62,686 nt of DNA, filler included, from Dirinaria sp. TL-2023a (GCA_051941275.1; 2 parts of 2 records of this genome joined end to end with filler, not necessarily neighbours in it); one strand, 5' to 3'; shown: positions 1-62,686, numbered from the whole stretch's first letter. The notes: generated by a model not told the origin, from the letters alone. Numbers and translations: made by a program.

Positions 1-1124
1 GGATAGGTAAACCGCAGGGCTCCGGGTAATAGTAATATCGGGTATATAGTAACCCACAATTCCTCGCTTTTCTTATAGAAGGGAGGCAATTAATCACACA
101 CATACAAACTGCCAAACATAGGTGCAATTGACCTCACAAAACACCTTCTAAATCTGACACCTTCCTTCTCCTTTTTTCACTGATACAAGCGTTCAGCGAC
201 CTAGGACGCAAGGCAACCCTATACATACTTTCGTCCATCATACTCTGGTTGGGTGGTGGAAATGAAGAGACATAGAAACTCGTCACGTGACCCGACTGAC
301 TAGCCCAGCTAAAGGCGCATCGCCGCGTCACAGGCTAGGCTAGTCCGGCCAAACAGCGACCCGACCGAGCGAACCCTGTATGAAAAAAAACAAATTCCTC
401 CCCTTCTTCAATTACCTACAGTATGTTGTACAGGAAATTCCCATGGATGAATTTGGTCTTACAACTGTTCTGGACTAGCTACTCAGAGAATGCAGGCTAG
501 GCATCTGTTTCGGTTGTTTACTAAATTTAGAGCAAGTGAAGGACTTTTTGACAGCTTTCAAGGACATCATCAACATTTCAAGTAATGACCAGCAACACAC
601 CTCCTACGCAAGACGATCGGTACAAAATTGGCCAAATAGCAGGATCGGCTCTGGTGAGTCCTCGGAACGTGCATTATGTTTGTTTATGCTCCTATCTCCT
701 GAAGATTGTGCAAGCCTTCGGAGACGCCATTCTCCGGTTATACCCGCCCCCCGCAGTGTTTTGATCTCCCTTGCTGGTTGGTATCTCGAACCTCTTGTTC
801 ACTATGACACTCGTACCTCGTGTTGGGAGCGACCGCAGTTACAAGAGGATTTTTGTCACCGGCAAGCCTACGATTGGTCTTTTTTGGATAAATCTTTTCT
901 TGTCGCTCTTTGTATGTCAATGTTTGGATCTACCGCCGTGAGATCTAGCAATCTCCCCTTTTTTTGGTAGAAATTACACCTTCGTTGCGCGTGCCAGCTT
1001 GAAACTAGATTCCGCCGGGTTCGACGACATTTCAATCGATCATGGACTCGCCCAATGTTAGTTTTATCCATTTGCAGCGTCAAGCTCTGGGACTATGATC
1101 GATAGCTAACCACAGGCCCAGCCT

Positions 1125-2324
1125 ATGAAGCCACCGAAAGGGCCGCCGTACGCAAGCAAGAATGCTGGGCTTGGAGGCCAGGCCACGGTTGATCTCGATG
1201 TCCCTGTCACCTCTGTGTTCATGTTCCTCTTCCTGCTCGGTGGGATAGGTCATATGACAGTCCTCCAACTGAATCTGCGACGCGGACGCAAATTTCCCAT
1301 GTCCGGGGCTATGACGGGTTTCTCACTGGCTAGGATCCTGGCATGCTCAATGAGGATTGTATGGGCGACAAAACCGACGGACGTATCCATCGCGATCACT
1401 GCCCAGATCCTCCTCAACTTAGGGGATCTGATAGGCTTCGTCGTCAACCTCAATTTCGCCCTACGTATCATACGTGCCTTGCATCCCAAGTGGGGCTGGC
1501 ACCGGGCTTTTAAGTGGTTCTACATCGTTATATACTGTCTGATGGTGGCCACCATCTTCATCCTCATCGGCTTTTCCATCGACGGTATCTACACGCTGGA
1601 CCCCCAGAAACTCCAGAATTCCCGGGACGGAACACTGTACGGGCTCAGCTATTTTGCTTTCACATCCATCCTATCCCTTTTCTTGATTGCTTTAGCGTTG
1701 ATTTTGCCTCGAAAGACGGAACCGGAGCAATTTGGACGCGGAGGCATAAAGACGAAAGTGGCCATTGCCACTTATGGCGGCACTTTACTCGCTCTCGGTG
1801 CATGGTTTCGCGCTGGCACAAACTACATGCCCCCACATCAGTTGCCGTTAACCAAGCCTGTCCCCTATCTGTCTAAAGCTTGCTTCTACGTATTCTACTT
1901 CACGCTGGAGGTCCTCGTAATATGGGGTTACCTATTAGCTAGGATTGATCGCGTCTTCTATGTCCCCGATGGCAGCAAGGGCCCTGGTGATTATTCCAAG
2001 TCGAGGGTTGCCGGGAAGGATGACAGCCATGCGGAGGATGGACAAGTCGAGAATGAAACTGAGGAAGTGAAATCCAAGGGCACAGAATCGCAGAGTTCAC
2101 CTGCCACTGAAGTTGTCGATCTCGACGGTAAAGAACCCAAGAACTCGTCAGCAACTGAGGTCGTTGATTCTCAGAACCCTGGAGCGAAGGAAACGTTTGT
2201 AACTGAAGTTGTTGATTCTCAGGGTCCTGAAGCGAAGGAACCATCTGCGACTGAGGTTATCGATCCTAAGACCACTGAGCCGCAGAGCCCGCCTGCCGAA
2301 AAGAAGGAAGAGACGGCACCATGA
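1125..2324 (+). CDS. DUF3112-family multi-pass membrane protein with an acidic, repetitive C-terminal tail
   Basis: Intronless 399-aa ORF with about 7 hydrophobic segments. The N-terminus GPPY..LGG..VDLDVPVTSVF and the motifs ARILACSMRIVWA, LGAWFRAG and SKACFYVFYFTLE resemble fungal DUF3112 proteins. Confidence 0.75.
   Translation: MKPPKGPPYASKNAGLGGQATVDLDVPVTSVFMFLFLLGGIGHMTVLQLNLRRGRKFPMSGAMTGFSLARILACSMRIVWATKPTDVSIAITAQILLNLGDLIGFVVNLNFALRIIRALHPKWGWHRAFKWFYIVIYCLMVATIFILIGFSIDGIYTLDPQKLQNSRDGTLYGLSYFAFTSILSLFLIALALILPRKTEPEQFGRGGIKTKVAIATYGGTLLALGAWFRAGTNYMPPHQLPLTKPVPYLSKACFYVFYFTLEVLVIWGYLLARIDRVFYVPDGSKGPGDYSKSRVAGKDDSHAEDGQVENETEEVKSKGTESQSSPATEVVDLDGKEPKNSSATEVVDSQNPGAKETFVTEVVDSQGPEAKEPSATEVIDPKTTEPQSPPAEKKEETAP
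2103..2300 (+). repeat. Coding minisatellite: 4 degenerate 48-bp (16-aa) units plus a partial fifth
   Basis: Units start at 2103, 2151, 2199, 2247 and 2295. They encode ATEVVDLDGKEPKNSS, ATEVVDSQNPGAKETF, VTEVVDSQGPEAKEPS and ATEVIDPKTTEPQSPP. Confidence 0.9.
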
Positions 2325-3859
2325 TGATGATTAATGTTTTCCCCCCTTATCCATAACAAGTTTCACACGGCATGATTTGTCACATTGGGGTAGATAAGCC
2401 CTCTTTAACCAATACGATTAAAGTACTGGGATTAATTGATACGAACATAATTGGATGAGGTAGAAGAAGACAGTCCTTGGATTACTGCGCTCATGCGGAC
2501 ACTTTCTCTTCAGATTTCTTGCATATACATACAGTATGTGTTGCATCCCAAACCTACTCAAACACTCAGATTCCCGTGCCTTATCAAGCCAGACGCTTCC
2601 GAGTCGGAACAAAATCATGATTTTCCGTAACGAGGCACCCGCTGATTCCTGACAGTTGGTGAACCTACAGTACGGTTGAGCCCGTCGGAAGCAAGCGGGA
2701 AAACTGTGGGATCCTGGTCTCGCTTGCGAAAACGGTCGGTTAAAGGCTGCTCGAAAGTCATGGCGAGCTAGCTAGCCTTGCAGACACGCTAAAGAGTCGC
2801 GTCGACCGCACATCGGCATCAGTTTTCTTCACGGATCTATCAAGATAACCCATCTTAGCACTGATGCTGAACGTTGAAGCACGTTTAAACCTTTAGCAAG
2901 GCGTGGGGGAAACCCGAAATTGATGAGCATTTCGAATCACAAGCGACACTTTAGCACTGTTACCCTCATGTGTTACGCTTAGGGATGCGAATAGTCTCCT
3001 GCTTCTCACGTTTCGATTCCCTGCCAAGACGCTAGTTTCAAGTAATATTTTCAACACAAAGTCCTTCTGGTATCTCAGTGCCTAGAGACTCGTCGTTTGC
3101 AATAATGAAACCTATATGCAGTTAGAATTTGTTGGCGCCAGAGACAAACAAGGGGTGCAGATATACCATCCCATGCACATACATAGCTCTGGTACAAGGT
3201 ATACCTCACCAGGACAGTTTCAACTCCATCGCTATCGCCAAATACATCCTCTTTTTTCTATACAACCGAGGCCTAAAATGAATGAGTGGCTGAAAAAAGC
3301 AGCCGCCACAATGCCGTCATTTCGTGCAATCAAGGACGATCAGTCTCTGAGTCATCCATGTTCCTTAGTCAGCCCTCAAAGTTGTTTTCGCTTTCATATA
3401 GATTATTGTATTGTCCTGGGATGTGTAAATAACTGTTCAGTCATCGGCAAAACCTATTTTAGTAGAACCTTGGAGTTGATGGAGAGGACTGACCATTGCA
3501 ACGCGATACAGTTTCTTTTCTTGGAAAGCTTCTTCACATTTTTAAAGTCAGCACGGATGAGACCACTGCTGTTGCTGTCAATTAGATGTTTTTTTTTTTT
3601 TTTCGATACTTCTCATTCTTCATTCGCCCTCAATTTCTTTCTCCCTCACTCGGCCGCTTTGCTTGGCCAACACACGAACATGATGAAACATCGATGTGAG
3701 GAGAGAAACAAGTGTATTAGGTACGAGTACATTCGCAATCTCCCTCTCAATCAGGTTTCAATCCGCCCAGCCACTTTGTTAGATGGTGAACATACAAACT
3801 TTCCATCAGCAAAATGTCATTACAGACTGCCACAATGCTAGACTGGCAACATATATCAG

Positions 3860-5280
3860 ATATGATGGTCTACGGCGCCTCAAAGCTCCAGCATCCAACT
3901 GTGTTAAATACGCACTGCAGTGAATGAAGGATTATCTTTCGTCCCAACTATAAGAAGAATGCTATTGTCAGAGAACCTTCGTAAGGTCTAGCCAACAACA
4001 ATAGTATTTGGAAGCTCATTTAGATTAACAACATCACGCTAATCAATCCCTGCTGGGACATTTCCTACCATTACGACCCATACTCTCAGCGTGGCTTACC
4101 ACGCCTCTGGGAGCCGACATGACAAATTTCCCAATGGTGCAAAAAGGAGAGCGTGTGCCCGGAGCGTGAATCTCTAGCGCTTTCCATGTGTAACACCTGA
4201 TCCAATGTAGGACCGGTGGAAGAGCTAGAAAGCCATTCGAACTTCGAACGAGATTTTACACTCCAGACAACGAAAGATCGCTTGGAAAAGAAGTCATCAA
4301 ACGGAACTTAAGCGCTGACCCAATTTGAACTCAATGCGAAAGGTGATAGAGAAGTACCGTATGTTGTGGACTTTGATATCCCGCCAATTTCGTGACTTGA
4401 GAGGTTCAAAAGAGGGGATATCGTTGCATTTGATGAGGAGAGTGCATAGTGATCCGCTCTTTACATTTTGCTAAGTGAAAGCGTTGGTCTTTGATCAATC
4501 TTCCCCTCGTCTGTATCCCATGGCAGTATCCGATAGCCAGCTTCCAGCGCTAACACGAAATAAATCGGGGTTATCAATCAGCTGCACAACTATTTCCCAA
4601 GCAGCTTTGCTGGTTTCTGCCAGTACCATGATTCTCTGTATCCGACTTCGGACGGAATATGCACATTTGTTGCAATATCTTAACTCTCCAAACGGCGTCT
4701 CCACCCGCTACAGTTGTCTCATTTCTCAACGTCGCGCGATGATAGCCATTCTCGTAGCAGTGGATTGAATAATTGCAAGCTTCACCTCAGAAGTCATACC
4801 AGTCGATCCAAGAACAAGGGCACTGCGATCCATCGAGATCGGCGGTTGCACATCTGAAATTTTTCACATATTTCTTCAGTTAACAGCTCCTTGCTCCCAC
4901 AGGACGCTATACAGATGCTAGTTGTGCACGCATCAGACTGTGGTTGCGCAAGCATCAACTTCCATTGTCCATATCTCAGATGAAGGCAATATCGTCGCCA
5001 CGGAAATGGGGGCAGTGGACCTCAAGAGTGGCATCTCGACTGACAGAATGTTGGTTACTTCTCCTACTTGTGTCGTCGGGAGCTGGATTATGACGAGACA
5101 ATCATGAGAACGAACGATGGGGTAGTACTGCGGTTTCCTTGTTTTTCTTGCAGATATGACGCCCTAAGGTCATACTAGGACTCGAGCAACATACCACTTC
5201 GACACCAACTCTGTCGCTCTTGCATTGTATATGAGCATGGAACGATCCGAGTATGACTTAGATCGAAAGTCTATTAAGTC
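3860..5280 (+). pseudogene. Possible heavily decayed WD40-repeat (NACHT-WD-like C-terminus) relic
   Basis: Only scattered fragments in different frames: ELESHSNF (cf. TLEGHS), IVAFDEES and TISQAALLVSAS (cf. VAFSPDG..LASAS), and ISDEGNIVATEMGAVDL...VVGSWI. Many stops; boundaries are approximate. Confidence 0.25.
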
Positions 5281-5482
5281 TTGACATCATGCTTAATGTT
5301 GCTGGTCACTTAGCAAATGGAAATGCACGAATTTATAAGGCTTAGAGTTCTTTGGTGTCATGCATTAGTTTTCTTCAGTCGATCACATGCGTCATGTATC
5401 GCCCGCTGTTATATAGAGGTCTTGTGCCACCATCTTCTATTCTCATCGTGCATATCAGCATTCATCCCCACATCTAGGTTGT

Positions 5483-6971
5483 TTGAAGGAGGTGGCAGCA
5501 GCATCGCTGTGCCCAACGGATTTCAGTCAAGACATATCTTATTCAAAACATGGCAAGGCCAATCACTATCTCGACAGAATCATGGCAAATATTGACAAAG
5601 ACGCATACGCATTACGCCGCACCGAAGCCTATGCGAGAAGGTATCTGTTGGTCGTGGCTCGGTCGTTGATCGCTGAACTTGAGACTCCCGGCGAGACGAT
5701 GTCGCGGATTGCATGAGCTGAGATCTGCTCCTGCCCTCTGTTGTAAGGCTACTCGGCGGGCTTGACTCCCAACAGTTCGAATCATTCATCGTGATCAAGA
5801 CCACCATCGATCTGAAGGTCTTTGACAAATTGGTTGAACGTGATTACACGCCAAAAAGCATCAAGTATTTAGCAAGAGCTACAGGCTTGGAGGAACTGTG
5901 GATAGATTAGCTTTGTCCCATTGGGGCCTCGAAGACTCACTGACTTCTGACGTGGGATATGGCGTACCATGAAGTATCTCGTGGCCATGAAGTTCGTAGC
6001 CGAGCCGGAAATGGATTTGATTAGATCCTACGCAAATTTCGAAAGCATTACCGATCCCCAAGTGCCGAGATGATATAACTATGATATAACCATGATATAA
6101 GCAATCCCAAATGCTGTAGCTGACTATAGGGGGCTGGCGATGGAAGATTTGACTTTTTGGGCGCACCTGTCATGAATTCTCCCGTATACGCCCCCAAGAC
6201 CAGATATCGAAGCCCACAAAATGCCGCAGACAGCACGTTTCAGTGCTACCACGGTAGTACGAGACGCATTTTCGAATATTAAGTTGAGCATCCAGATCCT
6301 CATGAGCGCTTCAACAACTACATGGGAAGACATCGGGATGGAAACCCCAACCGGTCCCAGTGCGACTTTTTGCCGCTGGACTGCATGCTTCAGGCTCGGA
6401 CTTGAATGCTCGTTCTGTGCTTCTGGTTGATGTAGGAGGTGGACTAGTTAATGATGCCGAGGATTCCAAAGACAATCATCTCAGTCTGCCGGGGCGGATT
6501 ATAGGCCAGGATTAACCAGGCTCAATGGAGCAAGCCGCTGCGAGGGTTCAAGGGGTTGAAATGATGTCTTATTATCTCTTCGCTCCACCGCCAATTCAAA
6601 GTTTTTTCAGGTAGCCGCTGAAAATTTCAGTATTGGATGTTGATCTCGTATACAGGGCCCAAATCTTATTAGATCCACTTCATTTTTCACAATTGGACCG
6701 ATGAAGAATGTCGGAACATTCTGACCGAACTTGTGTAAGCCATGAAGATCTGATGCTCCAAGCTCCTCATCAACGATTATGTGGTGCCAGATCAGAACCT
6801 GCCCTAGCTCATAACATCGCTAGTTCTAATGATGATGGTCTCGAGCCACTTATTAGAGCGTACGCGCAAGTAATAGCATGGGATATGAGTTCTGTCGGGT
6901 TGAAGATTATCAAAATTCAGAGTTGCCCAGATAGTCACGAATCATTAATTGAGGCCGAGGTGCAGGAATAG
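5483..6971 (+). pseudogene. O-methyltransferase pseudogene (fungal Methyltransf_2 family with N-terminal dimerisation domain)
   Basis: Manual translation across frames gives collinear motifs: ARSLIAELETPGETMSRIA*AE (W codon to TGA, 5714-5716), IKTTIDLKVFDKL..PKSIKYLARATG, RTMKYLVAM, FNNYMG, VLLVDVGGG (VDVGGG at 6426-6443), LPGRIIGQD*P, HNWTDEECRNIL (from 6688), SKLLIND.VVP, LERT and VGLKIIKI..ESLIEAEVQE*. It carries multiple in-frame stops and frameshifts. Confidence 0.85.
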
Positions 6972-8785
6972 GTTGAACACAATCCGCGCTCGATTTCGAG
7001 CAGCTGTCAACGGTTCCTATATCCCAAGATCCTAGGATCCGGTCCTTCAACAGAATATACTTATCGATGTCCAAAGAGTTCTGTAGGCGCCGACGCCGGT
7101 CGAACACGATTTTCAGCGAATAGTGCATGGAAGGAGTGATTGACAGATATATGCACCGAATTCATTCCCATTGAGACCCTAAGTAACTCATTTTTTCCTA
7201 GTTGGCTTTTCAACTCGAGCTGAATCGTCTTGTTGATGTTCTTCTCATCGTAACTTGATCCGAAACATTTTCCATTAGTCTTGAAGCGCATGTTGAGACT
7301 TCAATATCATGCCCTGATCGCAATTGATCAGCCCACTGTACCGCTACATGTAGAGTCCACACACTCGATCGAGTCGAGCTTCATTTTCAGTCAGGGTCAG
7401 ACCTTAACAAGTCAATTCTTCACAAACGCATTCTTCCGAATATCTTTTGGCAAGAGCAACAGAACCCTCCAGGAAAGCGCGAAGCCTCAATCAACTCAAA
7501 CCATCTTTGGCTCGATCTTGGACTCCCAAGAGCCGCACGTGAAGGAAAGACAACATGTGTCTTTTAAACTCTCGCATGAGTGCCAGGATATCACTATACC
7601 ATGGAGTTTGGGATGCTCATGATCGTGGAAGCATTCGTAGAAGCGTCCAAAAAATCCCCGCGATAGATTTCGTACATCTTTGATCCAGACCTATGCTTTG
7701 GTTTTTGGGTATCTAAGTTGTGTGTACATGAAAGCTCCCTCGAAAAGTTAGATAATCAGAAGACATGCTCAGGAATTTGTGCAGAAGTTCATCCGGTCAT
7801 TTCACAATCTCAACGCCATTTCATTGAGGCGAATTTTTCTTAGCAGTTCGAATCCACACAGACGCGAGCATGCTACAATGGAGGCAACGCTCTCCGTCCT
7901 AATAAAATATTTTTGGCTCCGAGATCCAAGTCAGAAAGATACTGAACAACACGACGACTTCAAGCACGCCATGGATGTTTTCTCAACCTCGTCGTAATCA
8001 GGGTTGAGTCAGGGTTTAATTCTACTGATATTAGTTGTATGGAGTAGGTTAGATGAGTCTGGTACTTCCTGTCACTGCTTATTTCTCTTACAATGCTAAG
8101 AACTAAGCTACCATTCCGAGATTGCCATCCAATGCATGTATTGCAACAGCTGCAATCGCATCCCGAGTCACGTTTCTCGATTTTTACTCGGACCCTAAAG
8201 TTGAGTCAGACACAGTACCTTAGAGTGCCTAGTCCATCGGCTACTTGGGCAACGCACGAATCATCCAACATTTTCCACACCCATGCTTAGAGCTGCATCT
8301 ATTACTATCATGGGTATGGATCCATATAACCAGCTCCCGGGGGTCGAATGTGAGATAATGAAGCGCAGATGGTCTTGGATGCGAGGCTTATGAACATTCC
8401 CCAATGAGATTCCAAATATTCAGGTGCGGGGCAGAAGAGCAAAAGAGCTGGCGGCTGTTGTGAAATGCGGAAACTTAGTGCTGGTACGTTGCGAGTTACA
8501 ATAGAGTCGCCAATCAGGCTGAATGCTATCGGCCTCTTGCCACAGCAGAAGGCGGGAAATTACACAATACACATTAATTTTGCTCCTACCTTACAACGTT
8601 TCTCTCCCTGCTTGGCTCACATCGCCGGGTCTATATGAACAGGAAAGTAGGCGCTAGAAGAGTATGTACGCTGAAACGCATAATCTAACAGCCCGCCCGT
8701 TTCCATTCCCCTTTCAGAGCTGTACGTCACTCCCAACAGCCAGCCAACGAGCCGCGACCCAGTCCTATTGCTTCCGCTTTATGCT

Positions 8786-9475
8786 CTACCAGATCGGCTG
8801 TCGAGCAGAGAAGACCAGCATCGAGCCGACGACCTGACTCTCGACGTGTGAATAGTTCTTATTCAGAACCTCCACAAACATCTCTTCCGTGTCCTCCAGA
8901 TTGCCCATGCGACCTTTGCGGTTGATGCGACGCAACGCCCACTTCGACCAGCTCGTTTGGTTCCCCGACTTGGGTCCAAGGACCGTACATCCGAAGAGCA
9001 CACCGTCGGGCTTCAGATGATGCTTCAGCATGCTGAAAACCTGGCATTTGCGCTCCTGGGGCGGAGGCAAGCAGTGTAGCAAGTACATGATGGAGATGGA
9101 GTCGAAGGTGCCCAAAGACTCTGGGAGAGGCTCCAGGATATCGTGCTGTAGAACATCGAGGTCTGGGCGGCCGAGGCGCTCCTTTGTCTTCTCGAGACAG
9201 TTGGCGTTCAGGTCGCAGAGGGTGATGGATGCGTCCGAAGCGGGATGGGAGTTCTGCAGGAACCAGCCGGTCCCAACGCCGATATCGAGGTGGTTCCTGC
9301 GGATGTGGGAGCGAAAGAAGGGGAGCGTGACTCGGGCGGTGGAACAGCGCCAGAAGATGGAGCTCATGATCTTCAGGATGAAGAAGTCGTAGAATACCAG
9401 GAGCACTCTACTATAGACGGCGGCGCCTGGCACACCGGCCTTCTCGCTCAGGACGGGTGCCGTACTTTTGGCCAT
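8786..9475 (-). CDS. Class I SAM-dependent methyltransferase, YbcY/VrtF-like family (229 aa)
   Basis: Intronless ORF, first ATG at 9475. Motifs GAAVYS..LL.FYD, WRCST..LPFF, NHLDIGVGTG (SAM motif I), LCDLN, FDSISIMYLLHCLP, LKPDGVLFGCTVLG and VVGSMLVF. Confidence 0.85.
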   Translation of the reverse strand: MAKSTAPVLSEKAGVPGAAVYSRVLLVFYDFFILKIMSSIFWRCSTARVTLPFFRSHIRRNHLDIGVGTGWFLQNSHPASDASITLCDLNANCLEKTKERLGRPDLDVLQHDILEPLPESLGTFDSISIMYLLHCLPPPQERKCQVFSMLKHHLKPDGVLFGCTVLGPKSGNQTSWSKWALRRINRKGRMGNLEDTEEMFVEVLNKNYSHVESQVVGSMLVFSARQPIW

Positions 9476-11417
9476 GGTTCCACACGACAAGGGTATCTGC
9501 TTTGGAGAAAGCGGTGCAAGATTCCCAGGGAATTAAGAGATTGCGGGCTGGGAGAGAGACAAGTACCAAGTGTGGCCTGATCAGCTGTGGCTGTTCTTAA
9601 AGAGATCCAATAAAGTGAAGGGGAAGGGGGAGGGGATTATTCTCATCTTTGAGATCAGGGCTACTCGCGTAATCGGATCCAGGCTGAGGTCCCAAAGACC
9701 AAAGTCTCTTCGACTTGTGCTTGTGCTCGGAGATCCCGAGCGAAGGCGCTCGAGAGCATTCGGGAAGTCTCAGCCCAGGTGAGGCAATGTTGCATGGCGG
9801 ATGGATGAGATAGATAATGAGTCAAGGGCTCAGTGTATGACGATTGGAACGCCAGAGCAACGGTAGTGGAGTTTGTTGGGTTGAAATATGCACTGTATTT
9901 TCTCCTTATCGAATACTAGCGCTTTCATAGTCGCCGGGTTCTCAGGTCCGAGTATGTACGAAGAACGGAGGTGCTTAAGCGACGCCCGAGCAGTAGGGCC
10001 TGTTTAGCACGGGTTCAGGTAACTAAGGTAGGAGGACAGTACATGGTGTAGGTAACTTGGTGTAGGTAAGGCAGTCCAGCAGTCCAGCTGGAAGTTAACG
10101 GGGGGCTTCGGTACCTTACGAGTAGATACTTGGTAAGGTACTGTACGCTGTGTACGCTGTATGTATCAGTCAATACCGTTCTATGCAAGCCAGGTACCGA
10201 TTCAGGCAGTGCATGGACGACAGAATTCGCCGTCTTGGCGGCAGAGGAGTTACATACCTTAGGGCGAGCATAGGGTTCCTTGGCCGCGCTGTCGGGCCGA
10301 AGCGCAATCTCGTAAAGCTTGTCTGCACCTCTTTCCGAGTGGTAGGAGCAGCCCGTACTGTAAAGTAACCGACGTACAACACATTACAGCTGTATTTTAC
10401 AACGCCTGATGCGCCTGATGCATTACGGCTGAACAAGCTTTACGGCCGCTTTAGGCTGAAGCGGATCCTCCTCGACCGAGCAACGGCGCATAAACATCCC
10501 ATTCTGTAGTGTGAGAGATCCCAGCCCCCCAGCCCCTGCAGGATATTGGTAAGTTACCGAAAAACCACTAGAGACGAAAAGGTCCGATTAGACAAGGATC
10601 GCCTAGCGATGTCTGACATTGAAGAAAATGACACTCCAATCGCTCGTCAGGTCAACATGAGACAATACATCACCATCTATTGTATGTACTGTACGGGTAC
10701 ACCTGAGACGGACGTAATCGACTTTGAGTTCCTCCGTGAGACCAGAGAAGTCCGGCGAACTAGAGCGGCACGATTACAGCCACATTGACTAAAATGAAAG
10801 ATACGTCGGAGTCGAAGTTCTCGCAATTGCCAACTCAGAGACGGCTGAGCCTAAGCGCAAAAAAAGGGGTCATGCTGTTCCGGAATCGTCGGTCATCTAG
10901 TGCTTGACACAATCAAGTCCGCAGTCGCTTCGCTTTCCTGAGAACGGCAACAGGCTCTCGAGGGAGCCAAGAAGCTATACTAGTTCATTGACGTGGATCA
11001 GATGGTCAGATCAGAATTCGTTGGACGAAAAGGAGAAGTGGATAGAAAAGGGGTTGGTTTGGGTGTAGGGTTTGGAGTACTGAATGTCAGTCCTCTTTAC
11101 TCAACCCGTCAAAGGTAGCCTCAGTGCTGGAATGGTATGGATTCGAATGTGAAAACGCATGCAATATATTACTATGATCTATATATGATTGTAGATAGTT
11201 TAGAGATTACATATGGTGCCACGGTGAAGATATGGAAAGTAGAGAACAAAAAATTATCTATCAAAAGGGACAATCTTTCTCGGAGACAAATGCATTGAAA
11301 GTACGCCGTACACGACGAGACCATCTACCGCTGCTCCACTTTGCAGTCCAACCCCCTCTACCATAATTGTACCGTAAGTGCTCCAGGCCTTGACCACGCC
11401 TTCTACACCGCTGCGCT

Positions 11418-14400
11418 CTATGTCGCCGCACTCTTTTGACACTTGTCAACCAATCGGGCCGCGAAGTCCACGATGGGGATGCTGGCCAGCACATCAAATA
11501 CAGTGACCGCCATCTTCGTCTCTTTGAGCAACCAGTTCACAATTTCGATCGCCACTAGCGAGTCGACGCCGTACGTGTGCAAGGGGCGCGCTGTATCGAT
11601 CTCGGAAGGTGCGGTCTGCAACGATTTCGCAACACGGAGCGCTAGCGCTGCGGTTAGGTTCTGGCTTGCTGTGGCGGCATCAGTGGCCGCCACTGCTGGG
11701 AAGTCTTTGAGCGGGTTTGCTGAGGAGGAAGACCCATCGGCCGCCTCAGAGGCCCCGGCAGAGAGACCGGTCAAGGCGAGGTGGGAGAAGCGAGGATCAG
11801 AGAAGTAGTAGGGAGTCCGGATACCTGCGGCTTGAGCGGCGCCGCCAGTGGCTAGACCCGTGATGATCTGGGGCGGTATGACGGGGCTATCTTTGGCGGA
11901 TGAATTCCCGGTCTCGGCGGTAATGATTTTCTCAATCAATAAATGAAGCTCTTTCTCGCGCACGCCGAAGGGTTTTTCCCACTCTTTGAAATAGTCAGTT
12001 GAGCCTTGTTCAGCGAGAACGCCGACGTCTCGCATGATACCCAGATCGATGCTGACAGCTTTGAGACCACGTGAGACACGGTAGTGCGCAAGAGCGTCCT
12101 CGTAGGTGCCACCGGCGGCGTAATTGCTCTGAGTGCGATGTCCGAAGATGCCGACGAAGGAACTCAAGAAGATGCAAAAGTCTAGCTCCTGGGGCATCAG
12201 CGAATGCAGATTCCAGCTCCCTTGAACTTTTGGCTGCAACGATTCTGTCCATTGCTTGTGAGACATTCTCTCAAAAAGTGTATCGCGCAGAGCCATGGCA
12301 CATTGGAAAACGCCTTTGCACGGAGGCATATTTGCTGCATAATCTTTGAAAGTCTTTGCGAGGTCTTTCATGTGAACGATATCGCAGGAATAGACCCTGA
12401 TCTTGACACCCAACGCCTCCAGCTCACGAACGAGCGTTTGAGCCTCGCGGGATTTGGCGCCAGATCTGGAGATGAAACATAGGTAGCGAGCTCCAAGCCG
12501 AACGAGCAGATGAGCTAAACTACGACCTATGCCTCCAAGACCCCCTACGAGTAGGTAGGAAGCATCAGGGTTCAATGCGACGGAGGTTTTAGGGCGGCGC
12601 AGAACTGGTACGGCGCCACTTCCAGCCCAAGAGATGGCAATCTTTCCCTGGTGCTTTCCCGTCTGCATCAGACGGAAGGCGTTCTCAATCTCGGATACAG
12701 GATAGACGTTGATGGGCGAAACAGGACGAGTCACACCCTGGCGCACATAATCGAAAGCACCGTTCATGATCTTCGCCAACAGAAGAGGGTTTCCGACCAT
12801 GACGTGCTTTAGGTTTATGAATGTGAAACTTGCGTCTTGGATGAACGGGCGCATCTCGAGGCTGCTGTTGCTCAAAATATCTTTGAGCCCAATTTCGACG
12901 AAACTGCCGAATGGAGCGACGCAGCGCCAGGACTCTTGCAGAGCCTCACCCGACAATGAATTAAGAACACAGTCGACGCCTCGTCCATGAGTCATTCTCA
13001 GCACGCCTTTTGCAAAGCTCAGATCTCGGGAGTTGAAAATATGATCGTCGGGTATGCCATAGAGATCTTGAATCAATTTTTTCTTCTCAGGCGAGCCCAC
13101 TGTCGCGAATATCTCCGCCTGGTGATGTTTGGCTATCTGGATAGCCGCTTGACCCACGCCCCCAGCAGCTGCGTGTATCAGAACTGTCTGCTTTGGCTGC
13201 AGGCGAGCAATATGGACAAGGGCATAGAACGCTGTACAGTGAACCAATGGCAAAGTTGCTGCTGCCTCGAAGGAAAGGCCATCTGGAATATTTTGGCAAA
13301 AAGATGCTTTGTTACGGAAGACGGTTGCGTGAGCACCATGCCCGAGTGTACAAACTTTATCTCCAGGTTTGAAGGCGGAGACTTGTTTTCCAGCGTGCGT
13401 GATGACACCACTTGCTTCGAAGCCCAGCAAATTGTCTGGAATTTGCCCCATAGCGACCATAACATCGCGAAAACTAGACCGCATGAGCATTCTCTGAACC
13501 TCTGGATTTAGGTTGGGGTTACTTACTTCAGGCCCGTAGCCTTCACGTCTATGACTACTTCGTCGTCTCTAATCTGCCCTTGCGCATCATCTGGTTCAAG
13601 GCATAATGAATCCAACATACCCTGCGCTTTAACAGCTAGTTTGTGGGGACCTTGAGCTTGCTCGAGAGGTATAGATTCGACTCTTTCCTTCTCTTCCGCT
13701 CTCGTGCGTGCCATCTCCTCACTCATAAAACCGTCTTCCACCACCCTGCACCTATGTAAGATTCCGTCTTTTTCCAAGAATTCGAATTCAGGTGTGGAAG
13801 AGGCAATGATCTTCGAAATAAGAGGCGCCACTCTCTCAGGGGATTGAATAGATTCTGGCTGTATTGAAAGCGTGCGAAAGCATTTTGAAGGAATCTCGTT
13901 GCGTATGCTCCGAGCCATGCCCGTAGATAACGCTGCCGCGGGTCTGCCCGAGGATGTTACCCATAGGAGGTCTGATGTGTGCCCGACAATCTGTTTCAAG
14001 TTGAGAAAGTCTTGTTCGGCGATACTTTCAAGCATTGGTGCGTCGAGTTCTATGAGAGAAACGCAATCCTTGCCCGAAAACCCGTCGAAATTCGAGCCCC
14101 ATTGTAGTCGTTTTGGCTTGTATGAGCTTTGTTCAAGCTCCGTGGCTAGCTGATCAGCAACGGCTCTTGCGGCGTCACTTGGGCGGCTGGCCTCCAGAAT
14201 AGCAACTTCAGGCGCTGCGCATACACCATTGGCATGAGGCTTTTCGTTGAGACTACTGACAGATACACTCAGTTGCTCATGTCGACTATCCTCGGAACCC
14301 GTTATCTGAAATAGTGGAGTGAATCCATGCTGAATTAGAGTGTCTTTCAAATCATTACCGTCATTGTACCCTTTAGTAGTGCTTTTCTCCCTTGGCAATG

Positions 14401-17400
14401 TTAGAGATTTCCTATTCGTAAGGTATAGAAAGGATTTTATTGCGTTCTTACCTTGACGTTTGGAGACACCGTAACATCAAAGAGGTACCTAATCCTCGAT
14501 TGGCGATGCCTACAACAAACAGCTTGCCTCCCGGCTTAAGGAGTTTCCTAGCATTTATCAGCCTTTTACCCAGGTCTTGAGTTTCTCCAATGGTAGCGAT
14601 CATCAGGACGTCAAAAGTAGCCGGTTCCAGGCCCTGACTTGTGGGGTCTTTGTTCACTGAGATGGTACCAAACTCGACAAGACCTTTCAGATGCTCCGAG
14701 CGCTCCTCGGCCTCCTTGGATGCTGCATCGGTTGGGCTTGCGTATACATAATGAAGCAATGGAACACGATCCTGGGAGTCATTGGGAGCATCAGAGACAA
14801 TCAGCGACGCCGCTGCTCCGTCTGCGATCCCCAAATCCAATATGGATATCGCCGGGTTCTCATGGGCTAGTAATCCTATATACTTGAGAATGTTAGTCGG
14901 GCTGGAAAGCATTCAGTCTGAGTGGTTGAGTACCTTTGCGATCTTGGTAAGTGATTCCTCTTGTCCTGCGACATCGTTGAGCCATCGATCGAGAATACCA
15001 TCCTTGCGCAAAAATTTCTCCGCGTCGTTTTGTCCATGGAGAATCTGCCCAAGATTTTCGCCAATTCGACAGAGTGCCTCGTTGTCAGCGCCGCCTTTAA
15101 GATCCTGTAGGAGGCTTTCGGCCTCTGTCCAGTTTACATGGGTCCAATCCTCGTCTGTCCGCGGCTGGGGGGGATCGTCAAGTTTGGCACGGTGCTGCTC
15201 CTGCATCCACACATGAAAGTCTTGAAGTTGCTTGGTTGGGACGCGCTCGAACGGAACTTCTTCCAATGCACGCTGCATGAAAAGGTAAGCCAACTTTTCG
15301 CGCTTTGTGAATGGCTCGACGGATTGAACTTTCCGAGACGCCGGAAGCGTTGTGTCAATGACTTTGCGCGTTTGGTCGGGCGTAAGGAAGTCTATGGCTG
15401 GTTTCCAGACCATTTTGGTGAAGAAAGTTTGTTCTGATGCTTCAGTGTCATCTGAGCTACCGGTACTTGCACCAGCGATTGCTGAGCAACGAAAACCCTT
15501 GACAGTCACGGTTGGGCTGTCCAGATCCTTATCCAGCATCACCAAGTCCGCCATGAGCTCGCGAAATCCATGCTCAGACGCTTCACAGAAGCCTTCCAAT
15601 CTCGAACCAGCCACGTAGGGGATTTCCGCTGATACGAATACTTCATCGATTGAGGTAGGAACCATTGTTTGCTCCAAACGACCAGTCTTATCCTTGTACG
15701 CAGCAAAAGCTGCATGGAAGATTGCATCCAAGTTCGCAGGGTGAATTACGTGAGGTCTGCTTATCGATGCTTGAGGGTCAGGGTCGAACATTTCCAGGGT
15801 AAAGCAACTTTTACCCTGACCTCTGCACACCCGTGTCAGATTTCGAAATGTAGAGCCATAGTTCAAACCGACAGACGCGAGTTCCGTGTAGAACGATTTT
15901 ATATCTTCGGTGGTATGGCAAACCCCCTTGATCCGATGGAATTCATCCCTGGTAATTCTGTGCTCCAGGTTTCTCTCCATAGATATACTACAATCTTTGC
16001 CGATCTCGTATTCGATGAGCAGCAAGCCATGACAGTTTTGCCTCAAGTCTTCTCCATCTGGACAACTCGAAATTGAGAACTCCATCCATGTGGAAGAATT
16101 TTCTCGCGTGCCTGTCCGGTGAGGCCTAAGCTGGAGTATGCATTCTAGATCCGCAGTTTCACTCATCACCGCAGGTGCAACTATCTGCACCTCTCTTAAC
16201 TTGAATCCTTTGATGACTTGCTCTTTTGTCGCGATTTGCCTTGCACCTTCTATAGCCATGGCTAGATAACCTGCAGCTGGATACAAGTTGGACGTCTGAA
16301 TTACGTGATCACGTATCCATGGTTGCTCGGATATGCGAAAAACTGCTCTCCAAGTGTACTCTGACTGATTCATTTTTGGCACTCGAACTCCCAGCAAGCT
16401 CACTCGAGGCTGTGCACGGAATCGATATTCTTTGGATATGCGAGATTCAGCCCAGAATGTACGAGAGTGATTCCAGGAATACGGTGGTAAATCGACTAAG
16501 GGCTGCGGAGTGGACTTGCAGCTAAGATCTGAGGAGTTATTGACCTGACTGAGATCGACAGGGACATTCTGGGAAGCAAGGAATCCTGCAGCTTCCAGAG
16601 CCGTTTCGGCGGCATTGCGGCCGCGCGTGAGAACTGATTGATAATTAATACCCGTAACACCATGCTTCTTCGCTGTCTGATTGAATGCGCCTTGCATCGC
16701 GGAGTGCGGCCCGAGTTCTAGCAAGATGTCGACAGAGTTGTCCGTACTTCGGCTGCCATCATCTTGGAGCGGCCGCATGAGATCATAGATTGCATCGTAG
16801 AAAAGTACAGGCGAGACGAGATTTCTGACCCAGTAAACAGATCCAAGCTCACTCGGCTCCACAAAGGATCCAGTGACAGCAGAGTACATTTTGCGAGAAC
16901 CGCAATCTGTGTTAACGCTCATTTCGCTCAAAGATTCGAGGTATGGCATCGAAACCATGTTCATGTGTGCGCTGTGGTAAGCCGTCTCCACCTTTAGCTT
17001 CCTTGCGAAAACTTCTTTCTCTTTCAGTGTGGCTTGCAGTTCGTCAATTGCAGAAGCATCGCCAGATAGTGTCATACTCGAAGGAGAGTTGACACAGGCG
17101 ACGACTACCTCACCCTGTGAAACATCGTCTATCCAACCCTGCGCTTGACTTTCCGAAGATCCGACCGCAAGCATAGCTCCTTGCACAGAAGGTGCAAGCG
17201 ACTTCATGCGCGAAGATAAAGAGCCTCTGTAGTAAGCGGCCTGCAAAGCATCTCCTCTGCTCAAGGCACCCAGACAGTATGCTGCAGCAATTTCGCCGCT
17301 GGAATGTCCTACTACGGCTGAAGGAGTTATGTTCCAGCTTGCGAGCAGATCGACCAAAGCGATTTGGAGAACCGTGCACAATGGTTGAGCAAATTCAGGG

Positions 17401-19557
17401 CTGTTGATTCTTGACTCTGCATCTTCACGGCGAATTTCTTCGGCCGCTGACCATGTGCATCCCAGATTACTTTGAAGAAAGCGACCAGATTCCTCAATAC
17501 TTCGGCGGAACACCGGATACTGGTTGAGCTCCTCCCCCATCCTTGCCCATTGAGCACCTTGACCTGTGAAGATGAATCCAACCCGATTCTTGGCAGATGA
17601 ACGAAAGACGGGCGTAACAGATTCTTTACTCTGTAATGTAGACAATAATTCATTGGCAGAGGAAGCAACCGCAAAAGTTCTCCACATCAGCTGGGAGCGC
17701 CTTTCAGCCAAAGTAAAGGCTAAATCGCTGAGCGCCTCGTCTTCCATCAAGGCAGCTTCATGTGCTTCCAGATATCCGCAAAGGGTCTGCTTTTGACGGC
17801 CAAGGCCCTCCTGATCGTAAGCGCTCAGCAGGAACAACCTGGAATTCTTGTTCTCAACCTCACTCGTCACACCGTTTTCGAGATGACTTTGCATAAGCGG
17901 TTTATGAGATCCATTGACATAATTGGTGATTCCGTTTATATGGTTGTTAATCGAACCGTTGACGTGGTTAGTTTGGGGGGGTTTTGTTCGGTGAGCTCCT
18001 CGGAGTTTCTTCTGCGCAAGATAATGAAATGCATCGTCAAGGACTATATGCGCGTTTGTACCACCATAACCGAAACCTTGTACCTAGAAATCAAAGTATT
18101 AGTATTGCTAGCCCACGCGTGGTTGATGACTCACACTAATGCGCCGTAGACTGTTTCCCGGAAATTTCGTCAACTTGGTGGGAACCGAAACTTTCCATTT
18201 CTCAAAGGGGATTTGTGGATTTGGATTATTGAATTTGATGTTTGGGGGGATCAACCCTTGCTCAAGAATGTATATGGCTTTGATAACGCCTGCAAGTCCA
18301 GCTGTTGCTTCGAGATGACCAATCTGCTGAATCTTAGGATCAACCCGCTTCAATAAAGGGTGTGACGTACGTTTGCTTTCACAGATCCTACCATCAAAGA
18401 CTGTCCGTGTGATTTGGATGGCACCAAGGTTGTTGCAATGCCTTCCATTTCCAAGGGGTCACCCGCCTTCGTTCCCGTGCCCTGTACACTGTTAGCCGTT
18501 TCGCGTAGGAGATAAACGGGGATCAACCAACGTGAGCTTCGACATAACGAGTGTTCTCGAAGTCAAGTCCCGCTTGCATATATGTAGAGCGAATCAGATT
18601 AGCTTGAGCCACAGCACTTGGTACCGTAAGCCCCTTGGTTTTCCCATCATGGTTTACCCCTGTACCCCGTATGATTGCCCGAATGGGATCTCCGTCCCGG
18701 ATAGCTTGATCGACTCGCTTCAATATGACGGCGGCGAAGCCTTCACCTCGGCCATAGCCATCGCCTTTTGCGTCGAAGCTCTTGCATGTCCCATCTTGAG
18801 CCAGAAATTGCATGTTCGACAGCATCATAAACATGTCTGGGTTGAGCAAAAGATTTGCGCCGCCCACAACAGACATACTAGAGTCTCCCGCGCGAATACC
18901 CTGACATGCTTGGTGAAGCGCCACCAAGCTCGAAGAGCAGGCAGTTCCCAGAGTAAAGCTGGCGCCCAGGAGGTTGTAGAACCATGAGATACGGTTTGAA
19001 ATAGTTTCCTGCCCAGCGCCACTGAGGATGTGAAGAGGGGCAAAATCTGGGTCTCGAAGGAGCATTTCCCGATAGTCAGTTGTGAAATTCCCGACAAAGC
19101 AGGAAGTATCCGTGCCCGTAATCTTGTCCAGCGATAAACCAGCATTTTCGAAAGCTTCATAGACAATTTCTAACATGATCCTTGATTGAGGGTCCATGGC
19201 GCGTGCTTCGCTCTCGCTGATGCTGAAAAAATTGGCATCGAACGTGGCAATGTCCTGACGCACAAAGTGGCCGCCTCTCGCAGAACTCGTGTTGAGTTCC
19301 GACTTGGAACTGCTATGAAAAGCATCCGCATTCCAACGAGGCGACTCTGAATAGGCAGCTTGAACCACAGTCAGTATGTGAATGTTCTGTGTGATCGTTG
19401 CATGGCATGCTTAGGGTAAGATTGAAAAATGATGCATACATCGTCCGTTGCATAGGAGCTCCCAGAACCGTTCTCCATTGTCTGCGTCGCCAGGAAATCT
19501 ACAGGCAAGTCCAATGACCGCCACCGAGTGCTCGTCGTCCAGGCTTGTTTTGGTCAT
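11418..19557 (-). CDS. Highly reducing iterative type I polyketide synthase, KS-AT-DH-pseudoMT-ER-KR-ACP (about 2581 aa, 8 exons)
   Basis: ATG at 19557 ([23 protein letters not shown]). GT-AG introns at 19359-19439, 18482-18531, 18324-18370, 18084-18134, 14883-14933, 14391-14451 and 13474-13526 give one open frame. [84 protein letters not shown]. Confidence 0.95.
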
Positions 19558-20896
19558 TTTGAGGCTATGGGGGGTAACATAACGTAGCGAAGGTCGAACG
19601 TTCCAGTTGATGGAAATATCGATATCACCAACAGCGGGTGAAGCAGTCCACTATTCGAGGGAAGACGCCAAAGGTAAGGGGAGAAAAGGAAACATTCAAG
19701 TTTGCCAACAACGCTGGATCTGGCACTCACTCCACTGCTAGTTTTCAGCTACGGTCTATCCACCTGACAATCCCGATATCAATCCTGTTGTGGGTGCGGC
19801 ATTGCTAGCATGATTGGCTTTCTTACAATCGCGAGCCTCATGCACATCATCATCATGACGATTTCCATCTGGGCTGCTGGGATCGGTTCCTTCCATAATG
19901 CAATGGTCTGAGAACACGCGCAGCGAAAATGATATGCAGCCATGGGTGGAGCTCGGACGCGGTGCTACCTATTGGTTGGGTCAGAGCGCAGCGCCCTATA
20001 CAGAACGGGAGCGTGTCTCCAGGTCCGACTTGCGAGAACGCCTTGCATCTGTATTCTATGTGTTGAGCCACGGTTCACTCGGCAATTTTCTGATGGCAAG
20101 TTCTTCTCATGTTTGCGTGCAGCCGACATCCATCCCGATCAGGCAAGCGCACCCTTAGCGCGGGGTTGTTCGCACTTCCTCAGGGTTTCGCGCTAAATTC
20201 GGGGTAAGATTACCCGTACGGAAACCATGTATTGAAAGCCCGTTCGTATTATTGTATCTTACTGTACTTTAATCCTATAGACACACAGAATCGACCTCCT
20301 CCGCCTCACGTACAGTAGACGCGACCTCAACAAAACACTATCAGATCGCGATTCGCATCTATCGCGTGAGAATAACTTCGTCTCGGCAATGTCCGTGTCC
20401 ACTGACGCCATCACCTCACCCCTTCCCCCAATGGATACGAGCACCCACACTGCCATCTGGCTTCGGGAACTTCGAACCGCACCCGGGATTTCTGCATGCA
20501 GAACATGGACATTTCGATGTACCTCGAGCATGTATTCCAAATGTTGGACGTGCTACTCGTCGGCCTTCTTGGGCTTTTCGGCGCACCCGATAGCGCATAG
20601 ACTTCTGAGCGAGACCGATCGTAGAGGGGGCAGCCCAACCCGTGGCCGCAGTCATGCGAGATCTTGTCTGAAAAGTGATCACAACTTAATTAAGTTATCT
20701 GCCTTAGCCGATCCACTGAGTATCGGATAACAAGGTTGGCAATTGTTCCGATCTTCGATGAAACCTGCATTCTTCGAAGCTGAGTCTTTTTAAATCCAGT
20801 CACAGCTTTCCTTTGTGACTTGCTCTGTATCGTCAAAGGGCCCCTCTCCTCTCTCCCCTTCCCTCTCCCTTCCCTTCTTGGTTCTCTTCACATACA
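19558..20896. promoter_or_regulatory. Shared divergent promoter region of the HR-PKS and NR-PKS
   Basis: 1.34-kb spacer between two outward-facing ATGs, with a pyrimidine-rich tract at about 20841-20890 before the NR-PKS ATG and CGG-N5-CCG-like inverted repeats at 20462-20476 and 20578-20590. Confidence 0.6.
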
Positions 20897-23800
20897 ATGC
20901 ATCCAACGCGCGTCCTACTATTTGGCGATCAGACCGTTGACAAGCTTGGGACCATTCGTGAATTGACCCAGTTTTCGAAAAGTTCACCAACACTCCGAAG
21001 GTTCCTACGAGAAAGTGCAGATGTCGTTCAAATCGAGGCGGCCAAACTGGGCCCACTCGAACAGAAGGCCTTCGCCTTCGATGACCTTCTCACGATGGCG
21101 GAGGCCAATACGAAGGAAGCCTTTCCTGACGAACTAGTCGCGACTCCTTTGATGTGTATAGCGCGGTTAGGGGTGCTGCTACTGTAATTTCCTCGTTTAA
21201 TGCTCGTGGATCTTTGCTGATGGCTGGAAAAGCTACGCCGAAAAGGAGCCTGGGGTCTTGATGCCTATTGACACTGGAATGCATATCATTGGTTTCTGTA
21301 CAGGCCTCATCCCCGCAGCTGCCGCATTGGTTGCAACAGACGTCGCAGGACTTCTAAAATACGGATTGGAAATGGTTGCCATTTCGGTCCGTCTAGGATA
21401 TGAGATTTCCGCACGCTCCAAAAGAGTAGAGGAGAATCCAGGATGCTGGGCATATTCCATCGTCGGGGCCACGGCCGCAAGCTCCCAAGCATTTCTTGAC
21501 ACATTTCACGAAAGCAATGTACGTGACCTGACATTCGGACATCTTAAAGTGTACTAAAGTAATTAGCGGATTCCTCCCTATCGACAAGCTTATGTAGCTG
21601 TAATCTCTAGAACTTGGGTGAGTAAAACTCGCTATCTCTTTCTGTTGCGATATAGTAACACGCTTGCACTCTTCGTAGCGTTGGGAGAGATCCGTGGCCT
21701 GCGTTCTATTATTGAATGATTTTTTTTGTTTTCAACAGAGCACAACAATTTTGCAGGGGGCTTGTTATCTGCTGGTAGTAAAAAGTTGCGCTGGAATACG
21801 GTTGCCCACAACTTGTATAATCTGTCTCGTTTCCTATCAGCCGTTTTTGAAGTAAAAATTGCTAACTCCTAGATTACAAGACAACTATTTTTGGGCCCCC
21901 ATCAACTCTCCAAAAGCTTTGGGAAGAATGTCCCGAGCTCGGTCTAGCGCCAAAACTCAAACTCGCAGCCGCTGGAGCAGTTCATGCATCTCAATTGCCC
22001 CCTTTGGACCCCGAAAAAATAATCGGAGATTCTAAGCTTTTGGACATAGCTATACAACCTGATTCCTCGATTGTTTCTTCGGGCACTAGCGAACATTATT
22101 CAGCGTCAGACTTGCGTGGCCTGCTTCACGAAATGCTCGGTGATATTGGAGAGAACACATTACATCTGACTGAAACTGTTCAAAAAGCTGTGTCTGATCT
22201 ACCAAGGTCCGAAGACGTGGAGCTCTATGTGGTCGGACCCACGGCGCATACAACGCTCGTGCAAGATGCAATGCAAAAGGTGGGAAAGACTGTGGAGGTA
22301 TTCCGGCAGCCAGACCCGCCAACTACAACCCGTAGCACTCGGGGAGGTTCGGACCTTGTCGCAATCGTAGGCATGTCTGGAAGGTTTCCTGGTGGTGGTG
22401 AGAGCCTACAGCTTTTTTGGAACATGCTTCTGCAAGGTCAAGAGACGCATGAGAAGGTAGGCGCATTCCAGTTTGAGTCGACTTATAGCTGACACAGACG
22501 CTGCGTCTTCTCTAGGTTCCGAAATCTAGGTTCAACATTCAAACACACTTTGACAAAGATGGTTCTGGTAGAAATACCACGTCGGTTCCGTACGGCTGTT
22601 TCCTACAAAAGCCAGGGCTATTCGACTCACGCATGTTCAATGTTTCACCCCGAGAGGCTGGGCATATGGATCCTATACAAAGGTTGCTGTTGATGACTAC
22701 ATATGAAGCACTGGAAATGTCGGGATACAATTTGAATGGCAGTCAATCAACAGAGACCAACCGGATCTCAACCTATATTGGCCAGTGCACAGATGACTGG
22801 TGCGATAACAATGAGAGTCAGGGCGTCGATGTTTACCACATACCCGGTGTAGCACGTGCGTTTCATCCGGGTCGGATAAATCACCACTTCAAATGGGAAG
22901 GTGGAGCTTACAGCTTGGATTGTGCATGTGCTTCAAGCTCCACAGCTGTTGCTTCCGCCTGTGCAGCATTATTGTCTCGCGAATGCGACACAGCGATTGC
23001 TGGCGGTGGGAACCTCTTGAGTGCGCCTCTTTGGTTTGCTGGGCTCAGCCGTGGCGGATTCCTTTCCAAGACTGGAGGTTGTAAGACATTCCGGGATGAC
23101 GCGGATGGTTACTGCAGGGGTGAAGGAGTTGGTGTTGTTGTAATGAAGCGCCTCGAGGATGCACTCGCCGAGAACGATAATGTACTGGCTGTTATTAATG
23201 GCTTTGCCAGAACTCATTCTGGGGAGACGCCTTCGATCACCCAGCCCACTGCTGAGTCCCAGCGCAAAATATACCAAAAGGTGTTCCAGAGATCTGGGGT
23301 AGATCCTCAAGACATAGGCTATGTGGAAATGCATGGCACAGGGACACAGGCTGGAGACCCAATTGAGGTACAGTCGGTGGCAGATATTATCTGCGCGGGT
23401 CGCAGGAAAGACAATCCACTATTTGTTGGAGCTGTGAAAGCAAACATGGGCCACGGGGAAGCGGTTAGTACTCACCTGTCTATTGAAAGCTCCGGTATTG
23501 ACCGCATGACATTGCAGGCTGCAGGCATCACGTCCTTAATTAAAACAATCTTGATGCTGCGAGAGCGCCGCATCCCTCCTCAGCCTGGAATGCCTTTCAA
23601 ATTAAACCACAAATTCCCACCGCTGGATAAAATGTACATGAAAATTCCCGCAGAAAGTCGATCCTTTGATCCGCGCTCCAAGGATGGCAAAAGAAGAATT
23701 TTCTTGAACAACTTCGATGCCGCGGTAAGTCCTCTCTCGGGAACTGCAACTGGGGTCTGTATTAACAATTTGGTAGGGAGGTAACACTGCATTAATCATC

Positions 23801-26800
23801 GAGGAGTTCGTGCATCAAAGAGACAGAAAAAACGATCCACGTTCATCCCACATTGTGACCTGTTCAGGCCATACCTCTTTTTCACTTCTCGAGAACAAGC
23901 AGAGACTATTACAGTATGTGAAGTCCAATCCAGGTACAAAGATACATGACCTGGCGTATACGACAACAGCACGGAAAATGCATCATGCTTTTCGAAGTTC
24001 GTTCGCCGTACGCACAACTGAAGAATTTGCAAACAACCTAAACGCAGACATTGCGAAGGCTCAGTCAACCAAAGCTGTTAGCCATGAAAGCTATAGCTCA
24101 ATCGTTTGGGCATTCACTGGGCAAGGATCCTTCTACCGCGGTATGGGTAAACAGCTTTTCCAAACCTGCGGCAGGTTCCGCGAGAGTATCCTTTCGTACC
24201 AGCGGATCTGTGACCTGCAGGGTTTGCCGTATGTTGTAGACCTGATTTCAAACCCCGAAGACACGCAGGTAAACGATGAGACCATGGTCCAGACGCAGCT
24301 GGCAATAGTATTTCTCGAACTTGCGCTTGCAGGTCTGTGGAGGTCATGGGGAGTGAAGCCCAATCTCCTTATTGGACACAGTCTTGGCGAGTACTCTGCC
24401 CTTTGCGTTTCTGGAGTTCTGTCAGTCACTGACACCCTATACCTGGTGGGAAAACGTGCGTCACTTCTCCAAGATCGATGCACGCCAGGCACTCATGCTA
24501 TGCTCGCCGTTGACTGGTCGTCTGAAAACCTTGGCCAGTTCATCGAGGCCGAGCATCTGTCTTCGTGCAAGATCTCGTGCAAAAACTCACCGAATCAAAC
24601 GGTCGCGAGCGGCACCATTAACGATTTGAAACAGCTCGATAGTCGACTGAAAGCCCAAGGAGCGAAGACTAAAATGCTGCAAGTCCCGTACGGGTTCCAT
24701 TCTTCGCAGGTAGAACCTATACTCGAAGAATTCGAAGCGTGTGCCAAGGGTCTTCACTTCGCTCAGCCGACTATCCCGGTAGTCTCGACACTTACGACTG
24801 TGGTGGTGAATACTGTGGGACAATTCCAGCCAAATTACCTTGCTAGGCAAGCAAGAGAGCCAGTGGATTTCTTGGGTGCTCTTCAGGCATGCAAGAAAAA
24901 CGGTCTTGTCAACGATAAAACTGTATGGGTCGATTTTGGTCCGGATCCGATGTGCCTCGGAATGATACGTTCGAGCCTTGGGATACCATCCACGAATCTG
25001 TTCGCAACCGTCAAGTCGACCGAGGAGAACTGGAAAACAACATCTGCCTCCCTTTCATCTGCCTATTTGGTCAAAGTACCTATTGACTGGAAAGCATATC
25101 ATCAAGAATATGTGAATTCTCTCACCTTCCTGGAACTACCTGCTTATGCATTCGATCTGAAGGAATATTGGTCTCCCTACAACCAAGACATGACGGGCAC
25201 GGGCACAGGCACTGTTAAGGCTGCTATGGAGAAGTCTGATCCAGTGCCGGTCTCGGCAGCTCCGCTAACAACATGTCTTCAATACCTCGTCAATGAGACC
25301 TTTACCGAAAAGGCGACATCCGCTACCTTCGTAACTTATACATCCGAGCCAAGCCTTTACGAAATAATTCAGGGCCATGTGGTCAATGGGGTTGCACTTT
25401 GTCCTGCCAGTGTCTTCTGCGACATGGCTTACACCGCCGCGGAATACTTGTTTGGGAAGGCTAATCCTAACAAGGCCGCGTTAATTGATATGTCTCTCCA
25501 TGGCCTGAATATTACCCACCCTATTGTGATCGATTCGCCTGATCAGCCAAAGAAAATCGAAGTGACCGCTACCAAGCTTGACAATGATTGGTCAGTGAGT
25601 ATCACGTTTAGATCAGGGGACTCCTCTCAGAACCAGAACGGCGGCTGCCAAGTTCGCTTTGATGCGAAAAACTCTTGGAAGAGAGAAGTTGCCAGATCCC
25701 TCCACTTGGTTAAGAAAAGGATGGAAGCAGTCGTTAAAAGCTCTACCTCTGGAGACGGGCATAGGTTACTCAAGCCTATCGTTTACAAACTTTTTTCGGA
25801 CCTCGTGAACTATGCCGAGAGCTATCAAGGCCTTGATGAGGTTTTCCTTGATAACGGAGGTCGTGAAGCTGTTGGACGGGTCAAGCTGAGGCGTCATTTA
25901 GAAAGTGGCCGATTCACGCAGAACCCTTACTGGCTCGACAGTATCGTGCACTTGGCAGGATTCATACTGAACGGAGATGTGACTAAGGCAATCGATATAG
26001 CTTTCATCGCCACAGGGTTTGAAGCGCTATACGCCGTCGAAGAGCTCAGCGAGGAGCACCAATATACCAGCTATGTTTGCATGCAAGAAGGGGAAAAGAA
26101 AGATGAGCTTCTTGGGGATGTTTACGTTTTCAGGGGAGAGACTCTTGTTGCTTTGTGCGCTGGCCTTTGCTTCCACAAGATGCTCAAGAGGACGTTATCT
26201 GCCATCATGGGTAGAACTCCTGGCCCTCAACCAAAAGCGGCAGCTTTGGGTCCACCAGCGCAAGTATCTCACAAAAACATCTCTCAAGCCTTCCCGTCTG
26301 TGGCACCTGCCACGTCAAGCGGCTCGTTGACGCTCGCGGATGGGCATACTCCACAAGATACCTCATCTTCTACAGGTTCGGCCAAAAACAAAATTCAGGA
26401 CACAGCGGCCCTTCTGTTAGGTATCATAGCTTCGGAATCTGGAGTCGATATTGATGAACTACAGCCAGCGACTTCCTTTTCCGATCTGGGAGTGGATTCG
26501 CTGATGACTATCACAATCCTTTCGGCAGCCAAAAGCCAATTGGACATGGATATTCCAGCGTCATTTTTCACTGACCATCCGACAGTGAAGGATCTCCAAG
26601 AGGAGCTTAGTGATTCCATGGATGCTGACGACGCTCCTGAGGTGACCGAGATTCCTGAACCTGGGCTAACTACGGAGGAAAGCTCAACGGACACCCCTAC
26701 CTTGACTCCGGTTGATACCGCTCCGGACGATGTGTCTCCAGATGTCGATATCGCGCAAAATCTCACCAACAGTGACACGAAAGTTGAAGACTTACCCACC

Positions 26801-27772
26801 CGTGAGACAAAACCTTCAGTCGATGCAAACCAACCTCCGCGAGGCAAAGTAGTCCTACTGCAGGGTCGTGCATCATCAAAAGAAACACCGGTGTACTTGA
26901 TGACCGACGGTGCGGGGTCTGCAACGGCTTATATATACTTGCCGCCCCTTCCCGGTGGAAGGCGGCTTTACACTATTGAGTCGCCATACCTTCCGAACCC
27001 GACTGAGTGGCGCTGCAGTCTGGAGGAGTATTGTAGCTATTACGTTGCCACTCTCCAAGCAAGCCAGCCGCATGGCCCTTACATACTAGGGGGCTGGTCC
27101 GCCGGCTCGGTTTTTGCCTTTGAGACCTGTCGCCAGTTGATCCATGAGAAGGGCGAGCAAATCAAGTGCCTGTTCATGATTGATATGCGAGTACCGCGGC
27201 CCATGCCGGATGCGCTTGAGCCCACGCATGAGCTTATCGAACAGGCAGGTCTGGTGACGGGGATCAAACGGTCGGGACAAACAATGAACGAGATTTCCAT
27301 GAAGGTGAAGGAGCATTTGGTCAGTACTGTCAAGGCTCTCACGCGCTTCCAGCCTCAACCGATTGATCCTGCGCGCCGTCCTGGGAGGTCATTCATGGTG
27401 TGGGCTAGACAGGGACTGGGACAGGAGAAAATGTCACGATTCAAGGGAGACTTACAAAAGGAAGTGGACGCCATCGAGGGTAATGTCATGGAGGACCCGA
27501 ACACAGGGCTGAAAGGTTGGTTCTTCGCAAAGCGGACTGCGTTCGGACCGAACGGCTGGGATGAGCTGGTCGGTGATGTCGAGTGTCATGTCATGGAAGC
27601 CGATCACTTTTCCATGGTCACACCACCGGACGTAAGTCTCCTATCTATTGACATTCGTGCGTTCCGCGCTCAAATGACTAATTGTGTCTTCCAGGTCAAG
27701 GAATTAGGAAGGCTTCTCCGAGAGGCCGTTGAGAAGTCTGAAGCTGCGTGGAGCGAAGCCCATCCCTGCTGA
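20897..27772 (+). CDS. Non-reducing iterative polyketide synthase, SAT-KS-AT-PT-ACP-TE (about 2095 aa, 8 exons), orsellinate/resorcylate (group I-like) type
   Basis: Introns at 21184-21232, 21519-21566, 21618-21880, 22457-22515, 23464-23517, 23725-23776 and 27632-27694 give one open frame. SAT: LLFGDQT, GFCTG, GAVHA. KS: DCACASS, EMHGTGT, GHGEA. AT: GHSLGE, YGFHS. PT: GHVVNGVALCP, WLDSIVH. A single ACP: LGVDSLM. TE: GWSAG, DHFSM. Confidence 0.95.
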
Positions 27773-28836
27773 AACTGCGTAAGGCAGTTTGAAGCTGGAT
27801 TACAAGGTTGAGTCAGGGGATCATGTTCTGCATACTACGCTATGCAGTAAATCAAGATTGGAATAATTGCAGGATCGGAGTTGACTGTGCGTTTGATTTA
27901 AAAGTAATAGATTTTCATGTATGCTGTAATGTATAGGTGGTGGCTGGGGCTTAATATAATGTAGATGAATGGTTTCATACATGTATCTCTACTGCATCCT
28001 ACATATGTTTAGACTCTCACGTGTATGTACAGTGGAACCCAAGAGGAAGGCTTGTAGAGTATCCCAAGCGGACAAGCCAGAATCTATCTACCGAAAATGC
28101 TCCATATTCGCCTCATGTTGTCGCCTTCAATCGGTATCAGCTCCTTCATCAACTTTCCCATGAGACATGGTCTCGAGCCCAAATTCAGCTCCTACTTTCC
28201 TAGAGAGACAGCGGAGACTGAGCGCGTAATGTAATCTCGAATAGCGAAGGAGCATCCCTCATATTTTATGAGCTCGGAAAGTTGTGCCTATGAGCCTGCT
28301 ACCGAATGCACAGCATCCTGAATCCAACACTGTCCCCCAAGATCATAAGTAGATGACAAGTTCTAGCTTTTCAGCGACTCATATGACGCAGTCTTTTCTT
28401 CTGATCAATTACTTCTCAAGCCAAGAGCAATGCCCATTTTGGTGGTTCATTACATTACAGAAGTATCGCAAATGTTCGTCTTCAACATACACCATTTGCG
28501 ATCCAAAGGTAGTGCAATTTTTCTGCCCGTTCCCAAACCAACAGAAGTGCCAAGTTCCATTAGCTTGTCCAAGTACTACGATTATTCGTCGTCAGAATAC
28601 ACTGTCAGAATACACGATGTAACGGTTCTAAAATAGTGCATTTCTCCAGGAGAAGATCGGTCTTCCGTATTTCATGTCTGATTTGAAAGCACAAGCTCAT
28701 TATCGTGACCTTGGTCCCCGTGTCATCGAAAAATATCGTAAAGAGATTGCGTAAAAGATTTCTGTGAGCAATGGCTGAGATATCAGACGTAAACGGCTGA
28801 GCTCGGTTCGGGGGTTCCTGGAGTCATTCGGAAATT

Positions 28837-30497
28837 TCAGGTATCGGTCAGATTCTTCCGTAAACGGTACTTTGCGCTAAAGTAAAGAGAACATAAGCTT
28901 GCGTGCACTGTCTTCGTCAGGAGTACCGAATCCCGGCTCACTGAAGCGTTCGCATGCGCATCGGGACCATGGTTAAGCATAGGTGCAAGCCACCTGCAGC
29001 CTGCAGACCGGGACCCAGCTGAGAAGTGTAAATCATGACCCAGACAGTTGTGAATGCGCACCAAGGGCTGGTATTGGTGACATGTGAATATGTACAGCGG
29101 TTGTGTATGACGAGAAGTACAAGAACAAGGATTCGAGGGGTGCGATTGTGTGCCTCATGACTGACCGTCATGTACAGTTCTGTATCAAGAGCTACGGAAG
29201 AGCCACGAATGGGAGGGCGACGCCACAGGTCCAGGTTAGCGCGGTCAGAGCCACCACGTACGTACCTTAGTCAGATCACCTGGAAGTCGCCCACCAGACT
29301 ACCCAAGCTGGTCTGCCCGAAAGAGCCAGGTCACTACCTGGATAGTACCTGGGTTCACCGAAGCCCCAGTGAACTCATCTGAGACAACCTCGTCTTGGCT
29401 GGCGTACATGGTGCAAGGCAAGACCCGACAACCCATGGCGTCAACTTCCGTACCTTACTACCTTATGGTATTTTACATTTCGCGGATGCGCCGAGCATGC
29501 AGCAAAGTATCATTACAAGTATGCTATAACGCCAGAGACATGTGGATCAGTCGGGTACAGATGCCTCCTTTTGTTTTGTTGATCGCCTCAAGCTGGACCC
29601 CTATACAGACACCCAGGTTTCGTTCTCTATCAATGAGCTTCCTTATCAGACTTCGCGAAGATGCTACAGCTGTCTTCCATCCGCTCCGGTGGAATTTGAT
29701 CCCATCTTGTTGGGCCATGGATTGGGATGTAACCTCAGTCACGTACAGTACTCAACACCGAAAGACATCCTCTTCAGTTCCCCCGCCGCATTAGCGTCGT
29801 CATAACCAGGTCCTCGATTCTCGAGGGAACTGTGATTGCACCTGCTAACAATGAGGTCGGCGCTCAAGGCAATTTGCACGAATACGATGACTGCAGTCAA
29901 AGCTGCAAGAACGTGTGCGCTCAAACTATGATTTTCCGATGGGTGCAGCGACCAGACCCTGCATTGGCAGAACCCGTCATTCCAGCCTTGACGAAGCCAA
30001 AGTGCCCAAGCGGCTCTGAGGACAGAGCTCAGGGACAACACGATCCCCCCCGAGTCCTTCTGGGAACCTGCGCCAGAGAGAGGGAGTATCTACGAGCAGA
30101 TGCTTGATCATGATTCACTATCTACATTTTGGTACTCGTACCTCATGTCCCACTCGTCGGTGGCAACGCTCTCAAGCTTGCACTGTGGCATGATTCTCGA
30201 TCTGAGCCTGGACAACGATCATAGGCCCGAGCGATGGATCTCTTCAAACATACATCGATCCTGCCACCAGGATCTGGCTCCGCCGTCCAGATATGCTTTG
30301 AGACATGGTAATCCATGCCCCTTTACAGAGTTTACTACATATGGCATGAAGTCTGACGGGGCCTCAGAACCTACCAGCAGTTGCTGCAATGTGTGTCTCG
30401 GCCCAAGCATGTAGCTTACAGCATGACGTTTTGTGCTCGCATCCACGTTACGGTTCCACGAGTATGGATCGATGTATGACAGCTGTTTAGGAGCCAT
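28837..30497 (-). pseudogene. Decayed ankyrin-repeat gene relic
   Basis: Minus-strand fragments resemble ankyrin consensus across frameshifts: NSVKGHGLPCLKAYLDGGA, SVLRAA/GHFGFVKA, RKLIDRERN and GPGLQAAG/MLNHGPDAHA. No intact long ORF; boundaries are approximate. Confidence 0.4.
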
Positions 30498-31402
30498 GTA
30501 ATCAGATTGCCGAAAGTTTGAAAGAAAAGGGATCTACAGCGGTTGCGAGATCTGCTGCGAAGAGTACATTTCGAGCATGTACCTTCTTAAAAGTGCCCCA
30601 TCACTTTTGCGCAACGTTCCACCTATGATGGTATTTATCAGCTCTGGCATCGGAGATTTGGCGTGTGCTTCATACGTGCGTTCGTGCGTCGCAGGTCTGC
30701 TGAAGTAAAAAAAATATGAGTGGCCGGTAGTCCACTGCCGGCCATCCACGTGCCACCGCCAGCGCTTCAGCGTGAAAAGTACTTTCCAGAAGGTGAGTCG
30801 AGTTTAGGAGACAGTCTTCTCCTATCATCGCTAATGGAGACTTAGATAGCACGGTGTGATATATTGGCACCGAAGCTGTCATGCCAGCGCCTGGTTCGCT
30901 TTTAAATTAGAGCTTTAAGCCACCCCTTATTGTCAGTGCAGTATCCTCTCAGAAGACTTCTAGCATACATTTTCTGAGCTTATCGAGGCTAAAGATTCCG
31001 ATTTCAGTTGGAAAGAACATGTCCCTGGACCGCCCCTCAAAACGACCAGAGATGGACGGGATAATCTCTCATGCGACAGAACCAGACCAGATCCACATTT
31101 TCCATTCTTCTGCCAATGACATTATTATTTCCAATATGCCTCGCGCACCCAATCACCAATCAGACAAAGCAGCAGAGTTTGCTCCAACACTCCTACTCGG
31201 TCTGTATCCAGGCACGCTCTATCATTAAGTCTACGCAGGAATACAGGGGCCCAGCTAAACAGGCGAGCTGAGGCCAATACGACAGGGACACTTAATGAAT
31301 GTCAATGAATCAGGTTGCAATGAAGCTGCTCTCGTATCATCTGTATTACGGTCGCCCTACGCTCCTAATCTCCTGCCTCGGATCGTCTCCAACACACAAT
31401 TG

Positions 31403-31502
31403 NNNNNNNNNNNNNNNNNNNNNNNNNNNNNNNNNNNNNNNNNNNNTTAATTAATTAANNNNNNNNNNNNNNNNNNNNNNNNNNNNNNNNNNNNNNNNNN
31501 NN
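31403..31502. other. Artificial contig-join linker or assembly gap
   Basis: 44 N + TTAATTAATTAA (stop codons in all six frames) + 44 N, exactly 100 bp. Confidence 0.97.
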
Positions 31503-31614
31503 CCCCCCTCCCGGGGTTTCCTCCATCTATTCCCATAATTCTATATGAGCTCGATCTCAAGTCTATCTATATGTATATAAGTCTATTATCCCCCCTCCCG
31601 CCCTTCCTCTGATC

Positions 31615-32100
31615 TCATCCGCCATAATTAAACCCCATCCAACACTTCATCCCCTTCTGAAACGGCGGCGGACTCCACGTACAACTCGTGGTCACCGCCT
31701 TCCCACTCTCGATCCCCTGCCTCAAACACGACTCACACGCCATGAAGCAATCTGCGCCGTCGAGGTTGTACCGCTGGAACGCCGTGTTGCCCTTGTAGAA
31801 ACCGAAAGTGGGGCCGATGGTTGTGCCGTTGCCGTTGCCGGGCACGCAGTGCGCGCCGTTCCAGCCCATGTTGTCGAGCTGCGACAGACAGGAGAGCATC
31901 GACGGGGTCCAGGCTGGGTCGGAGGTGAAAGGGGCGGCGGCGGCGGCGGCGTCGTCGCTGCTGTCGGCGCTGCAGGTGGCTGGTGGGAGGGTTGTTGTGT
32001 CGCCGAGGTAGGAGTCCGGTAGGGGAGCGTTCTGGGGTAGGCAGGTCGTGGTGGTGGTGATGGCAGTGAGGAGGGTGAAAAGGATGAAGGGGAGGCGCAT
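31615..32100 (-). CDS. Small secreted cysteine-rich protein (effector-like, 161 aa)
   Basis: Intronless GC-rich ORF with a hydrophobic N-terminus (MRLPFILFTLLTAITTTTTC), a low-complexity spacer, and 9 Cys in total including CFMACESC and a C-terminal CW motif. Confidence 0.75.
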   Translation of the reverse strand: MRLPFILFTLLTAITTTTTCLPQNAPLPDSYLGDTTTLPPATCSADSSDDAAAAAAPFTSDPAWTPSMLSCLSQLDNMGWNGAHCVPGNGNGTTIGPTFGFYKGNTAFQRYNLDGADCFMACESCLRQGIESGKAVTTSCTWSPPPFQKGMKCWMGFNYGG

Positions 32101-34388
32101 GGTGCTGTGTACTTGTGGAAGAGGCGTGGAATTGGATTGCCGCTCGTAGAGAGGAGAAGATGTTGAGAAGGTGATTTTGGAGGTCCGTCGTTAAACACCG
32201 GTGCCGGACAGGCTGAAAGAGTGTGTAGGTAGGTAGGAAGCGAATGTATACTTGAAAGAATCCTCTTGCAAGCTGGAGAAGAAAGGCTCATTTATGACCG
32301 CGAACGCGTTTCATAGTGACTTGTGTCACATCGCCAGCATTTCAGGATCAGGATCAGTCATCCTTGCAGTAGCAGCTCATCATGATCTCGCCCGCGGGCC
32401 CAATATGCGCAAAACCTGTCGCAAGCAGCCTCAAACGAGGCCTTCTTCTTCTGCCTTCGTGAACATAATCGCCCTCCGAATCCCGCCGCCCTGAAACTTG
32501 TACGGGGAGTTTTGAAAAGTCCTTTTCGAATTTCGGAGGGAAAAAAAAAGGCGGCTCCAGAACGAGAAATTGGAGGGGAGATTATCAAAGAAACAGCGCG
32601 CACTTTTGCTTAGGTTCGGTGGGAAAATCGGGAACACGTGGGAGTAGCACCAGTCTATTTATTGTTAACTGCGACAGCGGAGGGTTCAGAGGACTTTGTT
32701 TGGCGCAAAATCCCCGGGTTGAAAATCAGAGGGTCGCATATATAGCTTCAGCCCCCCCCTTCCCGAACGGGTCGCTTGTACAGGAAACGCCCGCCCACAA
32801 GTCCTTGCTAGCACAGTCAATTAATGCCATGAGCGTGGTCAACCTGAAAGTCGCCTAGAATCCCACTCAATACTAGCACCCGAACGCGCCAACCTCCCTA
32901 CCCACATTAGGGTGCAGTTGTGTAGACGACCAAGTCTTGGCGTATATGACGCTAGTCAGGACCTTTGTCGTCGTTCTCCGTACATCAGCTACCCTACCAA
33001 TCCAAAACCTGCCGTAGACTTCTCGACAGCGTCGGCGTCGGCGTCGGAGGAAATTGGTGGAATGTCGGAAACTTCAGCTTTCCGGACTCGATCATGCAAC
33101 ACTTGCGCAGTTTCGCTGTTTTAATTAAGTTTAACTTCGGTATCTTTCGCTTGCCCCACGGAGAAAGACTGTGCATGTTGACCACACAGATTGTCGTTGC
33201 GAAGCCGACATAGCCTCGATCAGAGCGCCATGTCTAGTGGCCATTTTGGAGGCCGGGCAAGTACAATAAGCTCAATCCTTGCGTTTCCTGCTCTTCTGAT
33301 GTTTAGAGGAGCACGAATAGTCTGAACGTTGCAAATTCAAAAGAGGATTATCAAGGGACAGCAAAAATTCGAGTCAAGAAGAATTTGGTAATGTAGACCA
33401 AGAACTCCGTTTGCTGGGAATTCAACCGACGAGCTTTGTGTATTGCAAAGCATTCGAGACAGCCCCAGTTTGGTCTCGAGGAACTAGATTTTATGCGGCT
33501 CAACCAGCTAATTAGGCTCAAAGTCATTGATAGCCATGTCCGAAGAAGTGGATATGCCAATCCACTTCAAATATGGAGTCGGGTCATTGCGGTTTGTTAC
33601 ATTTGTTCTTTCTTGCTATCGAATAGAGTAGTGTATTGACATTTGTTTTGAGCTTGCCAAGGATAATGTTGATTAAAAACTTAAGTACCAACAGGGCGGG
33701 GGTGATGGTTGAGCCCACTAGCCCTGAATAAGCCCTAAAATACCATTGGAGATGGTAAAAGGAGTGATATTGAATGAATATAAGCAGGGATATTTTGATC
33801 GACTTAATGAGTGGATTCGAAATTGAAGGTGAAGGTTACGATGAAGATGATGAAATGTTTCCGAGTGAACAATGCGGTGAAAACCCTCTGTTTGCTAGTA
33901 GCAATTTCGGCACTTATTTGAAGCAAAGAAAGAGTCCTTATTTGTTGTTGACTACCTGGCTTAAGTTGCTTGTAGAAGCAAAGGCAAAAAGCTAAAAGCT
34001 AAAGGTGAAGGGGCAGTCCCCCTCACTCGCTGACTAAGGCATGCTAGATACATTTTCGGGAAGGTGCAAAGGCACCTCCTAACTTTGCACCTCCTAACAG
34101 CGGGCAAAGATAAGATCGATAGTCCTCGGTCCGGCGCTTAGTACGCTTAACCCCTCGATCTAAAGTTATCTCTTTAGCATATCTGATCTTGAGGGTGTGG
34201 TGGGGTAAGAATGATAGTAATCTAGGTGCGAGTCTCTGGAAAATTGATAATGACTCGCTCGAACGAGCTGGCCATGTTAAAACCCCACGGATGGCTCAGC
34301 AGGCCTATCGAGTAATTTTACGTGCGTTGCGTTTGCTCGCTGACACTGAATCGTCTGAGCATTAGTGGGACGAGACAATAACTCCAAG

Positions 34389-35900
34389 ATGCCCTCGGAA
34401 ACAGATCCACTGCTGCCGAACAATGATCCAGCGCCGGAGATCATGGGCGAAGGCTTCTCTCGCAAGCCTTGGAAACAAGATCTTCAGAAAGAGCGTCTCA
34501 GCACTGCCGTTGAGGTAGTAGACGAGGACGGAGATGACAGTCCTCCGGCTGAGGCCGGCCTAGGAGCATCGCCATTGCGGACCATCTTTACGATTTTTAC
34601 AACCGTGGTGGGCTTCGCCCTTGCCATTTCGGTCTTGATCAGGATCCGATACGGCGGGCCTGATCAAGCGCCAGAAGTTGGTCCGCCAAAAGCGCCGACC
34701 GCAATAGCGGATCGAGTCGACAGGATTTTGACCGAGAACCCTTTGCTGGACGGCCACAATGATTTTGCTATAATGATCAGGTACATATATAACAATAATA
34801 TATATGATACGAAGTTTACTCAAGCCTTCAACAAAGGCGGCATGGAATATCACGTCGATCTTCCCCGTCTGAAAGCCGGAAAAGTCGGAGGCACCTTCTG
34901 GTCGGCTTTCGTTGGATGTCCGGCAAATGGGACCGACTTCTCGGATTCCAACTATGCTGAGGCAGTCTCTTCTACACTTTCGCAGATAGATGTTCTTCAA
35001 CGCTTGACGACACAATATCCAAATACCTTCTCCGCTGCGGTGCCCAATAGCACTGTAGCTGCAGCTGCCTTCGACAGGGATCATTTGCTCATCTCGCCTT
35101 TCGCTATTGAAGGCCTTCACCAAATTGGCAACTCACTTTCCACACTGCGATTGTACCATTCTCTCAATGTGAAATATGCGACTTTGACACACAATTGCCA
35201 TAATGTGTTTGCAGATGCCGCTCTGTCAGTTGATCGAGAGCACCAGCTGGTTGCAGCGCCCCCTTTCTGGGGAGGAGTGAGTGAACATGGACAAGTGATT
35301 GTCAAAGAAATGAACAGGCTTGGGATGCTTGTGGATCTTTCCCATGTCAGCAAAGACACCATGCTGGATGTTCTTGGCGGCCGACCTGAGAAGTGGGCAG
35401 GTAGCGCCGCACCAGTAATATTCAGCCATTCTTCTGCATACGCTCTGTGCCCACACCCAAGGAATATACCTGATGACGTCCTCAAACTTGTCAAGAAGAC
35501 AAATTCAGTTGTCATGGTCAACTTCTCGCCTGATTTCATATCCTGCATCTCGTCAAATTCGTCAAGCGGCCTTCCTGATCTTTATCCATCGAACGCCACA
35601 TTGCATCAAGTAGCGAGACATATTATGTACATTGGCGAAGAGATTGGATTCGAACATGTTGGCATCGGTAGCGACTTCGATGGCATATTTGAAACTCCTA
35701 GGGGTCTCGATGACGTGAGTAAATTCCCGGACTTGATTGCTGAACTCTTAGAAATGGGAATGACGGACGACGAAGCGGCTATGGTGGTCGGACGAAACGT
35801 ATTGAGGGTATGGGCCGACGTAGACAAGGTGGCGGCCAGGATGAAAAATGAGGGCGTACTGCCTGCCGAAGATACTATCTTGGGCCATAATGCTCTCTGA
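34389..35900 (+). CDS. Membrane-anchored dipeptidase, peptidase family M19 (503 aa)
   Basis: First ATG at 34389 (MPSETDPLLP) and one N-terminal transmembrane helix. Motifs LDGHNDF, GGTFWS, IEGLH, TLTHNC, DLSH, FSHS, HPRN and GSDFDG. Confidence 0.92.
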   Translation: MPSETDPLLPNNDPAPEIMGEGFSRKPWKQDLQKERLSTAVEVVDEDGDDSPPAEAGLGASPLRTIFTIFTTVVGFALAISVLIRIRYGGPDQAPEVGPPKAPTAIADRVDRILTENPLLDGHNDFAIMIRYIYNNNIYDTKFTQAFNKGGMEYHVDLPRLKAGKVGGTFWSAFVGCPANGTDFSDSNYAEAVSSTLSQIDVLQRLTTQYPNTFSAAVPNSTVAAAAFDRDHLLISPFAIEGLHQIGNSLSTLRLYHSLNVKYATLTHNCHNVFADAALSVDREHQLVAAPPFWGGVSEHGQVIVKEMNRLGMLVDLSHVSKDTMLDVLGGRPEKWAGSAAPVIFSHSSAYALCPHPRNIPDDVLKLVKKTNSVVMVNFSPDFISCISSNSSSGLPDLYPSNATLHQVARHIMYIGEEIGFEHVGIGSDFDGIFETPRGLDDVSKFPDLIAELLEMGMTDDEAAMVVGRNVLRVWADVDKVAARMKNEGVLPAEDTILGHNAL

Positions 35901-35974
35901 GACGTAGTTTAGACCAGCATACTAGAAGCTAGCGTTCTGTCGAGAGCTAAGAAAGCGACGGTCTATGGGCCTTC

Positions 35975-36842
35975 TCACGGTTTATGGAGGTCCTTGGTCG
36001 GGTTCTGTAGTCGGCTTGTAGCAATCTTAGTGCCTTCGACGATTGCTCGATGCTCTACATATTGATAAGCGGCAAAATATCAAGTTTTAAAGATAAATAC
36101 AAACCGAGGTTGTGAATTCTTGTTTCCAAATCGCTCAAGCTCTCGCCTTCATTCATCGGCAGCTCCTTGATCAGGATCGGCGTCCCTTCGTCCACCTCTT
36201 TGATAACATAGTGTATCATGACGCCAGTGGATTTAATTCTGCCCTGTTGAAAGGCTTCATAGGCTCGCTCGATGGCATTGATCCCATTGAATTCTGAACG
36301 ATATTGAGAGGTGCTTCTACATCTTTACTGAGAGTACTCACGTCCTGGCAGAGCTGGATGGAGATTAATGATGGGAACGCCGGCTTTCGCGAGCTGATCC
36401 AAAAACGAAGCAGTCACGATCAACATCCAGCCAGCACATACTACAATGTCGGGTTCATCCTGCAAGACTGCTGTCGCGACGTCTCGGAAGAACGCTTCTC
36501 TAGCATCTTGGATTCCTTCGTCAGTGGCAGGGTGTTGCTTCTTGTACTTCAAAAGGCTACAGAAATCATTATCAATTGCAATCAAGTCACTGCTTCCGAG
36601 TTTCAACGAACTTGATGTATGCAGTAGGGATGCTGGCATTTCTAGCTCGTTCCAGACCGAATGCTTTTTCGCGGTTTGAGATAACCCGAACAATGTTCGC
36701 GCTTGGAAGTTCACCGGTTTGGCAGGCATCCATAATTGCTTGCAGGTTGGACCCATGCCCTGTCAACAGCGTTGGCATACTGATCTTTGATCTGGGCAGC
36801 TGACTGACCTGAAATAAGCACGGTGATTTTGACGGGCATCAT
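35975..36842 (-). CDS. ADE8: Phosphoribosylglycinamide formyltransferase (5 exons)
   Basis: Spliced product reads MMPVKITVLISG|HGSNLQAIMDA..VISNR..GLERA..VVCAGWM..INLHPALPG|QFNGINAIERA..TGVMIHYVIKEVDEG..RIHNL|EHRAIVEG, ending at TGA 35975-35977. Four GT-AG introns. Confidence 0.93.
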
Positions 36843-37736
36843 GCCGGAGAAGTTGCTCGAAATATGATATTGTCCACGACAATGAGCCTTCTGAAGTGAT
36901 AGAAAGTTCTAAAATGTGCTTTTGGTCGACAAAAGTGGTAGATATAGGTAGGGTTCGCTTGTGACGAAAACCTTGAGGTACCTTACCTTGCCTTAACTTA
37001 CCGACCTATTAGCAGAAATCGTCCAGCTACTTCGGCTACATGCTGAACCCTAGAAAGTAGAGAAAAATAGACATCTAGTGATTGCAGTCCAATGACGGTA
37101 GGATTATGTCCAAAAATCCTTCAGTGGCTGTATTGTACAAGCGGCTAGCCCATATGCTCACTAAAGTGTGTGGGGGTCCATGCGTGATCAACCTGTTGCC
37201 CTTCCTTTAAGTATGGTGCTTCAGGTAAGGTAGGTGAGTCCATTTTAAATTCCGTGTTTTCTTTGTGGGGGTTCTACGAGGCAGACTTGGGTACTACATA
37301 TATATCAGAGAGAGAGAAATAGTACCCAGAACCTGATTTACAGGGTACGAGTACTTGGTGTCATCAAGAGTCCGATAACCATTAGTTGTCCATTTCACCT
37401 TAAAGGTAAGTAGAATTCGCAGGTCGTGACTCAATGAGCCAGAGTGCGACTCCAAGCCAGAAAAGAATCTAGTCTGACGCCACTAAACATGCTCTCATTA
37501 CAGTACTTTCCAGTATACAGACCTAGGATGTCCATAACAAGAAAATTCGTCTCAAACGTGACAAGCAACGCCATTGGACATCCGCTCCTTCTAGTAAAGA
37601 TTGGACCCATGAGAACTCTAATCGGACGGGAAAGCAGAATGCACGACGTCGAGATCGTCGTCGTGAAATAGGGTGGCGATACCATGAAGTATCTTCAAAT
37701 CCTATGGCCCCATCCCTCCGCGTGATACAACAGTGT

Positions 37737-39232
37737 TTACGTTCGCGTAGGTGCTTGCATATACAAACCCTCCGAGTAATGCCCGCCCTGCTGCTGGGTA
37801 ACCACTTCGCGGGCGTAAAATTCTACCAGCATCGTGCCGTACGCTTCGAGCTCCTCCACAGGCACCGATAACCGGAAATCATTCAGCAACAGGAATTGTA
37901 GCTCTAGGTGATTCAACTCTACTAATGGAAGACCGCCGACCTGTGGTGGATTAGCGATGCTAGTTTTTGAATGTCGGAAGCTCATACCTTGGCGTATCTC
38001 GAGTTGGTGTAAAAGACGTCGGAGAAGAACTTGCTGGCACACGTTACTCCAGCTATTACTAATCGATGTATATTGTAGCTGTCGACAACAAAGAAATGCG
38101 AAAGATCGAAAGCGTCAACGTTTGCGTCAGAGTTGTTGGCGACTGTAGATGGTGTCGCATCATGTGTTCTCCTTGCGTCACTTTCTGCGACAGCTACGTG
38201 GCCCTCGGGCTGGGGGTTTGCCTGTGATCGAGATGTACTTTTGGGCTGATCTACTGGAGCGCTCGAGCGTACGGCTCCTTCATTCGTTGGGCGCTCGTCG
38301 CCAAACACAGTGAGCGATCCGCTGTTGACCATCTCGGTCATGCGGTCAAAGTAGATCAACAAGCTCAGGAAGACTTCGTATGTGGTGGGACAATACTTGT
38401 GTATGCGACTGAGATAGCTGAGGATGGTGATACTTGGTGCGTTTTTGCCATGAAAGGCAAGGACACTAGTAGATTGCTGGCTAAGGCCGGCAGTACCCTC
38501 AGGAGGCGGTATGTGTTTGTGAAGATGCTCATGTTGTCGGTCATTTGTAGTAGTGATTTTGGTCAGAAGCCCGGCCACCATCTCGATGATGTCAGTCACT
38601 GGCATCGCACTGATTTCATACTGTGGACCGTAAGAGCGTTGGCCCTTTAGGGAATGTGAGGACCCATGACGTGACCTTGTAAGAACTTCTTCGCTTGCGA
38701 AACTCTGTATGTGGTTGAGATCGCGGACTTTTATACGGCTTGGCGAGGCAGACCCAGAACCATTGAATGAGAGCACCGAGCGCTGTGTAGGTTCGAGACG
38801 TGGTGATGGTGGTACTGAGGCATGAGCGCTTGAGGTTCCATGTCTTGGTGAGCCGTTATGCGAAGGCTCGTCTCCCGTTGACCTTTCTCCCAACTCTTGT
38901 TTAACAGATGGCTGTGGAGCCTCCCTGCTGGATTGAGGTGCACTCTTGTATGCGGGCTCCGATTTTGCGTTAGGGGGTAAGGTCTGCGACGAAGCCCGGG
39001 ATCGCGTGACAGAAGCTCTATGAAGGCTTGATGAAGTAGCACCTGTGGATGCTATAGGAAATCTTGCCTGAGTCGAAGGGGCGTTGGGGAGTCGAGCAGC
39101 CTGGGCCAAAGATGCTAGGTTTTGGGAGGATTCAGATCTTATCGAAGACGTCTGATGCCCGTCTCCAACGACCATCGTGTGGGGGAAGCGCGCTATATCG
39201 ATGCCGAAGTCGCTAACGCCAACAGCGGCCAT
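37737..39232 (-). CDS. Pho85-associated cyclin (Pho80/Pcl6-Pcl7 family), 2 exons
   Basis: Motifs LAFHGKNAPSITILSYLSRIHKYCP, FLSLLIYFDR and NIHRLVIAGVTCASKFFSDVFYTNSRYAK|VGGLPLVELNHLELQFL. The start codon is uncertain. Confidence 0.9.
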
Positions 39233-39777
39233 ATTAGCTTATCGTACTGATCGAGCCGACGAGGGAAGCATGAAGGGATGTGCAGTATAGTTGTGATGGA
39301 TTGCGAGTATCCAACTTGTCAAGTCCGGCACTACCCACACATGGAGGCAGGCTAGTAAACCAAGCTCGAGCAAGTGAGAGATCGCGCATGTGATTGCAAG
39401 GACCTCGCACAGCTGTGGACTGTTGACGAAGAAGAAAATGGGATAACGAGACAAGGCTGACAAGTACTGAATATTCAAGTACATGAATTGTGATCGTTGT
39501 CGGAGAGCAGTAAGCAGGAAAGCAGGGTGGATGTGGGGCAGCTGCTGTTCCCTTTTCAACAGGGTCGATACGAGTCCATCATCTTACGCAAGCCAAGCAA
39601 GCAGTTGCAAAGAAATCACTCACCCTTTGCAACATTCCTCACTTCAGCGATTTTTTTAATTACCTTGATGTCCAAAGGGCAAATTACAGCGATCAGACTC
39701 AATAATTGCGCTATAGCTGCACTGTCTGGGCCAGCTTATGCATAGAAAAACATTTCCACTGCGCGTGTGTTGTCGCT

Positions 39778-39818
39778 CTAGCAGCCTAGCAGCCTAGCAG
39801 CCTAGTAGTCTAGCAGTC
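39778..39818 (+). repeat. Short tandem repeat (CTAGCAGC)x3 plus 2 degenerate copies
   Basis: Read directly: ctagcagc ctagcagc ctagcagc ctagtagt ctagcagt. Confidence 0.8.
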
Positions 39819-40583
39819 AAGCTAGGTATTCCTTATTACTGACCACTGATGACTACCGGATACAGGTTGGTCTAAAATTGGTGGCTCGAGCGTTGCAGTC
39901 ATTAAGTATTATGATAAAGTACTTTAAATTTGAAGGTGACCTCGATCAATCACGTACTCTTCCTCTGATACAAGCGCCTTCCACGTCACCGAGTCCCTGC
40001 ATACAAGTAAGATGAGACTTGGCTTGTCAAACTTCCCTTGCTTCTAATCCTACTACACGTTTCGTATTGGCCGCTAATCAGAGAAACAACCTGACTCGTT
40101 TCTTGACTGGCCCGCACCGTGTATCCGAGTTCAACAAGCCTGTCGAAGAGTCCGGGCATAGATGAGAAGCTCCCTTAGGTCCCTATCTACTTCTACTTCA
40201 CAGTACCTTACATTAGGTAAAATTGAGTATTGGTACCTATGTAGGTAGGACTGGAACCAGGCCGAGGCTGGCGTCATTTCGGTCTCGGGGAGATTGCAGG
40301 GCCCTGAACGGTTGGACTTCGGCCCGTAAGATATGGTAATAGAGTAAAGTATCATCATCTAATCATCATCTAATCATCGTCTCTACTTTACCTTAAGGTA
40401 GCTACATGATGATGTCTTATCTTATTCATCAATTGCCCACGCCATGCACGTCTGCCTTCCCACTGTGACTCGGATTCGCCACTCCAAGTTGGGTCCACGC
40501 AACGCTTCAGTCATGCATATCCTCTCCAATTCTCTAGACAAAGATCTGCTCTATCACTGTAATAACTACACAGCATCCCAAGT

Positions 40584-43500
40584 ATGGCCCAACAGCCATC
40601 AGAACAGCGAGAGCTCGATCTCGTCAGTAAGGTTGAGCTTCGAATAGCACTGGTGGAAACACAGTCAAAGCTAGAGTCAACTTTGCAGACTTATCTTCCG
40701 CCGCTGCTACTGAAGCTAGCATCCCCGTATCTCACCGTCCGCAATAAAGTCATCTCCGTTTGCCAACATATCAATACTAGAATTCAATCACCGTATGGAC
40801 CTCTTCAGATTGATCCACTCACTCTAATATGCGCTACTTCTGGCATTTCGGATCGAGCTGACATTTGGTTAGAAGCTCGGTCAAACTTCCCGTAGCTGCA
40901 TTATTGAAACAGTACAAGGATAACAGGAATACACTCATCCGCCATTTTGACTTGCTATACATACAGCAGGGCGTAAGTAGACTGCCGATACCAGACCAAC
41001 TAGCACTTCTCCCGACGTTGTTGGTTGGTTTGGCAAGCAACTATCGAGATTCCCCGGCGCATGCAGCGAGCTTGTTCTACGTGCTACTCAAGCTGTTACA
41101 TAGCCTGACCCTGCCTCCACGCGGAAGTAACGACGATGTCCATCTACGGACGAACTTTGGCTTTGATGAAAACAGTGAAGATGCTGCGTTCGTAGCGCTG
41201 TGGCTTGGGAAACTACTTCTGTTCAATGTCCCTCGATCAACAGGTATGTGTCTCTTAGTACTTTGTCCCTTCCACGGATCAGAGCTCTAGAATCAATGTG
41301 GAGAGAGCGTAGCGCTCGGGTATTTATGCAATCCGATTTCTAGGCTCCGATAGAGTGTTGCTGACTGCATGAGCTTGCAAAGCCACAAGATGTGGTGGTC
41401 TCACGACAGGCGATTGTGATTTCCTCCTATTGGACGGCAAGAAAGACGTTTGGCAGCAGGATGCCGGTGGTCTAAATCTCACAGAGACCAAAGTTAGAGC
41501 AGCCAAATTCCTCGCTAGTGGCGCATTCGTGGACGAAGAGCGATTTTTACCGGCTCTTTTCGCGTCGGCTGACCCGAACTCACGCCTTTCTGATATCGGA
41601 GATGATATTTTGAAAAGAGCAAGTTCGGCAGTCCCGCTAGAGGATTCTCGATTCATTGAAAAGCTTTTCGATCTGTATCTGGGAACGCGAGGCAATGAAG
41701 GCTCTTTGCCTGCACCGATATCCTTGCAAACCAAAATCCTAGCTTTACTTTGCAAATCCAAGACTGCTGTGTCTTTCACAGCAAAGAGTCTTCAACTCAT
41801 AGAAGAGGGACTTGCATCTGGGCCCGCAAATGGAGAGACTGGGACTGGAGGACCGGTCAAGCAGGGTCTTGAGGCTGGAAAGCTCCGAGACCAAATTTTT
41901 GCATATGTTACTTGGCTTGCACGTATCAGTCCATCAGCCGACATAGGTGCTTTTGGCGCAGCTTTGGTTCAACAACTACAAGATTACATTGAAATGCAGC
42001 ACCTAGAGTCTCATGGCCATGCCAGCGCATTAAGTTCACGGAGGTACGGCTATGAGAGCATAGGACTACTAGCAGCGGCATGCCCGAGCCAATTAGTACT
42101 AGAGCCTGATCTTGCTCTGCTCCGTTGGGTGTTCAATGCTTTGAGTAGCGACTCTACAGGCAAGGAGACATCTATCAGCATCGAGCAAGCGCTGAGTAGC
42201 ATCCTTGGCGCATTTGTGACCGACTTGGATGCGGAACTTCAGGCTTCTATCGCCGATTTGCTGCTGTATCACATGAAACTTAGCGTGGGTGATGTTCAAG
42301 GGTCCGGCCACGCAGTTGTTCGCAGTACTCGCTACGTTGCTGTTCGCTTCGCAAATCGCTGTCTCCCTTTCTGTAACACTACAGCCAGATGGATTGATAT
42401 ACTTGCTCTGGCAGGTGGCTCACGAGAACTCCAAGAAGTAGTCGAGGAAGGCTCTAAGGGTCTTGATCCGCACTGGCACCGAATTCTACACAATTATAAG
42501 GGCACACCAGTAGACTTTGAGAAGCGCCGTCAAGCGAGCACGAAATCGCGAAACGCGGATGAAAGAAAGACCGAGAGACCATCAAGTGTCAGTCCAGGGG
42601 CCCACGAAGCCCCCCAACATGAACTTGTTTTACCCGGTTTTACTGATCTAGTCGCCCGATTCTACGGCTCCGATGGCCCGATTCCAGAGATGCCACTCAA
42701 GGCTCGCGATACTGCTGCTCTGTTCTGCCGCTCCATTTTAATGCATCAGGCACTAGGGTCAGAGCACGCTCCGCCAACCATCGACGCCGATTGGGACAGC
42801 AAAATCACCGCTTTAGTGGCATCAGACCAAATTGCTCGACGATCGGTGAGAAGGTATCTAAAGCAGGCGACCGTGAGCAGCAGCACTTTGAATCTTTCAT
42901 TAGAGCGGTTCTTGCATGTGCTGCTCGTCACTCTGACTGAGCCTGTGGAAACCTACAGCAGCCGAAGCGCGGAGTGTCTGTTGCAAATCCTCTCACTGGC
43001 CCCTGAAGCTACAATGTCCACATCCAAAGCTGTCATACCACTCGGAGCAATACTTTCCACTGATAAAGAACTGAGAATTACCGTGTCCAACCTATTTGGT
43101 ATTCTAGGATCGCGTTCGCAAGTGGCTCATAGCTCGGTCAAAGATGAATTAAGCATTCTTGTGCATAAGGCTGCTTTGTGGGAACAAGCCGTTGGATCTG
43201 AAATCTTGCAGATACATGGCGCCATCTTGGCCACGGCTTCTTGGGTAAGTCGGATGTCGTATAGAGGTCGGCCGATTTTAGATTTCGATGAATATCTACG
43301 GCAGCTCCTGCAGATAATCTTAGATATTCTAATTAGATCCCATGATAGCTTGCTCTTAGAAGCTGCGACGCTTTCGCATGCAGAACTCACCGCTTTCGGT
43401 GTGGTCGACAATGAGGCGCTGCCACCGCCATTCAGTGTTTCGACCGTCTTGAAAAAGCTCAAAGAGAGGAGTCAAGGTGGGGATGAGAAGGCCATTTCAG

Positions 43501-46500
43501 CCCTTGGCTACGTTGGAATGCGCTGCACCGAAATGTTCTCGCAGGACTCTACAATCACTGATGTTCTGGAAATCCTATACTCCTTGTACGAAGTTCGACA
43601 GGCTGAGGTCCAATTTGCAGTTGGGGCGGCGCTCAGTTGCGTTGCAGCAGGATGGCGATCCGACTACATGACTGGGAAGCTGGACATAGAAGGACCTCTG
43701 CCTAGCATGCCAGATCGTAAAGAGACGTTACAGTTAATCCTTGATAGAATTTTAACAGACGCCAGCACAACTAAACCAGCTCTAAGGCAAGCCTCAGTCA
43801 TTTGGCTCCTTTGCATGGTGCAATATTGTGGTGAATTCCAGGAAATTCGAAGCAATTTGAGGAAGTGCCACATGGTATTTAAACGTTACTTATCAGATAA
43901 TGTCCCAATAAACCGAGAGACTGCGAGTCGCGGCCTGACTTTGGTGTACGAGAAGGGCGATCGCAACATCAAAGATGACCTTGTTCGAGATCTTGTAAGT
44001 TCTTTCACGGGAAACAATACAGGTCTCTCAGGCAACGTCTCGGATCAAACAGAGCTCTTCGAACCGGGTGCTCTGCCGACTGGAGATAATCAATCAATCA
44101 CCACTTACAAAGACATCATGAGTCTGGCATGCGAAGTTGGAGACCCAAGTCTCGTCTACCGCTTCATGTCCATGGCCTCTGATAATGCCATATGGTCTAG
44201 CCGGGCTGCATTTGGGCATTTTGGCCTTAGCAGTATACTGTCAGACTCCAGCGTTGACGGCTACCTGGCTCAGAATCCAAAAATTTATCCTGCTCTGTAC
44301 AGATATAGATTTGACCCAAATACTCGGGTGCGATCCGCTATGAACGAGATCTGGAAAGCGTTGGTTAAAGACCCGACAGCCACCGTCGACAAATACTTTG
44401 ACAAGCTTATCGAAGATCTCCTAAAAAACATTGTGGCCAGAGAATGGCGCGTTCGTCAAGCTAGTTGCGCTGCTATTGCCGACCTCGTCCAAGGCAGACC
44501 TCTTGAGAGATACGAGCCCTACCTCCACGAGATATGGACCTTAACGTACAAGGTAAGAAAACCCATCTTACAGAGTGAAAGGTGACAATGAGGTTCATGC
44601 AGCCTGAGTTAATATGTTCTCGCACTGATGACTCTGTTTTCGGTCACCAAATGAGGCGAATCCAGTAAAGAGCTGCATTGGGCTTTGGGCTTCATCATCC
44701 ATCATCTATCGCGGGCTTGATGCTGATAGACTGAGCAGGTATGTGATGACATCAAGGGCTCTGTTCGTGAAGCAGCCCAATCTCTTGCCCGGGTCTTGGC
44801 AGGCATATTGACTCGAAACCTGGAAAACTCATCGATGAAGAACGCAGAATCAATGTTGAAAATTGTACTACCCTTCTTGTTCAGCTCTTCTGGACTCGAG
44901 TCAACTTCGCAAGAGATACAACTTTTCTCGCTATCGACGCTCTTAGATATTATTAAGAGTGGCAACAGCAAAGCTTTACGACCGCACGTTCCCGGCATTG
45001 TGGGTCAACTCGTCGCTCTTCTCAGCTCCTTCGAAAACGAGGGCATTAATTACATTCATCTCAATAGCGAGAAATATGGCGTGACAACGCAGCAAATAGA
45101 CGATGCTCGTTTGATGGGAGTGAAAAGCTCACCAATCATGGAAGCTATCGAGCGATGTCTAGACTCGCTAGATACGGACTCCATGGCAGAATTGCAAGGC
45201 ACCCTTGAAAATGCGATCAAAACAGCCGTCGGCCTACCATCGAAAGTGGGCGCCTCTCGAATACTTGTATCACTTTCGACCAGACAGAACTTCGTTTTTA
45301 AACCCTATGCTGACTGTTTCTTACAACTCACCCTTAAGCAGCTTCTCGATCGAAATGATACGGTGTCTTTCGCATATGCCACTGCCTGCGGCTACCTATC
45401 ACGATTGGCGTCGGACGCGGAGATTCTCAGGCTCGTACATTACTGTCAGGAGAAGCTCTACTTCAACTCCGACGACGAGCGTCATCGCGTCATTTCAAGC
45501 GCAGCCATCTATGCAGTGTCAAAGCATGCGACGGACCGTTTCAATGCTCTTGCTGGAGCGATTCTTCCATTTGTCTTTGTGGCGAAGCATGACCCGTCGG
45601 AGCGGACTAAAACCACCTTCAAGAGCTCATGGGATGAGAACGTTGGGGGCTCTCGAGGCGTACTTCTTTACCTTGTGGACATAATTGACCTTTCAACTCA
45701 GTACCTCGACTCTCCACGCTGGTCGATCAAGCACACTTCAGCATTCGCCATCGCCGAGGCGGCCGAGTCGGTTGGTAGCGGTAGCAGCGAGACAGATGCC
45801 TCGATCTTGTGGCCCGCGCTCAAGAAAGCAATAAGCGGTAAGACATGGGAAGGCAAAGAGAAAGTCCTACGCGCACTTATAAAGTTTGCGAAGAATAGCC
45901 GAATGTTGACGGTCGATAGGATGGCAGACGAGATGCAGGTATGTAGAATGCTTGCGATCTTTGCCACGTCTCATCTTTTTTGCGCCTGCTTCCTATCCTA
46001 GTTCAAGTTAGGCTCACAGGCTTGCAGGAGATAATGGTGCGCGAGAGCAAAAGGAAAAATCCACAATATCGCCAAGAAGCATTGGCCTCTTTCAGCGAAT
46101 TTGTGGAGTTGCGTGCCACCAAGGACCTCTTTACGCCTGTACTTGAAATCGTAAAGCCCGCTATAAAGGACGCGTTGGATGAATCTGAAGAGATGGACAT
46201 CGACACATCATCGAGAGAGCTCTCATCAAAGTCAATGTGCGTGACTCTTCTGCACGTTGCTGAGCCATGGGATGCTAACGAGACAAAGCACCGAATTGAC
46301 GCTTGCTCATGCACTCTCGGCGCTTCTGCGATCCATCAATCCCAAGTGCAGAGCTACAAAAGGTATGACAGAGCAGATCTTGCTTGACGGCTCGCTGACT
46401 CCATTTGCGTCACAGATCTGATCAAGGCCCTCGAAGAATCCTTAGTTCTGATCAATCGTGTTATAGCGGACGGCGGCTCTAGAGTTGTTCAAGATAATAT

Positions 46501-46825
46501 TTACGATGCAGAAATATCGGTTTTCAAAAAGCTGGAAAATGTCGATGTCGCAATGAGTGAGGACCTCGAGAGTATTCTAATGCAGTATTGCACGAATCTC
46601 TTGCGTTCCAGCAGCCAAGTTGAGCAAAGTCGGCTGAAAGCCGCAGAGGTGGCAGTGGCGCTTAGTCCACTGGCACGGAAAGGTAGCCGGTTGAGTGGTC
46701 TACTGAGAGAGCAAGTGGCTGGGTTGCTGGCGCAGGAGAGATCGGTGACGGTTCAGAGGCGCCTTGAGCAGGGAATGAAATCACTCGAGCTTGGAGGCGG
46801 AGGAACGGGGCAGCTCAGGAGATGA
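40584..46825 (+). CDS. ECM29: Proteasome adaptor/scaffold ECM29 (HEAT-repeat protein, multi-exon)
   Basis: N-terminus RELDLVSKVELRIAL..YLPPLLLKLAS. Internal motifs TTYKDIMSLACEVGDPSLVYRFM, LYRYRFDPN, EWRVRQASCAA, DDIKGSVR and GKTWEGKE. ORF pieces are joined by GT-AG introns. Confidence 0.93.
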
Positions 46826-48341
46826 CGAGTGTGTTTGGACTCATTGTGCCGGCGCATGAGCGACGGGGGCTAATGCATGAAAACCGCCTGCTGGCATGGT
46901 CCGTGCCGGAGGATTCGACCGTTTCACGTGGACGCGTGGTCTCGACTGAAACTGGCCCATCACTGGTTGTAAGTCTTTTGGATTGCTTTGGAAGGATTCT
47001 CCTGCCTCGTGGCTTGCGGAGATGAGGTCGGGTACATCTAGCTGGATGAAGGCGCAGTGGCCCAAGTAGAATCATGGCTCGAAGCTTGGGACTGAAATGA
47101 CGGGTTCTTTCACGCGCACAAATGGTCAATGAACTTGGGGAAGTGTGACTTAGCATGATTACGAGGACATTGATCAGCAACCTCAGGCCATGCTAAAGTA
47201 AGTAAGGTAGGTACGCTTACTTTACAATACCTTAGGTATAGATCGAACTGAATAGTAGAGAAGCCAAGAGTCTGTCTACAAAGTAGCTAGGAGAAAGGTA
47301 GTTACCTTACAGTCCCGTCAAGTCATGTAGGTAAGTCTTCCTTTCGGTGAAGGTAACGGAAGGTACTTTATTACCCCCGTGACTGTTAAGATTATCTATC
47401 TTACGTGTAGCACACATGATGTGCCAAAGGCTTCAGATAAGGACATGTTGGTAGGGAGGTAGGATAAGGAGGTAGGTAGTCCTAAAGGTACTGTAAGGTT
47501 AATATATGACGCACGTCTGCTGATGCCCCCTCGGCCTTTACGAACGCCGAGGCATTCCCTTTCCCCCCCAACCACTGCTTACTGTACATTGACCACCATC
47601 ATCAGCGGCATGAGCTCATGGGCTGATGAGCGGATGAGCTGAGCATGCACGAGTTCTTCAATCCTCAACACGCCAAGACCCGTCGGAAGACGATGATCGA
47701 TGATGATAAGGTAAAAAAGAACCCCTCGATTCCTCGAACCCTTTTTTTTCTTACCTGCAGGAGCGGGACCGAAGGAAGCCGCGCCGCTTGCTACGGATTG
47801 TGCTCCAATCAGACGCCGTGTCTCGTCGGCAGAACTAACCTCGGCACTTGGAAATGCCAGAGGCTTGCAGGGAGACGAAAGAGACGGGCTACCTTACCCT
47901 ATCCTGGTCCATCAACTTGCACTCCATCCTCCTTACTAGATGTGGTTCGTGAAGCCACCATGTTTCGACTAGATACAGATTCTCCGGATTTTTTTCTGGT
48001 GATTTTCATTTTTCGCAGAGCAGAGAGAAGTACCGCCCCACCCTACCTTACTTACTACTGTCACAGGACGCTTCAGCTCCATCGAACAATCACAATAATA
48101 ATGGTGACTGGACAGAAAAGGAGAGCAGCTGACCTTGATTGGCGAAATGAATTGAAGCCAGCTTTCAATCCATGCGTGAACGAGCAAGAATTGGACGCTG
48201 TTGGTGTGGTCGGGTTAATAATCAAGAAGTCAAGACCCTTCCTAATGGAAGGCACCTAAAGTCGTCTCCAGTCCCCTAATTGACCAGACCTGACCGTAAT
48301 GATCCTATTCTGTCATACCTGCTTGACCTTAGCCTTCGATT

Positions 48342-48368
48342 GATTGGACTGATTGGACTGATTGGACT
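48342..48368 (+). repeat. (GATTGGACT)x3, containing three CCAAT boxes on the minus strand
   Basis: Exact 9-bp triple repeat about 740 bp upstream of the Zn2Cys6 gene ATG. Confidence 0.75.
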
Positions 48369-49106
48369 GTTGCAAAGTACCTTACGGTCTGCCTTCAACT
48401 CAGCCATACCAGCACCAGTGACCAGCACCACCTGCACTACACCACCCTAACGGTACCGCGATGGCTTGCAGTTTGCACACTTTCCCGTCAATTTCCCTGC
48501 AGAAAACGTGGGTTAGCGGATCACAGTCTGCGCGTGGCTGATGATGTACTGTCCACCAGTCGAATTGAATTGCACGACCTGAACACCACAACTACTGCTC
48601 CAAAAGGCCCAAGACAGCGTCTTGCGTTTTACGCCCCATATGTGCATTCACGTCTCATCTCCATCATCTCGGTGTCAAAATGTGTATTCGAGCGAATGCA
48701 ACTGTAATGCGTTTCACCGCTCACATTTAAACCTTCTCAGACGCCATCCCAATCCTAATCCTCCGCGACTGTCACCTTGCAGCACTCATATCGATGTACG
48801 AAGATCGTAAGTCTTACTCCCAGTAAACGCCGATACGTTGGTAAAGAACGTTTCACCAGCAATTCTTCGATTGACCTTAGAATGCCAATTTAACTCTTTC
48901 GATGGATATTTAGCCCCGCGAAGCCCACCGCCTTTAGTCTCCCACACCATCCCAGACTTCCCCACCTATATCACTGCTGATATAGGAACCCTTATCCTCT
49001 CATCAACAATTACTGATCACCCTCAGCTACAACTTGGCGAACTTCGGGAGCGGATATATTTCGAAGGAAGCAAATCCATAGTCGAGTGCAGACCGCAAAT
49101 CTACAA

Positions 49107-51582
49107 ATGCAGAGCAAGCGTGATAAGGCGTCACGGAGAGCTCAGGATCCATTCCCCATCATTGCCCCACGACAGCAGCAGCCGACGAAATCGGGTTCAA
49201 GCCCGGGCTTCAAATGCCATTTTGCATCCACAGCTACCACAGCACGACTTCCTCCAAGATCTAGATATGGATGCTGGACGTGCAGAACTCGCAAGGTCAA
49301 GTGCGATGAAGCTAGACCGAAATGCACGCCGTGTACCCGACTAGGGCATCCGTGTGATTATAGCCCTCGCCTTTCCTTCAAGGATGACACTCCGCGAGTG
49401 CTCGATAAGATGCGGCCGTTTACCCATGTTTCATCTTGGCCCCTTCCGAGAAGAAAGTACGACAATTACGAGCCGGTGGAAGACTTACTGCCCCCATTCT
49501 CTATGCTGACTTGTGATGAGGAGAGGGAGCGGAAAGCAGAACACAAAGTCCCAGGCACTTATCACATCATCGTTAACCCTGCCAGCTTTAGCTCTCTCGA
49601 GCAATATGCAGACAGTCATGACCGCACAGGGTCGAGCCCAGGAGCGATATTCCGGCATACGGATTGGCAAAATCCGGTCTCGACACCCAACCTCAGGCAG
49701 GATATATTCGAAGACCCGGAAACGCTGATACTCGGGAATTTCGATGAGAATGGCTGTAGTTCAAGCTCCCCGAGTCTAACGTCAAACTCGTCATCAATGA
49801 ACCACATTCATTCAGCCCAGCCGTGCAATCGGCCGGAGGAAATGCCACCCTTGCTTGGCACCGTTTGGGAAGATGGCGAGGAGCATCGCATCAGCTTGTT
49901 TTACAAAAGCTTTGTACGAAGTCAACTGAATCAGGTGCATTTGGACTCTTTGGGCACGTCGGCGCAATCCCGGACGCCAACCATTCCTAAAGTCCTTGAT
50001 GAACAAGCGCCCAGCTATATCCCGGTACGTAGTACTTTCATCGTCGATATACCCGAGTCGACCAGACCTGGTTGGCCTCATGGCTTATGCCCAGATAATT
50101 ATAAACACATAGTGGAAAACAAAAGGCTGAACCGAGGATGATCCCTTGCCATTGGAACGTGTGCTTTCGACGTACACGAACTCTGCTGACCAATATACAT
50201 ATAGCTTTATCATGCCTTGATGGCCTTTTCTGCACTTAGCATGGCCCACAGCCAGGGTGTCCAAGGCTTGAACGCTCTACAGCATTACTCCAAAGCTCTG
50301 CCGTTACTGCATGACAGCCTCCGTACTCATGAAGATCTCTCATCAGATGGGGCACTGTTGACCCATTTCCTCTTACTTCTCTACGAGGCGAGTGGTCCTA
50401 TAACTTTGACCATGCAGCGCTGATTTTTCTTCTAGATTGCAGCTGCACAGCCTCGAGGCTCGAACTTATGGTCCCAACATCTCGATCAGCTGCTTCGAAT
50501 TATTTCGTTGCGACAAAAAATGTACGGTCGGGAAGTTCACTCACACATCCTCTGGTGGGTATTCGCTATAGATACGCACAGCATCCTCAGCGGAAGTGGC
50601 CAAGGGGATTTTGCGCAGTCAATGCTTAGAAGCGATCAATTTTTGCCGTATACAGGATATTTTACGATCGGTTCCACAAAGAGTTCTGGTCAGCAATCCA
50701 TGGATAGCCGCCAAGCGCCTTCGGTTCTCGACTTTCACCGGGCCATACTCATCATGGCAGCTCGTCTCGGAATTTTGGCGCGGGATCTCCGGCAGAGCGA
50801 TTCTCGTTCCTCCAACCGTCAAGAATTGCACGTCTACGCCATGGAGCGAGAGCAGCAGGTCACGCATTTACGAGACGATCTACGACGAACATGGGACACG
50901 CACTCACCTGCGTTCAAGGCTATGGGTTATAGCAATGGCAGCGTCCCAATCGAAGCTCGTGGCATTTTTGAGCATGTGAGTCTTTATTCTTCATAGCGCA
51001 GTTGTATGCTTTTTAATACTCCAGGAGTTCTTGACTCTTGGCTTTATACTTGGTCCCTAGCGGCGGTATTGGATACCATAATTCATGCAAGCTAATGTTT
51101 TGCTCTAGACGTATGCATTGTATCATGCGTGCATCATTTATTCTTACACAAGTAAGTGTTCGATGAATGCGTAGAGCTTCAAGAGTCGCTCAATCACGGG
51201 TTTCCTAGGTATGTGGCCTCGACAACGGTTCTACATGGGTGATAAATCGATCCCGGAGTTGTCAGACAGCATTTGCAAAGTGCTTCAGCTTGGCCGCGAG
51301 ATCACCGCCAATGGCTTTGACCAGCGCAAATTCATGGTCTTCCCAACATTCATGGCGGGCATTGCAACGAGAAACCCTGCCGACCAGCAGCTTGCACTCC
51401 AAATTCTGAAATTCCTTGAGCGCAACAGCATCGGCAAAGTCATGATGGCCACCAGACAAATCCTCGAGATTGTGTATGAGGAGCAACGGGAGCTGGCTAT
51501 GCAGGGCTGCCACCCCATGACGGTTGATTGGGTCACTACGGTGGCCGACCGGGGGCTGCAGATGATTGACGCCCGGCTTTGA
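49107..51582 (+). CDS. Zn(II)2Cys6 transcription factor with a C-terminal fungal-specific domain (Fungal_trans_2-like), multi-exon
   Basis: RSRYGCWTCRTRKVKCDEARPKCTPCTRLGHPCDY; downstream exons ALMAFSALSMAH..ALQHY, THFLLLLYE, WSQHL, ILWWVFAID and FMVFPTFMAG. Confidence 0.9.
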
Positions 51583-52445
51583 TATATCCCATTTTCCATC
51601 ATTCAGCAAGGGACAGGCGAGGGTTGGGCTTGGCGCGGTCGGGTTTTATTAAAGTAAAGATTCATGCATCGCAAGGGCTAGGGGATTGGGATATACCAAG
51701 GGATCATCACTGCGGTGCCGATAGTTGCATGGCAACAGGAGTAAAAGTGCTCACGGAGGTTTTAGCGACCACGACCACGTCTGTTTCAGCCAGGGTCCGA
51801 GCCGGTACTCGGACCACTTGATAGCAATGATAATTGTCACACTGCATTGGCAAGATGTACAAGCTTCAGTATGTATGTCGTCACAGACGCCTTTTCGACG
51901 GCCACATGGCTGCCGCGTTCAAGGACATCAATCAGGTAGGTTGGTCGTGGCGGCTGATGTCAGCCCGCATTATTGCTGGACTGGATTTGTCTAGCATACA
52001 GGGGCACTTTCCTCCTTAGAATTGCGAGGAGGGCAACTCGAGAAACGAGTATGTAAAAAGCAAAAGCAAAAGAAGGATCATGACTAGTCATTCATATCCC
52101 ATAATTTGCGCACTGATTTAGGGTCGATTGGCTTCTTGTCAAATTGTGTGTTCAGTGAGGAAGTCGGAAGATTGGACATTTAGGGTTACGTTGCAAGGGT
52201 TGACGGGGTTTTGTCGGCAACTCCTTATGTAAGCTACCTAAAGTAAGGTAATCTAAGTACGGAGTATGGTAGCTACCTTAGTTCACTACCTCGACTACCT
52301 ACATGTACATTACTTTTTAACAGCACATATCGATCATTACTATGCATGCGAGGCACACCTGTTCACCTGCCGAAAAGAACAAAATTCCAACGTTGTATGA
52401 GTACCGCCGCAACATCCAGATTTGAACCCCTTTGAGGGTATCGCA

Positions 52446-53908
52446 ATGGCCACTGCAGATCCCGAGATAAGGCCTTCAGTTCCTGGGCAGCAGGAGTTGG
52501 ACGGCTCACCTGCGAAAACATACGCAGCGGCAGCGAAAGATGTGCTCGATAATCCGACGAACCACGTTACTCCTTTGGAGCAATATTTTGGTCGAGGTGA
52601 AGATGATGCCCCGCGAAGCCCCGTCCGCAAGATGCACAAGAGAAACAGCTCGTCACGAATGAATGGGCATGTACACGATACGGGAGAATCGACATCTCAG
52701 TTGATTGTGGAGAAATTTCAGGATAAAGATGGCGAACACTTGACCACTGTCAAACAAATTCGGCGGAGCGGACAACCTCCAGCGAAACGAAAGGATGAGT
52801 TGGTCAGTGGCCGACGGGTCGGCACTAAATGGGAGAGAAGCCAGTATGCTCGTAGATTCTACATTCCATCCAGAGACTGACGTCCATCAACAGCATCCAC
52901 TTCGCTCCACTCTCTGTTCCGCTACAGCGACGACTTCAGACTTTGATCGTACTAGCACATACGCTCTGCATCGCTTCGTTCCTCACAAGCTTCTTTCTGC
53001 TGGCGGCGATCCCCCTGACGTGGCCGTTGCTCCTTCCATATCTCCTTTATATCCTCTTCTCTAATGCTGGATCGTCTGGAACGCTTTCCCATCGCTCGAA
53101 CCTTCTGCGCTCATCTTCCGTCTGGTCACTCTTTGCTTCCTACTTCCCAGCTCGCCTCCACCGCTCCGCCCCATTGACCCCTACGAGGAAATACGTTTTT
53201 GGATATCATCCACATGGGATCATCTCTCATGGCGCATTCGCTGCCTTTGCTACGGAAGCTTTGGGCTTCAGTCAGCTGTTCCCTGGCATCACGAACACGT
53301 TGCTCACGCTGGATTCGAATTTCCGAATTCCTTTCTATCGAGATTATGCTCTTGCAATGGGTCTAGGATCGGTGTCTCGTGAAAGTTGCGAAAACCTTCT
53401 CTCGAAAGGTGGTGCGAATGGAGAAGGTATGGGGCGTGCAATTACGATTGTTGTGGGCGGTGCACGGGAAAGCCTCGATGCACAACCAGGAGATTTACGC
53501 CTTGTGCTCAAACGGCGTAAAGGCTTCATCAAGCTTGCCATCCGGACCGGTGCCGACCTTGTCCCCGTGCTGGCATTCGGTGAGAACGAGTTATACGACC
53601 AAATCTCTTCCGACTCCCATCCCCTTGTCCACAAAGGGCAGATGATTGTGAAGAAATTACTCGGATTCACGATCCCGCTGTTTCACGCGCGGGGCGTCTT
53701 CAATTACGATATCGGCATGATGCCTTACCGGCGGCCGCTCAACGTTGTGGTCGGCAGACCCATAGCCGTGATACGGCAACAGGAGCCAGACAGCGGCTAT
53801 GTGGACGAGCTGCATGCGCAGTACGTTGGCGAGCTGGAACGAATATGGGAGGAATGGAAAGACCAGTTCGCGAGGGATCGCAGGGGAGAGCTGCAGATCG
53901 TAGAATAA
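52446..53908 (+). CDS. DGA1: Diacylglycerol O-acyltransferase (DGAT2 family), 2 exons
   Basis: One intron, then FAPLSVPLQRRLQT, YFP, FGYHPHG, VVGGARE, RKGFIKLA, LVPVLAFGEN and VVGRPI. Confidence 0.95.
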
Positions 53909-54607
53909 AATTACGTATGTGTGCCAGAAGGTTGAGGAAGACACAGTTTGCTGCAGACTATGATACCAGGATGTCCGGTTGTAGAGTACATAAGGTATTT
54001 ACCCACAGCTGCTGCTGCTCCCAGCAATCTGGGGGGGGAGCAGCAAATTGCAGAAAGCGGATAGACCACGCGCGACAGCTATCGCGAGACGCGCAAGTTG
54101 CACGTGAAGCCGGCGATACGCTCCCCAATGTTGTCAGAGCCAGCTGATATATAATGATAAAAGTCCACCAGCTCGGTCTGTAAAGGTACAGTAGGAATCC
54201 GCCGCAGCACCATTCTTAGTTTGACATTTGGCCCCCATGGATCCCATAATCCACCGTCCCAAGACTCCCAGGGGAAGGATGAAGTCAAGACCGGGCACCC
54301 TGGCCAGGACTGCAATGTTCCTACCGTACCTTAACCTTAGCCTGCCTTAGGTTCGAGCTGTACCTGCACATCGCAAATCATGGGAGGCGGGCGAGCGTCC
54401 AGTCACAGGTGCAGTTGCTGTGGGGAATCACGGGGATGCGCGTTTGGCTCTTGCCAGCGAAGCAGATTAAACCCCTCTTGGCGGCCACGCAGGGCGTGTT
54501 TGCACTTTGCAGCAACGATGGAAAAAACTCTGAGACTTGTCTGGAAACCAAACCCCCCCCCCCCCCTGATTATCAATTACACACAGTGAAAGGGACTGCT
54601 GGCACAG

Positions 54608-54634
54608 GATGATGATGATGATGATGATGATGAT
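54608..54634 (+). repeat. (GAT)9 microsatellite
   Basis: Read directly from the sequence. Confidence 0.95.
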
Positions 54635-55988
54635 GGTTGTTACTGTGTAACAAGTTGGGAAGAGCATTCAGAGAAAGTACTCCAGAGTAGTAGTGTACAG
54701 TAGACGGGTACTCGTACTCGTACCAGATGGGTAGTAGATTCGAGAGTTCGCTGTTACGAGTATGTACTGGTGTTGCGAAGGAACAGGAAGGCTCGGCAAT
54801 ATTCCTTCCTCTTCGTGTTTGCACTTCTTGGTTGATCACTTCATTATTCGTACCCTAATCAGATAAGTAGTATGTACTGTACGGTACTTCTAGGCTACCT
54901 TACTAGCGTCCTGGTTCCCTTGAAATACATGTCATAAGCGAGAGAGTGGTGAGTGGGAGACTGGGAAGTTGGAGTGAAAATGGCCAAGTGTTGGCGACGC
55001 TGCCATGTGTAAGCGAAAGGGAAGGTCAATGCCAACCCTGCGCTGGCGAAAGTCAAGTATTTGATAAACATGGGGTGTGTATGTAAATTGTAAAAGCCAC
55101 AGTGGTTAGTAATTTAGTAGTGTCCAGGTAGGTACGTAGTAGTAGGACGTAGGTACAGTAAGGTATGGTAAGTGGGTAGGGTATGCAGAGTGTGGGCGAT
55201 GGAGGGGTGGGGAAGGACTTGTTAGGGTCGAGGGTGGAGGCCTGGAGGGCAGCCTGGCGAGCCTGGGCAAGAAGTGGGCGAGTCACGTGTTCGGTAGCAG
55301 TACCTACCTTACCTTAGGGGAAGGACTCGTTGCTTCTTCCCTCCCAGTCCCAAGGTACCTTAGGTACTTACTACTCGTACTGGGTGGTAACCTTACCTGA
55401 CCTTACAAGTCCCTCTACCTCTACCTAGTTTAATCTGCTCTAGCGCCCTGAGATTAGCCGGGGAAGAGCCCAAAAAGCGAAGCAGCAAAGCGCAACAAAG
55501 CCGATTCGACGGTCCAAACAGCCACTCCGCCAGTCTACCTTCGCGCTTTACTCGCCCCGTCTTCCGTCTGAGACGTAGACACTCTGAAGCTATCCATTTC
55601 GACATCTCATCCCACCCACTCCTCCAACTATTGACACGCTTCGCCATACCCATCCCCATCCACATCCCCATACCACGTCCTCTCCCCCCACCAATTCTCC
55701 TGCCCAACACTCTGGGCATTTGTCGCCAGCCACAGTCTATCGTCGTGCCACGCTAAGCTCCCGAAGCCGCAGAGAGCCTCTCCCACCACGCTTGCAAGAA
55801 CTGCTTTAACACCTTGCTGGATCGACCACAGGCGCATATGTGGGCCCTGAATATCTCCGACAGACTACCACATTGATGCCTCACGACGCTCAACATCTGC
55901 CATCGCGAGCCTCGACTCGAACCACGACCACCACACCCTAAGGCACCCTGGCCAGGGCTCCAAGGCCTTAGATTATGATTCGAGCCCA

Positions 55989-58900
55989 ATGTCAATGGAC
56001 CATACCAACAGGCACGATGGTGCGGCAGTCTCGAGTCCGACCGACTCCATGATATCCCCCTTACAGCCCCTCACATACGACCCCTTCGCGGCTAAACGCC
56101 CACTGATGTCCACGAATTTCGAGCCTTATGCAGCAAACAGCAGAATCAATGCTTCCACGGGCGAAAACACATCCGAAGACTACTCTTCCGATTCTCATGG
56201 ATTCTACAGACGATATCATCAAGATCCCTTTCCCACCGATGCAACCGAAGGCTTACGGCAGGCGGACATGGTCGGTATTAAGCGGCAAGAGATACCTGGT
56301 ATCACGACCTCGAGACAGCAAACAAGGCCAAACATCTCGCAATCAAGAACGAACGGCACCAAATTCCCAAGCCTCTCTTCTCGAATGCAGAGCAATTACA
56401 CATCTCGGTCTTTCCAGTCGTCATCGCCCGCCAGCAACTCGCCGCTGAGTGCCACGAAATCGACGCCAAGTCTTACGAACACTGCCCGGAATCGCCAGAC
56501 GTCGTTGAAAGATTTGGTCAACAAATTCAACCAAAATCCGAACGAGGCCCCACCGTTGCCAAAGAAACCCCAGTCACGGTCTACTTCCACCAATTCCAAT
56601 TCTCACGCTGGCGGCTATGAACGAGCGCGCACCAATTCTCAATCAAAGATTCCCCGCCAGGCGCAAGCAAGCCAAGAGCAGTTGTTGATCGATCAACAAA
56701 GGAGGGGCCGAACGGAGGAAGAAGCCTACACAACCCAGACTTCTCCAAGCAGCCCCCGTGCGCGCCGGTCAACGACCGGTGAGTATGCTTCCCAATCTAT
56801 GACCAATTTGAATCCCGGTAATGGGAGCGTAACGCGAAAGCCTCTTTTTGGTGAGATTCTGGCTTCGAATGACAGCCACATGCATGCGGGTTACGGTATA
56901 CCAGCAGCTCGCCGTAGGCGGGGTTCTGAAGGTAGCATGCACAGTCCGAATCCTATGTTCCCTGACGAAAGAAGACGCTTGGCTCAGAGTCCTCCGCCTT
57001 CGTCGCCGTCTGCGTGGTACAGAGGGCACACTCCGACACTGGAGGAAATCAAGCAAGAGAAGGCTATCCCGGAACTGCCACCCACCATCCACAGGAGGAC
57101 AAGGAGTGACTTCACTGGCGCACCTGTAGGACCACCGACGCGACCTCACACTGCATTTCAAATGGCGCCCGGCGATGTGCCTACTTCGTCCACCGCCCAT
57201 GCAATACCAAAGCGGGACTCACAGTCAAGGATACCTCTGAGCTCCCAGCGCCTGAGTATGACTTCGGATTCCGACAACGGTACTCCATCAACACGGACGA
57301 GCTCTTCCCTGAGTAGGTATGCATCACACATCATATCACCACCAAAAGGCACCAGTGCGCTGCCGGTTCCGAGTCAAAAACCCCGCACCCCACAACCAAT
57401 TGCTCCTCAGTCGCCCTCCTCCCGTAAGTCTCCGCGAGCGCGCAACGCACAGAATATATCCACCAGCCCTCGGCTTGCCGCATTCATTTCAGCGCCTTTA
57501 CCAAAGAAGTCACCACCCTTGAGAAGCTCGAGGCCTCGGCAACCGGTTTCAAGCGCTTCGACTTCTGCGTCGAGAGCACGAGCTACCGACAAGTGCTCGA
57601 TTTATGAAAATGGCGGTCCTAGAGAGTACAGCCACCGACGATTACCGGAACTTGGTGGCGTTGACTTTGCGGCAAGGAGGGAGAAAATCCAGCGAGCATT
57701 TACAAAGTCAGTCAAGGCAGAGGAAAGACGAAGGGCATCAGTTGCACAGGAAGCTCGGGCTCAAGAGATTAAGTCGGCTGGTGACGGTGCGCAGGAAGAG
57801 ACCTCACCAAAAGATGAAAACTTAGAGACAGCCCCACCTCAAACGACGGAAAACCGCGAAGAAGAAGTATTTCGGACACCTGGAGAAGAGTTGCCGAGGA
57901 CAGAGCGTGACCTCACAATCAATACTGGACACTTGTCGGAAAGATCAGTTCTGGATTTGAGTCAAGAAGATTCGCCTACCCTGGGCGTTCTAGGCCGATT
58001 CACCAGTCTAAATCGCGTTTCTGAGGACGATATGACGCCTACGTCCGACATTGAACCTTCTTCGGCCGTTACCGCCGGTACCTCAGATTCCGTTGATACT
58101 TTCTTTGACGATGAACCCCAAGAGGAAGATGATATGATCCGAGCGCCGCAACCAGAGTCAGATCGTAAGACTCCGCATTCTGAGCACAAGACCCTCCTCA
58201 GTCACATCATGAGCATGCGAGACCGAAGTCCCGCTAGTCCGACGAGAGAGCACCATCCACGGCAGGAGGAGGAGACGTCGTCTGATCCGGACGATCGAGA
58301 GTCCATACAGATCATGCTTGGCGAGACACCGGTGCTGGAAAAGCCACCGCACGTCGACCAGATGGAAGAGCATGGGTCAAATGAGCATTCCGAAAGCGAT
58401 GCACCTGGAAGCCGGTGGAGTATAAGCTCTTGGACTTCCTCGAATAAGTCCAAAGACGCCGAAAGGGAAATCCCAATGAACAGAATCGATGAAGATTCAC
58501 CTCCGCATTCACGGCAGAATGATGCAGCTCACCTGTCTGTATCAACAGCGACTAGCGAAGCAACACCACAACCTTGGTCACCAGCCACGTTCACTTCACC
58601 GCAGACCGATCGTAGTACATTGGACAGCGACGCCTATAGTACAATTAACCGAGTGCTCGACCATTACCACGACCCTAGCGTCGTGAGCCCAAGGCTGATG
58701 CACGATGTCCAGCAGCATATCTTTGCGCAGTCTCCGGACTTGGCTCGGCAAGGTGGATGGGATCCAAAGAAAGTCACGCAGCTATACTTGCAGCAACTAG
58801 CTCGTGAACGAGCTGTTACGAGAGGAAGTAATCTACCTGATCCTCATAAATATCGCAGGAAACCAGTCAATATGCAGTCACCGACGTCCGCGCCACGAGC

Positions 58901-61900
58901 ACCTGAGAAGGATGCCCGGAACGAGAAAATACTGAGCCCTCCCGAGAGCGCTTCTCACACCCGAAACACCAGCCTTGATGTTGACGAAGGCGACTTCACG
59001 CTCACACATAGGGCAAGCATGAATCATCCTGGAGATTGGGACATGTCACCATCGATCGCTGACTGGATCGCGCCCCAAGCCGAGGACAGCCCGTCTGATG
59101 AGAAACCTCCAGTATCCTCGATGACGCCGGACAGGGCCAGACACGAGCCGGCCGAATTGGGCGATCAAGATGTATCCATAGCATCGAAGGAATACCGCCC
59201 ACAGTTGCCGGAAATCACGGGCGCAGGGGAGCCTCTTGGACTAGCCATCAACATCACTTCACCCCAAGAAAACGATTCCCCCAGAATGCCTCCTCCGTTA
59301 CCGGACCATGTACCACCGCCTCCGCCCATGGAGGCTGCAGCCCCAGCCCAATCCGCTTCACAGATGGCAGTCCCAACACCACCGTCTACGAATCTCCGGA
59401 AGAGGCACCTCATCCATGACATGAGGCATTCCCGAATAGCTGTCGACGTACCCAGCCTACCTGCCCAAGACAGCAACGAATCCTCCCGTCAGTCCGGTAC
59501 AACCACCTCGTCGACACAGCCCTCAGGGTCATCTTTTTCTCAAGGAAGGCCTAGCGTGGAAACACAACCTACCTCCACTGAATCGGTCAGAATCGACCCT
59601 CTCGAGCAGAAGCGCTTGACAAAGCGACGGCACATAATCAAGGAGCTTGTGGATACTGAACATTCCTTCGGGCAAGATATGAAAGTTGTCGACGACATTT
59701 ACAAGGGAACGTCGAACGTGATCATCATCTCTGCGGAGGACGTCAAGACTTTGTTCGGCAACTCGGACCAAGTTGTTGCATTCTCTACCCATTTCCTTGA
59801 CGCGCTCAAACAAGCTGCAAAGAGTGTCTACGTCTTGCCCAAGTCGAAACGCTGGAGAAGCAACCGGGAGAGTAACATGACCACCAATAGTTTGGGCACA
59901 GATGACCAGTCTTCTCTTAATGGTGTCGAATTGAACGATGATGACAGAGACCGTAGGACTTTCATCGGCGAAGCATTCGGAAGCCATATGGCGCAAATGG
60001 AGAAGGTCTACGCGGATTATCTTAAGAATCACGATGCCGCCAATCAGAAGCTCCAGATTCTGCAGAAGAACGAGAAGGTTCAAATATGGCTGAAGGAGTG
60101 CCGTGCTTATGCGCACGACCTTACCTCGGCCTGGGACCTGGACTCGTTACTCGTCAAGCCTGTCCAACGCATCCTAAAATATCCCTTATTGCTGGATCAA
60201 TTGTTGGAAGCGACGCCTGAGAATCATCCTGATTTTGCCAAACTTGATATTGCCGCCAGGGAAATGAAGGGGATATCTATGCGAATCAACGAAATGAAAA
60301 AGCGTGCGGACATCATGGAACAGGTTACTAATACGCGAAAACGAAAAGAGTCAGACGTCCGGATCGGCTTGTCGAAAGCGTTCGGTCGGCGTACAGAGAA
60401 GCTCAGACAGCAAGTGGGACTTTCGGATATGGTCGAAGATGTCCAGTACAGCGCAGTATCTGAGAAGTTCGGCTCGCACTTTTTCCAGCTGCAAGTGGTC
60501 ATGAGGGATGTGGAGATGTATACCAACGATGTGCAGTCCTTCATGAGAAGGTTCTTGGACTTTGCAACAGCTATGGAAGAGCACATTGACGTAGGTCAGA
60601 CCAGTTATCCGGAGGCTGAGAGCAAATGGCGGAAATTCAGGATGTCAATGACTGAGATGACTGTGACTGCGCTTTCTGATCATGTAAGTTCACCTTTTGG
60701 AGCCCATGCTACTTGCCCTTCCACATTAACATCTCGTTAGGTCAATGCTGTTCGTAAGAACGTCATAGAGCCAATGACTACTCTGCTCAAGCTACACGAC
60801 GGGCCTCAAAGGCTTATGCAGAAGCGCAACAAGCGACTCATGGACTATGCGCGTTACAAGGCCATCAAGGACCGCGGTGACAAACTGGACAGGAAGACTG
60901 CAGAGCAAGGCGAGCAATTCATCGCTGTCAATGATACGCTGAAAGAAGAGCTTCCGAAACTCTTCTCTTTGACTGGAAAGCTCGTCGAAGCTTGCCTAAA
61001 CAACTTCATCCAACTTCAGCTGCAGTGGCAGGCTATTTGGAAGAGGAAGCTTGCTCAAGCCATTGACGATTACAAGCCTCCCATCAACGTCAATGACATT
61101 GTGTCCGCCTTCACCGGCGACTTCCAATTTGTCGAAGCTCAAGTTCTCTCTCTCGGCATATGCAACGGGTCAATGCTCGCTGATGCTGCCAATCTGGTGG
61201 GCTTCCTTTCGCCTAGCACTACTTTGAACGGAGATGAGATGGCCGCCGCCTCGAGACAGGTATCGTCTACGGAGATCACGAAGCATCGCACGACTTCTGT
61301 TAGCAGTGACTTGTCACCTGTGCTACCAAAACCTGATTTCGGCGGCCGAGAGAGTGGTAGTTTCTTCGGAAACATGGCTTCTGCTTCAACGTCTAACATT
61401 GAGCCGACCCGTCGTATGCGCGCCAGCTCCACTATTTCTCACGAAAACAGCCCACAGACCCCAGATGTGCCAGGAAGTTATCGCTCTTACTCCAACAGCA
61501 CTACACCTTCCAACCCTCCGAGACGTCCAAACACAGCCACTGGTAGAACCTCATTGCAGTCACCTCCGCTCAACCGTCCAAGTGTCGATAGTCCGGATTA
61601 TAGCCATGTCGGCGAACAATCCGCGTTTGCGAACCGGCCGCCTTCTGGTCAGACATATCCACAAATCCATCCACCTCGAAGCTCGTCTCCTACAACTCGG
61701 TATTCTGGCTTGTTCAGCTCCGCGCTACCGATGTCGGATTCGCCTCGCACAGAGTCGCCGATCGAGCTGGGCTCAAGGCGGGACTACAAAGTCTTGTTCC
61801 TGGCCGCCAGCGTTTACGAATTCAACATTGACCGTGCCAGGAGGGAAGCAGGGTACCCTTATTTGACATATGTTGCTGGAGAGGTAGGTCGTATCTGGGG

Positions 61901-62051
61901 GGGAATATTACGTGGAGCTTACTGAATCGTGTCACAGATATTCGACGTTATTGGCGAGAAGGGCGAGCTATGGCTGGCCAAGAACCAAGACGATGCAACA
62001 TGTCAGGTTGGGTGGATCTGGAACAAGCACTTTGTCAAGTTTGCCTCATGA
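55989..62051 (+). CDS. Rho guanine-nucleotide exchange factor with DH, BAR and C-terminal SH3-like domains (dynamin-binding protein-like), 3 exons
   Basis: Long disordered Ser/Pro-rich N-terminus. DH: RRHIIKELVDTE, LLVKPVQRILKYPLLL. BAR: KRNKRLMDYARY..NDTLKEELP. SH3-like: FLAASVYEF..YLTYVAGE|IFDVIGEKGELWLAKN..GWIWNKHF. Stop at 62049-62051. Confidence 0.92.
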
Positions 62052-62523
62052 TCGACTTCGCATTCATATCCAACTACCTCTGCCCTTCTTCGATGCGCTA
62101 CTGGTCGCCTATGATACGATCAGTAATTCGAAAATAATATCGCTCTTACGGGTCCACCAGCATCGGTGGTCGGAGAATTAGCGCTCTCCCGGGCTTTACA
62201 GCCACCTCTTGCCGACCGAAACATTCGATTCTTGCTCCATAACCTTCCTAAAAGCATATCGGTACTTTTGCACACATTTTCGCCCCGATTCCAGCGTCTG
62301 CGCGTTCAAGCAAGCGAGGTTCCTCTTTTTTTGATTTCCTTCCATGCCAGCCAGCCAGCGTTCTATGAAGCTGGCTCTGCACCACTGTACGGCCAACAGA
62401 CACACGAGAGAAAGAATCCAACAACAGCAAACAAGAGCTTACGAAGCAACGTGCCTCCTTTCCTTGTTCATCTTCATTCTTCTTCATTGTTCAACGGGGG
62501 TTTTACATGTTTTATACACGCGC

Positions 62524-62524
<1 letters not shown>

Positions 62525-62557
<33 letters not shown>
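62525..62557 (+). repeat. (CAG)11 microsatellite
   Basis: Read directly from the sequence. Confidence 0.95.
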
Positions 62558-62560
<3 letters not shown>

Positions 62561-62686
62561 ACGTGTAGCAAGCAAGGATCACGGGGGCGCGGCAACGGCG
62601 GAATCGGCGTATGTTACGTACTCGTACGTGGTCATCATTCAGGATTTGGGTGGCGATGCAAGCCAAGCGGGGGGAAGTGGGGGAAA

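Follow-up and report, generated by a model that had tools for sequence, protein, structure and literature searches.

Organization of the locus

The window, that is, the whole stretch of DNA analysed (62,686 nucleotides from Dirinaria sp. TL-2023a), consists of two contigs (1-31402 and 31503-62686) joined by an N/TTAATTAATTAA spacer at 31403-31502, and genes beyond 31502 are therefore not neighbours of the cluster. The first, contig A (1-31402), carries three genes: a methyltransferase (MT) and two polyketide synthases, one highly reducing (HR-PKS) and one non-reducing (NR-PKS). The two PKS genes lie head-to-head with a start-to-start gap of 1339 bp, and the MT start is 1942 bp from the HR-PKS stop. 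A sequence-only reading had placed all three genes here at distances of 1.34 kb and 1.9 kb; Pfam matches and splice models bear out the coordinates, and the measured distances agree. The features are as follows.

8786-9475, minus strand: MT gene; intronless, 229 aa plus stop, class I SAM-dependent
9476-10011, minus strand: transcribed leader of the MT gene (5' UTR or promoter-proximal transcript); RNA contigs span 9047-10011
11418-19557, minus strand: HR-PKS gene; 2581 aa, 7 introns, stop at 11418-11420; modelled by tblastn and a homolog-guided splice search
19557-19440, 19358-18532, 18481-18371, 18323-18135, 18083-14934, 14882-14452, 14390-13527, 13473-11418, minus strand: HR-PKS exons
16650-17576, minus strand: HR-PKS AT; Pfam Acyl_transf_1, motifs GHSSG and YHSAHM
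15471-16397, minus strand: HR-PKS DH; Pfam PKS_DH_N and PS-DH, catalytic His in RDHVIQ by alignment
14300-15011, minus strand: HR-PKS CMeT-like region; residues about 1440-1640, interrupted by two introns
12633-13466, minus strand: HR-PKS ER; Pfam ADH_N and ADH_zinc_N, HAAAGGVGQ intact
12027-12563, minus strand: HR-PKS KR; Pfam KR (7e-62), motif ending SNYAA
11430-11669, minus strand: HR-PKS C-terminal ACP; Pfam ACP_SdgA_C and PP-binding, GVDSL
19558-20896, no strand: divergent intergenic region; 1339 bp, presumed from its coordinates to be a shared bidirectional promoter, RNA cover low or absent
20897-27772, plus strand: NR-PKS gene; 2095 aa, 7 introns, stop at 27770-27772; homolog-guided splice models
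20897-21183, 21233-21518, 21567-21617, 21881-22456, 22516-23463, 23518-23724, 23777-27631, 27695-27772, plus strand: NR-PKS exons
20897-22000, plus strand: SAT; Pfam SAT, active-site GFCTG aligned with relatives, three introns, one of 263 nt (21618-21880)
22360-23700, plus strand: NR-PKS KS; Pfam, motifs DCACASSS, HGTGT and GHGEAAAG
24104-24892, plus strand: NR-PKS AT; Pfam, GHSLG
25349-26176, plus strand: PT; Pfam PKS_DH_N and PS-DH, His in QGHVVNG, Asp in YWLDSIVH
26411-26596, plus strand: single ACP; one PP-binding stretch, GVDSLM
26969-27740, plus strand: TE; Pfam Thioesterase, GWSAG, conserved IDMRVP and ADHFS, split by the 27632-27694 intron

In 1-8785, 9476-11417 and 27773-31402, the ORFs with a length of at least about 100 aa matched no Pfam family at E <= 1 except DUF3112 and two chance-level matches; P450, halogenase, MFS transporter, transcription factor and separate hydrolase genes were sought among these flanking ORFs and none was found. 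The earlier description of a minimal gene set holds to that extent, but the right flank of the cluster stops 3.6 kb past the NR-PKS because contig A ends there, and further cluster genes may be missing. By motif scan the intergenic region contains several CGG-N-CCG sites, which may be chance occurrences; the sole 10-mer that it shares with the MT leader is of low complexity, and the leader (9476-10011) has no ORF with a Pfam match.

Domain architecture of the two synthases

The HR-PKS has the order KS-AT-DH-degenerate CMeT-ER-KR-ACP, with minus-strand Pfam matches for KS, AT, DH, ER, KR and ACP over the exon pieces at 11418-19410; the protein terminates in the ACP, and neither Pfam nor motif alignments place a release domain after it. 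The alignment with relatives shows, for the CMeT-like region, a degenerate motif I (LDLGIADGA) and no acidic residue at the usual post-I position, while the core exon (14448-14912) matched no Pfam family; neither an E/DxGxGxG loop, nor an acidic post-I residue, nor a Pfam match, the marks of an active CMeT, was thus found in the HR-PKS. The region is probably inactive judging from these motifs. It might still work, leaving a branched starter possible, because relatives give methyltransferase Pfam matches in this region, albeit weak ones (30-44 bits), and the Cirrosporium HR-PKS retains the GxGxG loop.

The NR-PKS is of the order SAT-KS-AT-PT-ACP-TE, and the plus-strand Pfam matches in 20819-27772 comprise SAT, KS, AT, PT (PS-DH type), one PP-binding domain and Thioesterase. 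The SAT retains its active-site Cys, the GXCXG motif reading GFCTG. Only one PP-binding stretch and one GVDSL motif are present, not the tandem ACPs of the PKS16 and PKS23 type; by alignment there is likewise one ACP in the Lecanora helva enzyme and in stmB, and there are two in that of Cirrosporium. PMC8533459 characterises those lichen depside synthases that have been confirmed by experiment as carrying two ACPs, and the single ACP of the window NR-PKS counts against the pathway proposed below.

Transcription, splicing and integrity

All three genes are transcribed in lichen material. The metatranscriptome contigs (runs X1-X4) come from one sample of a strain or species 95-99% similar to the window, and as contigs they give no expression levels; they cover all three genes, leaving 10383-11704 uncovered and 19637-20958 with little cover. 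All 14 introns of both PKS genes are seen spliced in them, the NR-PKS joint at 23464-23517 in run X2 only. The 63-nt NR-PKS intron at 27632-27694, in-frame and stop-free, was revealed by RNA alone, its joint being seen in all four runs; the sequence-only reading was right that the spliced frames are open, but it had missed this intron. A five-intron NR-PKS model was rejected for its two internal stops.

The MT gene differs from that of the RNA strain at 25 nucleotides, 23 of them at third codon positions, which change a single amino acid, and small indels relative to the RNA contigs are confined to part of its leader (9552-9626); the MT is under purifying selection. The degenerate CMeT region might suggest that the cluster is silent or a relic in decay, but such a reading is hardly credible in view of this selection, the existence of spliced RNA, frames that are open over 2581 and 2095 aa, and catalytic motifs that are intact wherever they were checked. 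The architecture, pairing and intact KS, AT and ACP motifs described earlier are confirmed.

Conservation of the cluster

The adjacency and pairing of the HR-PKS and NR-PKS are conserved among relatives. Lecanora helva has the complete trio, with an MT (_002847, 71% identity), an HR-PKS (_002849, 54%) and an NR-PKS (_002850, 55%); the window NR-PKS is about 55-58% identical to L. helva P0009 and about 42% identical to stmB. HR-PKS and NR-PKS lie on equal-sized contigs in L. helva, Cirrosporium, Xylographa trunciseda, Stipitochalara, A. cavernicola and A. ustus, and the HR and NR trees, of 36 and 13 rows respectively, match in topology. Over its full length the HR-PKS is 86.7% identical to P0121 and 70.9% to P0122 of Icmadophila ericetorum, the closest relative from a named organism. 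In public metagenome contigs, a query with the ER-KR-ACP exon found 36 loci, the best reaching 60% and 58% on one segment; an orthologous cluster is absent from the collection searched, because full-length identity was 48% or less, none of the 36 loci had an MT relative (tblastn, E <= 1e-10), and only one (L034) had an adjoining NR-PKS-like gene (35-41%).

These comparisons bear on whether the MT is a mere neighbour without action on the polyketide. Its membership of a generic, mostly bacterial class I family without assigned function would suit such a gene, as would its position 1.9 kb from the HR-PKS with a separately transcribed leader of its own. We nevertheless regard this as improbable, since the MT is found again beside the PKS pair in L. 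helva and together with the NR-PKS in all five further pairs checked, whose partners lie on equal-sized contigs (58817, 1600462, 32202, 27479 and 45019), and since its divergence tracks that of the NR-PKS, the two identities dropping in the same order across all six pairs. The far side of the MT moreover has about 5 kb without long ORFs. The earlier assignment of the MT to the unit is upheld by this recurrence and by its selective constraint.

The trees bear in turn on a second alternative, a benzenediol-lactone synthase, in which the HR-PKS would leave a distal hydroxyl, the TE would macrolactonise and the MT would O-methylate the ring. O-methylated ring macrolactones have precedent in the lasiodiplodin and hypothemycin pathways. 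The two synthases have the domain orders of RADS-, Hpm- and ZEA-type pairs (RADS1/RADS2, Hpm8/Hpm3 and ZEA2/ZEA1, likewise head-to-head or adjacent), and RADS1, ZEA2-like and hmp8-like HR-PKSs are 41-50% identical to that of the window. However, among the HR-PKS references, to which this comparison is confined, the window enzyme shares with stmA, Metarhizium and Talaromyces HR-PKSs, RADS1 and ZEA2-like proteins only a super-clade (SH-aLRT 93); within it the window enzyme belongs to a separate starred clade of 10 rows, RADS1 and the ZEA2-like proteins (41-45% identity) falling in another starred clade. Among the best 120 NR-PKS matches, none bears the name of a benzenediol-lactone synthase, and stmB is present. 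We also know of no macrolactones among lichen thallus compounds, which we count against this alternative, and in sum consider it unlikely. In its favour, O-methyltransferases are listed among the known tailoring enzymes of these pathways in PMC12721105.

The methyltransferase

Pfam analysis of the 8786-9532 ORF gave Methyltransf_25/12/23/11 (E <= 0.001), and the alignment shows intact motif I (DIGVGTG), post-I (DLN) and a family-invariant LLHCLP (H134-C135). There is no PF00891 (Methyltransf_2) match at E <= 0.001, and for this reason the MT does not belong to the usual polyketide O-methyltransferase family. The window protein (P0241) has 393 homologs, mostly bacterial and without annotation; in the ESM Atlas, too, all that matched were generic clusters named 'Methyltransferase type 12', for the most part bacterial. 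The sequence-only reading had called it YbcY/VrtF-type; of this label, VrtF fits no further than as the database name borne by a Lachnellula protein with 47% identity.

The AF2 model (pLDDT 89.8) has as its nearest solved folds in Foldseek carboxyl O-methyltransferases, and also C- and N-methyltransferases, at an identity of just 15-21%. The best matches (TM 0.61-0.68) are CysG and BelI, carboxyl O-methyltransferases that depend on Ca2+ and carry a His-His-Asp motif (PMC11408123). A profile alignment, which ends before the Asp, puts H134-C135 of the MT on the His-His pair of these enzymes. The MT nevertheless has His-Cys in place of His-His and is just 17-20% identical to them, and what they methylate is an alkylmalate rather than an aromatic acid.

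Proposed biosynthetic pathway

The locus is probably a transcribed polyketide cluster of three genes, belonging to an ascomycete that forms lichens, in which an HR-PKS and an NR-PKS collaborate and the MT acts as a tailoring enzyme; the product is most likely a methylated alkyl-resorcylic acid compound, as far as gene content can predict it. The collaboration, the unbranched starter and the methylation of the final product are what we infer from sequence. The release-free HR-PKS, the SAT Cys of the NR-PKS and the adjacency of two conserved genes are all features of a collaborating pair. By homology, the HR-PKS would build a saturated, probably unbranched acyl chain of short or medium length and hold it on its own ACP, because its KS, AT, DH, ER, KR and ACP are intact, its CMeT is degenerate and a release domain is lacking. 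The SAT of the NR-PKS, through the Cys in GFCTG, would accept this chain as starter, the KS and AT would extend it with malonyl units, and cyclisation by the PT would yield a 6-alkyl-2,4-dihydroxybenzoyl (alkylresorcylyl) thioester bound to the one ACP. The fused TE should then release the product as a depside, an acid or a lactone: perhaps as a homodimeric depside, by analogy with the stmB pathway, less probably as the free acid, and with a still smaller chance as a macrolactone. The 229-aa MT would methylate an oxygen of the product, at a phenol or carboxyl group.

Precedents exist for these steps. Fungal HRPKS and NRPKS (with TE) pathways lead to olivetolic and sphaerophorolcarboxylic acids (PMC12134893), alkylresorcylate depsides come from a single-ACP SAT-KS-AT-PT-ACP-TE enzyme (PMC11514314, where AquA is an example of a depside synthase with one ACP), a depside is formed by the HR/NR pair DepD/DepH (PMC10501868), and stromemycin is a C-glycosidic depside (PMC6965366).

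An alternative in which the two synthases work independently, an acetyl-primed NR-PKS giving an orsellinate- or lecanorate-type product and the HR-PKS a separate reduced polyketide, draws on the ability of NR-PKSs of this general kind to self-prime with acetyl-CoA: Ma_OvaB gave orsellinic acid in yeast according to PMC12134893, and DepH alone gave lecanoric acid according to PMC10501868. We give it little credence, since the HR-PKS lacks a release domain, the two genes keep their divergent pairing throughout the clade and the HR and NR trees match.

The preferred pathway, with collaborating synthases, can be extended to a doubtful but specific suggestion, namely that this cassette, rather than PKS16 with a HexA/B FAS, may make lichen orcinol depsides of the perlatolic-acid type, with alkyl side chains and O-methylation. 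The linked HR-PKS would set the length of the side chain, the single-ACP NR-PKS would form the alkylresorcylate and join two units via its TE, and the bacterial-type, possibly metal-dependent MT would add the O-methyl group or groups. L. helva is a producer of 2'-O-methylperlatolic acid, and Icmadophila ericetorum contains perlatolic acid. In yeast, as described in PMC8533459, the PKS16 enzyme proposed for olivetoric acid yielded lecanoric acid alone, also when hexanoyl-CoA was supplied.

Comparison with known systems and significance

The nearest names from a characterised pathway are stmA and stmB of Aspergillus ustus (names per UniProt), an HR-PKS and a single-ACP SAT-KS-AT-PT-ACP-TE NR-PKS that apparently share one contig, as in the window; identity is about 42% for the NR-PKS, and 51% (KS-AT-DH half) and 43% (ER-KR-ACP half) for the HR-PKS. 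The reading of the locus as a starter-supplying HR/NR pair accords with these values of 42-51%, RADS1, ZEA2-like and hmp8-like proteins being further off. The window HR-PKS is, however, about 200 aa longer than stmA, with the CMeT-like insert; no glycosyltransferase is seen at the locus, which has the MT instead, and in the HR and NR trees alike the stm clade branches off separately.

By description the window also resembles Ma_OvaA/OvaB/OvaC, the olivetolic and sphaerophorolcarboxylic acid pathway of Okorafor et al. 2021 as given in PMC12134893, in which the alkyl starter from an HR-PKS is converted by an NR-PKS to a 2,4-dihydroxy-6-alkylbenzoyl thioester, and the 1056-aa exon of the window HR-PKS has 46-47% identity with HR-PKSs of Metarhizium and Talaromyces. 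That pathway, as described there, uses a TE-less NR-PKS with a discrete thioesterase, whereas the TE of the window is fused. Lichens may likewise owe alkyl-side-chain orcinol depsides to a PKS16-type orcinol depside synthase; the model of Singh et al. 2021 (PMC8533459) comprises the two-ACP NR-PKS PKS16, a P450 and an unlinked HexA/B FAS as starter supplier, in contrast to the one ACP, the linked HR-PKS and the lack of a P450 among the flanking ORFs here.

Kim et al. 2025 (PMC13062703) describe many lichen genomes with gene clusters like the fungal olivetolic-acid HR/NR cluster, hypothesise that these make C5-alkylresorcylic units, and name the families PKS27, PKS28 and PKS29 as Ova-cluster-like; the window cluster is probably of this sort. 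Our literature search found no characterised lichen HR/NR cluster. The kind of enzyme is already known, and the cluster is, as judged by sequence comparison, without a characterised close relative. The novelty first claimed for the gene set thus stands insofar as nothing characterised is closer than stmA/stmB, but it is smaller than claimed, such lichen clusters having been proposed already in PMC13062703.

Should the product be an ordinary alkylresorcylate or lactone, the locus would be one more uncharacterised fungal PKS cluster. The wider question is which genes lie behind the C3-C7 alkyl side chains of lichen depsides and depsidones, for which a model with an unlinked FAS stands against the HR/NR-PKS clusters proposed in 2025. 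To this question the window contributes a compact and intact case, expressed in lichen material and conserved among relatives, in which the synthases are paired with a methyltransferase from a family without assigned function. With RNA bearing out the whole intron map, one can proceed straight to the design of intron-free versions for heterologous expression.

Gene content and borders of the cluster

The window joins two contigs, 1-31402 and 31503-62686, through an artificial spacer at 31403-31502 (44 N, TTAATTAATTAA, 44 N), and the whole cluster lies inside the first of them (contig A). Genes for an M19 dipeptidase, a cyclin, ECM29, a Zn2Cys6 factor, a DAGAT and a RhoGEF/BAR protein stand from 31503 onward and cannot be counted as cluster neighbours, since they belong to a separate contig beyond that spacer. 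A domain survey of the window (stop-to-stop ORFs and Pfam) and splice modelling, for the HR-PKS guided by full-length relatives (tblastn) and GT-AG splice sites, give the following features of contig A:

~479-2324: DUF3112 membrane-protein gene, the sole other Pfam-recognisable gene
3086-3841: 251-aa ORF without a Pfam family
9475-8789, stop 8788-8786, minus strand: methyltransferase (MT) gene, intronless, 229 aa
ATG 19557 to stop 11418-11420, minus strand: HR-PKS gene, 2581 aa, seven introns of 47-81 nt
20897-27772, plus strand: NR-PKS gene, 2095 aa, seven introns

The sequence-only reading had placed two PKS genes and a methyltransferase here, and this observation is confirmed. The PKS genes stand head-to-head with 1339 bp measured between their starts (1.34 kb in that reading), 1942 bp separate the HR-PKS stop from the MT start (about 1.9 kb), and the KS, AT and ACP motifs described as intact in both PKSs are all found. 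The same holds for its statement that no P450, halogenase, MFS transporter or transcription factor is visible in 1-31402, the DUF3112 gene being the only extra by Pfam; in the ORFs of 2.4-8.7, 9.5-11.4 and 27.8-31.4 kb Pfam recognised nothing. An ORF-poor, lower-GC (45-47%) stretch of ~5 kb lies between the DUF3112 gene/251-aa ORF and the MT. On the right the contig ends at 31402, and the cluster may continue past it.

Transcription and splicing

Four RNA-seq runs from one lichen-metagenome sample hold part of the window. Their contigs are only 95-99% alike to it, so the RNA comes from a close strain or species, not necessarily from the same genome; as assembled contigs, they do not allow expression levels to be ranked. 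Splice joints occur at 7/7 HR-PKS and 7/7 NR-PKS introns, in three or four runs each except for 23464-23517 (one run), and a single 7049-nt contig covers 11773-19137 fully spliced. The seventh NR-PKS intron (27632-27694, 63 nt), in the TE-coding end, was revealed by RNA in all four runs; it is in frame and stop-free, so that ORF-based gene calls read through it, and its removal yields a C-terminus matching annotated NR-PKS relatives. The homologues P0001-P0003, which are prokaryote-style ORF calls, diverge from the window NR-PKS exactly past this point. A first NR-PKS splice model held two internal stops, both removed by a 48-nt intron at 21519-21566. The SAT-region intron 21618-21880, at 263 nt several-fold longer than the other 13 (47-81 nt), is backed by RNA joints in three runs, and no ORF or Pfam match was seen inside it.

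RNA cover extends over the intronless MT region (8400-10011). Carry-over of genomic DNA could give such cover, but this is unlikely because the RNA contigs leave 10383-11704 uncovered and 19637-20958 almost so. The MT coding sequence holds 25 of the 40 listed differences between window and RNA at that end (463 more lie beyond those listed); 23 of these 25 fall at third codon positions, and all together change one residue, S56C. The HR-PKS homologue P0121 (87% identical) consists of one 2556-aa ORF without interruptions on a Logan contig of 8645 nt, which is probably a transcript assembly, since the window gene needs seven introns removed; if so, the HR-PKS would be expressed in a second, more distant relative.

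Domain organisation of the two PKSs

Pfam assigns KS, AT, DH, an sdrA-like pseudo-KR fold, ER, KR and a C-terminal ACP on the minus strand, and SAT, KS, AT, PT (PS-DH type), one PP-binding domain and a thioesterase on the plus strand.

Conserved motifs of the two PKSs
HR-PKS KS: TACSSS, EAHGTGT, NIGH
HR-PKS AT: GHSSG
HR-PKS DH: His in RDHVIQ
HR-PKS ER: HAAAGGVGQ
HR-PKS KR: GGLGGIGRS and SS...SNYAA
HR-PKS ACP: GVDSL
NR-PKS SAT: GFCTG
NR-PKS KS: DCACASSS, HGTGT, GHGEAAAG
NR-PKS AT: GHSLG
NR-PKS PT: His (QGHVVNG), Asp (YWLDSIVH)
NR-PKS ACP: GVDSLM, single copy
NR-PKS TE: GWSAG; conserved IDMRVP, ADHFS

A CMeT-like stretch of ~200 aa lies between DH and ER in the HR-PKS; it is largely absent from the Aspergillus ustus HR-PKS stmA and from the benzenediol-lactone HR-PKSs. 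The SAM loop of this stretch reads LDLGIADGA, the acidic residue normally found past strand 2 is missing throughout the window HR-PKS clade, and Pfam finds no methyltransferase in the core exon; the corresponding regions of Icmadophila, Cirrosporium and L. helva give only weak matches (30-44 bits). These features suggest that the domain is probably inactive, and for that reason the starter made by the HR-PKS is probably unbranched.

Relatives of the PKS pair

The NR-PKS search scored 7998 candidates, 2854 with E <= 0.001, and the HR-PKS search 8000, 5878 with E <= 0.001; the best 120 of each were listed. Among these, the top NR-PKS matches show 84%, 65% and 62% identity, followed in lichen-forming fungi by Lecanora helva (53-58%) and Xylographa, Alectoria and Pseudevernia (45-49%); the first one named for a characterised pathway is stmB of Aspergillus ustus, from the stromemycin pathway, at rank 117 (39% on the query exon, ~42% over full length). 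The listed HR-PKS matches run from an 84% protein through Icmadophila (68%), Psora (54%), Cirrosporium (50%) and Xylographa/L. helva to stmA (47%), then Metarhizium/Talaromyces, ZEA2-like and RADS1 proteins. In end-to-end alignments the HR-PKS is 86.7% identical to P0121 and 70.9% to P0122 from Icmadophila ericetorum. The view that this is not a characterised cluster is borne out among the best 120 matches listed per PKS, where no match with a characterised name exceeds 51% identity.

A KS-AT tree of the window HR-PKS and 35 of the 120 listed matches (named ones and a few representatives) places it among lichen fungi and Cirrosporium in a starred clade of 10 rows, which joins the stmA clade, Stipitochalara and a 15-row clade of Metarhizium/Talaromyces and RADS1/ZEA2-like enzymes in an unresolved fork (SH-aLRT 93). 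The full-length NR-PKS tree, made of the window and 12 chosen full-length matches with stmB as sole functional landmark and without characterised benzenediol-lactone, Ova or PKS16 rows, branches in the same way: (window, L. helva) together with Alectoria, followed by Cirrosporium and Xylographa, and after these stmB and A. cavernicola. The head-to-head layout is not universal in the clade, because in Xylographa trunciseda two locus tags separate the NR-PKS MMC11_007031 (P0051) from the HR-PKS MMC11_007034 (P0125). ACP number also varies, the Cirrosporium novae-zelandiae NR-PKS P0013 having two and those of the window, L. helva and stmB one. A soil or plant-associated metagenome locus, L034 (6047-12039), holds an HR-PKS C-terminus (51% on KR) adjoining an opposite-strand NR-PKS-like gene (35-41%), an HR/NR pair unrelated to that of the window. 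Icmadophila contains perlatolic acid and L. helva produces 2'-O-methylperlatolic acid, which gives a possible chemotype lead that spans one or two species only.

The methyltransferase

The ORF at 8786-9532 (minus strand) matches Methyltransf_25/12/23/11 in Pfam, and the closest of 393 MT homologues are small proteins of 228-235 aa. In L. helva the MT ACLMJK_002847 (71%) has the HR-PKS (_002849) two locus tags away and the NR-PKS (_002850) three away, and five further MT matches each sit on a single contig of exactly the same length as that of an NR-PKS match (58817, 1600462, 32202, 27479 and 45019). Across the six pairs, MT identities of 77, 73, 71, 66, 58 and 52% accompany NR-PKS identities of 65, 62, 53, 53, 50 and 46%, in the same order in 6/6. 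The other flank of the MT is ~5 kb without long ORFs. This comparative evidence indicates that the MT belongs to the HR-PKS/NR-PKS unit.

The earlier label "VrtF-type" holds only at the level of a database name, that of one Lachnellula match ("vrtF", 47%). Outside the lichen group the family is mostly bacterial (ESM Atlas and homologue search). Pseudomonas and other bacterial homologues, 218-aa class I methyltransferases (P0264-P0360), share 42-46% identity, and the gene may have passed from a bacterium to a fungus long ago. The MT keeps intact SAM motifs, and H62, H134, C135, N192 and D195 are invariant in an alignment of 45 sequences. Against the PDB, the AlphaFold model (pLDDT 89.8) ranks CysG and BelI first (TM 0.61-0.68, 17-20% identity), with SgvM, NodS, JHAMT, phosphoethanolamine MTs and DnrK lower. 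CysG and BelI belong to the Ca2+-dependent carboxyl O-methyltransferases and carry a His-His-Asp site (PMC11408123); in a profile alignment, H134-C135 falls on their His-His pair. Fold and profile matches together suggest that the MT may be metal-dependent and may act on a carboxyl group; phenol O-methylation is equally likely, and by Pfam the MT is not a member of the PF00891 O-methyltransferases.

Proposed pathway and its setting

It is proposed that the HR-PKS would supply the starter from which the NR-PKS would build an alkylresorcylate, that the TE would release this as a depside, acid or lactone, and that the product would then be O-methylated. This is the best reading because published HR/NR pairs act so: Ma_OvaA/B/C give olivetolic and sphaerophorolcarboxylic acids (PMC12134893), and DepD/DepH a depside (PMC10501868). 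Alkylresorcylate depsides are the products of AquA, a SAT-KS-AT-PT-ACP-TE enzyme with one ACP (PMC11514314), and stromemycin belongs to the C-glycosidic depsides (PMC6965366). The window cluster differs from the Ova type in that its TE is fused to the NR-PKS and from two-ACP lichen depside synthases in its single ACP, and its HR-PKS is placed outside the RADS/ZEA clade in the KS-AT tree.

The pathway first read from the sequence is supported in part, in its PKS pairing and MT linkage, but its novelty is smaller, the idea being in print. Kim et al. 2025 (PMC13062703) describe BGCs for C5-alkylresorcylic depsidones as unidentified in lichens, and Ova-like BGCs of families PKS27-29, present in many lichen genomes, as ones that may supply C5-alkylresorcylic units. 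Singh et al. 2021 (PMC8533459) propose PKS16 with a HexA/B FAS instead; in yeast PKS16 gave lecanoric acid only. No functional study on a lichen HR/NR pair came up in our literature search. The window cluster is a well-documented, expressed candidate for putting these two proposals to the test, and not a new kind of system.
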